From positions 1 to 52,477 of the forward strand of contig JAZDOA010000083.1 in the NCBI GenBank assembly GCA_043799175.1: 52,477 bases of DNA. Direction: 5' to 3'. Source of the stretch: Pseudomonadota bacterium (GTDB lineage Bacteria > Desulfobacterota > JAZDOA01). A program made the translations under genes and the position numbers. This document shows positions 1 to 52,477 of the stretch, in pieces; position 1 is the stretch's first letter, and each line of letters opens with the position of its first letter. The notes beneath the pieces were generated by a model that worked only from the letters and a program-made list of their open reading frames with translations, had not been told where the DNA came from and did not search any database.

Positions 1-108
<108 letters not shown>

Positions 109-239
109 TTGTTATTTCTGTTAGTTAAATACTAACAGGCAACAATCCTAGGTCAATCTCAAAGTTAGAGATCTACTATTTAGTTTTTAAAGGTCAAAAG
201 GGCAGCTATGGCCATTGAACGAAGTCCAGTGGCCAAAGC

Positions 240-316
<77 letters not shown>

Positions 317-366
317 TAATACGTAACAAATAAATATTAGGATAATTTAATTAGAAAGATCGACTG

Positions 367-442
367 GGGGGTATAGCTCAGTTGGGAGAGCACCTGCCTT
401 GCACGCAGGGGGTCAGCGGTTCGAGCCCGCTTACCTCCACCA
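367..442 (+). tRNA. tRNA-Ala (anticodon UGC), CCA encoded
   Basis: GGGGGTATAGCTCAG...CTTGCAC loop; G3:U70 wobble pair present in acceptor stem; GGTTCGAGC T-arm. Confidence 0.95.
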
Positions 443-528
443 GGGAGAAATAAAGTATATATAAATTTGAAACACATTCTTCAACATTTTTGTTCAAGAT
501 GTTCTTTGATAATTAAATAAGGTTTTAT

Positions 529-3542
<3,014 letters not shown>

Positions 3543-3602
3543 ATACTTTGCGTTTCAGCGGCAATCAGAAAGCACACAGACCTATTTGTCCAGATGACTT
3601 TT

Positions 3603-3718
3603 TTCGGTGGCGATGGCGAAGGGGTCGCACTCGTTCCCATCCCGAACACGGAGGTTAAGCCCTTCAGCGCCGATGGTACTGCGTTGGTGACGACGTGGGA
3701 GAGTAGGACGCCGCCGAA
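3603..3718 (+). rRNA. rrf: 5S rRNA
   Basis: Helix I TTCGGTGGCG / CGCCGCCGAA; conserved CCCGAACACGGAGGTTAAGC and GGGAGAGTAGGACGCCGCC blocks. Confidence 0.9.
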
Positions 3719-3731
3719 AAATCTTATAAAA

Positions 3732-3761
3732 AGCCCCCCGAGGAAACTCGGGGGGCTTTTG
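3732..3761 (+). terminator. Intrinsic terminator of the rRNA operon
   Basis: AGCCCCCCGAG-GAAA-CTCGGGGGGCT perfect 11-bp stem followed by TTTT. Confidence 0.75.
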
Positions 3762-4002
3762 TGCGTGCCTCAGGCGCTGGTAGGGGCATGTTGGTGTGGT
3801 CCTTGCTTGGGTCTAAGACAGACGTGGTGGTGTGGTAGGCCGGCCGAGGGAGTGCCAATCAGCTTATTAAGGCTTTGGGTGGCACTGTTTTGCTCAAGCG
3901 CCCCCCTGTTGGTTTCGATAAGTCTCCTAGAGACTACGCCCCAGCGAAGGAGAAGGATATTGCCATCCGGCGCCTGTGGGGGCAGCTTAGGGGGAACTCT
4001 CT

Positions 4003-6075
4003 TTGGGCTTCCGAAAACGATCTGGCTCGCCTTTGGCCGGTTCACGAGCGATCAGACGCAAGACCGTGGTCTCTTTCGCAGCGGGTTCGGTCCTGCCACT
4101 GATGGCCCTGTCATATGTGCTCTACGCCAACGGACTGCTGAGCCAATATCAGAGTTCTCTCGTCGTGGCGGGATGTCTGGTGGTTTCTTATCTGGGCTAT
4201 CTGATGATGCAGCAGCTCATTACCCGCCTCCTGGAACTGGCCGATGATCTGTGTCACTTGAGCCGGGGAGAGGCGGTCTCTAGTCAGACTTCGCAGGGTT
4301 CGCCCGAGTTCGAGCATATTCAGGAAATCGCGGGATCCTTCCAAAACCTGTTGGGCGAATTCAAAGACAGTACGAAGTCTTTGGAAGACTTGGTGTACAA
4401 GCTATCCTCTCTGGCGGAACTCACGGAGGTGGCATCCAGCATCCCGGAGGCCGAGCACATGCTTCAATTGGTGCTGCAGCGTGCCATGGCTGCTGTAGAT
4501 GCCCGGATGGGTTCCATCATGCTTTTGGAAGCGAACAGGGAAGAGTTGAAGGTCGTCGCGGCGCAGGGCCATCCGGAGCACATTGTTGGCCACGTGGTGG
4601 CTGTTGGCGAAGAGGTAGCGGGCCACGTAGTGCAGAGTGGCCAGATGCTTCTGGTTGCCGACATCGAGAAAGACCGCCGCTTCCAGCGCCGTAGTGACCC
4701 GAAGTACGGGAACGGGTCTTTCATTTCGATGCCGCTGAAGGCCAGTGGCAAGGTAATTGGGGTGATCAACCTCGCCCATAAAGGCGATGACATGGTATTC
4801 GAGGAACTGGACATCAAGTTCCTCAACACCCTGATGAACCACATAAGTTTCGCCTTGGAGCATTCCCGGCTGCTACGCGAGGCGAAGGAGGCCGCCGTGA
4901 GGCTGGAGGGCGCGGTGCATGAGAAGGCCTCTCAGCTCGATATGGCCAGGCGGCAGGTTCTGCAGGCCGAAAAGCTCTCCGCTCTCGGAGAACTCGTGGC
5001 CAGCATCGCCCACGAGCTGAACAACCCCCTTACGGGCATAATGGGCTACTCCCAACTCCTGCAGCAGCGGGAGCACAACCCCAAGAATGAACGCGACCTG
5101 CAACGCATATTCGACGAGGCCCAGCGGGCCTCGCGCATTGTCCACAACCTGCTTTCCTTCGCCCGGAAACACAAACCCGAGCGCCGCCCCTGCGATCTGA
5201 ATGAAATCGTTCAAAAGGTCCTGGAGCTTCGTTCCTATGACCTGCGGCTGGCCAATATTCAGGTGCGCTTCGAGTCCAAGCCGAAGCTGGCCAGTGTGTC
5301 GGCCGATGAGAATCAGATTCAGCAGGTGCTCCTGAACCTGATCAACAACGCCGCCCAGGCTGTCAGTGGCAAGAGCAGTGAAGGCTCTATCGTGCTTCGA
5401 ACCTGGGATGAAGGCCAGAAGGTCATCTGCAGCGTTGAAGACAACGGGGTGGGCATCTCCTCGGAGACCGCCGACCTGGTCTTCGACCCGTTCTTCACCA
5501 CCAAGGAACTCGGTAAGGGGACCGGCCTGGGGCTGTCCATAAGCTATGGCATCATCGGTGAGCACCAGGGACGGATACACTTCAAGAGCGAGGCCGGCAA
5601 GGGTACAACCTTCTTCATGGAACTGCCCGTGCTGGAGGAAAGCCAGCCTGAAATAGAGTCCGCGCGCGAGACGATCCAACAGCCCTCGCGGTTGCCTATC
5701 AAGCGTATCCTGGTGGTCGATGACGAACAGGTGATCCTGGACCTGCTCACCGAGCTGCTGAGCGGCCAGGGCTACCGGGTGGATGGTTCCCTTTCGGCGA
5801 AATCAGCCTTGGCCAAGCTGGGAGAAGCCCCCTACGACATGGTAATCTGTGACGTGCGCATGCCAGGGATGGACGGTCCGGCGCTCTACAGGCAGGTAAA
5901 AGAGAGCAGGCCCGATGTGGCCCGGCGTTTCGTCTTCTCCACCGGTGACATAATCGGGCAGCGCACCAAGGAGTTCCTGACGCAGTCAGGGACCAACTGG
6001 CTACGCAAGCCCTTCACGGGCGAGCAGCTCATGGACACCCTCAGCGAGGCCTGGCAACGCATCAACGCCAATTAG
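4003..6075 (+). CDS. Hybrid sensor histidine kinase (2 TM, GAF, HisKA, HATPase, C-terminal receiver)
   Basis: Two N-terminal hydrophobic helices; GAF-like region; H-box [10 protein letters not shown]; N/G boxes NLINNA, DNGVGI, GTGLGLS; receiver VVDDE...DVRMPGMDG...K. Exact start not verified. Confidence 0.85.
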
Positions 6076-6091
6076 GCGGCAGGGCCACCCG

Positions 6092-7510
6092 TCAGCCCAA
6101 CAGCGAGACCGCCTTGGCCGCGACCTCCTTGGCCATTCGGGTACAGTCATTCACCCCGATGCCGTGATAGGCATTGCCGGTGAGGAGCAGCCTGGGCAAG
6201 GCGGCCAGCCGTTCCGCTATGCGCTCCAGGCGACGGGCGTGGCCTACATTGTAGTTGGGAATGGCCTTGGGGTGGCGGAAGACCAGGGCCAGGACGGGCT
6301 CGGCCTCCAGGCCCATTATGCGTCGCAGGTCTTGCCTGACCGCACGCAAGAGGGCGTCTTCTGGCAAGGCGGCGAGTTCGGGCCTGCGGGCCCCTCCCAC
6401 CATGGCGCGGAGCAATACGTGGCCCTCCGGGGCGCGGCCAGGGAACATACTCGAATCCCACAGACAGCCCAGGGCACTCTTGCCCTCCTCGACCGGAATC
6501 AGGAAACCGAAGCCGTCGAGCGGGTGCGAAACCGCGGCCCGTTCGTATCCCAGGCAGACCACGGCCACGGGAGAATAGAGAATCTCGCCTAGCTGCGCGG
6601 CCAGGGAGGCGTCCAGCGGCTCGATCAGCTCGGCGGTGGCATAAGACGGCGTGGCCAGAATGAGCACGTCGCACTCCAAAAAAGTCTCTTCCTGGCCGGA
6701 GGCGCCGGTCATTCGCATCTCCCAGCCTCCACCGGGGCGGTGCCTGATCTCCCGGACATCCGCCCCCATCTCTATGCGCCCCCTAATGGCCGCGGCAAGC
6801 GGGTTCACCAAAGACTCTATCCCCTCCGGGAAGGAGGTGAGCACCCCGCCGGGGCCGGCCGGGCCGCCCTTGCCCTTCCTGGAGGAGGAGCCTCGCCCGA
6901 ACATGCGCCGGAGCATGGCCACCAGCAAAGAGCCCGAACCCTCGCGCTCCAGTTGGTGCATGATGGGAAAGCAGCTCTTGAGACTGAGGGCGTAGGGGTC
7001 GCCGGCGAAGATGCCCGACACCATGGGTCCGATGAGCTTGCGGACCGCCTCGCTCCCGAGGTGCCTGCGGCCGAAGGAGGCCACGGTCTCATCGAGGTCC
7101 TCGGGGATCATCTTGGTGAGCGGCTCCGAGACCACGCGAAGTCGGCCCCGGACCGAAAGGAGATTGGAGCGGAAGAAGGCCACTGGGCTTTCGGGCAGTT
7201 GATGGAGAAAGCCTTCGGAGTAGATGAATCTTTTGCGGGCGGCGTCCGAAGAGGGCAGGAGCCGGTCTGAAATGCCGAGGTCCGCGCAGAGATCCAGGGT
7301 GTGTGGCTTGGAGTCCAGGAAGCCGTTAGGGCCTGTCTCGCAGCGAAAGCCGTCTTGAACGTGCGTCCGGGCCTTGCCCCCCAGGCGGTCGCTCTTTTCG
7401 ATGACGGTTACGTCTACCTCCAGCCCTCGGGCGGTCGCCAGACGCTCCACCTGGAAGGCCGTGGCCAGGCCCGAGATGCCCGCGCCGATAACTACCAGTT
7501 TAGAAACCAT
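6092..7510 (-). CDS. hemY: Protoporphyrinogen/coproporphyrinogen III oxidase, HemY/CgoX type (FAD)
   Basis: N-terminal dinucleotide fold VVIGAGISGLATAF; length 472 aa; last gene of a hemE-hemH-hemY string. Confidence 0.85.
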   Translation of the reverse strand: MVSKLVVIGAGISGLATAFQVERLATARGLEVDVTVIEKSDRLGGKARTHVQDGFRCETGPNGFLDSKPHTLDLCADLGISDRLLPSSDAARKRFIYSEGFLHQLPESPVAFFRSNLLSVRGRLRVVSEPLTKMIPEDLDETVASFGRRHLGSEAVRKLIGPMVSGIFAGDPYALSLKSCFPIMHQLEREGSGSLLVAMLRRMFGRGSSSRKGKGGPAGPGGVLTSFPEGIESLVNPLAAAIRGRIEMGADVREIRHRPGGGWEMRMTGASGQEETFLECDVLILATPSYATAELIEPLDASLAAQLGEILYSPVAVVCLGYERAAVSHPLDGFGFLIPVEEGKSALGCLWDSSMFPGRAPEGHVLLRAMVGGARRPELAALPEDALLRAVRQDLRRIMGLEAEPVLALVFRHPKAIPNYNVGHARRLERIAERLAALPRLLLTGNAYHGIGVNDCTRMAKEVAAKAVSLLG

Positions 7511-7591
7511 GACTCTTGTCTTTCAGTCTGTTTTGAGAGTTTTTTCAGCAACTTGGCTAAGGACTCGCCCCGTGTTCACGGAACCCGCTCC

Positions 7592-8569
7592 TCAACGCTT
7601 CCGGGCGTCCTCCACTAACCGGGCCAGGCACTCGATGAACCGGGGCCGGTCATTCAAGGCCTGGGTCCGCACCAGGGTGGCCCCGGCGGCCTCCGCCTGT
7701 CGTCTATAGAGAATATCCATTTCGTAGAGAGTCTCAAAGTGGTCCGAGACGAAACTGATGGGTACCATCACCAGATGGCGGACCCTCTGGGCCAGGAGCC
7801 GCCGCAGCGTCGCCTCGGTGCTGGGCTCCAGCCAGCGCACCGGCCCGGAGCGGCTCTGGAAGGCCAGATGCCAGGGCGGGAGGGCTATCAAGGCTTCGAG
7901 GCCCTTGATGGTTGCCTCCAGTTGGCGCAGATACGGGTCGCCCTCCTCGATGAAGCTCACCGGCAGGGAGTGCGCCGAGAATATGACGTGCGCGTAAGGC
8001 CGTTCCGCCGGGCTAAAGGCCTGAAGGGCTTCGGCTATGGTCTCGGCCAGGGCGGCAAGGTAGGCTGGATGGTCATGATAGCTCTCCACTCGCCGCATCC
8101 TCAACGGCAGGCCAAGCCGCGCCCAGGCCCTTTGAAGTTCGTTGAATACCGAACCGGTGGTGGCTCGCGAGTAATGCGGGAACAGGGGCAGGGCAACGAT
8201 TTCCTCGGCCTCGCGCTCGGCCGCGCCTTGCAGCGCTCGCTCGATGGTGGGCGGACTATAGCGCATGCCCACGAAGCAGGGCCGCGCCAGCCGGCGTTCG
8301 AGTGCCCGGGCCTGGGCGTTGGTGAAGCCCAGGATGGGCGACCCGCCGCCGATGGCCTCGTAGTGCGGGGCTACCTTCGGGGCACGCCGCCAGGCGATGA
8401 AGTTGGCCAGGGGGCGCTGGAGCAGCGGCCCGCCGGGCAGCTTTATGATGTCGCGATCAGAGAAGAGGTTGACGAGAAAAGGCCTTATGTCCGCCAGAGT
8501 GGCCGGCCCGCCCAGGTTGAGGAGCACGACCGAGTAGTCCAACACCCTCTTCGGCCGAAGCTCGTTCAC
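7592..8569 (-). CDS. hemH: Ferrochelatase (or coproporphyrin ferrochelatase)
   Basis: LLNLGGP N-terminus, FSAHSLP motif, 325 aa; start overlaps the hemE stop by 4 nt. Confidence 0.9.
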   Translation of the reverse strand: MNELRPKRVLDYSVVLLNLGGPATLADIRPFLVNLFSDRDIIKLPGGPLLQRPLANFIAWRRAPKVAPHYEAIGGGSPILGFTNAQARALERRLARPCFVGMRYSPPTIERALQGAAEREAEEIVALPLFPHYSRATTGSVFNELQRAWARLGLPLRMRRVESYHDHPAYLAALAETIAEALQAFSPAERPYAHVIFSAHSLPVSFIEEGDPYLRQLEATIKGLEALIALPPWHLAFQSRSGPVRWLEPSTEATLRRLLAQRVRHLVMVPISFVSDHFETLYEMDILYRRQAEAAGATLVRTQALNDRPRFIECLARLVEDARKR

Positions 8570-9603
8570 CGCCCGCGCGGCTGCCTGCGCCGGGAGTACT
8601 TGGCCACCGCCGCCACCAGGGCCTTGACGTTCTCGACCGGCGTGGCGGGCAGCACCCCGTGGCCCAGGTTGAAGATGTGGCCCGCCCGGCCCTCCGCCCT
8701 GGCCAAGAGGTCTTTTACCGCCTGTTCGATCACGCGGGGCGTGGCAAAGAGAAGCGCGGGGTCGAGGTTGCCCTGAATACCGCGGTCGTGGCCTATGCGC
8801 TGCCAGGCGGTATCGAGACCGAGGCGCCAGTCAACCCCGATGATGTCACCCCCAGCCTGCCGCAGCAGCTCCAGAAGGCCGGCCGCGCCCGAGGCGAAGT
8901 GGATGACGGGCACCTTGCCGCGGGCGGCTGCCAGTACGCGGCGCGAGTAGGGCAGCACGTGGTGGCGGTAGTCTTCGGGAGAAAGTGCCCCCACCCAGGA
9001 GTCAAAGACCTGAAGGGCCTGTGCCCCCGCCTTCACCTGGGCGGCCAGGAACTTGGCCAAGGACTCGGAGATCAGACTCATCAGCCCGCGCCACAGCCTG
9101 GGCTGGGTGTGCATGATCCGCTTGGTCTCCAGGTAGTTGCGAGACCCACCGCCTTCGATGATATAGCTGGCCACGGTGAAGGGCGCCCCCGCGAACCCGA
9201 TGAGGGGAACCTCGAGCCTTTGGCGCAGCAGCCTTATGGCCTCCATCACAAAGGGCATCTCGGTCTTGGGGTCGGGCACGTGCAGGCGTTCGAGGTCGGC
9301 CTCCGTCCGGACGGGGTTATGAATCACCGGGCCGACGGATTCCTTGAACTCTATTTCCAGCCCCATGGCCTGGACGGGGATGAGCAGGTCGGAGAAGAGA
9401 ATGGCCGCGTCAACCTCCAGGATCTCGACCGGGGTGAGGGTCACCTCGCAGGCGATCTCGGGGTTGTGGCACATCTCCAGAAAGGAGTGCTGGCGGCGTA
9501 CCTCCTGGTACTGCTCCATGTAGCGCCCGGCCTGGCGCATGAGCCAGACAGGCGTGCGCTCCACTGGCTCGCGGCGGCAGGCCCGCAGGAAGAGATCGTT
9601 CAA
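8566..9603 (-). CDS. hemE: Uroporphyrinogen decarboxylase
   Basis: URO-D signature [11 protein letters not shown] near N-terminus; 345 aa; 4-nt overlaps with both neighbours. Confidence 0.92.
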
Positions 9604-10700
9604 CTGGCGGAGCTCCTTGTCAGTCGGGCCGGAATGTAGTCACAGAAGGGTTCCTCTTCCAGATAGTGTCCGTGCACGGCATCGGCCCTGGCCCGGCAGC
9701 CGCCGCACACCTTGATGTATTCGCAGGAGCCGCATTTGCCCCGGTAGCGGGAAAAGTCCCGCAGGTCCTGGAAGAGCGCGGAGTTTTCCCAGATGTCCTT
9801 GAATGCCTGCCTCCGGACGTTGCCCGCCACCCGAGGCAGGTAGGAGCACGGCTGTACGTTGCCGTGGTGGTCTATCAGGCAAATGAGCTGGCCGGCGATG
9901 CAGCCCTTGCTCCCACCGGTGGAAAACTTCAGGTTGCGGCGCTCGAACTTGACGCCCGCCGCCCGCGCCAGCTCGCGGTAGATGCGGTAGTACTGGGGCG
10001 CGCAGGTGGGCCGCATGAGGATCTTGTCTTCGTTGAGCTCCTGCTCGAAGTGCCAGCGCAGTATTTCCTCGTAGTCTTCCTTGGTGATCAGCTCGGCCAT
10101 GATGTCCTTGCCTCGCCCCGTGGGGACGATCATGAACAGATACCAGGCCGTGGCGCCGATCTCCTTGGCCAGTCGAAAGACGTTGGCTATGTCGTGCTGG
10201 TTGCGCCGGGTGAAGGAGCTGTTGATCAGGAATTCCATGCCGTGATCCCGCAGCAGGGCGGCACCCCGCATAATGCCCTCGAAGGCGCCCGGTACGTTGC
10301 GGAAGTTGTCATGAACCTCGGCGGTCGAGCCGTCGAGGCTCAGGCTCACCATGCGAATGCCGCTTTCCTTGAGGCGGGCGCATACCTCGGGGGTGATGAG
10401 GATGCCGTTGGTGGCCATGCACATGCGCAGGCCGAGGGCCGTGCCGTGGGCGGCGACGTCGAAGATGTCAGCCCGCAGAAGCGGCTCGCCTCCGGAGAGC
10501 ACTATCACCGGCTTGGCATAGGAGGCTATGTCATCTAGGGTTCGCAGCGCCTCCGCGGTGGAGCAGTCATCGGTGCCGGTGGCATTGGTGGCCGACGCCC
10601 GACAGTGGATACAGGCCAGATTGCAGCGCCCGGTTATCTCCCAGGCCAGCCAGCGTGGTTCAAATTTCTTGGTGGGTTCAGAAGTGCTTTCCGGTTCCAT
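9600..10700 (-). CDS. Radical SAM / SPASM-domain protein, AhbC/AhbD/NirJ-like (candidate anaerobic coproheme decarboxylase)
   Basis: [14 protein letters not shown] (CxxxCxxC) cluster motif; Cys-rich C-terminus CSYL...[17 protein letters not shown]; translationally coupled to hemE. Confidence 0.7.
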
Positions 10701-10823
10701 TTCCTCATTTGTCCTGCGTCAGTGCCGGCGGGGTGCCAGGGCCACCACTTCCGCTGGTGACCATGGCTCAATGCTCCCCTCACCCCGGTAAGTATCTCCT
10801 CAAGGAGGTGGGTAGTCAAATCA

Positions 10824-11036
10824 TTACGCCTGGTCGAGGTCAAATTTAAAGCGTATCTCGAGCCGTTGTTCCCGCAGGTAGGCCATAAACATCTCGAAGA
10901 AGTAGCCGGCCGAGGCCTCCCACTGCTCCTCGTAGGCCCGCAGGCTGGGAGGAATGGCGTCCTTGGATTTTTCAATGAAGCCCTCGCGGAGCTTGTTATA
11001 GTCGATGAACGACGGCGTCAAGGTATGTAACCCCAT
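10824..11036 (-). CDS. Small hypothetical protein (about 70 aa)
   Basis: ORF only; no recognisable motif; start uncertain (11054 or 11036); 5' end abuts a degenerate repeat copy. Confidence 0.3.
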   Translation of the reverse strand: MGLHTLTPSFIDYNKLREGFIEKSKDAIPPSLRAYEEQWEASAGYFFEMFMAYLREQRLEIRFKFDLDQA

Positions 11037-11209
11037 AGTTGGAAGGCGCTGCACTTTGCCGCCCGCTGGCGGCGAACCCCGTTTGATGCGTCACGCAAGA
11101 AGCGTACGTCCCGCTGCGGCTCGCGCCTGGTGCCGCCTACGTGAGAGCCGCTGCCTTCAGGGCCAGCGGCCCTTCTTCCGTCATCCACCGCGGGAACCCG
11201 CGGTCTGGG

Positions 11210-11650
11210 TCAGGATCCGCCCTGACCCTGTTGCCCGGCCTGGCCACGGCCCACGGGTTGTTCCGTGCCCAGGCGATTGGCAATGTTGTTGGCTATGGTT
11301 CGCGAGGCATTCTCATCACCCAGGAGGCCCACCCTGATGCCGGCCTTGGTTGTATCGGGTCCCGCCTTGGCCAGGTTTACCGATACCTTGGTGCCGTCGG
11401 CCCGCTTGGCCTCGATTTTGGCTCCGGCCGCGTCCTGCTGTACATTGGTTACCATCATGTTCATACCCTTCAGGCTGGTCAGGGTAGCGCCGTAGACCTG
11501 GCTGTAGGGCTGGTGATAGGTGGTGTCCAATTCACCGGATACGTACTTGTAGCCGGCCACGCCCAGCCCGGCCCCCGCCGCGGCGACGCAGCCGCCGGCA
11601 GCCAGGCTCAGCGCCACGAGCAGCGCAAGGCCCATTCTTCTTGTCAGCAT
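11210..11650 (-). CDS. Lipoprotein, function unknown
   Basis: Signal peptide with lipobox LAAGGC; small soluble domain. Confidence 0.6.
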   Translation of the reverse strand: MLTRRMGLALLVALSLAAGGCVAAAGAGLGVAGYKYVSGELDTTYHQPYSQVYGATLTSLKGMNMMVTNVQQDAAGAKIEAKRADGTKVSVNLAKAGPDTTKAGIRVGLLGDENASRTIANNIANRLGTEQPVGRGQAGQQGQGGS

Positions 11651-11788
11651 CGGTGTCCCCTATCCTGAGGGTTTTTTTGAGCATATACCCCCGCCGCCGA
11701 GAGACTGAAGGGCTGGGAAATGCCTCGCTGGCGGGTTAGCGGATTCCCTGGCACCGCCGCAGCAGGCCAGCCTCAAGATCCCCAGTGG

Positions 11789-12625
11789 TTATTGAGCGCC
11801 GAGACCCGCCGCCGGCCCCGCCGCCTGATCCGTGGAGGGATGGTAATAGCGCAGGGCCTCCGGCAGCTCCACTTCCAGTTGCCGGATGCGTTCCGCGTCG
11901 CAGGGGTGAGTGGATAGGAACTCAGGCGGTTTTTTGCCGCCTTCCTTGGAGGACATGCGTTGCCAGAAGGAGATGGCTTCGTGAGGATCATAGCCCGCCT
12001 CGGCCATGAGGATCAGCCCGATATGGTCCGCCTCCATCTCCTGGGCGCGGCTGAAGGGCAGCTCCACGCCGACCGCGGTGCCGAGTCCGTAAGCAGCGCT
12101 GACGGCTGCGGCGGCGGTTTGACGCTTGGTTCCCATGGCGGCCAGCAGTCCCTGTTCGCCGAGCTGGATCAGGAGCCCGCGGCTCATCCGCTCGGCGCCG
12201 TGCCTGGCCAGGGCATGAGCGACCTCGTGGGCTATAACCGTCGCCAGGCCGGCTTCCGTCTTGGTATATGGCAGAATACCCGTATAGACAGCTACCTTGC
12301 CGCCCGGCAGGGCGAAGGCGTTCACCTGGCTGCTTTCAATGAGAGTGAATTCCCAGCGGTAGTCCGGCCGCTTGGCGGCCTTGGCCACCCGCTCCCCGAC
12401 CCCACGCACCAGCGCCACTGAATCAGCATCCTGGCAGCGTTTTTCTTTCTGGAGCACCTGGTTGTATGCCTTGGCGCCCAGCGAGAGTTCCTGACGCGGG
12501 TCAATCAACATGAGCTGGCTGCGCCCCGTATAAGGGGTCGTGGCGCAGGCCGCCAGCAGGATGGCCAGGATCCCCACCAAGGGGATGAACCCGCCGGGGC
12601 TCGTCTTGCGTCTGGGCATAATCAT
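11789..12625 (-). CDS. M48-family zinc metallopeptidase lipoprotein
   Basis: HEVAHALARH (HExxH) plus downstream E; lipobox LLAAC; start taken at MIMPRRK inside the longer ORF. Confidence 0.8.
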   Translation of the reverse strand: MIMPRRKTSPGGFIPLVGILAILLAACATTPYTGRSQLMLIDPRQELSLGAKAYNQVLQKEKRCQDADSVALVRGVGERVAKAAKRPDYRWEFTLIESSQVNAFALPGGKVAVYTGILPYTKTEAGLATVIAHEVAHALARHGAERMSRGLLIQLGEQGLLAAMGTKRQTAAAAVSAAYGLGTAVGVELPFSRAQEMEADHIGLILMAEAGYDPHEAISFWQRMSSKEGGKKPPEFLSTHPCDAERIRQLEVELPEALRYYHPSTDQAAGPAAGLGAQ

Positions 12626-12740
12626 GATGTTTGACCCTGATCGAAGAATTGTTTCTGCTCCGGTGGCCGGCTTGGGAGTGACATCCGCCGACCCCATTTG
12701 CTTTAATGGTTATACTAGCAGCTTGCAAGCGGCCACGGAA

Positions 12741-12850
12741 GGGTGGCTGGGGGTGGCTGGGCCACCAGCCAAACTCCGGCACCCATGAGCCTCGGTGACA
12801 ACCGGGTTGCCCGAGAGGGTGCCGGCTGCCCGTTGCCGTTGACAACGGGG
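12741..12850. repeat. Copy of dispersed repeat 'B' (GGYGGCWGGG x2, GCCRCCAGCC, CCGGCACCC, AGAGGGTGCCGG, terminal hairpin)
   Basis: Alignable by eye with 30483-30579, 30851-30928, 39155-39232 and 52329-52441; hairpin CCCGTTG-N7-CAACGGG at 12829-12849. Confidence 0.7.
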
Positions 12851-12892
12851 CCGTGAAAGAACTCAGCCGCCCATTTCCCGGTCTGATAAGCC

Positions 12893-12921
12893 TGTTCAAT
12901 GGCAAAGATCGTGCATATAAT
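12893..12921 (+). promoter_or_regulatory. Putative sigma70 promoter of the hydrogenase operon
   Basis: TGTTCA-17 nt-TATAAT; the perfect -10 hexamer at 12916-12921 stands out in GC-rich DNA, 40 nt upstream of the start codon. Confidence 0.4.
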
Positions 12922-12961
12922 ATCAAACTGATGTAAGCAAAGCACTGGTGAGGGAAGCCCA

Positions 12962-14059
12962 ATGGGCGAGCGGCGCCTTGATGACAGGTATTTCGCGTTG
13001 CCGGCTGAACGCCTCCGGGAGATGGTCTCGGCCCTGATGGAGGACCGCCCGGTCTACGGGCCGGTGGCCAAGAGCGCGCAAAGCGGGATACCCGAAGACA
13101 CCCCCTTCTGGGTTTACAGCCGGCTGCAATTGGCCGGGCAACTGGCCCTGCACTTTGATGTCACCATTATGCCCCCCAAAAAGCTCTTCTTCCCGCCGGA
13201 GGAGCCGATCCTGGAGTACGATTTCGCCGGCTGGGGGCGCCCCATTCTGCACGAGGGGCCGTTTGTGGTCTTCGGGGTGCATCCCTACGATCTGACGGCC
13301 CTGGGGCAGCTCGACAAAGTCTTCAACGACCGCTACCCCGATGCCTGGTATCTGGCCCGGCGGCGTGACGCGCTCCTGGTGGGGGTGGACCCCGTCCAGG
13401 TGGCCCCCCACTCGTTCTGGGCCTCGATGGACACGGCCTCGACCACTACCTTCGACCTCATGCTCACCGACATCGGCGCCGGTGGCAGCGCCTTGTATGT
13501 CGTCGAGGTTGGCAGCCCCAAGGGAGCGGAGGCCCTGGAGCGCTTCGCCCAGGCCGAGCCGGCGAGTTCGGGAGAGTTGGCCGCCAGAGACGAGGTCAGG
13601 TCGGCGATACGGGAGAAGTCCTTGCGGCACGGCCTCAGGTTCGACGTGCGCGAGCTGCCTGGGTTGCTGCCCAAGGTCATGGACTCCGTGATCTGGGACG
13701 AGAAGGCCCGCACCTGCTACTCCTGCGGCACCTGCAACCTGGTCTGCCCCACCTGCTACTGCTTCGACCTCCGAGATGAGGTCCGTCTGGACCTGACCGG
13801 CGGTCAGCGCCTCCGCCGCTGGGACGGCTGCCAGCTCGAGGACTTTGCCCTGATCGGGGCCTGCAACTTCCGGCCGCTCAAAGTGAGCCGCTATCGCCAC
13901 CGCCTGCTTCGCAAGGGGCAGTATCTGTACGAACGCTATGGCGACATTGCCTGCGTGGGCTGCGGGCGCTGCTCCAGCCAGTGCCTGCCCAATATCGCCG
14001 ACCCGGTGGACGTCTACAACCGCCTCCACGATGAGGCGAAGGCCAGGGGGCTGATATGA
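12962..14059 (+). CDS. [NiFe] hydrogenase group 3b-like beta subunit (Fe-S, HydB/AsrA-like)
   Basis: Ferredoxin-type clusters CYSCGTCNLVCPTCYC and CVGCGRCSSQC; first gene of four overlapping genes. Confidence 0.8.
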   Translation: MGERRLDDRYFALPAERLREMVSALMEDRPVYGPVAKSAQSGIPEDTPFWVYSRLQLAGQLALHFDVTIMPPKKLFFPPEEPILEYDFAGWGRPILHEGPFVVFGVHPYDLTALGQLDKVFNDRYPDAWYLARRRDALLVGVDPVQVAPHSFWASMDTASTTTFDLMLTDIGAGGSALYVVEVGSPKGAEALERFAQAEPASSGELAARDEVRSAIREKSLRHGLRFDVRELPGLLPKVMDSVIWDEKARTCYSCGTCNLVCPTCYCFDLRDEVRLDLTGGQRLRRWDGCQLEDFALIGACNFRPLKVSRYRHRLLRKGQYLYERYGDIACVGCGRCSSQCLPNIADPVDVYNRLHDEAKARGLI

Positions 14060-14895
14060 ACAGCGATACAGCCGTGCATCTGCTGCCCCGGCCCGCGGTG
14101 GTGGAAGAGGTCCGCAGCCTCACCGGCTGCGAAAAGCTCTTCCGGCTGCGCCCGGAGGACGGAGTGCCCCTGGGCCACCTCCCCGGTCAATGGGTGCAGG
14201 TGTCCATTTTTGGGGTGGGGGAGGCGCCCATCTCGATCAGCTCCGCCCCCGATGGCCAGGCGGCCTTCGAGATCTGTGTGCGCGGCGTGGGTAATCTCAC
14301 CAGGGGGCTGCACAGCCTGAAGGCGGGAGAGCGGGTGGGCATCCGCGGCCCGTATGGGTCGCACTATCCGGTGGAGGAGGCCCGAGGCAAGGATCTGTTG
14401 TGCGTGGCCGGCGGTCTGGGGCTGGCGCCTCTGCGGAGCTTCATTCAGTATGTCCTGGCCCACCGCGCCGACTACGGGCGCCTCATTGTCTTTTACGGGG
14501 CACGTACCCCGACAGACCGTCTCTTTGCCGACGAGCTGCACCGCTGGGCCGCCGATCCGGCGGTGGAGTTCCTGGAAACGGTGGATATGTGCGCCCCAGG
14601 CCAGACCTGGAGTGGCAGAGTCGGCCTCATAACTAGGCTCTTCCCGGAAGTGGTGCTGGACGCGCCGAACACCTACATGACCTGCGTCGGTCCGCCCGTA
14701 ATGTACCGCTTCGTGGTGGCCTCGGCCACGGCGCTGGGCATACCCGAGGGGCAGATATTCATGTCGCTGGAGCGGCGCATGCGCTGCGGCATAGGCCTGT
14801 GCGGCCACTGCCAGATGGATAACGTCTATGTCTGCCAGCGGGGCGCGGTGTTCCGCTACGCGGACGTGAAGAATATAGAGGAAGCCTTGTCATGA
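14056..14895 (+). CDS. Hydrogenase gamma subunit (FAD/NAD(P)-binding, 2Fe-2S)
   Basis: Ferredoxin-reductase-like fold with C-terminal CGIGLCGHCQ cluster motif; ATGA overlap with upstream gene. Confidence 0.8.
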   Translation: MNSDTAVHLLPRPAVVEEVRSLTGCEKLFRLRPEDGVPLGHLPGQWVQVSIFGVGEAPISISSAPDGQAAFEICVRGVGNLTRGLHSLKAGERVGIRGPYGSHYPVEEARGKDLLCVAGGLGLAPLRSFIQYVLAHRADYGRLIVFYGARTPTDRLFADELHRWAADPAVEFLETVDMCAPGQTWSGRVGLITRLFPEVVLDAPNTYMTCVGPPVMYRFVVASATALGIPEGQIFMSLERRMRCGIGLCGHCQMDNVYVCQRGAVFRYADVKNIEEALS

Positions 14896-15653
14896 GCATG
14901 CGGGAGACGAAAAAACCCACCGTCGCCGTGTTCGACTTCGCCGGTTGCGGCGGAGACCAGTTGCAGTTGGCTAATCTCGAGGAGGAGCTGCTTACCCTCA
15001 CCGGCCAGATAGAGATGGTAAGCTGGCGAGAGGGGATGACGCCGGAGGTTGAGCCGGAGCACTACGATATCGCCCTGGTGGAAGGTTCCATAACCCGCCG
15101 CTCCGACGAGGCGCGCCTCAAGAAGATACGCGAGAGCTGCAAGACCCTGGTGGCCCTGGGCTCCTGCGCCACCATTGCGGGCATCAACGCCCTGAAGAAC
15201 TTTCAGGATCCCGAGCGGGTGCGCCGCTACGTCTACGGCGAGGCCGCCCTCTGGTATGAAACCTACGCCGCCAGGCCCCTGCGCGACGTGGTCAAGGTAG
15301 ACGCCAACGTTTATGGCTGCCCCATCATGACTTATGATTTCCTGCGGGTCTTCAAGGAGCTGCTTTTGGGCAAGAAGCCCTTCGATCCCAACTACCCCGT
15401 CTGCGTCGATTGCAAGCTGGCCGAGAACGTCTGCGTCTACGGCAAGGGAATGTGGTGCATGGGGCCGGTTACCCGGGCCGGCTGCCGGGCGGTGTGCGTC
15501 TCGGAGGGCAGCATCTGCTGGGGCTGCCGCGGTATGGTGGACCACCCCAATGCCGATGCCCAGCGTGAGGTGCTGGCCGCCCACGGCCTCGGGATTCGGG
15601 ACGTTATCGACAAGTTTCGCCTCTACTTCGGCACCCGGAGGGCTGCGGATTGA
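14892..15653 (+). CDS. [NiFe] hydrogenase small (delta) subunit
   Basis: NuoB/20-kDa-like N-terminus FDFAGCGGDQ, multiple Cys ligands; overlapping start and stop. Confidence 0.85.
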   Translation: MSMRETKKPTVAVFDFAGCGGDQLQLANLEEELLTLTGQIEMVSWREGMTPEVEPEHYDIALVEGSITRRSDEARLKKIRESCKTLVALGSCATIAGINALKNFQDPERVRRYVYGEAALWYETYAARPLRDVVKVDANVYGCPIMTYDFLRVFKELLLGKKPFDPNYPVCVDCKLAENVCVYGKGMWCMGPVTRAGCRAVCVSEGSICWGCRGMVDHPNADAQREVLAAHGLGIRDVIDKFRLYFGTRRAAD

Positions 15654-16939
15654 AGCGCGACGTAAATATCGAGGTCCACCACGTCACCAGGGTGGAAGGG
15701 CACGGCTCGCTCCACGCCGAAATCCGCGACGGCCGCATAACACACTGCGATTGGCGGGTGGTTGAGGCCCCCCGCTTCTTCGAGGCCATGGTCCGGGGCC
15801 GTACCTGGGAGGAGATGCACCATATCGTCGCCAGGATCTGTGGCATCTGCTCCATCGGCCACACCCTGGCCTCCATCAAGGCCACGGAGAGCGCCTTCGG
15901 CATAACCGTCTCGGAGCAGACCCTTGCGCTGCGCAAACTGGCCCTCCATGGCGAAAACCTGCAGAGCCATGTCCTGCACCTGGGCTATCTGGTGCTGCCG
16001 GACCTGAGCCGCACGTCCTCGGTGTTGCCCCTGGCCGAGAGCAGACGTGACGAGCTGCTGGCAATCATGCGGCTTCACCGGCTGGCCAATGAACTTAGCG
16101 GTCTCATAGGCGGCCGGACGACTCATCCCCTGCGCCTCATTCCTGGGGGCATGGCCAAGCTGCCCAGCGAGACCGAGCTGCGGGAGATGACGGCGCGCCT
16201 GCGGGCCGCCCTGCCCGATCTGTGGGCCGTGACCCGTTTCCTCAAGACCCTCGGCGTGGAGTTTATTGACTACGAGCGCCCGACGGAATACGTGGCCCTG
16301 ACCTCTCGGGGGGAGTATGCCCTCTATGACGGGCGCATTGGTTCCAGCGACGGGGGCAGTTGGCCCGTGGCCGAGTACCGCGCCGTTTCCAACGAGTACG
16401 ACGTGCACCAGTCCACCGCCAAGTACTGCAAACACAACCGGGAGTCCTACATGGTGGGGGCCCTGGCCCGTTTCAACCTCAACCAGGGGCAACTGAGCCC
16501 GCAGGCCGCCGAGGCGGCCCGTTTCCTGGGGCTGGCGGCCCCGAGTCACCGCCCCTTCGACAACAACCTGGCCCAGCTCGTGGAGTGCTTTCATAACGTG
16601 GAGGATGGTATCCGGCTGGCGGAGGAGTTGCTGGGCGCCGGCCTCCGGCTCGAGGAGGCCAAGGTGACGCCCCTGGCCGGACGCGGCGTGGGTTCGGTGG
16701 AAGTCCCTCGGGGCGTGCTCTTCCATGACTACGCATACGACGAAAACGGCCGTTGCCTGGGCTGCAATATTGTCATCCCCACCAACCAGAACCATGCCAA
16801 CCTGGCCCTTGATCTGCAGGGCTACCTGCCGCGGCTGCTCGATCTGGAGGAGGATGAAATCAAGCGCCGCCTCCAGATGCTCATCCGGGCCTACGACCCT
16901 TGCATCTCCTGCTCCACCCACCTGATCGTGCGCAAGTGA
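15650..16939 (+). CDS. [NiFe] hydrogenase large (alpha) subunit
   Basis: N-terminal RICGICSIGH and C-terminal DPCISCSTH Ni-Fe ligand motifs, followed by only 5 residues (LIVRK). Confidence 0.9.
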   Translation: MKRDVNIEVHHVTRVEGHGSLHAEIRDGRITHCDWRVVEAPRFFEAMVRGRTWEEMHHIVARICGICSIGHTLASIKATESAFGITVSEQTLALRKLALHGENLQSHVLHLGYLVLPDLSRTSSVLPLAESRRDELLAIMRLHRLANELSGLIGGRTTHPLRLIPGGMAKLPSETELREMTARLRAALPDLWAVTRFLKTLGVEFIDYERPTEYVALTSRGEYALYDGRIGSSDGGSWPVAEYRAVSNEYDVHQSTAKYCKHNRESYMVGALARFNLNQGQLSPQAAEAARFLGLAAPSHRPFDNNLAQLVECFHNVEDGIRLAEELLGAGLRLEEAKVTPLAGRGVGSVEVPRGVLFHDYAYDENGRCLGCNIVIPTNQNHANLALDLQGYLPRLLDLEEDEIKRRLQMLIRAYDPCISCSTHLIVRK

Positions 16940-16991
16940 GGCGTCCCGCTTGACATCCCATTGAAAAGAGGCTAAGTCCGCTGGTAGGGCC

Positions 16992-17076
16992 GCAGGCCGC
17001 CCTCTCTTCGGCATGGAATGCATGTCAGACGTACCCGAGGGTTTTTTGAGTCTGCTTGGCGCGGTTTTTTCGCGCC
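16992..17076. repeat. Copy of dispersed repeat 'A' (GCAGGCCGCCCTCTCT...TGGAATG...GTCAGACGTACCCGAGGG...GGCGCG-loop-CGCGCC)
   Basis: Near-identical core to 27523-27605 and 52447-52477; related to the 92-bp tandem unit at 30574-30850. Confidence 0.7.
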
Positions 17077-17196
17077 CGGCCTAAAGCTGTTTGTGTTCGG
17101 GAATCATTGACTTATTCGCGGAGAGGACCGACCTTATGGCATGAGGGATGCACTACGTGTTTCCGAAAGAGTTCCTTCGCTGCAGGAGGTGCTTTC

Positions 17197-17388
17197 ATGG
17201 CACATGTGCTGGACTGCCAGGAAGTTGACTTCGCGGACTGCCAGTGCGAGTTCCGCGGCGCAAGCCCCGAGGACGTCGTGGAGAAGGTACTGGAGTACGG
17301 GCGGAGAAAACATAATATTTGCGGAATGGTACCCGCGCTGCGCGAAAAGCTCCGCAACAGCGTGCTGGAGGAACCCGAGGTCTGGTGA
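17197..17388 (+). CDS. Small DUF1059-like protein (63 aa)
   Basis: ATG at 17197 preceded by AGGAGG at 17184-17189. The upstream part of the listed ORF lies in repeat DNA. DUF1059 assignment is from overall look only (MAHVLDC...CEF...). Confidence 0.55.
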   Translation: MAHVLDCQEVDFADCQCEFRGASPEDVVEKVLEYGRRKHNICGMVPALREKLRNSVLEEPEVW

Positions 17389-17554
17389 GAGTTTCTTTGG
17401 GCGGGGCGGAGGCTTCTACCTTGAGATCGCACCGATGGGGACCGGCGCGGCCGGTGGTGATGTGGGTCACCCCGGGCCGGCATGATTTACTTGATTTCTG
17501 TTTAACAATACGGCACAATTCCGATAAGTCTCTATACGGAGGTGGGGTAAGGCC

Positions 17555-18721
17555 ATGGCTCGAAGATCGTGGACGTACCGCCGCCGTTGTGTCGCCTTAG
17601 TCCTCGTGTGGCTGGCGACCCTTCTGTTCCCCGGGCTGCTCCAGGCCAAGCTCCCCATTACTTCCAAGGCCTGCAAGGCCTGCCACACCATGCACAACAT
17701 CGAGAATAACCAACTGGTGGTCGCGGGAGGGTCGCCCAAGAATCTGTTAAAAAACAGCTGCGTTGGCTGCCACTCCAGCGCGGGTAAGGAAACTATTAGC
17801 GCGGTGGGCAATGTTCCCATCGTGTTCAACACGGACAAGCAGCCCACCCAGCCTCTGGCGGGTGGCAATTTCTGGTGGGTGGTAAATAAAGGTAACGAGT
17901 ACGGCCACAACGTCGCTCCCATCTGCTACAAGGACACCATAACCGCCCCAGGCGGCCAGAATGTCTCCTGCACCGATTCGGCCAACACCTGCCACAATAC
18001 CCTCGCCAATACCACGCAGTTCACGGTAGGCCAGAACGGCTGCAAGGCCTGCCATATGTCAATCAAACATCACCAGGCGAACAAGGCCTTCTGTGGCCTC
18101 TGGGGCCACGGCGGAGTCGACAAGGCTACCGATACCAAAAGCAAGGATTACGTCATCGGCTGGGCAGTGGCTGATTGGGAGCAAAACGCCAAATCTGACT
18201 CCCACAACGAATACAAGGGGGTAGGTGACGTTACCGGGGATTACGACCCCACAAAGGGGAAGGACAGTGACTGTCTGGGGAATAAGCAGACCATCACCGC
18301 CTTCTGTCTCGGCTGCCACCCCAACATGCACCGCAAGTACAGGGCATTGACTTTCGACGATGGTTCCAATGGCTATACTTGCTGGCTGATTCACCCCGTG
18401 GACTGCTATCTCGAGGAAACCGGCGACCCTGATACGCCGAGCGCTGACCAGGATTTCAAGGACTATACCAAGTACAATCCTCAGGTGCCGGTGGCCCGCG
18501 ATTGGGCCGAGAGTTCCTTCTGGGAATGCAGTAGTAACGTCGCTTTCAGCGACGTTGTAATGTGCCTGTCTTGCCACCGGGGGATGGCTTCTGAGTACCC
18601 CCACCTCCTGCGCTGGAAATACGACGAAATATATCAGCAGCCGGTGGCTCCGGCCAAAGATACGGTTAATCCCACCACGGGCGGCTGCTGTGTCTGTCAC
18701 ACCGCCAAGTGCAAGTCCTGA
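17555..18721 (+). CDS. Secreted multihaem c-type cytochrome, six CxxCH, OmcS-like
   Basis: Signal peptide; CKACH, CVGCH, CKACH, CLGCH, CLSCH, CCVCH plus one CX6CH; blocks resembling G. sulfurreducens OmcS (CHTMHN, GGNFWWV, GHNV, TAPGG, CLSCHR, C-terminal CxxCHxAK); RBS GGAGGTGG. Confidence 0.8.
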   Translation: MARRSWTYRRRCVALVLVWLATLLFPGLLQAKLPITSKACKACHTMHNIENNQLVVAGGSPKNLLKNSCVGCHSSAGKETISAVGNVPIVFNTDKQPTQPLAGGNFWWVVNKGNEYGHNVAPICYKDTITAPGGQNVSCTDSANTCHNTLANTTQFTVGQNGCKACHMSIKHHQANKAFCGLWGHGGVDKATDTKSKDYVIGWAVADWEQNAKSDSHNEYKGVGDVTGDYDPTKGKDSDCLGNKQTITAFCLGCHPNMHRKYRALTFDDGSNGYTCWLIHPVDCYLEETGDPDTPSADQDFKDYTKYNPQVPVARDWAESSFWECSSNVAFSDVVMCLSCHRGMASEYPHLLRWKYDEIYQQPVAPAKDTVNPTTGGCCVCHTAKCKS

Positions 18722-18757
18722 ACAATACTGGAAGTACCTGATTTCTACTTCGGATCG

Positions 18758-18830
18758 CTTCCGTTCGTGCCGAGAACCTCGGCACGAACGGAAAGGCAGA
18801 GGCGTGTTGTTCGTCCTTCGATGCCTCACA
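18758..18830. repeat. Repeat 'C' copy 1: 14-bp GC hairpin (18761-18791) plus conserved GTTCGTCCTTCGATGCCTCA tail
   Basis: CCGTTCGTGCCGAG-aac-CTCGGCACGAACGG; lies between convergent genes, so may act as a bidirectional terminator (no U-tract). A second copy is at 30977-31049. Confidence 0.6.
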
Positions 18831-19023
18831 GGGTGAACAATTGGGGCGCGCCTGGCACCATGGCTGGCAGCCTGTCAAAAGAAAAGCCACCCATCCGCGG
18901 CGTTGCACTCAACCCGAAGGTAAAGCGTACTTCTATGTACGCCTCCCTCGCCTACGGGGCATTTTTTGAACAGGCTGCACGACGAGAGTTTCTAAACGGG
19001 CTGTTGGTCTGCCAGGGTAGCCG

Positions 19024-20508
19024 CTATTCGCCGGTGCCCATCAGTACGGCGGGAATGGTCTTGAGCAGCAGCCTGAGGTCCAGCCCTAGCGACCAATTGT
19101 CTATATACTCGATGTCCATGCGCACCCAATCCTCGAAATTTACCTGGTTGCGCCCGCTGGTCTGCCAGATACAGGTCAGGCCCGGCTTGACGGAGAGGCG
19201 CCGCCGCTGCCAGCTGTCGTACTGAGCTACTTCCTCTGGTAGCGGGGGGCGGGGACCCACCAGGCTCATCTCGCCCCGCAGGACATTAATTAGCTGAGGT
19301 AACTCGTCGATGCTGCTGCAGCGCAGGAAGCGGCCAAGCCCGGTTATCCGGGGGTCGTTTCGGATCTTAAACACCGGCCCGTTCATTTCGTTGAGTGCGG
19401 CCAGGTCACTCTTCATTTGTTCGGCGTCGGCCACCATGGTGCGGAACTTCCACATGAGGAAATTTCTGCCATTCAGGCCGCAGCGCACCTGCTTGAAGAA
19501 AATGGGTCCGCATGAGGTGAGCTTGACGGCGACGGCGACCAGCGCGGTCAGCGGCAGGGTAAGCAGAACGAGTGACATGGCCAGGATGAAATCCATCACG
19601 GCCTTGATGGATAGGGCCAGCTCGGAGTGGCCGGCGGGCTCGAAGGCCAGGAGCCGAAAATCTCCCACCTCCTCTATGCGGGGGTTGCTGAGCCTGAAGG
19701 GATAGACATCGGTCGACAACAGAACCCGCAGCCCGGCGCGCTCGCAGACCAACATGGGCTTTTCCACCAGGTCGAGCCATGTTCGGGAGAGGAGAAACAC
19801 CACCTCGTCCACGTGGACGCTCCGAAGAAGATTAGGCAGGTCATTAACCAGACCCAGGATGGGAATTCCCAGGATGCTCTTGCCGACGCGCTTGGGATTG
19901 CGCCCGACGATGCCGCTTACCTCGACGGGAAGGCGGCTTCTGCCCAAATGGGTAATAAATGCCGCGGCGCGGTCAGCACTGCCCACGATGAGCAGCTTGC
20001 GGGCGCCTCGGTGTCCGTCCGTCATTCTGGGGGACATCCGATAGAGGTATGGGAACTCGAAGGCGAGGATGCCGCCGTTCATCGCGGTGGCCAACCAAGG
20101 GCCAAAACGCAAGGCCATTATGGAGTTAGCCAGGGCGAACAGGCTGATGGCCGAGAGCAGGCCCAGCACGACGGCTTTTACGACGATCCAGACGATCGCG
20201 GGGAACTTCGCCGGCATCACGTAGGCACTGGAAGCGCGATGATGCAGCAGCGCGGCCCATAAGACTATCGGTGCAAGCACGGCAGCGGTCGTGGCCGAAA
20301 GCGCGAACCCGTTGTGTACGGATATGGAACCAGCCAGAAACAACGAGCTGAACAAGTATGCGCCATCAAGGAGTATCTGCAACCGGTGGAATTGGACACT
20401 CTGGCTGTGGTGGCCATTCCTATGGCTCGGTAGCGTTGCCATGTCCGTTACCCTTTCTGTTCCTGACAACCGCGATAAGGAGTATCGTGGAGGAAGATTA
20501 GTTGTCAA
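19024..20508 (-). CDS. Initiating polyprenyl-phosphate sugar phosphotransferase (WcaJ/EpsB-like)
   Basis: Multi-TM N-terminus, CoA-binding-like middle, C-terminal bacterial sugar transferase domain (GPRP...VKPGLTC/W...RMD..YI). Confidence 0.85.
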   Translation of the reverse strand: MTTNLPPRYSLSRLSGTERVTDMATLPSHRNGHHSQSVQFHRLQILLDGAYLFSSLFLAGSISVHNGFALSATTAAVLAPIVLWAALLHHRASSAYVMPAKFPAIVWIVVKAVVLGLLSAISLFALANSIMALRFGPWLATAMNGGILAFEFPYLYRMSPRMTDGHRGARKLLIVGSADRAAAFITHLGRSRLPVEVSGIVGRNPKRVGKSILGIPILGLVNDLPNLLRSVHVDEVVFLLSRTWLDLVEKPMLVCERAGLRVLLSTDVYPFRLSNPRIEEVGDFRLLAFEPAGHSELALSIKAVMDFILAMSLVLLTLPLTALVAVAVKLTSCGPIFFKQVRCGLNGRNFLMWKFRTMVADAEQMKSDLAALNEMNGPVFKIRNDPRITGLGRFLRCSSIDELPQLINVLRGEMSLVGPRPPLPEEVAQYDSWQRRRLSVKPGLTCIWQTSGRNQVNFEDWVRMDIEYIDNWSLGLDLRLLLKTIPAVLMGTGE

Positions 20509-20553
20509 GCAACCGATTCTACAAATGAACGCGCCGAGACGGTCCTCTCGCGG

Positions 20554-22182
20554 TCAGTTACTTCCGTATTCGAACGAATAGTCAAGACCCAATCTGGAGT
20601 AGACGCCGCAGGGGTCGTATCCCGCGCGGAAACCGAAGTTAGCTGTCTGTTCGCAGCCCAGGACGCCCTCGATTCCGAGGCCTGAGACGGGACGATACCG
20701 GACTCCGGCCACCAGCCGGTAGCGTCGCTCCAGCGGCCCCCGCCGGGTCACTCTCTTGTGAAAATTCCCTTGGGGGTCTATGACCGCATAGCTGTCCGAG
20801 CCCCGAAACTCGGCGGCCAGATCAAGCCTCAAGGCCAAGGAATCTGTAAGGTCGTAGATTGCCGTAAGGTAGCCGGCCTGGGCGTCCGGCCCCAGCGGGT
20901 CACCCAGGACGTCGCCCTTGCGTACCGCCGGGAACTGGCCATGGCGGTAAAAGCGCAGACCGGTACGATGATACTCGGCCCGAAGAGACAGCCGGCCGGC
21001 AGGGTCGACGATGGGGCAGTATAACCCAAACAAGTAGGCGGTTTCATCTCCAAACAAGACCTTCAGGTTGGCGTTGGGGTCGTCGAACGCCATTTCGCCA
21101 TAGATTGTGGTCCCTCGCAGGCTCGGCAGGCGAAGCCGGGCGTCGAAGCCGCCTATGCGATTGGACAAGGGCTTCCGGGTCGAGAAAGAGAAGACGTCTT
21201 GCGCACGCTCCCGCAAGCTGGCTGCTGGAGCACCTTCGCCCCCGCCTATGACTAGGTTGCTGACGCCGAATTCGAAGTTGGGGTGCGGCTGCATGCTTAC
21301 TCTCAGTCCCACCAGATAGGCGCCGGGGTGTTTTTTGTAGCTCCCGCCCATGTCGGCATACAGGAAGGAGCTCTTGACCGGCCCGAGCAGGCTCAGAACA
21401 GACGGCAACAACATGGGAATATCGTTAGATAACTCCACTGAATCCAGCGGGAAGGCGTTTTCGGTGAGCTGCAGGCCGGAGTACTCGCCCTGGCCCCACA
21501 GGAGGCTTCTGCGGCCCACGGTGAAAGCGGTGTTGCCCATCTTTAGTCTGCCGTAGATCTGCAACAGCCTGACGTTGGAATCAGACCCGGAGGCGAAGGG
21601 CGTTTCGACCCTGGGTTCCGCCCAGAGGGAAAGATAAGGTGTGACCCGCAGGCTGCTCGAGAGATCCGCCACCAGCCGCGAGCCGTGCCCGAGTGAAATG
21701 CCCTGCCGGTAATAGGCGAAAGGATCGATCCGGGCGCCGTCCAGCCCTCCCAACCCGTTATTGGGGGTGAAGCGTGCCTCCCCCCCGCTGGAGTATTCGT
21801 AGCTCAGGCGCGCTTCTTCTATTGGATGGCATGAGAATAGGAAAGGTTCCCCCCCCTCCGAGAGGACGCGCATCTCTGGAGCGAATCGCTTGTTCATGGT
21901 GGCCAGGATAGCTTGCAAAGTTCCGGCCAAAGGCTCCGCCGCCGGAAATCCGGGCGCCTTGCGTTCGATGGTTGTCTTGGCCTGGAGCAGGATCTCGGCG
22001 ATCTGCATCCGGGAATAGGGGCGCTGGCCGACAATGACCGCCTGGATCAGATCGGCGGCCACCAGCTTGTCGATGTTTCGGTAGACGGGATCCGTGAGGG
22101 GCAGGTCGGGGGTGGAAAACGCCAGGCATGGTGAGGGGATCAAGACTATGGCGAGCACGACCGCGAGGCGCCTGAATGTCAT
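20554..22182 (-). CDS. Outer-membrane protein, Wzi-like capsule/EPS assembly family
   Basis: Signal peptide; N-terminal DPVYRNIDKLVAADLI motif as in Wzi-type proteins; alternating beta-strand-like sequence. Family call tentative. Confidence 0.5.
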   Translation of the reverse strand: MTFRRLAVVLAIVLIPSPCLAFSTPDLPLTDPVYRNIDKLVAADLIQAVIVGQRPYSRMQIAEILLQAKTTIERKAPGFPAAEPLAGTLQAILATMNKRFAPEMRVLSEGGEPFLFSCHPIEEARLSYEYSSGGEARFTPNNGLGGLDGARIDPFAYYRQGISLGHGSRLVADLSSSLRVTPYLSLWAEPRVETPFASGSDSNVRLLQIYGRLKMGNTAFTVGRRSLLWGQGEYSGLQLTENAFPLDSVELSNDIPMLLPSVLSLLGPVKSSFLYADMGGSYKKHPGAYLVGLRVSMQPHPNFEFGVSNLVIGGGEGAPAASLRERAQDVFSFSTRKPLSNRIGGFDARLRLPSLRGTTIYGEMAFDDPNANLKVLFGDETAYLFGLYCPIVDPAGRLSLRAEYHRTGLRFYRHGQFPAVRKGDVLGDPLGPDAQAGYLTAIYDLTDSLALRLDLAAEFRGSDSYAVIDPQGNFHKRVTRRGPLERRYRLVAGVRYRPVSGLGIEGVLGCEQTANFGFRAGYDPCGVYSRLGLDYSFEYGSN

Positions 22183-22241
22183 TTCTTTACCTGTCAGCCC
22201 GCTGAAAGAGTCGGTTTACCACCGCCGCCCAAGGCAGCCTG

Positions 22242-23390
22242 TCATGCATGTGTGTCCCCGCGCAAGCGGTGGGCTTCGGCGTATTCCAGGACAAAGGCTA
22301 TAAGGATCCCGAGGATGAGGGCAGCCGCGGTCAAGACCAGGACGATCACGGTTCTCCTGGGCTTGCATTTTTTCTGCGGTACCTGACCCACATCTAGTAT
22401 CTGGACGGTTGGAGTGTCCTTGGCCTCCTGGATCCGGGCCATCTCATATTGTTGGATCAAGAGCTCCCAAAGTGCCTCCTGGTACTTGACGTTTCGCAAG
22501 AGTCGGGCATATTGCACCCCCACGCCAGGTACGGTATCGCTGGGCAAGAGAAGGTCACTTCGCCCCGAGCCGCCCGTTTCCACCTTGGTGAGCTGCCGCT
22601 TCAGTTCGGCGATTTCGGCCCGGAGTACCTCCACCTCGGGGTGATTGGGCGTGGCATACGAAAGCAGGCTGCTCAGGGCCACCTCATTGGCGGCAAGGCG
22701 GGTCTTGAGGTTGGCGAACATGCTTATTACCGCATTGGACTGGGCGTCCACGTCGACGGTGCGCGTCCGCTGTTGGAATCCTTTCAGGGTATCCTCGGCA
22801 TTGGCCAGGGCCTTTTGAGTCTCGGCCAGGCGTTGCTTCACGAAGGCGCGCATCCTTCCGCCCGAGGTGGTGATGGTCTTGCGATTGACCCGGTCGAGCT
22901 CGGCGACAAAGGCATTGGCCATACCGGCGGCGCGCCGTGGATCCTTGTCCTCCACGGTCACCGTGATGATTCCCTCATCGGTGGTTTCGAGAGTGACCCG
23001 ATTTCCCAGGGCCGCGCGGGTGTTTTCCATGGTTTCGGCGCCGTAGACCTCCCGCAGCCCAAACCGCTGGATGACGGCGTCCTTGACGGTCTGACTTTTC
23101 ATTATTCCCAACCAGAGATCCGCCGGGGAGCCCATTCCCAGGTAGGATCCCAGCATGCCCATGGCAATACCCTTGCCACCTCCGTCAGCGGAGCCGCCCA
23201 TGAAGGGGCCGCCCATGGGGGAGTCTTGTTGAGGCAGGATGCTGGCGGTCGAGGAATATATTTTGGGAAGCATAAGGCTGATGATTACGGCGATAATCGA
23301 GGCGGACGCCGTGATGGCCGCGACCAGCCACCGCCGCTTGTAAATGACCCTGAAGTAGTCGAGCAGATTTATTTCTTGCTGTTCGGTCAT
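22242..23390 (-). CDS. Polysaccharide chain-length determinant (Wzz/GumC-like, no kinase domain)
   Basis: N-terminal Wzz motif with TM helix, coiled-coil periplasmic region, C-terminal TM; ends without Walker motifs. Confidence 0.8.
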   Translation of the reverse strand: MTEQQEINLLDYFRVIYKRRWLVAAITASASIIAVIISLMLPKIYSSTASILPQQDSPMGGPFMGGSADGGGKGIAMGMLGSYLGMGSPADLWLGIMKSQTVKDAVIQRFGLREVYGAETMENTRAALGNRVTLETTDEGIITVTVEDKDPRRAAGMANAFVAELDRVNRKTITTSGGRMRAFVKQRLAETQKALANAEDTLKGFQQRTRTVDVDAQSNAVISMFANLKTRLAANEVALSSLLSYATPNHPEVEVLRAEIAELKRQLTKVETGGSGRSDLLLPSDTVPGVGVQYARLLRNVKYQEALWELLIQQYEMARIQEAKDTPTVQILDVGQVPQKKCKPRRTVIVLVLTAAALILGILIAFVLEYAEAHRLRGDTHA

Positions 23391-23397
23391 CGTGGAC

Positions 23398-25653
23398 CTA
23401 GAAAATCTTCAGGACGATGCCCGCGGTGAGCGCGATCTGGGAGATGATCTGGGTGATGTCTTTCACCTCTCGCAGCCAGAAGACGCGCTCTATGTTCACA
23501 GGGACCACCACGGTGTCGCCGGGGTCCAACCGCAGGCCGTAGAAACCGGTGAGCCACCGGCTGTTTTCGTCATCCCAGCTTATGCCGAACCAGCCTTCCT
23601 GCCGTTTGCTGATGACCGTGCCGTCGGCCTTGAGCACATAGGCGGCGCGCTCATTGGCATCGGAGGTGGTCCCGCCGGCCTTCCGCAGATAAGACCTTAT
23701 GGTGGCGTCCGGATTGTAGATGAATGCCTCGGGGTTATAGACTTCGCCCATCACCTGGATGTATTCGGGCTTTCGGGGCACATAGAGGCAGTCACCGTTT
23801 TCCAGGGCGATGTTGGAGTTGGCCCCCTGGAGTTGTTCCGGCTCCCGCAGCTTGATGCCGATCCGCCCCAGGGCTTCCACGGTCCGCATGCGGGCGATGA
23901 AATTCTGCTGCCGCTCGGCCGCCGCGCGGTCCTGCGTTGCCTCTTCGGGGGAGAGGGCGCCCTGGACCATGCTCGCCGACTTGAGCTGCAGGTCCTGGTC
24001 CATCCGGTCCACCGATTCCTGCAGGCGGTCCTGCTGCAGCTTCTTGGCTGAAAGCCGGGTGAAAATGGCTCCCTTGAGATAGGCCTCGCTGGTGAACCCG
24101 CCAGCGCGTCGCAGCAGGTCAGACAGCCGCTCGCCCTTGGCCACCGCATAGATCCCCGGGAAGCACACCTCACCCGAGAGGGCAACGATCTGCTGCGTTT
24201 CCCATTGTGGCACGGAACGGACGAACAGATAGTCGTCGCCTTGCATCTCCAGGTTATGGGCCGCGTCCCCCGCCATGGCCAGGCCCAGGTCTATCTCCAG
24301 GCGCTCCGTGACCGGTCCCCCAGGCGTGATGTGAATGCGGCTCAACTCGGACTGTTGGCTGGCGTATCTCAGCAACCCTCCGGCATAGGTAAGCAGATCC
24401 CGGACGGTCATGCCCGGCTTGAGGCCGTAGACGCCGGGGTTCTTCACGGGCCCGGTTATGTGTGCCGTGCGTTCCACCAGGGCGGCCACGGGGTAGACCT
24501 TGAGCATGTCACCGCCCTGTAGCCTGACGTCTCCACTGGCCCCCGCCACGACCTGCTCCAGGTCGAATTCCAGGAGCCGCTGCTCCTTGCCTTCCTGCAC
24601 CCGCAGCAACTGGAGGCGATTCTTGAAGCCGACGTCGTTGACGCCCCCCGCCAGGGCCAGGAGGTCGGTGGCCATGGTCTCGCTCTTGAGTTCGTATATG
24701 GCCGGTACGCGGACGTTGCCCGCCACAGCCACGAGAGGTCCTATCGCGGGGATGAAGATGACGTCCTCGGGCATGAGCCGGGCGTCGCCGGTTTTGTCAC
24801 CGCGGATGAGGAGGTCGTATAGGTCGAGGCGGGCGATGGTGCGCCCGCCTCTCTTGAGCTGAATGTCCCGCATGGTGCCGGTCTTGCTGGGGCCGCCCGC
24901 GGCGAAGAGGGCATTGACCATGGTCGAGAAGGAGGAGATCGTGTAGCAGCCGGGCTGCTTGGCCTTACCGACCACGTAGATCTGAATGGCCCGCAGGCTG
25001 CCCATCGAGACATCGACGCTGATGCCGCGGTAGTAGCGCAGGAGGGCTTCCTTGATGAGGGCCGAGGCCTGGCTGAAGGTCAGGCCGGCCACGCGGAGCG
25101 TGCCGACGATCGGCAGGGTTATCTTGCCGTCCCGTCCCACCGGGCAATCATTTTGGGTGTTCACGCTGCCCCACACGGTGATGTGCAGGCCGTCGCCCGG
25201 GCCCAGAAGATAGTCCGGTCCCACCGGCAGCGCGTCGGCGGGGGCGAAGGTGGACGGCGCCTTGGAGAACATATCGTAGCCGAACTGGAACAACTCGGCC
25301 GCTATCTCCGGCGGCGCGTCCTGACGCACGTATTGTTCGAAGGGCGACGGCTTGACGGCCGCTGCCTCGGGGGGCGAATCCGGCTGGCTTGAAGGCGGCG
25401 CGCCGGGGATGGACGCCGGTGTCTGATTTGGCTTGGACGGCAGAGGGGTCGTCTGCATGGTCAGGGCCGTCTGGGCCGTCTGGGCCTTGAGCATTTCGGA
25501 ATAGGGGAAGACGGTGCCGCCTGCCGCGCCGCTCGCCTGGCAAGGAAAAACGTGGTAAGCAAGGGTGAAAAGGCAAACGCCAAACCAAAACCGGCTTGAA
25601 ACGGCCAGTGAGACCGCCAGAATGCGCCTGAGACTAGATCTGGGGATTTTCAT
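23398..25653 (-). CDS. Polysaccharide export protein (long Wza-like, Poly_export + several SLBB repeats)
   Basis: Y.LGPGD..I.VW export motif (YLLGPGDGLHITVWG) and repeated V.G.V..PG.Y SLBB-like units. Confidence 0.85.
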   Translation of the reverse strand: MKIPRSSLRRILAVSLAVSSRFWFGVCLFTLAYHVFPCQASGAAGGTVFPYSEMLKAQTAQTALTMQTTPLPSKPNQTPASIPGAPPSSQPDSPPEAAAVKPSPFEQYVRQDAPPEIAAELFQFGYDMFSKAPSTFAPADALPVGPDYLLGPGDGLHITVWGSVNTQNDCPVGRDGKITLPIVGTLRVAGLTFSQASALIKEALLRYYRGISVDVSMGSLRAIQIYVVGKAKQPGCYTISSFSTMVNALFAAGGPSKTGTMRDIQLKRGGRTIARLDLYDLLIRGDKTGDARLMPEDVIFIPAIGPLVAVAGNVRVPAIYELKSETMATDLLALAGGVNDVGFKNRLQLLRVQEGKEQRLLEFDLEQVVAGASGDVRLQGGDMLKVYPVAALVERTAHITGPVKNPGVYGLKPGMTVRDLLTYAGGLLRYASQQSELSRIHITPGGPVTERLEIDLGLAMAGDAAHNLEMQGDDYLFVRSVPQWETQQIVALSGEVCFPGIYAVAKGERLSDLLRRAGGFTSEAYLKGAIFTRLSAKKLQQDRLQESVDRMDQDLQLKSASMVQGALSPEEATQDRAAAERQQNFIARMRTVEALGRIGIKLREPEQLQGANSNIALENGDCLYVPRKPEYIQVMGEVYNPEAFIYNPDATIRSYLRKAGGTTSDANERAAYVLKADGTVISKRQEGWFGISWDDENSRWLTGFYGLRLDPGDTVVVPVNIERVFWLREVKDITQIISQIALTAGIVLKIF

Positions 25654-26119
25654 TGAGAGAGTGTCGTTTCATGGCCGCTGACGGCGGCAGCCCAAGGTGA
25701 TCCAGACTTTTGGGGCTGAGACTTGGGGAATACACTGAGTACAGTTCAGAGTCCTTTCGCGCGCTGTCTGCCGGCTCGAGGTGGGCTGGCCTCGATCCAG
25801 ACTAAGCCGACCGCGTACTGGCTGATATACTGGAACCTGGGAAATGTCAAGCAACATGTGGCATCCTAAATCTCCGGGTAACAGGAGTATTTGCCTTGCT
25901 CCAGTCGAAGGCCTTCACGAATCGGAAATTGGCGCCGGGATCCCATATTGGGGAATTTGGAAAGAGGCCCGAGAGTTGCAAGAGAAAATGGAGCACGGTA
26001 TTTACAGCCGCCGTGGGTTTGAATACCATAAGATCAAGTCCGTTGCGGCGGCCGGTCTCGGCCCGCGAGTGGCCGGCACGCCGCGCAATCCCATAAATCA
26101 GGTGGCTTAACCCTCAAGG

Positions 26120-27379
26120 ATGCCTGTCATGACCAAAACCTTGGCCTTTATTCTGGCCGGCGGTAAGGGTGAGCGGCTTGGTCCGCTCACCAAAGACCGC
26201 GCCAAGCCGGCCGTGCCCTTCGGGGGCATATATCGGCTTATCGACTTCCCCCTGAGCAACTGCATAAACTCGGGGCTGCGTCGTATCTACGTGCTCCCGC
26301 AATATAAATCCGATTCGCTGGAGATTCACCTCCGGCTGGGCTGGACCATTTTCAACATGGAAATGGGGGAATTCATCCTCAGCATCCCACCCCAGATGAG
26401 GGTGGGGGAGGACTGGTACCGCGGCACGGCGGATGCCGTGTATCAGAACATCTATACCATCGAGAAATATCAGCCCCGCCAGGTGCTGATCCTTGCCGCC
26501 GACCACATTTACAAGATGAATTACGCCGAAATGCTCAATTACCACAAGCGTACCGGGGCCGACGTCACCGTGGCGGCCATCGAGGTGCCGGTGGAAAAGG
26601 CGAGGCACTTCGGTATTCTCAGCGTTGGGAAGCGCTCGGACGTAAGCGAGTTCACCGAGAAGCCGCCTCTCGAGGAGGCCACTACCGTGCCCGGCCATCC
26701 GGGGGTCTGTCTGGCCTCCATGGGGGTGTATATCTTCAATACCCAGGTGCTTTGCCGCCTGGTGGAGGAAGACGCCCGCTCGGTGGGCAGCCAGCACGAC
26801 TTTGGGCGCAACGTCTTTCCCTCCATGATAGACCGCTACCGCGTCTTCGCCTACGAGTTCATCGACGAGAACCGCAAGACGGTGAAGTATTGGCGTGACG
26901 TCGGAACCCTGGACGCCTACTGGGAGGCCAACATGGACCTGGTGGGCGTGGATCCGCTGCTCAACCTCTACGACCGGGATTGGCCGCTACGCACCTATCA
27001 GCCGCAGTTGCCCCCGGCCAAGACGGTGTTCGCTCAGGAATTCGAAGGCGGGCGGCGCGGTCAGGCCCTGGACAGCATCATTTCGGCGGGCTGCATAGTC
27101 AGCGGAGGGCGCGTCAATCGCAGCGTGCTCTCTCCGGGCGTGCGGGTGAACTCCTACTCCGACGTTTCGGAATCGGTGTTGATGCACGGGGTGGAGATAG
27201 GCCGCTATTGCCGCATTCGTCGCGCCATCATAGAAAAGGACGTCTCGGTGCCGCCCGGCACCCAGATCGGCTACGACCTGGAAGAAGACCGCAGGCGTTT
27301 TGTCGTGACCGCGGGGGGCATCACCGTGGTCTCGAAAGGGGCGGAGCTTCGGGTCATGCGCGAGGTGGTCAACGCCTGA
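26120..27379 (+). CDS. glgC: Glucose-1-phosphate adenylyltransferase
   Basis: [26 protein letters not shown]-terminal signature; C-terminal left-handed beta-helix; 419 aa. Confidence 0.92.
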
Positions 27380-27380
27380 C

Positions 27381-27420
27381 GGCCCTCGGGCGGCGAGACA
27401 ATCAACGACGCCCGAGGGCC
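27381..27420 (+). terminator. 12-bp GC stem-loop just after the glgC stop (possible terminator, no U-tract)
   Basis: GGCCCTCGGGCG-16 nt-CGCCCGAGGGCC. Confidence 0.4.
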
Positions 27421-27795
27421 CTAAATCTCCGGGTAAGAATGCAGGTCGTCTGGGCGCCGATAGCCGGTGCGAATGCCGCGTCCTCGGGGGGTTTTTCGCC
27501 GACCGGCGGCAGGGCCGTGGTTGCAGCAGCCCTCTCTTTGATGTGGGTGGAATGAACGTCAGACGTACCCGAGGGCGGGGTGTGCGTGGCGCGGCTCGCG
27601 CCCGCCTCGGGGTCGGCGAAAAAACCTCTGCGGTGCGACCTCGCTTGGCTCTCAAAAAACGCCCAAGCGGTTCGAACCGGTTGCTCCTTTCACCAAACGG
27701 GTGAAACCGTGAAGTGACCGTTATGCCAGTAACTTCGCTATTCCACAGCATAAAATTGCATCTATGTAAATCTTAGCCGGAGATTAGGGAGGGCC
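27415..27795. repeat. MITE-like composite element bounded by imperfect terminal inverted repeats (GGCCCT..AATCTCCGGNTAAG)
   Basis: Left end GGGCCCTAAATCTCCGGGTAAGA. Reverse complement of right end is GGCCCTCCCTAATCTCCGGCTAAGA. Interior holds an A/B repeat copy, itself flanked by a 15-bp inverted repeat (27490-27504 / 27611-27626). No ORF. Confidence 0.4.
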
Positions 27796-27806
27796 ACCCC
27801 CTGTGT

Positions 27807-28265
27807 TTAGGGGTTGTTCGGGGGCGTCCAGGTGCCACCAGGGGCCTGATTCAGGGAGATCCGCACCTTGGTGGGGGAGAGTGACCAGGCAGCCCCGTTG
27901 GCATCATCAAAGAGGGCGCCCATCCCCAGGGTCACCAAGTTGCCCAGGTAATACTTCCACTCATTCAGCCTGCCCTCGATGACCACCGTCTGCGGCGCGT
28001 AGCCTTCCTTCTCGAAGACCAGGGTGTAGTTCTTGGTTTCCCGGTGGAGCCAGATCTTGGTGGGCGTGGCCACCGTCCGGTACGGCAGCCCGTCCTTGAG
28101 TATGCGCACCATGGCGCCAGGCGGGTCGGAATCTATGAGCACCTCTTGTCGCGATATCCCCGTGCCCGTTACCTTGTTTACACAAGTGGCGCAGCCTCCG
28201 GCCATGAAGACGGATACCAGGACGGCGGCGAGCGCCGAGAGGCGCAATGCTGGAGATGGTTTCAT
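27807..28265 (-). CDS. PEGA-domain lipoprotein
   Basis: Start at MKPSP (ATG 28265), lipobox FMAGGC; PEGA-like SDPPGAMV...DG...TP...KEGY block. Confidence 0.6.
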   Translation of the reverse strand: MKPSPALRLSALAAVLVSVFMAGGCATCVNKVTGTGISRQEVLIDSDPPGAMVRILKDGLPYRTVATPTKIWLHRETKNYTLVFEKEGYAPQTVVIEGRLNEWKYYLGNLVTLGMGALFDDANGAAWSLSPTKVRISLNQAPGGTWTPPNNP

Positions 28266-28549
28266 TTTAACCCCCTGCCAAAGGATTCCCGCCCTCCGCG
28301 CCGAGGCCGCTCTTGGCTGTGGCGTCATGGTCCGTTGGGCTTCAGTTCCCAGGCCAAGTTGTTGCAAGAAGAGTTCCAAGACAGGCCAAGAAGAGTTTCG
28401 CGTTCCATAGACCAGCCTCGCCGAGTCGCTGTCGGGAGACGGTGTTCGAAATTAAATGTAACAGATTATTTTTACTGATTGGTAGAATAAAAATTATTGA
28501 CATCGCTGCCGGCCCGCGCTACGCTCCTTCTTTAGCGTGGGGGGGGGGC

Positions 28550-29443
28550 GTGGAACGGACCGGAGCCGAGCAAGCCGACGCAAAATCTGGCGGCCAGACC
28601 GAGAGCGGGGTGCTCGTCAGGCTGCGCGGGGCTTTGCCTTCCCTGAATCGGGCCGCCCGCCAGGTGGCGGATTTCATTCTCTCGGACCCTGAACGGGTCA
28701 TCCGTCTTTCCGTCAGCGAGGTGGCCATCCAAGCCAGGGTGAGTGATGCCACCGTGGTGCGCCTGGCCCGCCTCATAGGCCTTCGCGGCTACCAGGACCT
28801 CAAGATCACCGTGGCCCGCGATCTCGTCTCCCCGCTGGACAGCCTGCTTGAAGATCTCGAGGCGGAAGACCCCCCGGACGCGGTCCTGCGCAAAGTTTTC
28901 GCCGCCAATGCGCGCTGCCTGCAAGATACCCTGCGGGTGCTTGACCCCGCTGAGGTTGCCCGGGCGGCCACGCTGCTCGGGCGCGCGCGCAGGGTTCTGG
29001 TGATAGGGGTAGGCACCTCGGCGCCCAACGCCCACGACGCCGCCAACAAGCTCTTTCGGTTGGGGCTGAGTTGCGAGGCGGAGACCGACGGTCATCTTCA
29101 GCTCATGAAGGCGGCCTTGCTGGCCAGGGAAGACTGCGTGCTGGCCATCAGCCACTCCGGCTCCACCAAGGATCCCATCGAGACCCTGCGGGTGGCGGCC
29201 GAGCGAGGGGCGGCCACCATCTGTATCACCAACAATTCGCTTTCGCCCATAACCAAGGTGGCCAGAGTGCGGCTGGTGACGGCCTCGCGGGAGACCATGT
29301 ACCGCTCCGAGGCCATGAGCTCCAGGGTGGCCCAGGCCACCATTATTGATGCCTTGTTCACCCTCGTGGCCATGGCCGACCACAACCGGAGCCGACACCA
29401 CATCAAGCTTATCGAGGACGCCATCGTGGTGAAACAGTACTGA
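28550..29443 (+). CDS. RpiR/MurR-family transcriptional regulator (HTH_6 + SIS phosphosugar-binding domain)
   Basis: N-terminal [15 protein letters not shown] region; SIS motif [11 protein letters not shown]...ISHSGSTKD. No in-frame ATG; GTG at 28550 or 28610 is the likely start. Confidence 0.8.
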
Positions 29444-29462
29444 AGGCAAAAAGGTACAAGCC

Positions 29463-30098
29463 TTGAACGACATCGACCTTCGTTCCTACGTATTTCTGGA
29501 CAGCCTTCAGCCCCAGTTGGCTTCTTTCATGGGCACCACGGCCCACGGTTTCCTGCCGGTGCCGGGCGTGGCCTCGCTCTGGATCGAAACCGCTCCGGGG
29601 CTGGTCATCAACCGCCTGATGGACGTCGCCCTCAAGGCCACCGGCTGCCAGCCGGCGGTGCAGGTGGTGGAGCGGGCCTATGGGCTGTTGGAGGTTCACG
29701 ACCTGGACAAGGGCAAGGTGCTGGCGGCGGGGCAGGCGGTGCTGAGCTACCTGGGGGCGGAAGAGAGCTCGCGCCACAAGCCTAGGGTGGTTTCCTCCGA
29801 GATCATCCGCGGGGTGGAGGCCTACCAGTGTCAGCTCATCAACCGCGGACGCCGGGGCAGCATGATCCTGCCCGGCGAATCGTTGCTCATCCTGGAGACG
29901 GTGCCCGCCACCTACGTCGCCATCGGCTGCAACGAGGCCGAGAAGGCAGCCCGGATCAAGCTCAACGAGCTCAAGCCCTACGGGGCCTTCGGGAGGCTAT
30001 ATATGTCCGGGCCGGAGGCGGAAATCGACGCCGGGCGCGAGGCGGCCCTGGCCGTGCTGGGCGCCATGTCCGGCCAGGAATTGCCCGCCAGGCACTAA
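29463..30098 (+). CDS. BMC-T shell protein (tandem BMC domains; resembles the double-stacking CsoS1D/CcmP/Haliangium T2-T3 class)
   Basis: Two BMC-like units (LWIETAPG...DVALKAT...; LLILETVPA...NEAEKAA...); N-terminal [17 protein letters not shown] block; TTG start. Confidence 0.75.
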
Positions 30099-30131
30099 GT
30101 TTCAACATACCGTACCAAGGAGGAAAGAAAT

Positions 30132-30473
30132 ATGCCTGAAGCCTTAGGCATGATCGAAACAAAGGGATTCGCGGCCATGGTCGAGGCGGCCGACGCCATG
30201 GTGAAGGCGGCCAGGGTGGAGCTGGTCGGATACGAAAAGGTGGGCGGTGCCTACGTGACGGCCATCGTCCGGGGCGACGTGGCGGCCGTGAAGGCGGCCA
30301 CCGAGGCCGGGGCGCGCAGCGCGGAGCGCGTGGGCGAGCTCATAGCGGTCCACATCATACCGCGGCCCCACCTCAACCTCGACCTGGTGCTGCCGCTGGG
30401 CCGCAAGGCCGAGGCCGAGCAGGAGGGCGGCAGGGCCGCCGGCCAAAGCTCCGGCACCCAGGGGCCTCGGTAA
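30132..30473 (+). CDS. BMC-H hexamer shell protein (PduA/EutM-like) with repeat-derived C-terminal tail
   Basis: [24 protein letters not shown]...[13 protein letters not shown] canonical BMC domain; RBS AAGGAGGAAAG; last ~16 codons and the stop lie in repeat B. Confidence 0.92.
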
Positions 30474-30579
30474 AGAGCCGGGGCGGCAGGGCCGCCAGCC
30501 AATCGCCGGCACCCAGGAGCCTTGGTAAAGCCCGGCCAGTCTTCGAGGGTGCCGGTTACCTGTCGGCGTTGCCGACAGG
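30427..30579. repeat. Two tandem copies of repeat B (period ~56 bp) ending in hairpin CCTGTCGGC-GTT-GCCGACAGG
   Basis: GGCGGCAGGGCCGCCGGCCAAAGCTCCGGCACCCAGGGGCCTCGGTAAAG / GGCGGCAGGGCCGCCAGCCAATCGCCGGCACCCAGGAGCCTTGGTAAAG; the first copy is inside the BMC-H CDS. Confidence 0.85.
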
Positions 30580-30850
30580 GTGTGGGTTCCAGGCCGCCCT
30601 CTTTGAGTGGATGAAGATACTTCCGAGGTATGTGAGGGCGGAATTTGCCCGGCGCGGCTCGCGCCCGACAGGGCGTGGTTGCAGGCCGCCCTCTCTAAGT
30701 GGATGAAGATACTTCCGAGGTATGTGAGGGCGGAATTTGCCCGGCGCGGCTCGCGCCCGACAGGGCGTGGTTGCAGGCCGCCCTCTCTGAGTGGATGAAG
30801 ATACTTCCGAGGTATGTGAGGGCGGAATCTGCCTGGCGCGGCTCGCGCCC
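30574..30850. repeat. Tandem direct repeat, 3 units of 92-93 bp (variant of repeat A)
   Basis: Unit starts at 30574, 30667 and 30759. Units 2 and 3 differ at only a few positions. Each holds an inverted repeat GCCGCCCTC...GAGGGCGG and the hairpin GGCGCG-GCT-CGCGCC. Confidence 0.95.
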
Positions 30851-30928
30851 AGGGCCGCCGGCCAAAGCTCCGGCACCCGTGAAACTCGGTAAAGACCGGA
30901 ACACCTTAGAGGGTGCCGGTTGCCTGTC
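30851..30928. repeat. Repeat B copy flanking the tandem array on the right
   Basis: AGGGCCGCCGGCCAAAGCTCCGGCACCCGTGAAACTCGGTAAAGACCGG...AGAGGGTGCCGGTTGCCTGTCGGCGG. Confidence 0.8.
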
Positions 30929-30976
30929 GGCGGCTGGTACTTGGTTGCAGTAATTCCTAACGCGGATCTTGGGTGT

Positions 30977-31049
30977 TTCCGTTCGTGCTGATGTATAGAA
31001 GCACGAACACCAGTGGTTCGCCCTTCGATACCTCAGGACGAACGGTTTT
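30977..31049 (+). promoter_or_regulatory. Repeat C copy 2: four GTTCG/CGAAC segments able to form alternative hairpins, last one followed by TTTT (attenuator-like)
   Basis: CCGTTCGTGC...GCACGAAC...GGTTCGCC...GGACGAACGGTTTT, about 80 nt upstream of the BMC-P start. Confidence 0.35.
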
Positions 31050-31125
31050 GAAGCCAGGTTAATGGGTTACGCAACTAGGTACTAGACGCCTCGCGCCTTT
31101 AGCCGGAGATTTAGAGGATGGTTTT

Positions 31126-31416
31126 ATGCAACTGGGCCTGGTGGTGGGCACTTTGGTGGCCACCCGCAAGGATGAGCGCCTGAGTGGGCTGAAGTTCCTG
31201 GTGGTCAGGGACCTGGGGCTTGATATGAGCCAGTCGGGTTCGGGGGTGGTGGCCGCCGATGCCGTGGGCGCGGGGCGGGGCGAGGTGGTGTTGTATGCCA
31301 CGGGCAGCTCCGCCCGGCAGACGGCCCTGACCGACGGCAAGCCCGTTGACGCGGCCATCATGGCCATAGTGGACAGCTTCGACGTCGACGGCGTCGAGAA
31401 ATACCGGAAGGGATAG
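31126..31416 (+). CDS. BMC-P pentamer vertex protein (EutN/CcmL family), paralog 1
   Basis: [27 protein letters not shown]... typical EutN N-terminus; 96 aa. Confidence 0.9.
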
Positions 31417-31421
31417 CCGCG

Positions 31422-32867
31422 GTGGCCGAGCGGGCGGCGGGCATCAGCCCGGAGCTGATCAATGAAGTGGTGGAGCGGGTGGTCGTAAGGCTCAAGGGCG
31501 GCCCCTGTTCCTGCCGGGGGCAGCAGGCGGGGGCGCCTGAGGTGGCCGAGGACAGCGGCAGCTTCAAGGTGCTGGACGATGCCGTGGCGGCGGCCCGCGA
31601 GGCGCAGGCGGCCCTCGATGCCGGCGGGCTGGATCTGCGGCGGGTCGTGGTGGCCTCTATCCGCGAGGTCTGCCTGCCCGAGGTGGAGCGCCTGGCCCGG
31701 CTGGCGGTGGAGGAGGCGGGCTACGGGCGGGTGGAAGACAAGATCTTCAAGAACCGCCTGGCGGTGAGCAAGACGCCGGGCTGCGAGGTTCTGCGGTCTC
31801 GCGCGGTCTCGGGAGACCACGGCCTGACCCTCACCGAGCGTGCTCCCTGGGGCGTGATTGGCTCCATAACCCCGGTAACCAACCCTACCGAGACCATAAT
31901 CTGCAATTCCATAGGCATGATAGCCGCGGGCAACGCCGTGGTGTTCAACCCCCACCCCGCCGCCGCCAAGGTCTCCAACCTGGTCGTGCACCTGGTGAAC
32001 GAGGCCTCGCGGCGGGTGGGCGGGCCGCCCGATCTGGCCACTTCCACCGTAAGCCCAACCATCGAGAGCGCCCAGGCCCTCATGCGCCACCCCGAGGTCA
32101 ACCTGCTGGTTGTCACTGGGGGGCCGGGGGTGGTGAAGGCCGCCTTGGGCAGTGGGAAGAGGGCCATCTGTGCCGGTCCTGGCAACCCCCCCGCCGTGGT
32201 GGACGAGACGGCCGACCTGGCCCAGGCGGCGCGCGACTTGGTGCGCGGCGCCTCGCTGGACAACAACATCGTCTGCGTGGTGGAGAAGGTCATTATTGTC
32301 GTGGAACAGGTGGCCGGCCGCCTCATGGCGCTGCTGGAGGAGGCCGGCGCGCGCCGGCTGAGCCCCGAGGAGCTGCTCAGGCTGACCCCGCTGCTCTTCG
32401 AGGGCGACCCCGCCAGGCACCTGCCCAACCGCCGCATGGTGGGCAAGAATACGGAGGTCATATTGAAGGCCGCGGGCCTGGCCTGCCCGCCCGAGGCGCG
32501 CCTGGCCTTTGCCGAGTGCCCGGCGGACCACCCCCTGGTGCTCACCGAGCAGCTCATGCCCGTGCTTCCCCTGGTGCGGGTTCGCAACGTTGAGGAGGCC
32601 ATAAGGCTGGCCGTGAAGGTCGAGGGCGGCAGACGGCACACGGCCGTCATGCACTCGCGCGACATCGCCAGTCTCTCGGCCATGGCCCGCGCCTGCAACG
32701 CCTCGATCTTCGTCAAGAATGGCCCTTCCTTCGCGGGCCTGGGGCTGGAGGGCGAGGACTATTGCTCTTTCTCCATCGCCAGCCCCACCGGAGAGGGCCT
32801 CACCAACGCCACGCATTTTACCCGGGAGCGCCGCTGCACCCTCAAAGACTACTTCAGGATTATCTGA
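31422..32867 (+). CDS. CoA-acylating aldehyde dehydrogenase (EutE/PduP-like) with N-terminal encapsulation peptide
   Basis: GVIGSITPVTNPTET, NPHP, catalytic CAGPGNPPAVVDETAD; amphipathic SPELINEVVERVVVRLK then a low-complexity linker; GTG start. Confidence 0.9.
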   Translation: MAERAAGISPELINEVVERVVVRLKGGPCSCRGQQAGAPEVAEDSGSFKVLDDAVAAAREAQAALDAGGLDLRRVVVASIREVCLPEVERLARLAVEEAGYGRVEDKIFKNRLAVSKTPGCEVLRSRAVSGDHGLTLTERAPWGVIGSITPVTNPTETIICNSIGMIAAGNAVVFNPHPAAAKVSNLVVHLVNEASRRVGGPPDLATSTVSPTIESAQALMRHPEVNLLVVTGGPGVVKAALGSGKRAICAGPGNPPAVVDETADLAQAARDLVRGASLDNNIVCVVEKVIIVVEQVAGRLMALLEEAGARRLSPEELLRLTPLLFEGDPARHLPNRRMVGKNTEVILKAAGLACPPEARLAFAECPADHPLVLTEQLMPVLPLVRVRNVEEAIRLAVKVEGGRRHTAVMHSRDIASLSAMARACNASIFVKNGPSFAGLGLEGEDYCSFSIASPTGEGLTNATHFTRERRCTLKDYFRII

Positions 32868-33457
32868 TGGAGCCGGCACTGGGCCTGATAGAAACCAAGA
32901 CCATAGTGGCGGGCATCGAGCTGGCCGACGCCCTGTGCAAGCGGGCCCCGGTGGTTCTGCGGCGCCTGTTCACCCTTACCCCCGGCAAGATGATAATCGT
33001 CTTCACCGGAGACGAGGCCCCGGTGGAGGAGAGCTGGCGCCGGGGGCTGGAGGTCGCGGGAGAGGCCGTGCTCGACTCGCTGTTTCTGCCGGCGGTGGAA
33101 CCACGGGTGGCCGGCGCGCTGTTCTCGGGCGGCCCACGGTGCCCAGTGGGGCCAGGAGAGGCCCTGGGCGCGGTGGAGACCCTGTCCGTGGCCTCCTGCG
33201 TGGTGGCGGCGGATGTCGCGCTGAAGGCGGCACGGGTGGATCTGATCGAACTTCGGCTGCGGCGGGAGCTGGGCGGCAAGGGTTACTTTCTCATCTGTGG
33301 CTCGCACGGGGACACCGAGGCGGCCCTGGAGGCGGCCGCGCTGCGGCTGGCGGAGGTTGACCCCCCCATGCTGGCGGGCACCCTGCTCATCCCCCGGCCG
33401 CACGACGACATGCTGCGCGAGCTTCTGGCCGCCAACGAGGCATCGGCATGGAGCTAG
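32867..33457 (+). CDS. BMC-T shell protein (tandem BMC domains, PduT / Haliangium T1-like)
   Basis: ALGLIETKTIVAGIELADALCKRA and ALGAVETLSVASCVVAADVALKAA domain starts; ATGA overlap with the AldDH stop; start at MEPAL inside the longer ORF. Confidence 0.85.
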   Translation: MEPALGLIETKTIVAGIELADALCKRAPVVLRRLFTLTPGKMIIVFTGDEAPVEESWRRGLEVAGEAVLDSLFLPAVEPRVAGALFSGGPRCPVGPGEALGAVETLSVASCVVAADVALKAARVDLIELRLRRELGGKGYFLICGSHGDTEAALEAAALRLAEVDPPMLAGTLLIPRPHDDMLRELLAANEASAWS

Positions 33458-33729
33458 GACGGGTCAGGGGCAGACTGGTCGCCACCCAGCGCGCCGACAA
33501 CCTCGACGGGGTGAAGTTCCTGATCGTCCAGCCGCTCAATGAGCGCCTGGATCCCGTCGGGAGCCCGCTGGTGGCCGTGGATGGGGTCGCCCAGGCCGGC
33601 CCGGGAGATCTGGTCTACTGGGTCAAGGGCCGCGAGGGGGCCATGGTGTTGCCAGAACATTTCGCCTGCGTGGACGCCGGCATAGCCGGCATAGTGGACG
33701 CGGTGGATCTGGAAGAGGAGAAGTCCTGA
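33448..33729 (+). CDS. BMC-P pentamer vertex protein, paralog 2
   Basis: MELGRVRGRLVATQRADNLDGVKFLIVQP...; 93 aa; overlaps upstream gene by 10 nt. Confidence 0.9.
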   Translation: MELGRVRGRLVATQRADNLDGVKFLIVQPLNERLDPVGSPLVAVDGVAQAGPGDLVYWVKGREGAMVLPEHFACVDAGIAGIVDAVDLEEEKS

Positions 33730-34007
33730 TGCAGGCCGCAAGGGTTTTGGGGACAGTCACCTCTACGGTGAAACACCAGGCCTTCCGCGGGCTCAAGCTG
33801 TTGGTCGTGCAGCCCTTCTTCGGCGGCAGGCCCCAGGGGCGCAGCTTCCTGGCCGTCGACTTCGCCCAGGCGGGCGTGGGAGACACCGTGCTGGTGGTGC
33901 GCGAAGGCAGCTCCACCCGGCAGTTGCTGGGGCGGGAACTGGCCCCGGTGCACGCGGCCGTGGTGGGCATCGTGGACGGTATTTTCCCCCCCGAGGAGGA
34001 GTCATGA
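33729..34007 (+). CDS. BMC-P pentamer vertex protein, paralog 3
   Basis: MQAARVLGTVTSTVKHQAFRGLKLLVVQP...; 92 aa; TGATG overlap. Confidence 0.9.
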   Translation: MQAARVLGTVTSTVKHQAFRGLKLLVVQPFFGGRPQGRSFLAVDFAQAGVGDTVLVVREGSSTRQLLGRELAPVHAAVVGIVDGIFPPEEES

Positions 34008-34801
34008 GGCCGGAGCACGAAATCCGCAAGGACATCGTCCTCATCTGCCGCCGCCTGAGCGAGCGGGGCTTCATCGCCGCCTCAGACGGCAACGTCAGCG
34101 TGCGTCTCCAGGGGCCGGGCGGCGCCGGGCGCCTGCTCATCACCCCCTCGGGGCTGCACAAGGGCTTCATCAAGGAAGACGACCTGGTGCTGTGCGATAT
34201 GTCCGGCAAGGCCCTGCGGGGCCGGGGCAAGCCCTCGTCCGAAATCCTCATGCACCTTCAGGCCTACCAGCTCCGGCCGGACGTCAATGCCGTGGTCCAT
34301 GCCCACCCGCCCTTGGCCACGGCCTTCACCATCGCCAAGGTCTCCCTGGCCAGGTGCGTGCTGCCCGAGGTGGTGATTACCATGGGCACCATTCCCACCA
34401 CCGCCTACGCCACCCCCTGCACCGCCGAGGGGCCGGAGGTCATAAAGGACCTGATCGGCGACCACGACGCCCTGGTGCTGGACCGCCACGGCACCCTTAC
34501 CGTGGGCAAGGATCTCTTCGAGGCCTACGGCAAGTTGGAGAAGATCGAACACACCGCCCAGGTCACCCTGGCCGCCCGCATGCTGGGTAACCTCACCCTG
34601 CTTAACGAATCGCAGTTGGCCCGCCTGGAGCATCTGGCCCCGGAGCGGGTGCGTCGCGCCGCCGCCGACCCCGCCTGCCTCGGCTGCGGGGCCTGCCAGC
34701 CGGCGGACGCCCCGGCAGACCGCGAGGCCATAGGCAGGTTGGTGGCCCAAGAGCTGAAGCGGGTACTGGGCGGTCGGGACTCCGGCACCCATGAACCTTA
34801 G
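34004..34801 (+). CDS. Class II aldolase/adducin-family protein (FucA/RhaD-like) with C-terminal encapsulation peptide
   Basis: ASDGNVSVR, SSEILMH, VVHAHPP zinc-ligand region; C-terminal extension with amphipathic REAIGRLVAQELKRVLGG; ATGA overlap. Confidence 0.9.
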   Translation: MRPEHEIRKDIVLICRRLSERGFIAASDGNVSVRLQGPGGAGRLLITPSGLHKGFIKEDDLVLCDMSGKALRGRGKPSSEILMHLQAYQLRPDVNAVVHAHPPLATAFTIAKVSLARCVLPEVVITMGTIPTTAYATPCTAEGPEVIKDLIGDHDALVLDRHGTLTVGKDLFEAYGKLEKIEHTAQVTLAARMLGNLTLLNESQLARLEHLAPERVRRAAADPACLGCGACQPADAPADREAIGRLVAQELKRVLGGRDSGTHEP

Positions 34802-34888
34802 CGAAAACCGCACCGCCCGAGAGGGCGCCACCCAGGTTAATGCCAAGCTTATTGGGCTAACACGGGCGCATAATTAAGATAACGTCGC

Positions 34889-34917
34889 TTGCGTCTGCCC
34901 ACGGGCTGTAGTATACT
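34889..34917 (+). promoter_or_regulatory. Putative sigma70 promoter for the radical SAM gene
   Basis: TTGCGT-17 nt-TATACT, 30 nt upstream of the ATG at 34947. Confidence 0.45.
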
Positions 34918-34946
34918 TTTTATCTTTTCCGGTTTCTAAATTCCCC

Positions 34947-37475
34947 ATGAAAGAACTACTAAAATTCGTCAGCAGACCCAGTCGCTATCTGGGATGCGAG
35001 ATAAACGCGGTGCGCAAGGCGCCGGCGGGACGGCTTCGCGTCGCCCTGGCCTTCCCGGATCTATACGAGGTGGGGATGTCCCACCTGGGCATCCAGATCC
35101 TCTACGATATTCTCAATGCCCAGGAAGGCGTGGCGTGCGAGCGGGTCTTCGCCCCGTGGCCTGACATGGCGGCGGTGCTGCGCCGGAGGGGCCTGCCGCT
35201 GGCGACTCTGGAGTCGGACACCCCCCTGGCCGAGTTCGATATTCTGGGCTTCAGCCTGGAGTATGAACTCTCTTACAGTAACGTGCTGGAGATGCTCTCC
35301 CTGGCCGGGTTGCCCTCGCGGTCGGCGGAGCGCACCGAGGCCCACCCCCTGATTCTGGGCGGGGGGCCGTGCTGCTTCAATCCCGAGCCCCTGGCGGAGT
35401 TTTTTGACGCCTTCCTGCTCGGAGACGGCGAAGAGGCCGTGGTGGAAATCAGCCAGGCCGTCGCCGCCTGGAAGGCTGCCCGAGGCAGCCGCCCCGAGCT
35501 GCTGGAGCGGCTTGCCGCCATCCGGGGCGTGTATGTTCCCTCCTTCTTCGAGGCGCGCTACCGGCCTGACGGCGAGTTTGAGCGGGTGGTCGCGCTCCGT
35601 CCGGGCCACGAGCGGGTGGAGCGGCGCATCCTGGTGGATCTGACCACGGCGCCGGTCCCCGAAAGGCCCCTGGTCTCGGCCGCGCAACTCATTCATGACC
35701 GGCTTCGGATAGAGCTGGCCCGAGGCTGCACCAGGGGCTGCCGTTTCTGTCAGGCCGGCATCATCTACCGGCCAGTGCGCGAGCGCGCCCCCCAAAGGGT
35801 GCTGGAGCTGGCCGAGCGCGCCCTTGCCGCCAGCGGTTTTGAGGAGCTTTCGCTGCTGAGCCTGAGCGCGGGAGACTACGGCTGCCTGGCGCCGCTGCTG
35901 CGCGAGCTGGTTGACCGGCACTACCCCCAGCGCGTGGCCCTGAGCCTGCCCAGCCTGCGGGTGGGCACCCTGCGGCCCGAGGTGATAGAGCAGGTCCGCC
36001 GGGTGCGCAAGACGGGCTTCACCCTGGCCCCGGAGGCGGCCACGGAGAGGCTGCGCCGGGTGATCAACAAAGACATCTCCGAGGAGCGGCTGATCGAGAC
36101 GGCCAGGGATGCCTATAGCGCCGGCTGGAACCTGCTCAAGCTCTACTTCATGGTCGGGCTGCCCACCGAGACCGCTGAAGACCTGGCGGCCATCCCCGGA
36201 CTCATCCATGCCGTATCGGGCGCCCTGGGGCGCGGCCGCCGGCAGGTCAACGCCAGCCTGTCGGTCTTCATCCCCAAGCCGCACACCCCGCTGCAGTGGG
36301 AGCGGGCGGTGGGGCCGGAGGAGGCCAGGGCCAAACTGGATTGGCTCAAGGGTCACCTCACGGCACGCTGGATAAAGCTGAAGTGGAGCAACCCCGAGCA
36401 GAGCCTGCTCGAGGCCGTCTTCTCCCGTGGTGACCGGCGGCTGGGCGCGGTGCTAGAAGAGGCGCACCGGCTGGGGTGCGGCTTCGATTCCTGGAGCGAC
36501 CAGCTGCGGCCGGATCTGTGGCGGGAGGCCTTCGCGCGCGCCGGGCTGGACCCGCTCTCTTACCTGCGGGAGCGTGACCCCGATGGGGGCCTGCCGTGGG
36601 GTCATCTCCACACCGGTGTCACGCCGGAGTATCTGCGGCGGGAGCGGGAGACGGCCCTCGGGGATCAACCCGCCTTCACCCCTGACTGTCGTCAGGCGGG
36701 CTGCCTGAATTGTGGGGTCTGTTCGGGCGAGGTTGGGCCGCGGTTGGTGGATTCCGGCGACCTGAACGGAAAAAATCACTCTGCCGGCGAGGCGGCCGCG
36801 CCGCCAATGAAGCCGGCGGCCCAAGTCGTGCTGAACCCACGCCGGCTGCGCATCCACTACGCCAAGCTGGAAGGTGCCAGATACCTCAGCCACCTGGAGA
36901 TGGTCCGCCTCATGTACCGGGCCTTCCGGAGGGCTGGCATACCGGTGGCCTATACCCAGGGCTTTCATCCCCTGCCCCGGCTATCGTTCGGCAAGGCACT
37001 GCCCGTCGGAGTGGAGAGCCTGGCCGAATATCTCGATGTCGAGCTGGCGCCTGGCACCCGGCCGGTGGACTATCCCGCCCCGCTGGTGGCCAAGAGACTG
37101 GGTGATGTCCTGCCCGAGGGTCTCAAGGTGTTGGGGGTCGAGGAGGCGCCACCGGGCAGGAAACTCAAGCCGCCCGCCGAGGAAACCTACGCCGTCAGCC
37201 TGGACGGCCAGGTCAGGCCGGGGCTGAAAGAGGCAGCCCAGGCCTTCCTGCGCCTGTCCGACTGCCGGGTGGAGGTCGAAGGCCGCAAGGGGGTGCGTAC
37301 CGCGGATCTGCGCGGCCTGGTCAGCAGGCTGGAGGTGGAAGATGACGGCTCGCTGCGTCTGGTCCTGAGATTGCAAACGTCTGAGGTTCAGTTGCGCCCC
37401 GAGGTGGTGCTACGCCACGTCTTCGGCCTGACGGACGAGGAAGTGGCGTGGCTAACCGTGCTGAAGGTGGGCTGA
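34947..37475 (+). CDS. Radical SAM protein (B12-binding-like N-domain, TIGR03960-like) fused to a DUF2344-like C-terminal domain
   Basis: N-terminal SRPSRYLG motif, ELARGCTRGCRFCQAG radical SAM cluster, C-terminal RYLSHLE...F.RA block typical of DUF2344; 842 aa. Confidence 0.8.
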   Translation: MKELLKFVSRPSRYLGCEINAVRKAPAGRLRVALAFPDLYEVGMSHLGIQILYDILNAQEGVACERVFAPWPDMAAVLRRRGLPLATLESDTPLAEFDILGFSLEYELSYSNVLEMLSLAGLPSRSAERTEAHPLILGGGPCCFNPEPLAEFFDAFLLGDGEEAVVEISQAVAAWKAARGSRPELLERLAAIRGVYVPSFFEARYRPDGEFERVVALRPGHERVERRILVDLTTAPVPERPLVSAAQLIHDRLRIELARGCTRGCRFCQAGIIYRPVRERAPQRVLELAERALAASGFEELSLLSLSAGDYGCLAPLLRELVDRHYPQRVALSLPSLRVGTLRPEVIEQVRRVRKTGFTLAPEAATERLRRVINKDISEERLIETARDAYSAGWNLLKLYFMVGLPTETAEDLAAIPGLIHAVSGALGRGRRQVNASLSVFIPKPHTPLQWERAVGPEEARAKLDWLKGHLTARWIKLKWSNPEQSLLEAVFSRGDRRLGAVLEEAHRLGCGFDSWSDQLRPDLWREAFARAGLDPLSYLRERDPDGGLPWGHLHTGVTPEYLRRERETALGDQPAFTPDCRQAGCLNCGVCSGEVGPRLVDSGDLNGKNHSAGEAAAPPMKPAAQVVLNPRRLRIHYAKLEGARYLSHLEMVRLMYRAFRRAGIPVAYTQGFHPLPRLSFGKALPVGVESLAEYLDVELAPGTRPVDYPAPLVAKRLGDVLPEGLKVLGVEEAPPGRKLKPPAEETYAVSLDGQVRPGLKEAAQAFLRLSDCRVEVEGRKGVRTADLRGLVSRLEVEDDGSLRLVLRLQTSEVQLRPEVVLRHVFGLTDEEVAWLTVLKVG

Positions 37476-37660
37476 TAGGGCCAGGCGGCGGCGGGGCGCC
37501 CCGGAGGCAGGCGTGGATCTCTGGATAGGACTAGCGGTAGTGTCAGTTGTTTTGATCTTTCTGGTCTGGTGCCGCTTGTATGATCTCTTGATGGAAATGA
37601 TAGTGGATCTGATATTGGACTCCTTGTTCTGGTGGTGAGCGCGCCTGATCTGGTGGTCTC

Positions 37661-39154
37661 ATGACAACTGAGCTGGTAATAAATGTCCAGCCCTGGGAAA
37701 CGCGGGTGGCCCTGGTCGAGAACGACCAGGTGGTGGAGTTCTATCTCGAACGTTCGCGGGAGCGGGGCATGGCGGCCAACCTCTACAGGGGGCGCGTGGT
37801 GCGCGTGCTGCCGGGCATGCAAGCCGCCTTCGTGGATATTGGTCTGCCCAGGGCGGCCTTCCTGCACGCCGGCGACATTCAGGCGCGGGTCGAGGACGTC
37901 CACGATCTGGTCAACGCCACCAGCCTCGGTGAGCCGGTGCGCGGCGGCGCGGGCCTCCTCATCGAGGATCTGGTAAGAGAGAACCAGGAAATCCTGGCTC
38001 AGGTGGCCAAGGAGCCCATAGGCAGCAAGGGTGCCCGCATCACCACCTACATTTCGCTGCCGGGCCGACACCTGGTATTGATGCCGGGTATGCAGCACGT
38101 CGGGGTGTCCCGGCGCATCGAGGACGAGACCGAGCGGCTGCGGCTGCGGGACATAGTCGAGGCCATGCGCCCCGAGGGTTTTGGCTTCATCTTGCGGACG
38201 GCCAGCGAGGGCGTCGACGGCTCCAAGCTCGCCGCGGAGATGGAATTCCTGCTCAAGCTGTGGCGCGATCTGGAAGAGCGCTACAGCCGTGCCCCCGTGC
38301 CCAGCCTGATCTACCGCGACCTGAACGTCACCCTGCGGGCGGTGCGCGATCTGTTCACCAAGGAGGTAGACCGCCTCGTGGTGGACAACCGGGACTCCTA
38401 CCACGAAATACTGGAGTTCGTTGACACCTTCATGCCCCCCTTGCGCCATAGCGTGGAGCTCTATGAGAAGTCCGAGCCTGTTTTCGACGCCTATGGCCTC
38501 GAAACCGACCTGGTCCGGGCACTGGCCCGCAAGGTCTGGCTCAAGAGCGGGGGCTATATAGTCATAGAGCGCACCGAGGCCCTGGTGGTGATAGACGTCA
38601 ATACGGGCCGCTACGTGGGCAAGCGCAACCTGGAGGAGACCATCCTCAAGACCAACCTGGAGGCGGTCAAGGAGATAGCCTATCAGCTGCGGCTGCGGGA
38701 CATCGGCGGAATCATCATCACCGATTTCATCGACATGGAAAAAGAGGCCGACCGGGAGAAGGTCTACTCCTCGCTCATCGAGGCCCTCAGGCGTGACCGC
38801 AGCAGGACCAAGGTCCTGCCCATGTCGCAGCTGGGTCTGGTGGAGATGACCCGCAAGAGAGTCCGGGGCAGCCTGGCCGATACCCTGCTGGAACCCTGCT
38901 TCTATTGCGACGGGGAGGGCAGCCTGGCCAATCGGCTGGCCCTCTGCTTCGATATCTTCCGGGAGACCGAGCGGCGCGCGGCGCAGTCCGTCGGGGAGAA
39001 CCTCTTCGTGTCGTGCCACCCCGAGATAGCCGACATCCTGGCCGACGAGGAGCGCCATTCCGTGGAGGAACTGGAGACGCGCCTCCGGCGGCGGCTGGTC
39101 ATTCGGGCCGACCCGAAGCTGCATCTGGAGCAGTATGAAGTAGAAGTCTTCTGA
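37661..39154 (+). CDS. rng: Ribonuclease G/E family endoribonuclease
   Basis: S1 domain (YRGRVVRVLPGMQAAFVDIG), DNase I-like and small domains (VIDVNTG...GGIIITDFIDM). Confidence 0.9.
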   Translation: MTTELVINVQPWETRVALVENDQVVEFYLERSRERGMAANLYRGRVVRVLPGMQAAFVDIGLPRAAFLHAGDIQARVEDVHDLVNATSLGEPVRGGAGLLIEDLVRENQEILAQVAKEPIGSKGARITTYISLPGRHLVLMPGMQHVGVSRRIEDETERLRLRDIVEAMRPEGFGFILRTASEGVDGSKLAAEMEFLLKLWRDLEERYSRAPVPSLIYRDLNVTLRAVRDLFTKEVDRLVVDNRDSYHEILEFVDTFMPPLRHSVELYEKSEPVFDAYGLETDLVRALARKVWLKSGGYIVIERTEALVVIDVNTGRYVGKRNLEETILKTNLEAVKEIAYQLRLRDIGGIIITDFIDMEKEADREKVYSSLIEALRRDRSRTKVLPMSQLGLVEMTRKRVRGSLADTLLEPCFYCDGEGSLANRLALCFDIFRETERRAAQSVGENLFVSCHPEIADILADEERHSVEELETRLRRRLVIRADPKLHLEQYEVEVF

Positions 39155-41315
<2,161 letters not shown>

Positions 41316-41356
41316 TAATTCCGAAGCGGCAGTCCATTAACGAGGGAGCAGGCAGG

Positions 41357-42334
41357 GTGGTTCACGTCATAGACGACAGGCTTGATAGAAAAAGCGTCGA
41401 GATAGGTGGCGAACTCATGCTCCTGTCGGACGTCCTGGAGGCGCTGGAAGATATCGTCTGCTACACCAGCCTCTACCTGCGCATATCACAGAGCGCGGTC
41501 TCGGCCACCTCGTTCAAGAGTGACGGCTCCCCCCGGTCCAGCCACGATCTGCTCACTGCCCGCATCATGAAGCAGTTCATAGACATTTATCTGCCCCAGT
41601 GCAACGTCGAGGGCGAGGATATCATCCCCACGGACAAGGGCAGTGATGCCACCATCATTTGTGACGCCCTGGACGGCACCCGGGCCTACCTGAGCCACGA
41701 CCTGTCCATAGCCACCTGCGCCACCCTGGTGCTGAAAGGCGAGGTGGTGGCCTCATATCTGCACAACCCCATCAGCCAGCGAAGCTTCTTTTATGTTGAC
41801 GGCCAGAGCTACGTGAAGCGGTTCGGCTACTCCCGCAACCCGGTCCACGAGCTGCCGCAGAAGACGTCCATGCACCTGCGCACCAACGACCCCCGCAGCC
41901 TGAGCGAGATTGAAAACTGTCGCCTGCTGGACCTCTACCCCACCATGGACCACGAGAACGACCCGGTGCGCCTGGGCCTCGACAGGCTGAGGTTTGCCGT
42001 CTGGGGCAGCGACCGCACCTCGGGCCGCAGCATCAACATGGCCTTGGCCCGCGCCGCCGAGGGCAGCTACAACATCCTGGTCTTCAAGCCCCAGGGGGGC
42101 GGCGTCAAGGTCAACCTGCGCTACATCATTCACGGGTGGGCCATCATCCGGGGGGCCGGCATGGGCCTGGTCGATCTGGCGACCCTCCAGCCCATCGACG
42201 ATCCCCTCATCGACCTCGAGCAATGCCCCTCCGGCCTGGCCTTTTTCTCCAGCCGCGCCATCATGGAGAAGGCCGTCCCCTACATCGCCCCGCAGCTCAC
42301 GCTGGCCGAACGCATTCAGGCCGGTCTGGCCTGA
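41357..42334 (+). CDS. Divergent inositol monophosphatase/FBPase-fold protein, function unknown
   Basis: K.DGS....HD...I...L...P...EGED and CDALDGTRAYL...CATLVLKG..VASYLHNP mirror IMPase motifs (DPxDGT becomes DALDGT); GTG start. Confidence 0.5.
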   Translation: MVHVIDDRLDRKSVEIGGELMLLSDVLEALEDIVCYTSLYLRISQSAVSATSFKSDGSPRSSHDLLTARIMKQFIDIYLPQCNVEGEDIIPTDKGSDATIICDALDGTRAYLSHDLSIATCATLVLKGEVVASYLHNPISQRSFFYVDGQSYVKRFGYSRNPVHELPQKTSMHLRTNDPRSLSEIENCRLLDLYPTMDHENDPVRLGLDRLRFAVWGSDRTSGRSINMALARAAEGSYNILVFKPQGGGVKVNLRYIIHGWAIIRGAGMGLVDLATLQPIDDPLIDLEQCPSGLAFFSSRAIMEKAVPYIAPQLTLAERIQAGLA

Positions 42335-42382
42335 CACCAAGGGGCCACCGCCGGATGAGGGAGAGCTACCCCTTTATCAAGA

Positions 42383-42766
42383 TCAAGTGAGGGGGTATGA
42401 ATTTGGGATTACGTGGCGGCGGACGGTCTCTTCGATGAGCCGGAGGGAAAAGGGTTTGGCCAGCAGCTCCCGCCGTGCCGAGCGGGCGATTCCGTCCGCC
42501 TCGCCCCAGGCGGACATTATGACCACGGGGATACCGTGCCAGTCCGCCCTGGTGGTGAGACGCCGGAGCAGCTCGATACCGTTGGCGTCGGGCAGCAGCA
42601 GGTCGAGCAGGATGAGATCAGGCGGCGGACCCTCTTCCAGACAGGCCATGGCCGCTCCACAGCTGTGGGCCAGCTTGCACTGGTAGCCGTCGCCGCGGAG
42701 CGCCAGGGCCAGCACGACGCAGGTGGCTTCGTCGTCATCGACGATCAGGATACTGGAGGCGTTCAT
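42383..42766 (-). CDS. Stand-alone response regulator receiver (CheY-like)
   Basis: ILIVDDD...LILLDLLLPDANG...A.G...KP. Confidence 0.85.
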   Translation of the reverse strand: MNASSILIVDDDEATCVVLALALRGDGYQCKLAHSCGAAMACLEEGPPPDLILLDLLLPDANGIELLRRLTTRADWHGIPVVIMSAWGEADGIARSARRELLAKPFSLRLIEETVRRHVIPNSYPLT

Positions 42767-42958
42767 GGTTCCCGGACTGGAGGGGTTGGGTACATTACAG
42801 CCGGTGAGCCCTATCGGGTTGCATGTAGTACAGCCAGGAACCCGCAGTCAAGAAAAATAGTGAAATTAGGTAGTAACGCCTATTGCTTGGCCGGAGTAAT
42901 GGGCATCTCCGGTGGCAACCCTTCTTGAAGGGATCCGTGTCTTCACCCTGTCCGCCCG

Positions 42959-43729
42959 CTATACATCTTCGCCGCGTTCGGCGCGTTCGGCGCTGTAGGT
43001 GGCCGCGCTCTTCAGGAACAGGCCGACCACCACGAACCAGACTCCGCCTATTGGATCCCCAAAGGCGAAGCGTGCCAGCCCCAGCAGGACGATCAGCCAG
43101 CCTACCACCACCCCGGCCGTGGTGGCCATCAGGGTAGAGCGCTTCAGGTTTTCCGTCTTCCACCAGAGAATGGCCCGCAGTGCCCTCCCGCCATCCAAGG
43201 GAAAGCCGGGAATGATGTTGAAGATCCCCAGCAGGGCGTTGACAATGACCAGATAGCCGAGGACGGCCAGGAGCGCGGCTGGTCCCGGCACGGCCAGGTA
43301 CAGGCCGTAGAAGAAGACAGCCAGCGCGAAGCTCGACATCGGGCCGGAGATGGCAATCTGGAACTCCGCCCCCGGATCCTTGGGTGCCTCGGCGAGGTTG
43401 GAGACGCCCCCAAAGAGGAAGAGGGTTATGCCGCTGATGTGCAACCCTTTGCGTATGGCGATCAGGGAGTGGGTAAGCTCGTGGGCGAGCACGCAGGCGA
43501 AGAGCAGCACGGCCGCCAGCGCTCCCAAGCCCCAGTGGATCCCCGGTCCCTGATGCGGCAGCACGGCCGGAAAGTAGCCCTCGGCCAGGCTCCAGGTGAC
43601 GAGGGCGAAGATAATCAGCCACGTGCGATTCACGAAAACGTCGATCCCGGCGATCCGCATGATCCGTAGCCCCCTCAAGGGAACTTCAGGCGGCTCGTGG
43701 CGCTCGTTGCTCTGTTCGGGTTCGGCCAT
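42959..43729 (-). CDS. M50 (site-2 protease) family membrane metalloprotease
   Basis: HELTHSL and NIIPGFPLDGG motifs; several TM helices; start taken at MAEPEQ. Confidence 0.8.
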   Translation of the reverse strand: MAEPEQSNERHEPPEVPLRGLRIMRIAGIDVFVNRTWLIIFALVTWSLAEGYFPAVLPHQGPGIHWGLGALAAVLLFACVLAHELTHSLIAIRKGLHISGITLFLFGGVSNLAEAPKDPGAEFQIAISGPMSSFALAVFFYGLYLAVPGPAALLAVLGYLVIVNALLGIFNIIPGFPLDGGRALRAILWWKTENLKRSTLMATTAGVVVGWLIVLLGLARFAFGDPIGGVWFVVVGLFLKSAATYSAERAERGEDV

Positions 43730-43836
43730 GGGTTTCGTCCCCTGTGTAGCGACAAACAATTCCACTATCAGGAACATAAGGCTCCGATTGGGTCGGGCAA
43801 GGCATGGCGACACTCCAAAACGGCGGCGGTATGCAG

Positions 43837-43866
43837 TTGACACGGCGTGGTCGCGGATGCTAAACG
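43837..43866 (+). promoter_or_regulatory. Possible promoter for the tRNA-Ser pair
   Basis: TTGACA-18 nt-TAAACG, about 40 nt upstream of the first tRNA. Confidence 0.3.
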
Positions 43867-43902
43867 TCGTGAGGTGTCATTCGGCTAGAGGAGTGTCTTT
43901 TG

Positions 43903-43985
43903 GGAGGGATGGCCGAGTGGTTTAAGGCGGCGGTCATGAAAACCGTTGACCGAAAGGTCCGTGGGTTCGAATCCCTCTCCCTCCG
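43903..43985 (+). tRNA. tRNA-Ser (anticodon UGA as read), atypical: A at position 33, U:U in T-stem, no encoded CCA
   Basis: Class II cloverleaf GGAGGGATGGCCGAGTGGTTTAAGGCG...; anticodon stem GCGGT/ACCGT; loop CATGAAA; variable arm GACC-GAAA-GGTC. Confidence 0.75.
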
Positions 43986-44000
43986 CTCGGAATTTATTAC

Positions 44001-44096
44001 GGAGAGATGGCCGAGTAGGTTTAAGGCGCTCGCCTGCTAAGCGAGTGTAGGGCCTTAAAAGTCCTACCGAGGGTTCGAATCCCTCTCTCTCCGCCA
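44001..44096 (+). tRNA. tRNA-Ser (anticodon GCU), CCA encoded
   Basis: GGAGAGATGGCCGAG...CTCGC-CTGCTAA-GCGAG; long variable arm; GAGGG-TTCGAAT-CCCTC. Confidence 0.92.
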
Positions 44097-44163
44097 TCAC
44101 CATTGGCGGTCCCAGACTACACAGCACGAAGCGACAGATAGCCAGCGCCAGGCAATCATCAGG

Positions 44164-45075
44164 ATGGCAGAGCAAATGAAAAGCGCTTTTCGTCCCGCCA
44201 CGCCGGTGACCAGCTTGTCTGTCGGCTCCGACGAGGCCCCGCAGGCCCCCGTGGGTATCACCGAGCTTGCCGCGCTGGCCAGACAGATCAGGAAAGACAT
44301 CCTGATAATGCTCAACAAGGCCAGGTCTGGCCATACGGGCGGCTCTCTGTCCGCCACTGACATCCTGGTTGCCCTGTTCTTCTCCAGGTTGCGCCACAAG
44401 CCCCGGAATCCCCGCTGGCCCGAGCGCGACCGCTTCGTACTGTCTAAGGGGCATGCCGCCCCCGCCTATTACGCGGTCCTTGCCCACTGTGGCTACTTCC
44501 CGCTCAGCCAGTTGCTCACCCTGCGCCAGATCGGCAGCTGCCTGCAGGGCCATCCGGACTGCATGCTGACCCCAGGGGTAGAGTGCTCCACCGGCTCGCT
44601 GGGCCAGGGTGTTTCGGTCGCGGTGGGTATGGCGTTGGGGCTCAGGCTCGACGCCAGGTCTTCCCGGGTGTACGCCCTGCTGGGCGATGGCGAGACCCAG
44701 GAGGGCCAGGTCTGGGAGGCGGTCATGTCCGCCGCCCACTACAGGCTCGATAACTTCTGCGCCATTGTGGACTGTAACGGGCTGCAGATCGACGGGCCGG
44801 TGCGTCAGATCATGAACGTCGAGCCCCTGGGGGCCAAGTTCCATGCCTTCGGCTGGCACGTGGTCGAAATCGACGGCCACGACATGGCCCAGATAGTCGA
44901 TGCCCTCAACGGCGCCGAGACCATCAAGGAGCGCCCGACGGCTATAATCGCCCACACCGTCAAGGGCAAGGGCGTTTCTCTCTTCGAGGACAAGGTGGCC
45001 TATCACGGGGTGGCGCCCACCGACGAAGAGCTGGCCCAAGCGCTTCAGGAACTCGACGCGGCTTCACTAAAGTAA
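44164..45075 (+). CDS. Transketolase, N-terminal (TPP-binding) subunit of a split enzyme
   Basis: [33 protein letters not shown] motifs; 303 aa. Confidence 0.9.
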
Positions 45076-45085
45076 GGAGGCGTTT

Positions 45086-46065
45086 GTGGCAGGCGAGGCT
45101 GTTCGCGACAGATATGGCAAGGTTTTGGCCAGGCTTGGCGAGACGAGGCCTGATATCGTCGTCCTCGATGCCGACCTGTCTGGGTCCACCAAGACCGAGG
45201 TCTTTGGGCGCCGGTTTCCCGAGCGCTTCTTCAACATGGGCATCGCCGAGCAGAACATGATCGGCGTGGCGGCCGGTCTGGCCCACACCGGCAGGGTGCC
45301 CTTCGCCTCCACCTTCGCCATTTTCGCCACGGGGAGGGCATGGGAGCAGGTCCGCCAGTCGGTTGCCTACTCGGCGGTCAACGTGAAGATCGTGGCCTCG
45401 CACGGGGGCGTTACCGTGGGGGACGACGGGGGTCGCACCAGGCGGTGGAAGACGTCGCCCTGATGCGCATTCTGCCCAATATGGTTGTCATAGTCCCGGC
45501 TGATGCCGTCGAGATGGAAAAGGTCATCGAGTGCATCGCCGACTACCGCGGTCCGGTCTACGTGCGCGGGGCGCGAATCAAGTTTCCCATCATCCACGAC
45601 CAGGACTACAAGTTCCAGATAGGCCGGGGGGATCTGCTGCGTGACGGACGGGACTTGGCCATGATCGCCTATGGTCTGATGGTCCACCACTGCCTGGAGG
45701 CCGCCGGGATTCTCGCCGCGCAAGGGCTGCAATGCCGGGTCATCAATATGTCCACTGTCAAACCACTGGACCAGGAAATGACCGTGGCCGCGGCGCGGGA
45801 ATGTGGGGCGGTGCTCACCTGCGAAGAGCACCTGATCTGCGGCGGGTTGGGCTCGGCGGTGGCCGAATGTCTGGGGGAGCACTGCCCGGTGCCCCTGGGC
45901 CGGGTGGGCATAACCGACAAGTTTGGAATTTCGGGGCCACCTGAGGCTCTGCTGGGTCATTTCAGGCTGCTGCCGGCCGACATTGCCGAGGCGGCGCAAC
46001 GCCTCCACGCTCGCAAGCCGAGACCCGGGGCGGTGGAACGCGCGCCGGCCCAAGGGGTCTCTTAG
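45086..46065 (+). pseudogene. Transketolase C-terminal (pyrimidine-binding) subunit, reading frame broken by a 1-nt frameshift
   Basis: ORF 45086-45463 (..[29 protein letters not shown]) continues in ORF 45340-46065 ([12 protein letters not shown]..). The junction is at the G5 run 45428-45432. RBS TAAGGAGG, GTG start. Confidence 0.85.
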
Positions 46066-46124
46066 TCGTTTTGCATGATCGCTTCCCGTGTTGTTGCGTA
46101 CTTTGCTACTCTTGACTGCCAATC

Positions 46125-46817
46125 ATGATTGCCTGCTCCAGCCTCACCAAATTCTATAGCGGCGAGCTCGCCGAGTGCGCGCTGCACTCTGTAGATCTCT
46201 ACATCGGCAAGGGCGAGTTCGTGGTCATTCGGGGCCACGTCGGAGCGGGGAAGAGCACCCTGTTGCGCCTGCTCTGCGGCCTGATCGACCCCACGTCCGG
46301 CACCATCGAGGTACACGGCGTGCGTCTGCCCACCGGCCGCCGCCGGCTGGCCGCCCTACGGCGGACCATGGGCATCATCGAACAGGAGCCGCGCCTCATC
46401 GAGAAGGCGAGCATCTACGAGAACGTCGCCCTGGGGCTGGAGGTGCTCGGCCTTACGGGGGGCAATCTGAAACGCAAGACCATCGAGTCCCTCCGCAGCC
46501 TGGGGCTGGAGGCCCAGGCTGGGCTGCGGCCGGACAGGCTGTCCGCCGGTCAGCGTCAGAAGGTGTGTGTGGCCCGGGCCCTGGCAGGCGAGCCGCTCAT
46601 AGTGCTGGCCGACGAGCCGTGCCGTCATCTCGATGCCGACGGCGCCTCCGAAGTCCTTTCCTATCTACGTTGGCTCAACCTGCAGGGTTCCACCGTGGTC
46701 GCGGTCTGCGGAGAGTGCTGGCCGCCGATGGACGTCCCGGCGCGTTGCCTCAAGCTGACGCGCGGCCGCCTGACGATTGAGGCGGCCGCCGCCAAGGGGA
46801 TGAAATGCGCCTGCTGA
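46125..46817 (+). CDS. ftsE: Cell-division ABC ATPase FtsE-like
   Basis: Walker A GHVGAGKST, signature LSAGQRQ, Walker B LIVLADEP; followed by ftsX. Confidence 0.8.
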   Translation: MIACSSLTKFYSGELAECALHSVDLYIGKGEFVVIRGHVGAGKSTLLRLLCGLIDPTSGTIEVHGVRLPTGRRRLAALRRTMGIIEQEPRLIEKASIYENVALGLEVLGLTGGNLKRKTIESLRSLGLEAQAGLRPDRLSAGQRQKVCVARALAGEPLIVLADEPCRHLDADGASEVLSYLRWLNLQGSTVVAVCGECWPPMDVPARCLKLTRGRLTIEAAAAKGMKCAC

Positions 46818-47701
46818 ACCGTGCCCTGCGGGGGCTCGTCCGCAACGCCGGCCTGCAGGCGCTCACCGCCGCGACCGTGGCCCTGATTTTTCTGGTCGTG
46901 GCGGCCCTGGCCCTCATTCACCAGAACCTCGATCAGGTCATTGTCAACTGGAAGCGGCAGTTTCGCATGATCGTCGTGGTGGAGCACGGGGTGCCCACCG
47001 ATGACCTTACCACGCTGCAGAAGGAGCTCGCCGCTCTGCCTGGAGTAGAGTGCCTGGAATACATAGACAGCGACGCGGCCATGCAGTCCCTGGCGGATCG
47101 CCTCAAGGCCTCTCGCACCGAGAGCGGCTCGAACCAGGAGAGGATACTGGACCTGTTGACCCGCAACCCCCTGCCGCCCTCCTTCCGGCTGCAAATCAGC
47201 CCGGAGAGTCAGGAGCCGGCCACCCTCAGGCTTCTGGCCCGGCAGGCCGGGGCGCTGAGCGGCGTGGCCGAGGTACGTTACGGCGACGCCTGGGTGAGCC
47301 GCTTCCATAGCTTCTTCCTGTTGTTCAAACTGGTGGCCCTGATGACCTGCAGCTTGCTTTTCGTGGCCACGGCCTTTATCATCTCGACCCAGTTCAACCT
47401 GGCCCTCTGGATCCGGCGCGACGAAATAGACCTGATGAAGCTGCTCGGGGCCGACGAGGCCTTCATCAAGGCGCCCTATCTGATCGAAGGCGCGCTGATA
47501 GGCGCGGCGGGGGCCGCCGTCGCCGTCATTATTCTCTCGGGGCTGTACGGACTCTTCCTCAGCCAGGCTGGCACGGAGATTGAAAGCCTGCTGTCCGAGG
47601 TCCATTTTCTTTCGGCGAGGGTTGCGTTCGGTCTCATCGGCCTGGCGGTCGTTTTGGGGACCGTGGGCAGCCTGGTTTCCATACGCAGGCTATCTCCATG
47701 A
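46805..47701 (+). CDS. ftsX: FtsX-like permease
   Basis: N-terminal TM, periplasmic loop, three C-terminal TM helices; overlaps ftsE and the next gene. Confidence 0.8.
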   Translation: MRLLNRALRGLVRNAGLQALTAATVALIFLVVAALALIHQNLDQVIVNWKRQFRMIVVVEHGVPTDDLTTLQKELAALPGVECLEYIDSDAAMQSLADRLKASRTESGSNQERILDLLTRNPLPPSFRLQISPESQEPATLRLLARQAGALSGVAEVRYGDAWVSRFHSFFLLFKLVALMTCSLLFVATAFIISTQFNLALWIRRDEIDLMKLLGADEAFIKAPYLIEGALIGAAGAAVAVIILSGLYGLFLSQAGTEIESLLSEVHFLSARVAFGLIGLAVVLGTVGSLVSIRRLSP

Positions 47702-48990
47702 TCTCCTTGCTTTCCTTTTTTGTTTCTCTTCTGCTCGTCTTCGCCGCCACGGGTGGGGCCGAGGGGGCGCCCCTGCAGCAGAAGATCAAGGAGCAAAAGG
47801 CCAGGGCCCGCCAGGTCGAGCGGGAGCTTGGCGAGAAGAAGCGGGCACTACAGCAGGTCAACCGCAAGGAGCGCAGCACGGCGGACGAGCTCAAGGTCCT
47901 GGAGCGTGAGCTTACGGCCCGGGAGAGCCGGCTGCGGGAAATGGAAAAACAGGCCAGGGCCTGTGAGGTCTCTTACGCCCAGGCCAAGGCCGAGCTGGAG
48001 CAGCTCCTGCAGCAGTGCGGGCAGCTCAAGGAATCCATCGGGGACGGGCTGGTGTTGCTGGCAGAGCTGGAGCCGCAGAGCGACTGCGCGGCCCTGTTCG
48101 GCAGGGAGCACCCCAGCCACCTGACCGAGTCCGCCATATATCTGGAGCGGTTGGCCGATGTCGAGGCCTCGGCTCTGGAGGCACGGCAGGCCAACGCGGA
48201 GCGCATAAGGCAGAGCCAGGACAAGACCGAGGCGGAGCACAAGAAGCTGTTGGAGCTGAGGGCCGGCGTGGCCAAGGAGAAGGCCGCCATGGAGCGGCAG
48301 CAGGCCGAGAAGGGCGTGCTGCTGGCCTCGTTGGGCCGCGAGAAGCAAAGCTACGTGCGGCAGACACGCCAGCTTGAAGCCGCCTCCCACGGCATCCGCC
48401 AGATCCTGGATGAACTGGAAGACAAATTGAACGCCGCCCGCGAGGCGGAACGACGGCGCCGGGCGGCGGAAGAGCGTCGGGCGACACAACAACGCCGGGC
48501 GACACAAGAGCGCCGGGAGATTGGCACCCCCGCCAAGACCAGAGCTCCTTCGGTGCCGGTCTTGCCGCCGCTGCCCAATACGGGCTTCGGCGCCCTCAGG
48601 GGCAGGCTGCCCCTGCCCGTGGCGGGTCGGGTCGTTTCGGACTTCGGGCAGGCGGATGGCCAAGGCATGCTGAGCACCGGCGTGGATATCGCCTCATCCA
48701 ACGGCGCCAGCATTTGCAGCGTATGGAAGGGGCGGGTGGCTTACGCCGGAATGCTCAAGGGCTACGGCAAGTTGATAATAATTGACCATGGCGACGGATT
48801 CTATACGCTCTACGGGCGCGCGGCCTCCCTGTCGAGGACGGAGGGGCAGCAGGTCGAAAAGGGCGAGGTACTTGGCACCGTGGCCGACGGGGGCCGGGGG
48901 CTGTACTTCGAAATCCGTCATCATCGCACGCCGCAGAACCCGCTCACGTGGCTGGCGTCGCGCGGCTCGCTCAATATCTCCGGCAGATAG
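47698..48990 (+). CDS. EnvC-like murein hydrolase activator (coiled coil + degenerate LytM/M23 domain)
   Basis: Long Q/E/R/A-rich coiled coil. C-terminal M23 fold lacks the catalytic His ligands (STGVDIA in place of HxGxD; GLYFEIRHH in place of HxH). Confidence 0.8.
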   Translation: MISLLSFFVSLLLVFAATGGAEGAPLQQKIKEQKARARQVERELGEKKRALQQVNRKERSTADELKVLERELTARESRLREMEKQARACEVSYAQAKAELEQLLQQCGQLKESIGDGLVLLAELEPQSDCAALFGREHPSHLTESAIYLERLADVEASALEARQANAERIRQSQDKTEAEHKKLLELRAGVAKEKAAMERQQAEKGVLLASLGREKQSYVRQTRQLEAASHGIRQILDELEDKLNAAREAERRRRAAEERRATQQRRATQERREIGTPAKTRAPSVPVLPPLPNTGFGALRGRLPLPVAGRVVSDFGQADGQGMLSTGVDIASSNGASICSVWKGRVAYAGMLKGYGKLIIIDHGDGFYTLYGRAASLSRTEGQQVEKGEVLGTVADGGRGLYFEIRHHRTPQNPLTWLASRGSLNISGR

Positions 48991-49015
48991 AACAAGCCCG
49001 GTCCGGGAGGGACAG

Positions 49016-50374
49016 ATGTCCGACAAGTTCAAGGTCAGGAAAACCTGGCTTCTTTTGACCATTCTGGGGCTCGTCTTCTTCATGGGGGCCAATCAGCCCG
49101 CCTCCAAGGAGGCGTCCCGACCCCATGACGACATTTATAAAAAGCTGCGGGTGTTTGCCGACGTGCTCGACCTGGTACAGAAAAACTATGTCGAGCCCGT
49201 CGATACCGACGAGCTCATCTACGGTGCCGTGGACGGCATGCTGAACAAGCTCGATCCGCACTCTTCCTTCATGCCGCCTGATTCCTACAAAGAGCTTCAG
49301 ATAGAGACCAAGGGGCGCTTCGAGGGCGTAGGCATCGAAATAACCATGAAGGACGAGGTGCTGACAGTCGTCTCGCCCATAGAGGGCACTCCCGCGGAAA
49401 AGCTGGGGATCAAGGCCGGAGACCGCATCATCATGATTGACGGCCACTCCACCAAGAACATGAGCATGGTGGACGCGGTCAAGAAGATGCGCGGCGCAAA
49501 GGGGACGGAAGTGGTCCTCACCATTTTCCGCGAAGGTCTGGGTAAGCCCAAGGAGTTCAAAATAGTCCGGGACATCATTCCCATTGCCAGCGTCAAGAGC
49601 CGAATGCTCGAGGACGGCTATGGGTATGTGCGCATCACCAACTTCCGTGACAAGACGCATCAGGACCTAGTGGCGGCCCTGAAAGTGCTGGAGTCCGGCA
49701 AGGTGCCTCTGCGGGGCCTGGTGCTGGATCTGCGCAACGACCCCGGCGGTCTGCTTGACCAGGCGGTTGACGTCGCCGACGAGTTTCTGAAGGAAGGGCT
49801 CATTGTCTACACCGACGGTCGCATCAAGAGTCAGAACATGAAGTTCGAGGCCACCAAGAAAGAGACCCCTCTCCACCGCTACCCCATCGTGGTGCTGGTG
49901 AACGAAGGCTCGGCCTCGGCTTCCGAGATCGTGGCCGGCGCCCTGCAAGACCACAAGCGCGCCCTGGTCATTGGGGTGCAGACTTTCGGCAAAGGCTCGG
50001 TACAGACGGTAATGCCCCTGGAGGACGGTTCGGCCCTGCGCCTGACGACCGCGCGCTACTACACCCCCAATGGGCGCTGCATTCAGGCCAAGGGCATCGC
50101 CCCTGACGTGGTGATCGAGGACGTGATGCTGGCCAAGAAAGAGGCGGACGCGTCCGAGCGGCTCCGCGAGGCGGATCTGGAGCGCCATTTGGCCAATCCC
50201 GTCGGCGAGACGAACGATGTCCGGGATGCTTCCGAGGCTGAGCCCCCCCTGCCGGAGCCCAAGGAAGGCGCGGCCGCCAGGAAGCCTGACGCCTCCTCCG
50301 ATGACGTGCAGTTGGCCAGTGCCTTGAGGTTGTTGAAGAGCTGGCAGATTTTCTCCCACGTGACGGTGGAGTAG
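49016..50374 (+). CDS. ctpA: Carboxy-terminal processing protease (S41)
   Basis: PDZ region GIKAGDRIIMIDG, catalytic GSASASEIVAGALQD and TFGKGSVQ; ATG 49016 after GGGAGGGA; TM anchor. Confidence 0.9.
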   Translation: MSDKFKVRKTWLLLTILGLVFFMGANQPASKEASRPHDDIYKKLRVFADVLDLVQKNYVEPVDTDELIYGAVDGMLNKLDPHSSFMPPDSYKELQIETKGRFEGVGIEITMKDEVLTVVSPIEGTPAEKLGIKAGDRIIMIDGHSTKNMSMVDAVKKMRGAKGTEVVLTIFREGLGKPKEFKIVRDIIPIASVKSRMLEDGYGYVRITNFRDKTHQDLVAALKVLESGKVPLRGLVLDLRNDPGGLLDQAVDVADEFLKEGLIVYTDGRIKSQNMKFEATKKETPLHRYPIVVLVNEGSASASEIVAGALQDHKRALVIGVQTFGKGSVQTVMPLEDGSALRLTTARYYTPNGRCIQAKGIAPDVVIEDVMLAKKEADASERLREADLERHLANPVGETNDVRDASEAEPPLPEPKEGAAARKPDASSDDVQLASALRLLKSWQIFSHVTVE

Positions 50375-50395
50375 GCCCACCGCGGGAGCCGGGGA

Positions 50396-51607
50396 GTGGC
50401 GACTCATCGGAACAGAAGAGGCTGCCCCAGCACCCGCGGCCGCAACCGCAGGCTGGTGGCGCTGGGGGCGGTCGTGGTTGTCGTGGCCTTGGGCCTGGGG
50501 GTACTTATGTACCTGGCGGGGCCGCGGCTCAAGGGTCTCTTCCACCTGCCGGGGCGGCGGGAGGCAGGGCCGCTGTATGAGCAGACCGAGGATCTGCCCG
50601 GATTTGTCGCCCGAGTGGATCACGCCCTCTACGGCGCGCTATTTCGGCTTGGGGTGGAGGCCGAAGCCATCAGCTTCGAGCGGGTGGAACGCAGACGCCT
50701 TGACGGCAAGGAGTGGGAGGAGGCTCATGTTCGGGTGAGGTTGCCGCGCCGGGTAGGCCTGAAGGCCGCCCAGGCCGAGATGCTGCGTTCTCTGGCGCCC
50801 TTCGGAAAGAGGCTTTCAACCACCTGGCAAACCGGGGCGAACGGTGGCCGGCTTTATGTTCGTTGGGACGGGCTGCTGACGCACTGCGTGGAGCTGCACA
50901 GGGGGCTCCGGGTGCCGAAGGCGCTGGTTGCGCCGCCGCCGGCCCCACTGCCGCGCGTGGCGGTGGTGATGGACGATCTCGGCTACGACCCCGGCCAGTT
51001 TGAGCGGGTCAAGAAGCTAAGAGCGGAGATCACCTGCAGCGTGCTGCCCCTCAGCCCTCATGGGCGGCGGATTGCCCAGCTGGCTGCCGAGGCGGGGCTT
51101 GAGTGTCTGTTGCACCTGCCCATGGAGGCCGAGGGCCTGCCGTTGAAGAAGCTGGGTGACGGTGCCCTTCTCATGGACATGGACGCCGGTCAGCTCCTCC
51201 ACGCCCTTAGGGAGGATCTGAACGACCTTCCGCGTGTCAGCGGCGTCAACAATCACATGGGCTCGCTGCTAACGGCCAATGCCCCCCGCATGAAGGTCGT
51301 TCTGCGGGAGCTGAAGCGGCGCAATCTCTTTTTTCTGGACAGCCGCACCACGTCTCGCTCTCTCGGCTGCTCTCTGGCGGAGAAAATGGGCGTGAAAACG
51401 GCGGGCCGCAGTATCTTTCTGGATGATGTGCAGGACAAGGCCGCCGTGCTGGCCCAACTGGCCAAGCTGGTGAGCGTGGCCAGGTCTCAGGGAAAGGCCG
51501 TGGCCATCTGCCACCCCTATCCGGCCACGCTAGGGGCCCTGGAAGAGGGGCTGCCGTCGCTCAAGGGTAAGGTGCGACTGGTTCCAGTCTCTCGGCTGGT
51601 TCATTGA
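50396..51607 (+). CDS. Divergent polysaccharide deacetylase family protein (YibQ-like)
   Basis: N-terminal TM; C-terminal V.DD.G...HLPME...NNHMGS...FLDSRTT pattern; the same envC-yibQ neighbourhood exists in E. coli. Confidence 0.75.
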   Translation: MATHRNRRGCPSTRGRNRRLVALGAVVVVVALGLGVLMYLAGPRLKGLFHLPGRREAGPLYEQTEDLPGFVARVDHALYGALFRLGVEAEAISFERVERRRLDGKEWEEAHVRVRLPRRVGLKAAQAEMLRSLAPFGKRLSTTWQTGANGGRLYVRWDGLLTHCVELHRGLRVPKALVAPPPAPLPRVAVVMDDLGYDPGQFERVKKLRAEITCSVLPLSPHGRRIAQLAAEAGLECLLHLPMEAEGLPLKKLGDGALLMDMDAGQLLHALREDLNDLPRVSGVNNHMGSLLTANAPRMKVVLRELKRRNLFFLDSRTTSRSLGCSLAEKMGVKTAGRSIFLDDVQDKAAVLAQLAKLVSVARSQGKAVAICHPYPATLGALEEGLPSLKGKVRLVPVSRLVH

Positions 51608-51671
51608 ACGCCCGCCCGCCTTCGCGGGAGGTTTTGGGAAGCCTACACCCACGGTGAAACAGGAGTCAAAG

Positions 51672-52328
51672 ATGGGCGACGTGGAAGCGGTGCTCTCCCA
51701 GATACAATGGCTGGGGCACGACACATTCCGGATCGAGCTCGGCGGAGACAAGAGAATCTATACCGACCCGTACCGGATCATGGGCGGCAAGCCGGGTACC
51801 ATCGTGCTGATTACCCACAGCCATTTTGACCATTGCTCTCCCGACGACGTGGCCATGCTCCAGAACGCCGGCACCACGATCGTGGCCACGGCGGACTGCG
51901 GCGCCAAGCTGAAGGGCAGGGTGAAGACGGTAAAGCCGGGTGACCACCTCACGGTCGAGGGTGTGGACATCGAAGCGGTGCCCGCCTATAACACTAACAA
52001 GAGCTTCCACCCTCAGGCATCGGGGTGGGTGGGCTACGTCTTCAACGTGGGCGGGGTGCGCGTCTATCTGGCCGGGGACACCGACTCCATCCCCGAGATG
52101 AAGAACGTCCACTGTGACATAGCGCTCCTGCCCGTCTCGGGCACCTATGTCATGACCGCCGAGGAGGCCGCGGAGGCGGCCCTTGTCCTGAAGCCCAAGG
52201 TGGCCGTGCCCATGCACTATGGGGCCGTGGTCGGTTCCGAGGCGGATGCCCGCCGCTTCAAGGAGGTTCTCGAAGGCAAGGTCGAGGTAAGGATTCTGCC
52301 CCAGACCAAGGGCGTCGGCACGCCTTAG
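51672..52328 (+). CDS. MBL-fold metallo-hydrolase (UPF0173-like)
   Basis: ITHSHFDHC (HxHxDH), later D and H ligands; ATG 51672 preceded by AGGAG. Confidence 0.85.
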   Translation: MGDVEAVLSQIQWLGHDTFRIELGGDKRIYTDPYRIMGGKPGTIVLITHSHFDHCSPDDVAMLQNAGTTIVATADCGAKLKGRVKTVKPGDHLTVEGVDIEAVPAYNTNKSFHPQASGWVGYVFNVGGVRVYLAGDTDSIPEMKNVHCDIALLPVSGTYVMTAEEAAEAALVLKPKVAVPMHYGAVVGSEADARRFKEVLEGKVEVRILPQTKGVGTP

Positions 52329-52477
52329 GTGGCAGGGGGCGGCAGGGCCGCCAGCCAGACTTCGGCGCCCATGACCCGTGGTAAAGACCGGCCGGGCTAC
52401 CGGGGCGCCGGGACAAAACCTGGCGGCGTTGCCGACAGGTCCATGGTGGCAGGCCGCCCTCTCTTCAGCGTGGAATG
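52329..52477. repeat. Repeat B followed by the start of repeat A, running off the window
   Basis: GGTGGCAGGGGGCGGCAGGGCCGCCAGCC...GGTAAAGACCGG...CCTGGCGGCGTTGCCGACAGG...GCAGGCCGCCCTCTCTTCAGCGTGGAATG. Confidence 0.8.

Follow-up and report, generated by a model that had tools for sequence, protein, structure and literature searches.

A putative HO type II microcompartment operon encoding an acylating aldehyde dehydrogenase and a class II aldolase-family enzyme

RESULTS

The window, meaning the whole stretch of DNA that was analyzed, is 52,477 nucleotides (nt) long. At positions 28550 to 34801 of its plus strand are nine intact codirectional genes, which comparisons with Pfam, NCBIfam, and the PDB identified as a real organelle operon. 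The order is RpiR/SIS regulator, BMC-Tdp, BMC-H, BMC-P, CoA-acylating aldehyde dehydrogenase (AldDH), BMC-Ts, BMC-P, BMC-P, and class II aldolase. The shell set comprises one BMC-H, a BMC-P triplet, one double-stacking BMC-Tdp like CsoS1D and HO-T2, and one PduT-like BMC-Ts; the AldDH and the aldolase are the two enzyme genes. Every gene named in a preliminary description of the locus was found, intact and on the plus strand, but that description counted ten genes where its own list has nine.

28485..28524, plus strand: sigma-70-like promoter upstream of rpiR (A/T-rich tract, TTGACA, 17-nt spacer, TACGCT)
28550..29443, plus strand: RpiR/MurR-family regulator, first gene of the operon (Pfam HTH_6, E 2.6e-19; SIS, E 2e-22)
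29463..30098, plus strand: BMC-Tdp, 211 aa, CsoS1D/CcmP-like double-stacking tandem-BMC trimer (PDB 5v74, E 5e-81)
30132..30473, plus strand: BMC-H hexamer (PF00936, E 5e-30)
30474..31125, plus strand: repeat-rich, strongly structured intergenic spacer (three copies of a 92-bp tandem repeat at 30585-30860)
31126..31416, plus strand: BMC-P pentamer, paralogue 1 (PF03319, E 6e-28)
31422..32867, plus strand: CoA-acylating AldDH (PF00171; NCBIfam PRK15398, 621 bits versus a cutoff of 403)
32867..33457, plus strand: BMC-Ts, 196 aa, PduT-like tandem-BMC trimer (two PF00936 domains; PDB 3nwg, E 6e-32)
33448..33729, plus strand: BMC-P pentamer, paralogue 2 (PF03319, E 2e-21)
33729..34007, plus strand: BMC-P pentamer, paralogue 3 (PF03319, E 8e-25)
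34004..34801, plus strand: class II (zinc) aldolase-family enzyme (PF00596, E 7.6e-46; HAHPP at residues 99-103)

Of the eight junctions between neighboring genes, four are overlaps (-1, -10, -1, and -4 bp), fewer than the "mostly overlapping" of the preliminary description, and four are gaps (5, 19, 33, and 652 bp). The nine ORFs are 66% to 97% identical to their orthologues in sister loci, relative to which all are full length. Because the junctions are overlapping or short (the 652-bp spacer excepted), the promoter is conserved, and the ORFs are full length, we regard it as probable that the region is one operon transcribed from the conserved promoter ahead of its own RpiR gene, a judgment that covers jointly the whole explanation developed below.

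When the upstream regions of the window and of sister loci L001, L003, and L037 were aligned, AATAAAAATTATTGACA...GCGCTAnnCT was nearly invariant while the flanks diverged. The −10 hexamer matches the consensus at only 3 of 6 positions, which is why a consensus scan missed this promoter. With its HTH_6 and SIS domains, the first gene product is indeed the phosphosugar-type RpiR regulator that it had been taken for; its best NCBIfam models (PRK11337, 204 bits; AlsR, 185 bits; HexR, 171 bits) all scored under cutoff. The RpiR proteins of L001, L003, and L037 are 77% to 82% identical to it, and a shorter RpiR-family gene occupies the equivalent position in the more distant locus L043.

The 211-aa Tdp shares 64.7% identity with Haliangium ochraceum HO-5816 (HO-T2; PDB 5v74) across 201 residues, matches the NCBIfam CcmP model (E 1.4e-80), and has further matches to CcmP, CsoS1D, and RMM Tdp proteins. 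It has an E70-R71 pair, and its homologues bear PF27545 (CsoS1D_N). The hmmsearch with PF00936 that had been proposed as a check on the shell genes detects the BMC-H and the 196-aa BMC-T, but the Pfam search gave no PF00936 match in the 211-aa protein at E ≤ 0.01, so the check would wrongly "fail" a true BMC-Tdp. The BMC-H has the motifs KAAR (residue 25) and PRPH (residue 77) and is 95% to 97% identical to the sister-locus copies; it is 113 aa long versus 95 to 102 aa there, and its final ∼14 codons come from a repeat element (repeat D2 spans 30431-30476). BMC-P paralogue 1 is 39% to 41% identical to paralogues 2 and 3. The BMC-Ts also matches PduT (PDB 3vcd, E 5.5e-29) and HO-T1 (PDB 5dih, E 1.4e-17). 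It lacks the pore (Fe-S) cysteine, having TLTPGK versus CPGK in PduT-like proteins; the corresponding motif is VCPGK in locus L013 and TCPGK in locus L014, where a PduS homologue adjoins.

The spacer between BMC-H and the first BMC-P gene contains a tandem repeat (TRF period 92, 3.0 copies, 95% matches) flanked by direct repeats of 46 to 68 nt; a repeat search distinguished families D1 to D4, and the ORFs inside 30474-31125 are readings of the tandem repeats. Its predicted RNA fold has a z score of −7.0, and an Rfam search of it gave no match. The equivalent spacer measures only 22 bp in L037, compared with about 200 to 280 bp in L001 and L003. Such a long structured spacer as that of the window could leave BMC-H uncoupled from the remaining operon.

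Pfam searches of most of the large ORFs in the window found no PTAC, alcohol dehydrogenase (AlcDH), kinase, or isomerase, and tblastn of the whole 52 kb found no DERA, RpiB, nucleoside phosphorylase (PNP), or PduS. The claim that no cofactor-recycling enzymes are visible was upheld for the window. Nor were DERA, RpiB, PNP, or PduS found near three full sister loci, over ∼3 to 10 kb upstream and 3.6 to 10 kb downstream. The gene downstream of the operon, a TIGR03960/TIGR03936 radical-SAM fusion, is unrelated, as had been stated. The promoter-like signal ascribed to it is a weak TTGCGT-17-TATACT site, read from the sequence, and the promoter scan ahead of this gene gave a minus-strand match only. 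That the operon is compact, with nothing else attached, holds for this genome specifically: wherever the sequence of a sister locus extends far enough downstream, two or more additional conserved genes come after the aldolase, including, in three of these loci, a CoA-transferase-like/GNAT fusion. Sister-locus genes for proteins of 211, ∼360, and ∼620 aa downstream of the aldolase are missing from the window, so this copy may depend on loci outside it.

If the locus were a decaying or silent remnant, the loss of those three genes and the insertion of repeats after BMC-H, ahead of the first BMC-P gene, would have left the operon nonfunctional. The 652-bp spacer, its repeat expansion (which altered the BMC-H C terminus as well), and the missing genes are consistent with decay. 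However, none of the nine ORFs is disrupted or of abnormal length, and all are similar to their sister orthologues to the degree given above; catalytic and metal-binding residues are kept; the promoter is conserved; and a site scan found no terminator-like site in the spacer. We give decay scarcely any credence.

The AldDH has its catalytic residue, Cys250, within CAGPGNPP. Residues ∼9 to 25 (ISPELINEVVERVVVRL) correspond to a putative encapsulation helix at the N terminus, and a variable linker comes next; the helix pattern is kept in homologues from many phyla, but the linker is not conserved. Its top PDB matches are the microcompartment-associated AldDHs 5jfl and 4c3s (E 1e-130 to 1e-126), and its nearest named relatives, found in SPU7-bearing lineages (Riflebacteria, Ozemobacter) and in Myxococcales, carry EutE-type annotation. 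Both enzymes are 67% to 80% identical to proteins of a small, metagenome-only clade. Outside this clade, AldDH matches reach at most about 63% (64% in a single partial alignment that spans 80% of the query), and aldolase matches are at or below about 60%.

In the aldolase, a catalytic domain (residues 1 to ∼210) is followed by a CxxCxxC motif (C225-x2-C228-x2-C231, nt 34676-34696) and a terminal amphipathic helix (residues 240 to 260, nt 34721-34783). Of the 120 nearest homologue clusters, 110 have this tail motif. An AF2 model (pLDDT 90) has a helix at 240 to 260; this conserved segment is predicted to be helical with a block-mean pLDDT of about 80 to 85, and it is probably an encapsulation peptide (EP). 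Because the AldDH and the aldolase each bear a terminal amphipathic helix on a variable linker, N-terminal in the former and C-terminal in the latter, both are probably cargo. In a 50-sequence alignment, D28-G29-N30, S78-S79-E80, H99, H101, H162, C118, P121, and E122 were invariant; the Zn histidines, the S-S-E motif, and the D-G-N and T-P-S-G motifs that bind phosphate thus show no variation in this family.

The aldolase fold resembles those of FucA, DrdA, and YgbL (TM scores of 0.86 to 0.89, normalized to the target), and the sequence is equally distant (28% to 30% identity) from FucA, YgbL/OtnC, and DrdA; therefore, sequence assigns it no substrate. The best NCBIfam models were FucA_Meth (116 bits), OtnC (110 bits), L-ribulose-5-P 4-epimerase (106 bits), and ribulose-1-P aldolase (93 bits), all far under their cutoffs, and every equivalog score was under cutoff. 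Because another residue takes the place of FucA Tyr113, with an invariant Glu122 two positions later, the "aldolase" may instead be a decarboxylase, epimerase, or dehydratase, releasing no free aldehyde.

DISCUSSION

Judged by its gene order, the locus is an HO type II locus of the 2021 microcompartment catalogue, bordering SPU5, and not a new kind of organelle. The preliminary description had ranked it as the best candidate for an uncharacterized organelle, but the order Tdp-H-P-AldDH-Ts plus P-P-aldolase is that of HO type II, which accounts for 11 of 41 HO loci (Sutter et al. 2021, PMC8217296). The likeness to the H. ochraceum organelle that it also drew is sound: the order is what would result from fusing the main H. 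ochraceum locus with its P-P-aldolase satellite, with a single BMC-H, a BMC-P triplet, and a CsoS1D-like Tdp close to HO-5816. Shared as well are an AldDH with an N-terminal EP, the absence of PTAC and AlcDH (raised for H. ochraceum-type loci already in the 2014 literature), and a host that looks deltaproteobacterial. The window differs in that its Ts is nearer to PduT-type proteins than to HO-T1, its enzymes fall in the metagenome-only clade, and its operon is headed by RpiR, a term that, like SIS, is absent from the accessible parts of the catalogue's text and supplements. The function of HO-type organelles has been called enigmatic (Sutter et al. 2021, PMC8217296).

In SPU5, likewise, the AldDH bears its EP at the N terminus and a PF00596 aldolase at the C terminus, and the Tdp is CsoS1D-like and the Ts PduT-like (Sutter 2021, PMC8217296). 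The window shares this cassette and aldolase, and it lacks RpiB, as SPU5 does; DERA is often absent from SPU5. The Acidobacteria (ACI) loci also have a PF00596 aldolase with a C-terminal EP adjoining BMC-H and a BMC-P triplet, and the ACI aldolase was found most similar to those of HO and MIC3 (Sutter 2021, PMC8217296). However, ACI aldolases are 42% to 44% identical to that of the window (the aligned example, L016, lacks CxxCxxC), ACI loci have a hydroxyacid dehydrogenase and another gene order, and their AldDH is on a satellite locus and has a C-terminal EP.

The preliminary description also saw the signature of the fucose/rhamnose (PVM) organelle. In a PVM-like organelle the aldolase would split L-fuculose-1-P or L-rhamnulose-1-P into DHAP and lactaldehyde, and the AldDH would then turn the lactaldehyde into lactyl-CoA. 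FucA is among the top structural matches, and JGI pipelines label homologues "L-fuculose-phosphate aldolase." Unlike PVM loci (Erbilgin 2014; Axen 2014, PMC4207490), however, the window lacks PTAC, acetate kinase, a DeoR regulator, and a dehydrogenase of the lactate/malate type; fucose/rhamnose isomerase, kinase, and transporter are absent from the window and its sister loci. The aldolase belongs to another subfamily (only 27% to 30% identity to FucA, and 82 to 116 bits against FucA model cutoffs of 250 to 400), lacking FucA Tyr113, and the BMC-T proteins are HO-type, with Tdp and AldDH affinities to HO and SPU. A PVM-like role thus has no specific support, and we consider it very unlikely.

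More distant loci with the same shell/AldDH cassette carry no fucose/rhamnose genes but instead, as in SPU, DERA, RpiB, nucleoside phosphorylase, and PduS: an RpiB-DeoC fusion in L005 and L044; PNP, RpiB, DeoC, and PduS in L041; DeoC and PduS in L014; DeoR and a Glycos_transf_3 phosphorylase-like gene in L013; and RpiR and PduS in L043. An SPU-type (deoxyribose/ribose-phosphate) organelle is therefore to be weighed, with an EP-tagged DERA, perhaps accompanied by RpiB, PTAC, and PduS, encoded elsewhere in the genome and the aldolase an accessory, not the signature enzyme, acting on triose-phosphate or pentose-phosphate side products. Three of these loci (L005, L014, and L041) combine the cassette and the aldolase subfamily with DERA/RpiB, whereas L044 has DERA/RpiB without the aldolase and L043 has neither enzyme. 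The rpiB/als genes are classic targets of RpiR-family regulators, AlsR being the second-best NCBIfam model here, and some HO genomes have EP-bearing PF01791 genes at distant sites (Sutter 2021, PMC8217296). Nevertheless, DERA, the defining SPU enzyme, is missing from the window and sister loci, as are its companions from the regions searched; the window has neither PduS nor the Fe-S cysteine of Ts. The aldolase has its own probable encapsulation helix and is the sole enzyme besides the AldDH retained across all sister-clade members. Fructose-bisphosphate aldolases belong to PF01116, and PF00596 is not known to include any. The different, downstream role given to the PF00596 enzyme in the SPU paper, GAP + DHAP to fructose-1,6-bisphosphate (Dwyer et al. 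2024, PMC11585597), is therefore biochemically weak. On balance, an SPU-type organelle seems unlikely, though it deserves serious attention.

The explanation that we favor, and hold with reasonable confidence together with its mechanism, is a catabolic metabolosome of the HO type II/SPU5 group. A phosphosugar would bind the SIS domain of RpiR and derepress the operon. A phosphorylated ketose would enter the shell, probably via the gated Tdp pore, and the encapsulated zinc aldolase would cleave it to DHAP and a short aldehyde, with glycolaldehyde, acetaldehyde, and lactaldehyde as candidates. The co-encapsulated AldDH would then use NAD+ and CoA to oxidize the trapped aldehyde, yielding acyl-CoA and NADH. 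Because the locus lacks PTAC, AlcDH, and PduS and its Ts lacks the Fe-S site, NAD+/NADH and CoA/acyl-CoA would either cross the shell, with the Tdp pores as a candidate route, or be recycled by proteins encoded elsewhere, for which the genes adjoining the sister loci are candidates. Given that other loci combine this cassette with DERA, RpiB, nucleoside phosphorylase, and PduS, the organelle would most likely serve the catabolism of sugar-phosphate or nucleoside-derived carbon, as in SPU, and not of fucose or rhamnose.

Composition and surroundings of the operon

The bacterial microcompartment (BMC) locus occupies positions 28550 to 34801 of the window. It encodes a regulator, shell proteins of four classes (BMC-H hexamer, BMC-P pentamer, double-stacking trimer BMC-Tdp, and tandem trimer BMC-Ts), and two enzymes, a coenzyme A (CoA)-acylating aldehyde dehydrogenase (AldDH) and a class II aldolase.

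Genes of the BMC operon (coordinates, strand, product)
28550-29443, +, RpiR-family regulator with HTH_6 and SIS domains
29463-30098, +, 211-aa tandem-BMC protein (BMC-Tdp), from PDB and NCBIfam searches
30132-30473, +, BMC-H (PF00936)
31126-31416, +, BMC-P paralogue 1 (PF03319)
31422-32867, +, CoA-acylating AldDH, with Cys250 in CAGPGNPP
32867-33457, +, 196-aa tandem-BMC protein (BMC-Ts), PduT-like
33448-33729, +, BMC-P paralogue 2 (PF03319)
33729-34007, +, BMC-P paralogue 3 (PF03319)
34004-34801, +, class II aldolase (PF00596)

The junctions along the nine genes measure, in order, 19, 33, 652, 5, -1, -10, -1, and -4 bp, and the Ts-P-P-aldolase genes follow one another with overlapping junctions. 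The preliminary description had observed a BMC gene set at this place, which we confirmed, but it had claimed ten genes. We found nine, all intact; the open reading frames (ORFs) in the 652-bp gap are only readings of tandem repeats. Because the accompanying list itself has nine items, "ten" was a miscount. The claimed absence of cofactor-recycling enzymes held among the window ORFs scanned by Pfam, which gave no match for PTAC, alcohol dehydrogenase, acyl or sugar kinase, isomerase, DERA (DeoC), RpiB, or PduS. Queries from related loci for DERA (three queries), RpiB, PNP, PduS, and phosphorylase had no tblastn match in the window, and no shell genes beyond the locus were found in the 52-kb window.

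The flanking genes are housekeeping or unrelated to BMCs. Upstream are an rRNA operon, haem-synthesis genes, a NiFe-hydrogenase-like cluster, polysaccharide export genes, GlgC, and a hypothetical 190-aa ORF; downstream are a TIGR03960/TIGR03936 radical-SAM fusion, RNase G, PurA, rubrerythrin, a split transketolase, and FtsEX. The window starts inside the rRNA operon (1-3719: 16S 3' end, tRNA-Ile[GAT], tRNA-Ala[TGC], 23S, and 5S). The hydrogenase-like cluster (12962-16939) resembles a soluble group-3-type NiFe hydrogenase, and its four genes encode an Fer4_22 protein, an FAD/NAD-binding protein with a DHODB-type Fe-S domain, an Oxidored_q6 small subunit, and an NiFeSe_Hases large subunit. Together with the rubrerythrin (40731-41315) and a multihaem-motif protein (17555-18721), this cluster suggests an anaerobic lifestyle. 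The N-terminal and C-terminal transketolase genes are separate (44164-46065, with tRNA-Ser genes at 43903-44096); this sugar-phosphate enzyme is encoded about 10 kb downstream of the BMC locus and has no operon linkage to it. PurA is 74 to 80% identical to a few metagenome proteins and about 63% identical to proteins of Deltaproteobacteria and of Desulfobacterales metagenome-assembled genomes (MAGs). The source organism belongs to an uncultured lineage.

Shell proteins and aldehyde dehydrogenase

When the shell ORFs were checked against PF00936, the single hexamer gene matched and the 211-aa protein did not, although PDB and NCBIfam searches show the latter to be of the Tdp class. Its match to H. 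ochraceum HO-5816/T2 has an E value of 5e-81 and 64.7% identity over 201 residues, and it also matches CcmP, CsoS1D, and the Tdp proteins of RMM. Judged from these alignments, it is clearly a double-stacking BMC-Tdp. It has an E70-R71 pair, which presumably stands where CcmP has its gating residues. The hexamer has the PRPH motif, and KAAR replaces the KAAN of the Haliangium ochraceum-type (HO-type) motif. The three PF03319 genes form a BMC-P triplet whose members are 39 to 41% identical to each other.

The 196-aa protein gave its best structure scores with 3nwg (6e-32) and PduT 3vcd (5.5e-29), followed by HO-T1 5dih (1.4e-17); by these scores it is a PduT-like BMC-Ts. Its pore motif, TLTPGK, has Thr at the position of the Fe-S-binding pore cysteine of PduT-type proteins. 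That cysteine is kept in the Ts proteins of two more distant loci, L014 (TCPGK, 5631-6179) and L013 (VCPGK, 8728-9375). A PduS homologue adjoins the Ts gene in L014, and none was seen in L013. The clade of the window has neither the Ts pore cysteine nor PduS, and the two losses may go together.

AldDH begins with ISPELINEVVERVVVRL, followed by a nonconserved linker. The amphipathic helix at residues 9 to 25 has the pattern of an N-terminal encapsulation peptide (EP) and is kept in homologues from many phyla. The closest solved relatives, 5jfl and 4c3s, are BMC associated, and the nearest named matches (55 to 59% identity) are from Deltaproteobacteria, Myxococcales, Riflebacteria, and Planctomycetes.

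The class II aldolase

The aldolase consists of a catalytic domain of about 210 residues, the motif DPAC-LG-C-GA-C (C225, C228, and C231), a variable linker, and a terminal helix, REAIGRLVAQELKRVLG. In the AlphaFold2 (AF2) model (mean pLDDT, 90), residues 221 to 240 have low confidence and a helix spans 240 to 260. The CxxCxxC triad (nt 34676-34696, residues 225 to 231) lies in a flexible tail between the catalytic domain and the terminal helix. Of the 120 nearest homologue clusters, 110 have the triad, and in a 50-sequence alignment it is invariant or nearly so. Of 150 more diverse representatives (clustered at 50% identity), 15 retain it, and many of the 150 still end in an amphipathic helix. 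The text and supplements of the BMC catalogue that were searched (Sutter et al. 2021, PMC8217296) do not mention this motif for HO or SPU5 aldolases (SPU, sugar-phosphate utilization). The triad may be a metal or Fe-S site. We considered it as a replacement for PduS and rejected this, as the distant locus L041 encodes both PduS and an aldolase with the motif.

In the 50-sequence alignment, the Zn ligands H99, H101, and H162, the S78-S79-E80 segment, and the phosphate-binding residues D28-G29-N30 are invariant, and T47-P48-S49-G50, also phosphate binding, is conserved; the Zn His triad, E80 (the equivalent of catalytic Glu73), and the phosphate-binding residues align with those of FucA. Because these motifs are conserved, an enzyme acting on a phosphorylated ketose fits. 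The position of the FucA proton donor Tyr113 is Leu, with an invariant Glu122 two residues on, and C118, P121, and E122 (CVLPE) are invariant. Scores against FucA models were 82 to 116 bits, where the cutoffs are 250 to 400, and no NCBIfam equivalog cutoff was approached. The protein is equally far (27 to 30% identity) from the E. coli and S. pneumoniae FucA proteins, YgbL, and B. thuringiensis DrdA (6btd), and its fold matches FucA, YgbL, and DrdA with target-normalized TM scores of 0.86 to 0.89 (AF2 model with Foldseek). L-Ribulose-5-phosphate 4-epimerase is somewhat more distant. Given the 110-bit score of the OtnC model, we equate YgbL with OtnC, the 3-oxo-tetronate-4-phosphate decarboxylase. 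Neither NCBIfam, the PDB sequence search, nor AF2 with Foldseek singled out a specificity, and decarboxylase, epimerase, or dehydratase chemistry instead of aldol cleavage is possible. PF00596 is not known as the family of fructose-1,6-bisphosphate aldolases, and we therefore consider synthesis of that compound by this enzyme unlikely. Such a role has been suggested for SPU loci (Dwyer et al. 2024, PMC11585597).

Relatives of the locus

All close relatives found come from metagenomes and MAGs, and they have AldDH and aldolase proteins 67 to 80% identical to those of the window. With the aldolase as the query, a GTDB scan gave a best identity of 53%. Three independent full loci, L001, L003, and L037 (NCBI GCA_040961035.1), share all nine genes, including that for RpiR. 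In all five sister loci with downstream sequence, the aldolase gene is followed by two conserved genes, and in three of the five by a third.

Genes after the aldolase gene in the sister loci (coordinates within each locus)
L001, 13451-17021
L003, 7218-10809
L037, 10894-14524
L039, 2524-4297
L031, 483-1210

The first protein, of about 211 aa, begins with RRDLLDALDQLVKAV and then GSDEAQ; this N terminus looks like an encapsulation helix. The second has about 360 to 380 aa. Pfam and NCBIfam gave no match for either, nor did a search of the PDB with a profile of the ~211-aa family. The third is a fusion of about 620 aa with butyryl-CoA:acetate CoA-transferase-like and Pat-like GNAT domains. No remnants of the three genes were found in the window, and since they are absent from it, the compactness of the locus is specific to this genome.

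More distant loci contain the same cassette, Tdp-H-P-AldDH-[PduS]-Ts-P-P, which is conserved across phyla.

Distant loci with the conserved cassette (source; genes combined with the cassette)
L005, Phycisphaerales; RpiB-DeoC fusion, with aldolase
L044, metagenome; RpiB-DeoC fusion, without aldolase
L041, GCA_040960625.1; PNP, RpiB, DeoC, and PduS, with aldolase
L014, "Cyanobacteria bacterium UBA8530"; DeoC and PduS, with aldolase
L013, Spirochaetales; DeoR and a Glycos_transf_3 phosphorylase-like gene, with aldolase
L043, metagenome; RpiR and PduS, without aldolase

Thus, the cassette is combined with DERA/RpiB, a class II aldolase, the two together, or none of them, which supports a common sugar-phosphate theme. 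Gene content of this kind points to a single continuum that joins HO and several SPU subtypes.

Assignment to a BMC type

The catalogue lists 41 HO loci, 11 of which are HO type II, with main locus and satellite fused, mostly from Deltaproteobacteria; the nearest types are SPU5 and SPU7 (Sutter et al. 2021, PMC8217296). The window has the same arrangement: its Tdp-H-P-AldDH-Ts order is that of the H. ochraceum main locus, and P-P-aldolase corresponds to the satellite, so that, as in HO type II, the PF00596 aldolase and two BMC-P genes lie inside the main locus. [quoted passage not shown] HO type II is characterized as well by a BMC-Ts of the HO-T1 clade and by a second BMC-Tdp, of the CcmP clade, at a satellite locus; the Ts of the window scores better with PduT-type structures than with HO-T1, and the 52 kb contain no second Tdp gene of this kind. 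SPU5 loci have no RpiB, and only half of them have DERA; their PF00596 aldolase carries a C-terminal EP, their Tdp is CsoS1D-like, and their Ts is PduT-like (Sutter et al. 2021, PMC8217296; Dwyer et al. 2024, PMC11585597). With these the window shares a PF00596 aldolase with a predicted C-terminal EP, an AldDH with a predicted N-terminal EP, the CsoS1D-like Tdp, and the PduT-like Ts. The SPU signature DERA (PF01791) was not found in the window, either by Pfam on the ORFs scanned or by tblastn, nor was RpiB (PF02502), which SPU5 also lacks.

The locus had also been described as PVM-like, that is, similar to the fucose/rhamnose BMC. However, PTAC, acetate kinase, a lactate/malate-type dehydrogenase, and a DeoR regulator, which accompany PVM loci, are all missing from the window, and the recurring companions of the cassette are sugar-phosphate and nucleoside enzymes, not fucose/rhamnose genes. 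The locus is very probably an HO/SPU-family metabolosome operon. It belongs to a described and catalogued BMC type. The earlier interpretation is supported in part: the locus is real and uncharacterized, but it is neither PVM-like nor a new kind of organelle. The puzzle that it seemed to pose is a known open question, raised when the "incomplete core" loci of the H. ochraceum type were taken to imply that internal cofactor recycling is maybe not obligatory (Axen et al. 2014, PMC4207490). In the literature searched, we found nothing since 2021 on native HO function.

Regulation and the BMC-H/BMC-P spacer

The regulator has an N-terminal HTH_6 domain and a C-terminal SIS phosphosugar-binding domain, both above the Pfam cutoffs. 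All NCBIfam scores were below the equivalog cutoffs, and the best models were PRK11337, AlsR, and HexR. A promoter-like element at 28485-28524, an A/T-rich tract with TTGACA-17 nt-TACGCT, is almost invariant in an alignment of the window with L001, L003, and L037, in which the flanks diverge. Within 28440-28530, a region whose promoter architecture is conserved in the four loci, the A/T-rich tract contains an imperfect inverted repeat, ATTTTTA-N11-13-TAAAAAT, before TTGACA; this inverted repeat may serve as an RpiR operator or as a UP element.

The spacer between the BMC-H gene and the first BMC-P gene (30474-31125) is 652 bp long; it is 22 bp long in L037 and about 200 to 280 bp long in L001 and L003. 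Its three tandem repeats of 92 bp are flanked by direct repeats of 46 to 68 nt, one of which encodes the last ~14 codons of BMC-H, an ORF about 11 to 18 codons longer than in the sister loci. Predicted folding is strong (z = -7). An Rfam scan of the spacer and leader at two thresholds gave no match, no terminator-like site was found in the spacer, and a search of the rest of the window and of the first 42 related loci gave no further copies of the 92-bp repeat. The whole nine-gene block is probably one RpiR-autoregulated transcript. L020, the closest of the short metagenome fragments, encodes an aldolase with 77% identity; the aldolase gene is followed by 457 bp of apparently noncoding sequence with repeats (1059-1515), where the sister loci have the 211-aa gene. 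Junctions that vary and are rich in repeats may be common in this lineage.

Proposed pathway and implications

The shell genes, the two enzymes, and the terminal helices on both are the observed part of the mechanism that we propose as the most likely. A phosphosugar would relieve RpiR control, and the substrate would enter via the gated Tdp pore. The aldolase would release dihydroxyacetone phosphate (DHAP) and a C2 to C3 aldehyde, which AldDH would turn into acyl-CoA and NADH inside the shell; the cofactors would cross the shell or be recycled by proteins encoded elsewhere. That the core pathway is aldolase followed by AldDH has, in our judgment, slightly better than even chances. The substrate classes considered are pentulose-1-phosphate, giving glycolaldehyde, 5-deoxypentulose-1-phosphate, giving acetaldehyde, and 6-deoxyhexulose-1-phosphate, giving lactaldehyde; any single one of these classes is at best a doubtful choice.

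Another reading is that the locus encodes a self-sufficient two-enzyme metabolosome that does not need PTAC, AlcDH, or PduS, that the Cys triad holds an Fe-S cluster or another redox metal at the inner face of the shell, and that the RpiR-headed clade is a distinct BMC subtype of which the window is the minimal form. The Cys-triad center would couple NADH/acyl-CoA turnover, or shell gating, to the cytosol, and the subtype would include the two conserved sister-locus proteins (one with an EP-like N terminus) and the CoA-transferase-like/Pat-like GNAT fusion. We consider this combination of claims very improbable; if true, it would be a way of handling cofactors undescribed for any microcompartment.

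The locus leaves the overall picture of HO BMCs unchanged. HO shells serve as the chief model in structural work on microcompartments and in their engineering. Two features are unreported, the Cys triad of the aldolase tail and the additional conserved genes found in the sister loci; these two, together with the link to RpiR, are modest additions to the long-standing HO question of native substrate and NAD+/CoA recycling. The locus is very compact and regulator linked, with a single promoter, a single sensor of the phosphosugar type, and two tagged enzymes; knowledge of what binds RpiR and of what the aldolase acts on could therefore show which physiological role the HO/SPU5 group as a whole has.
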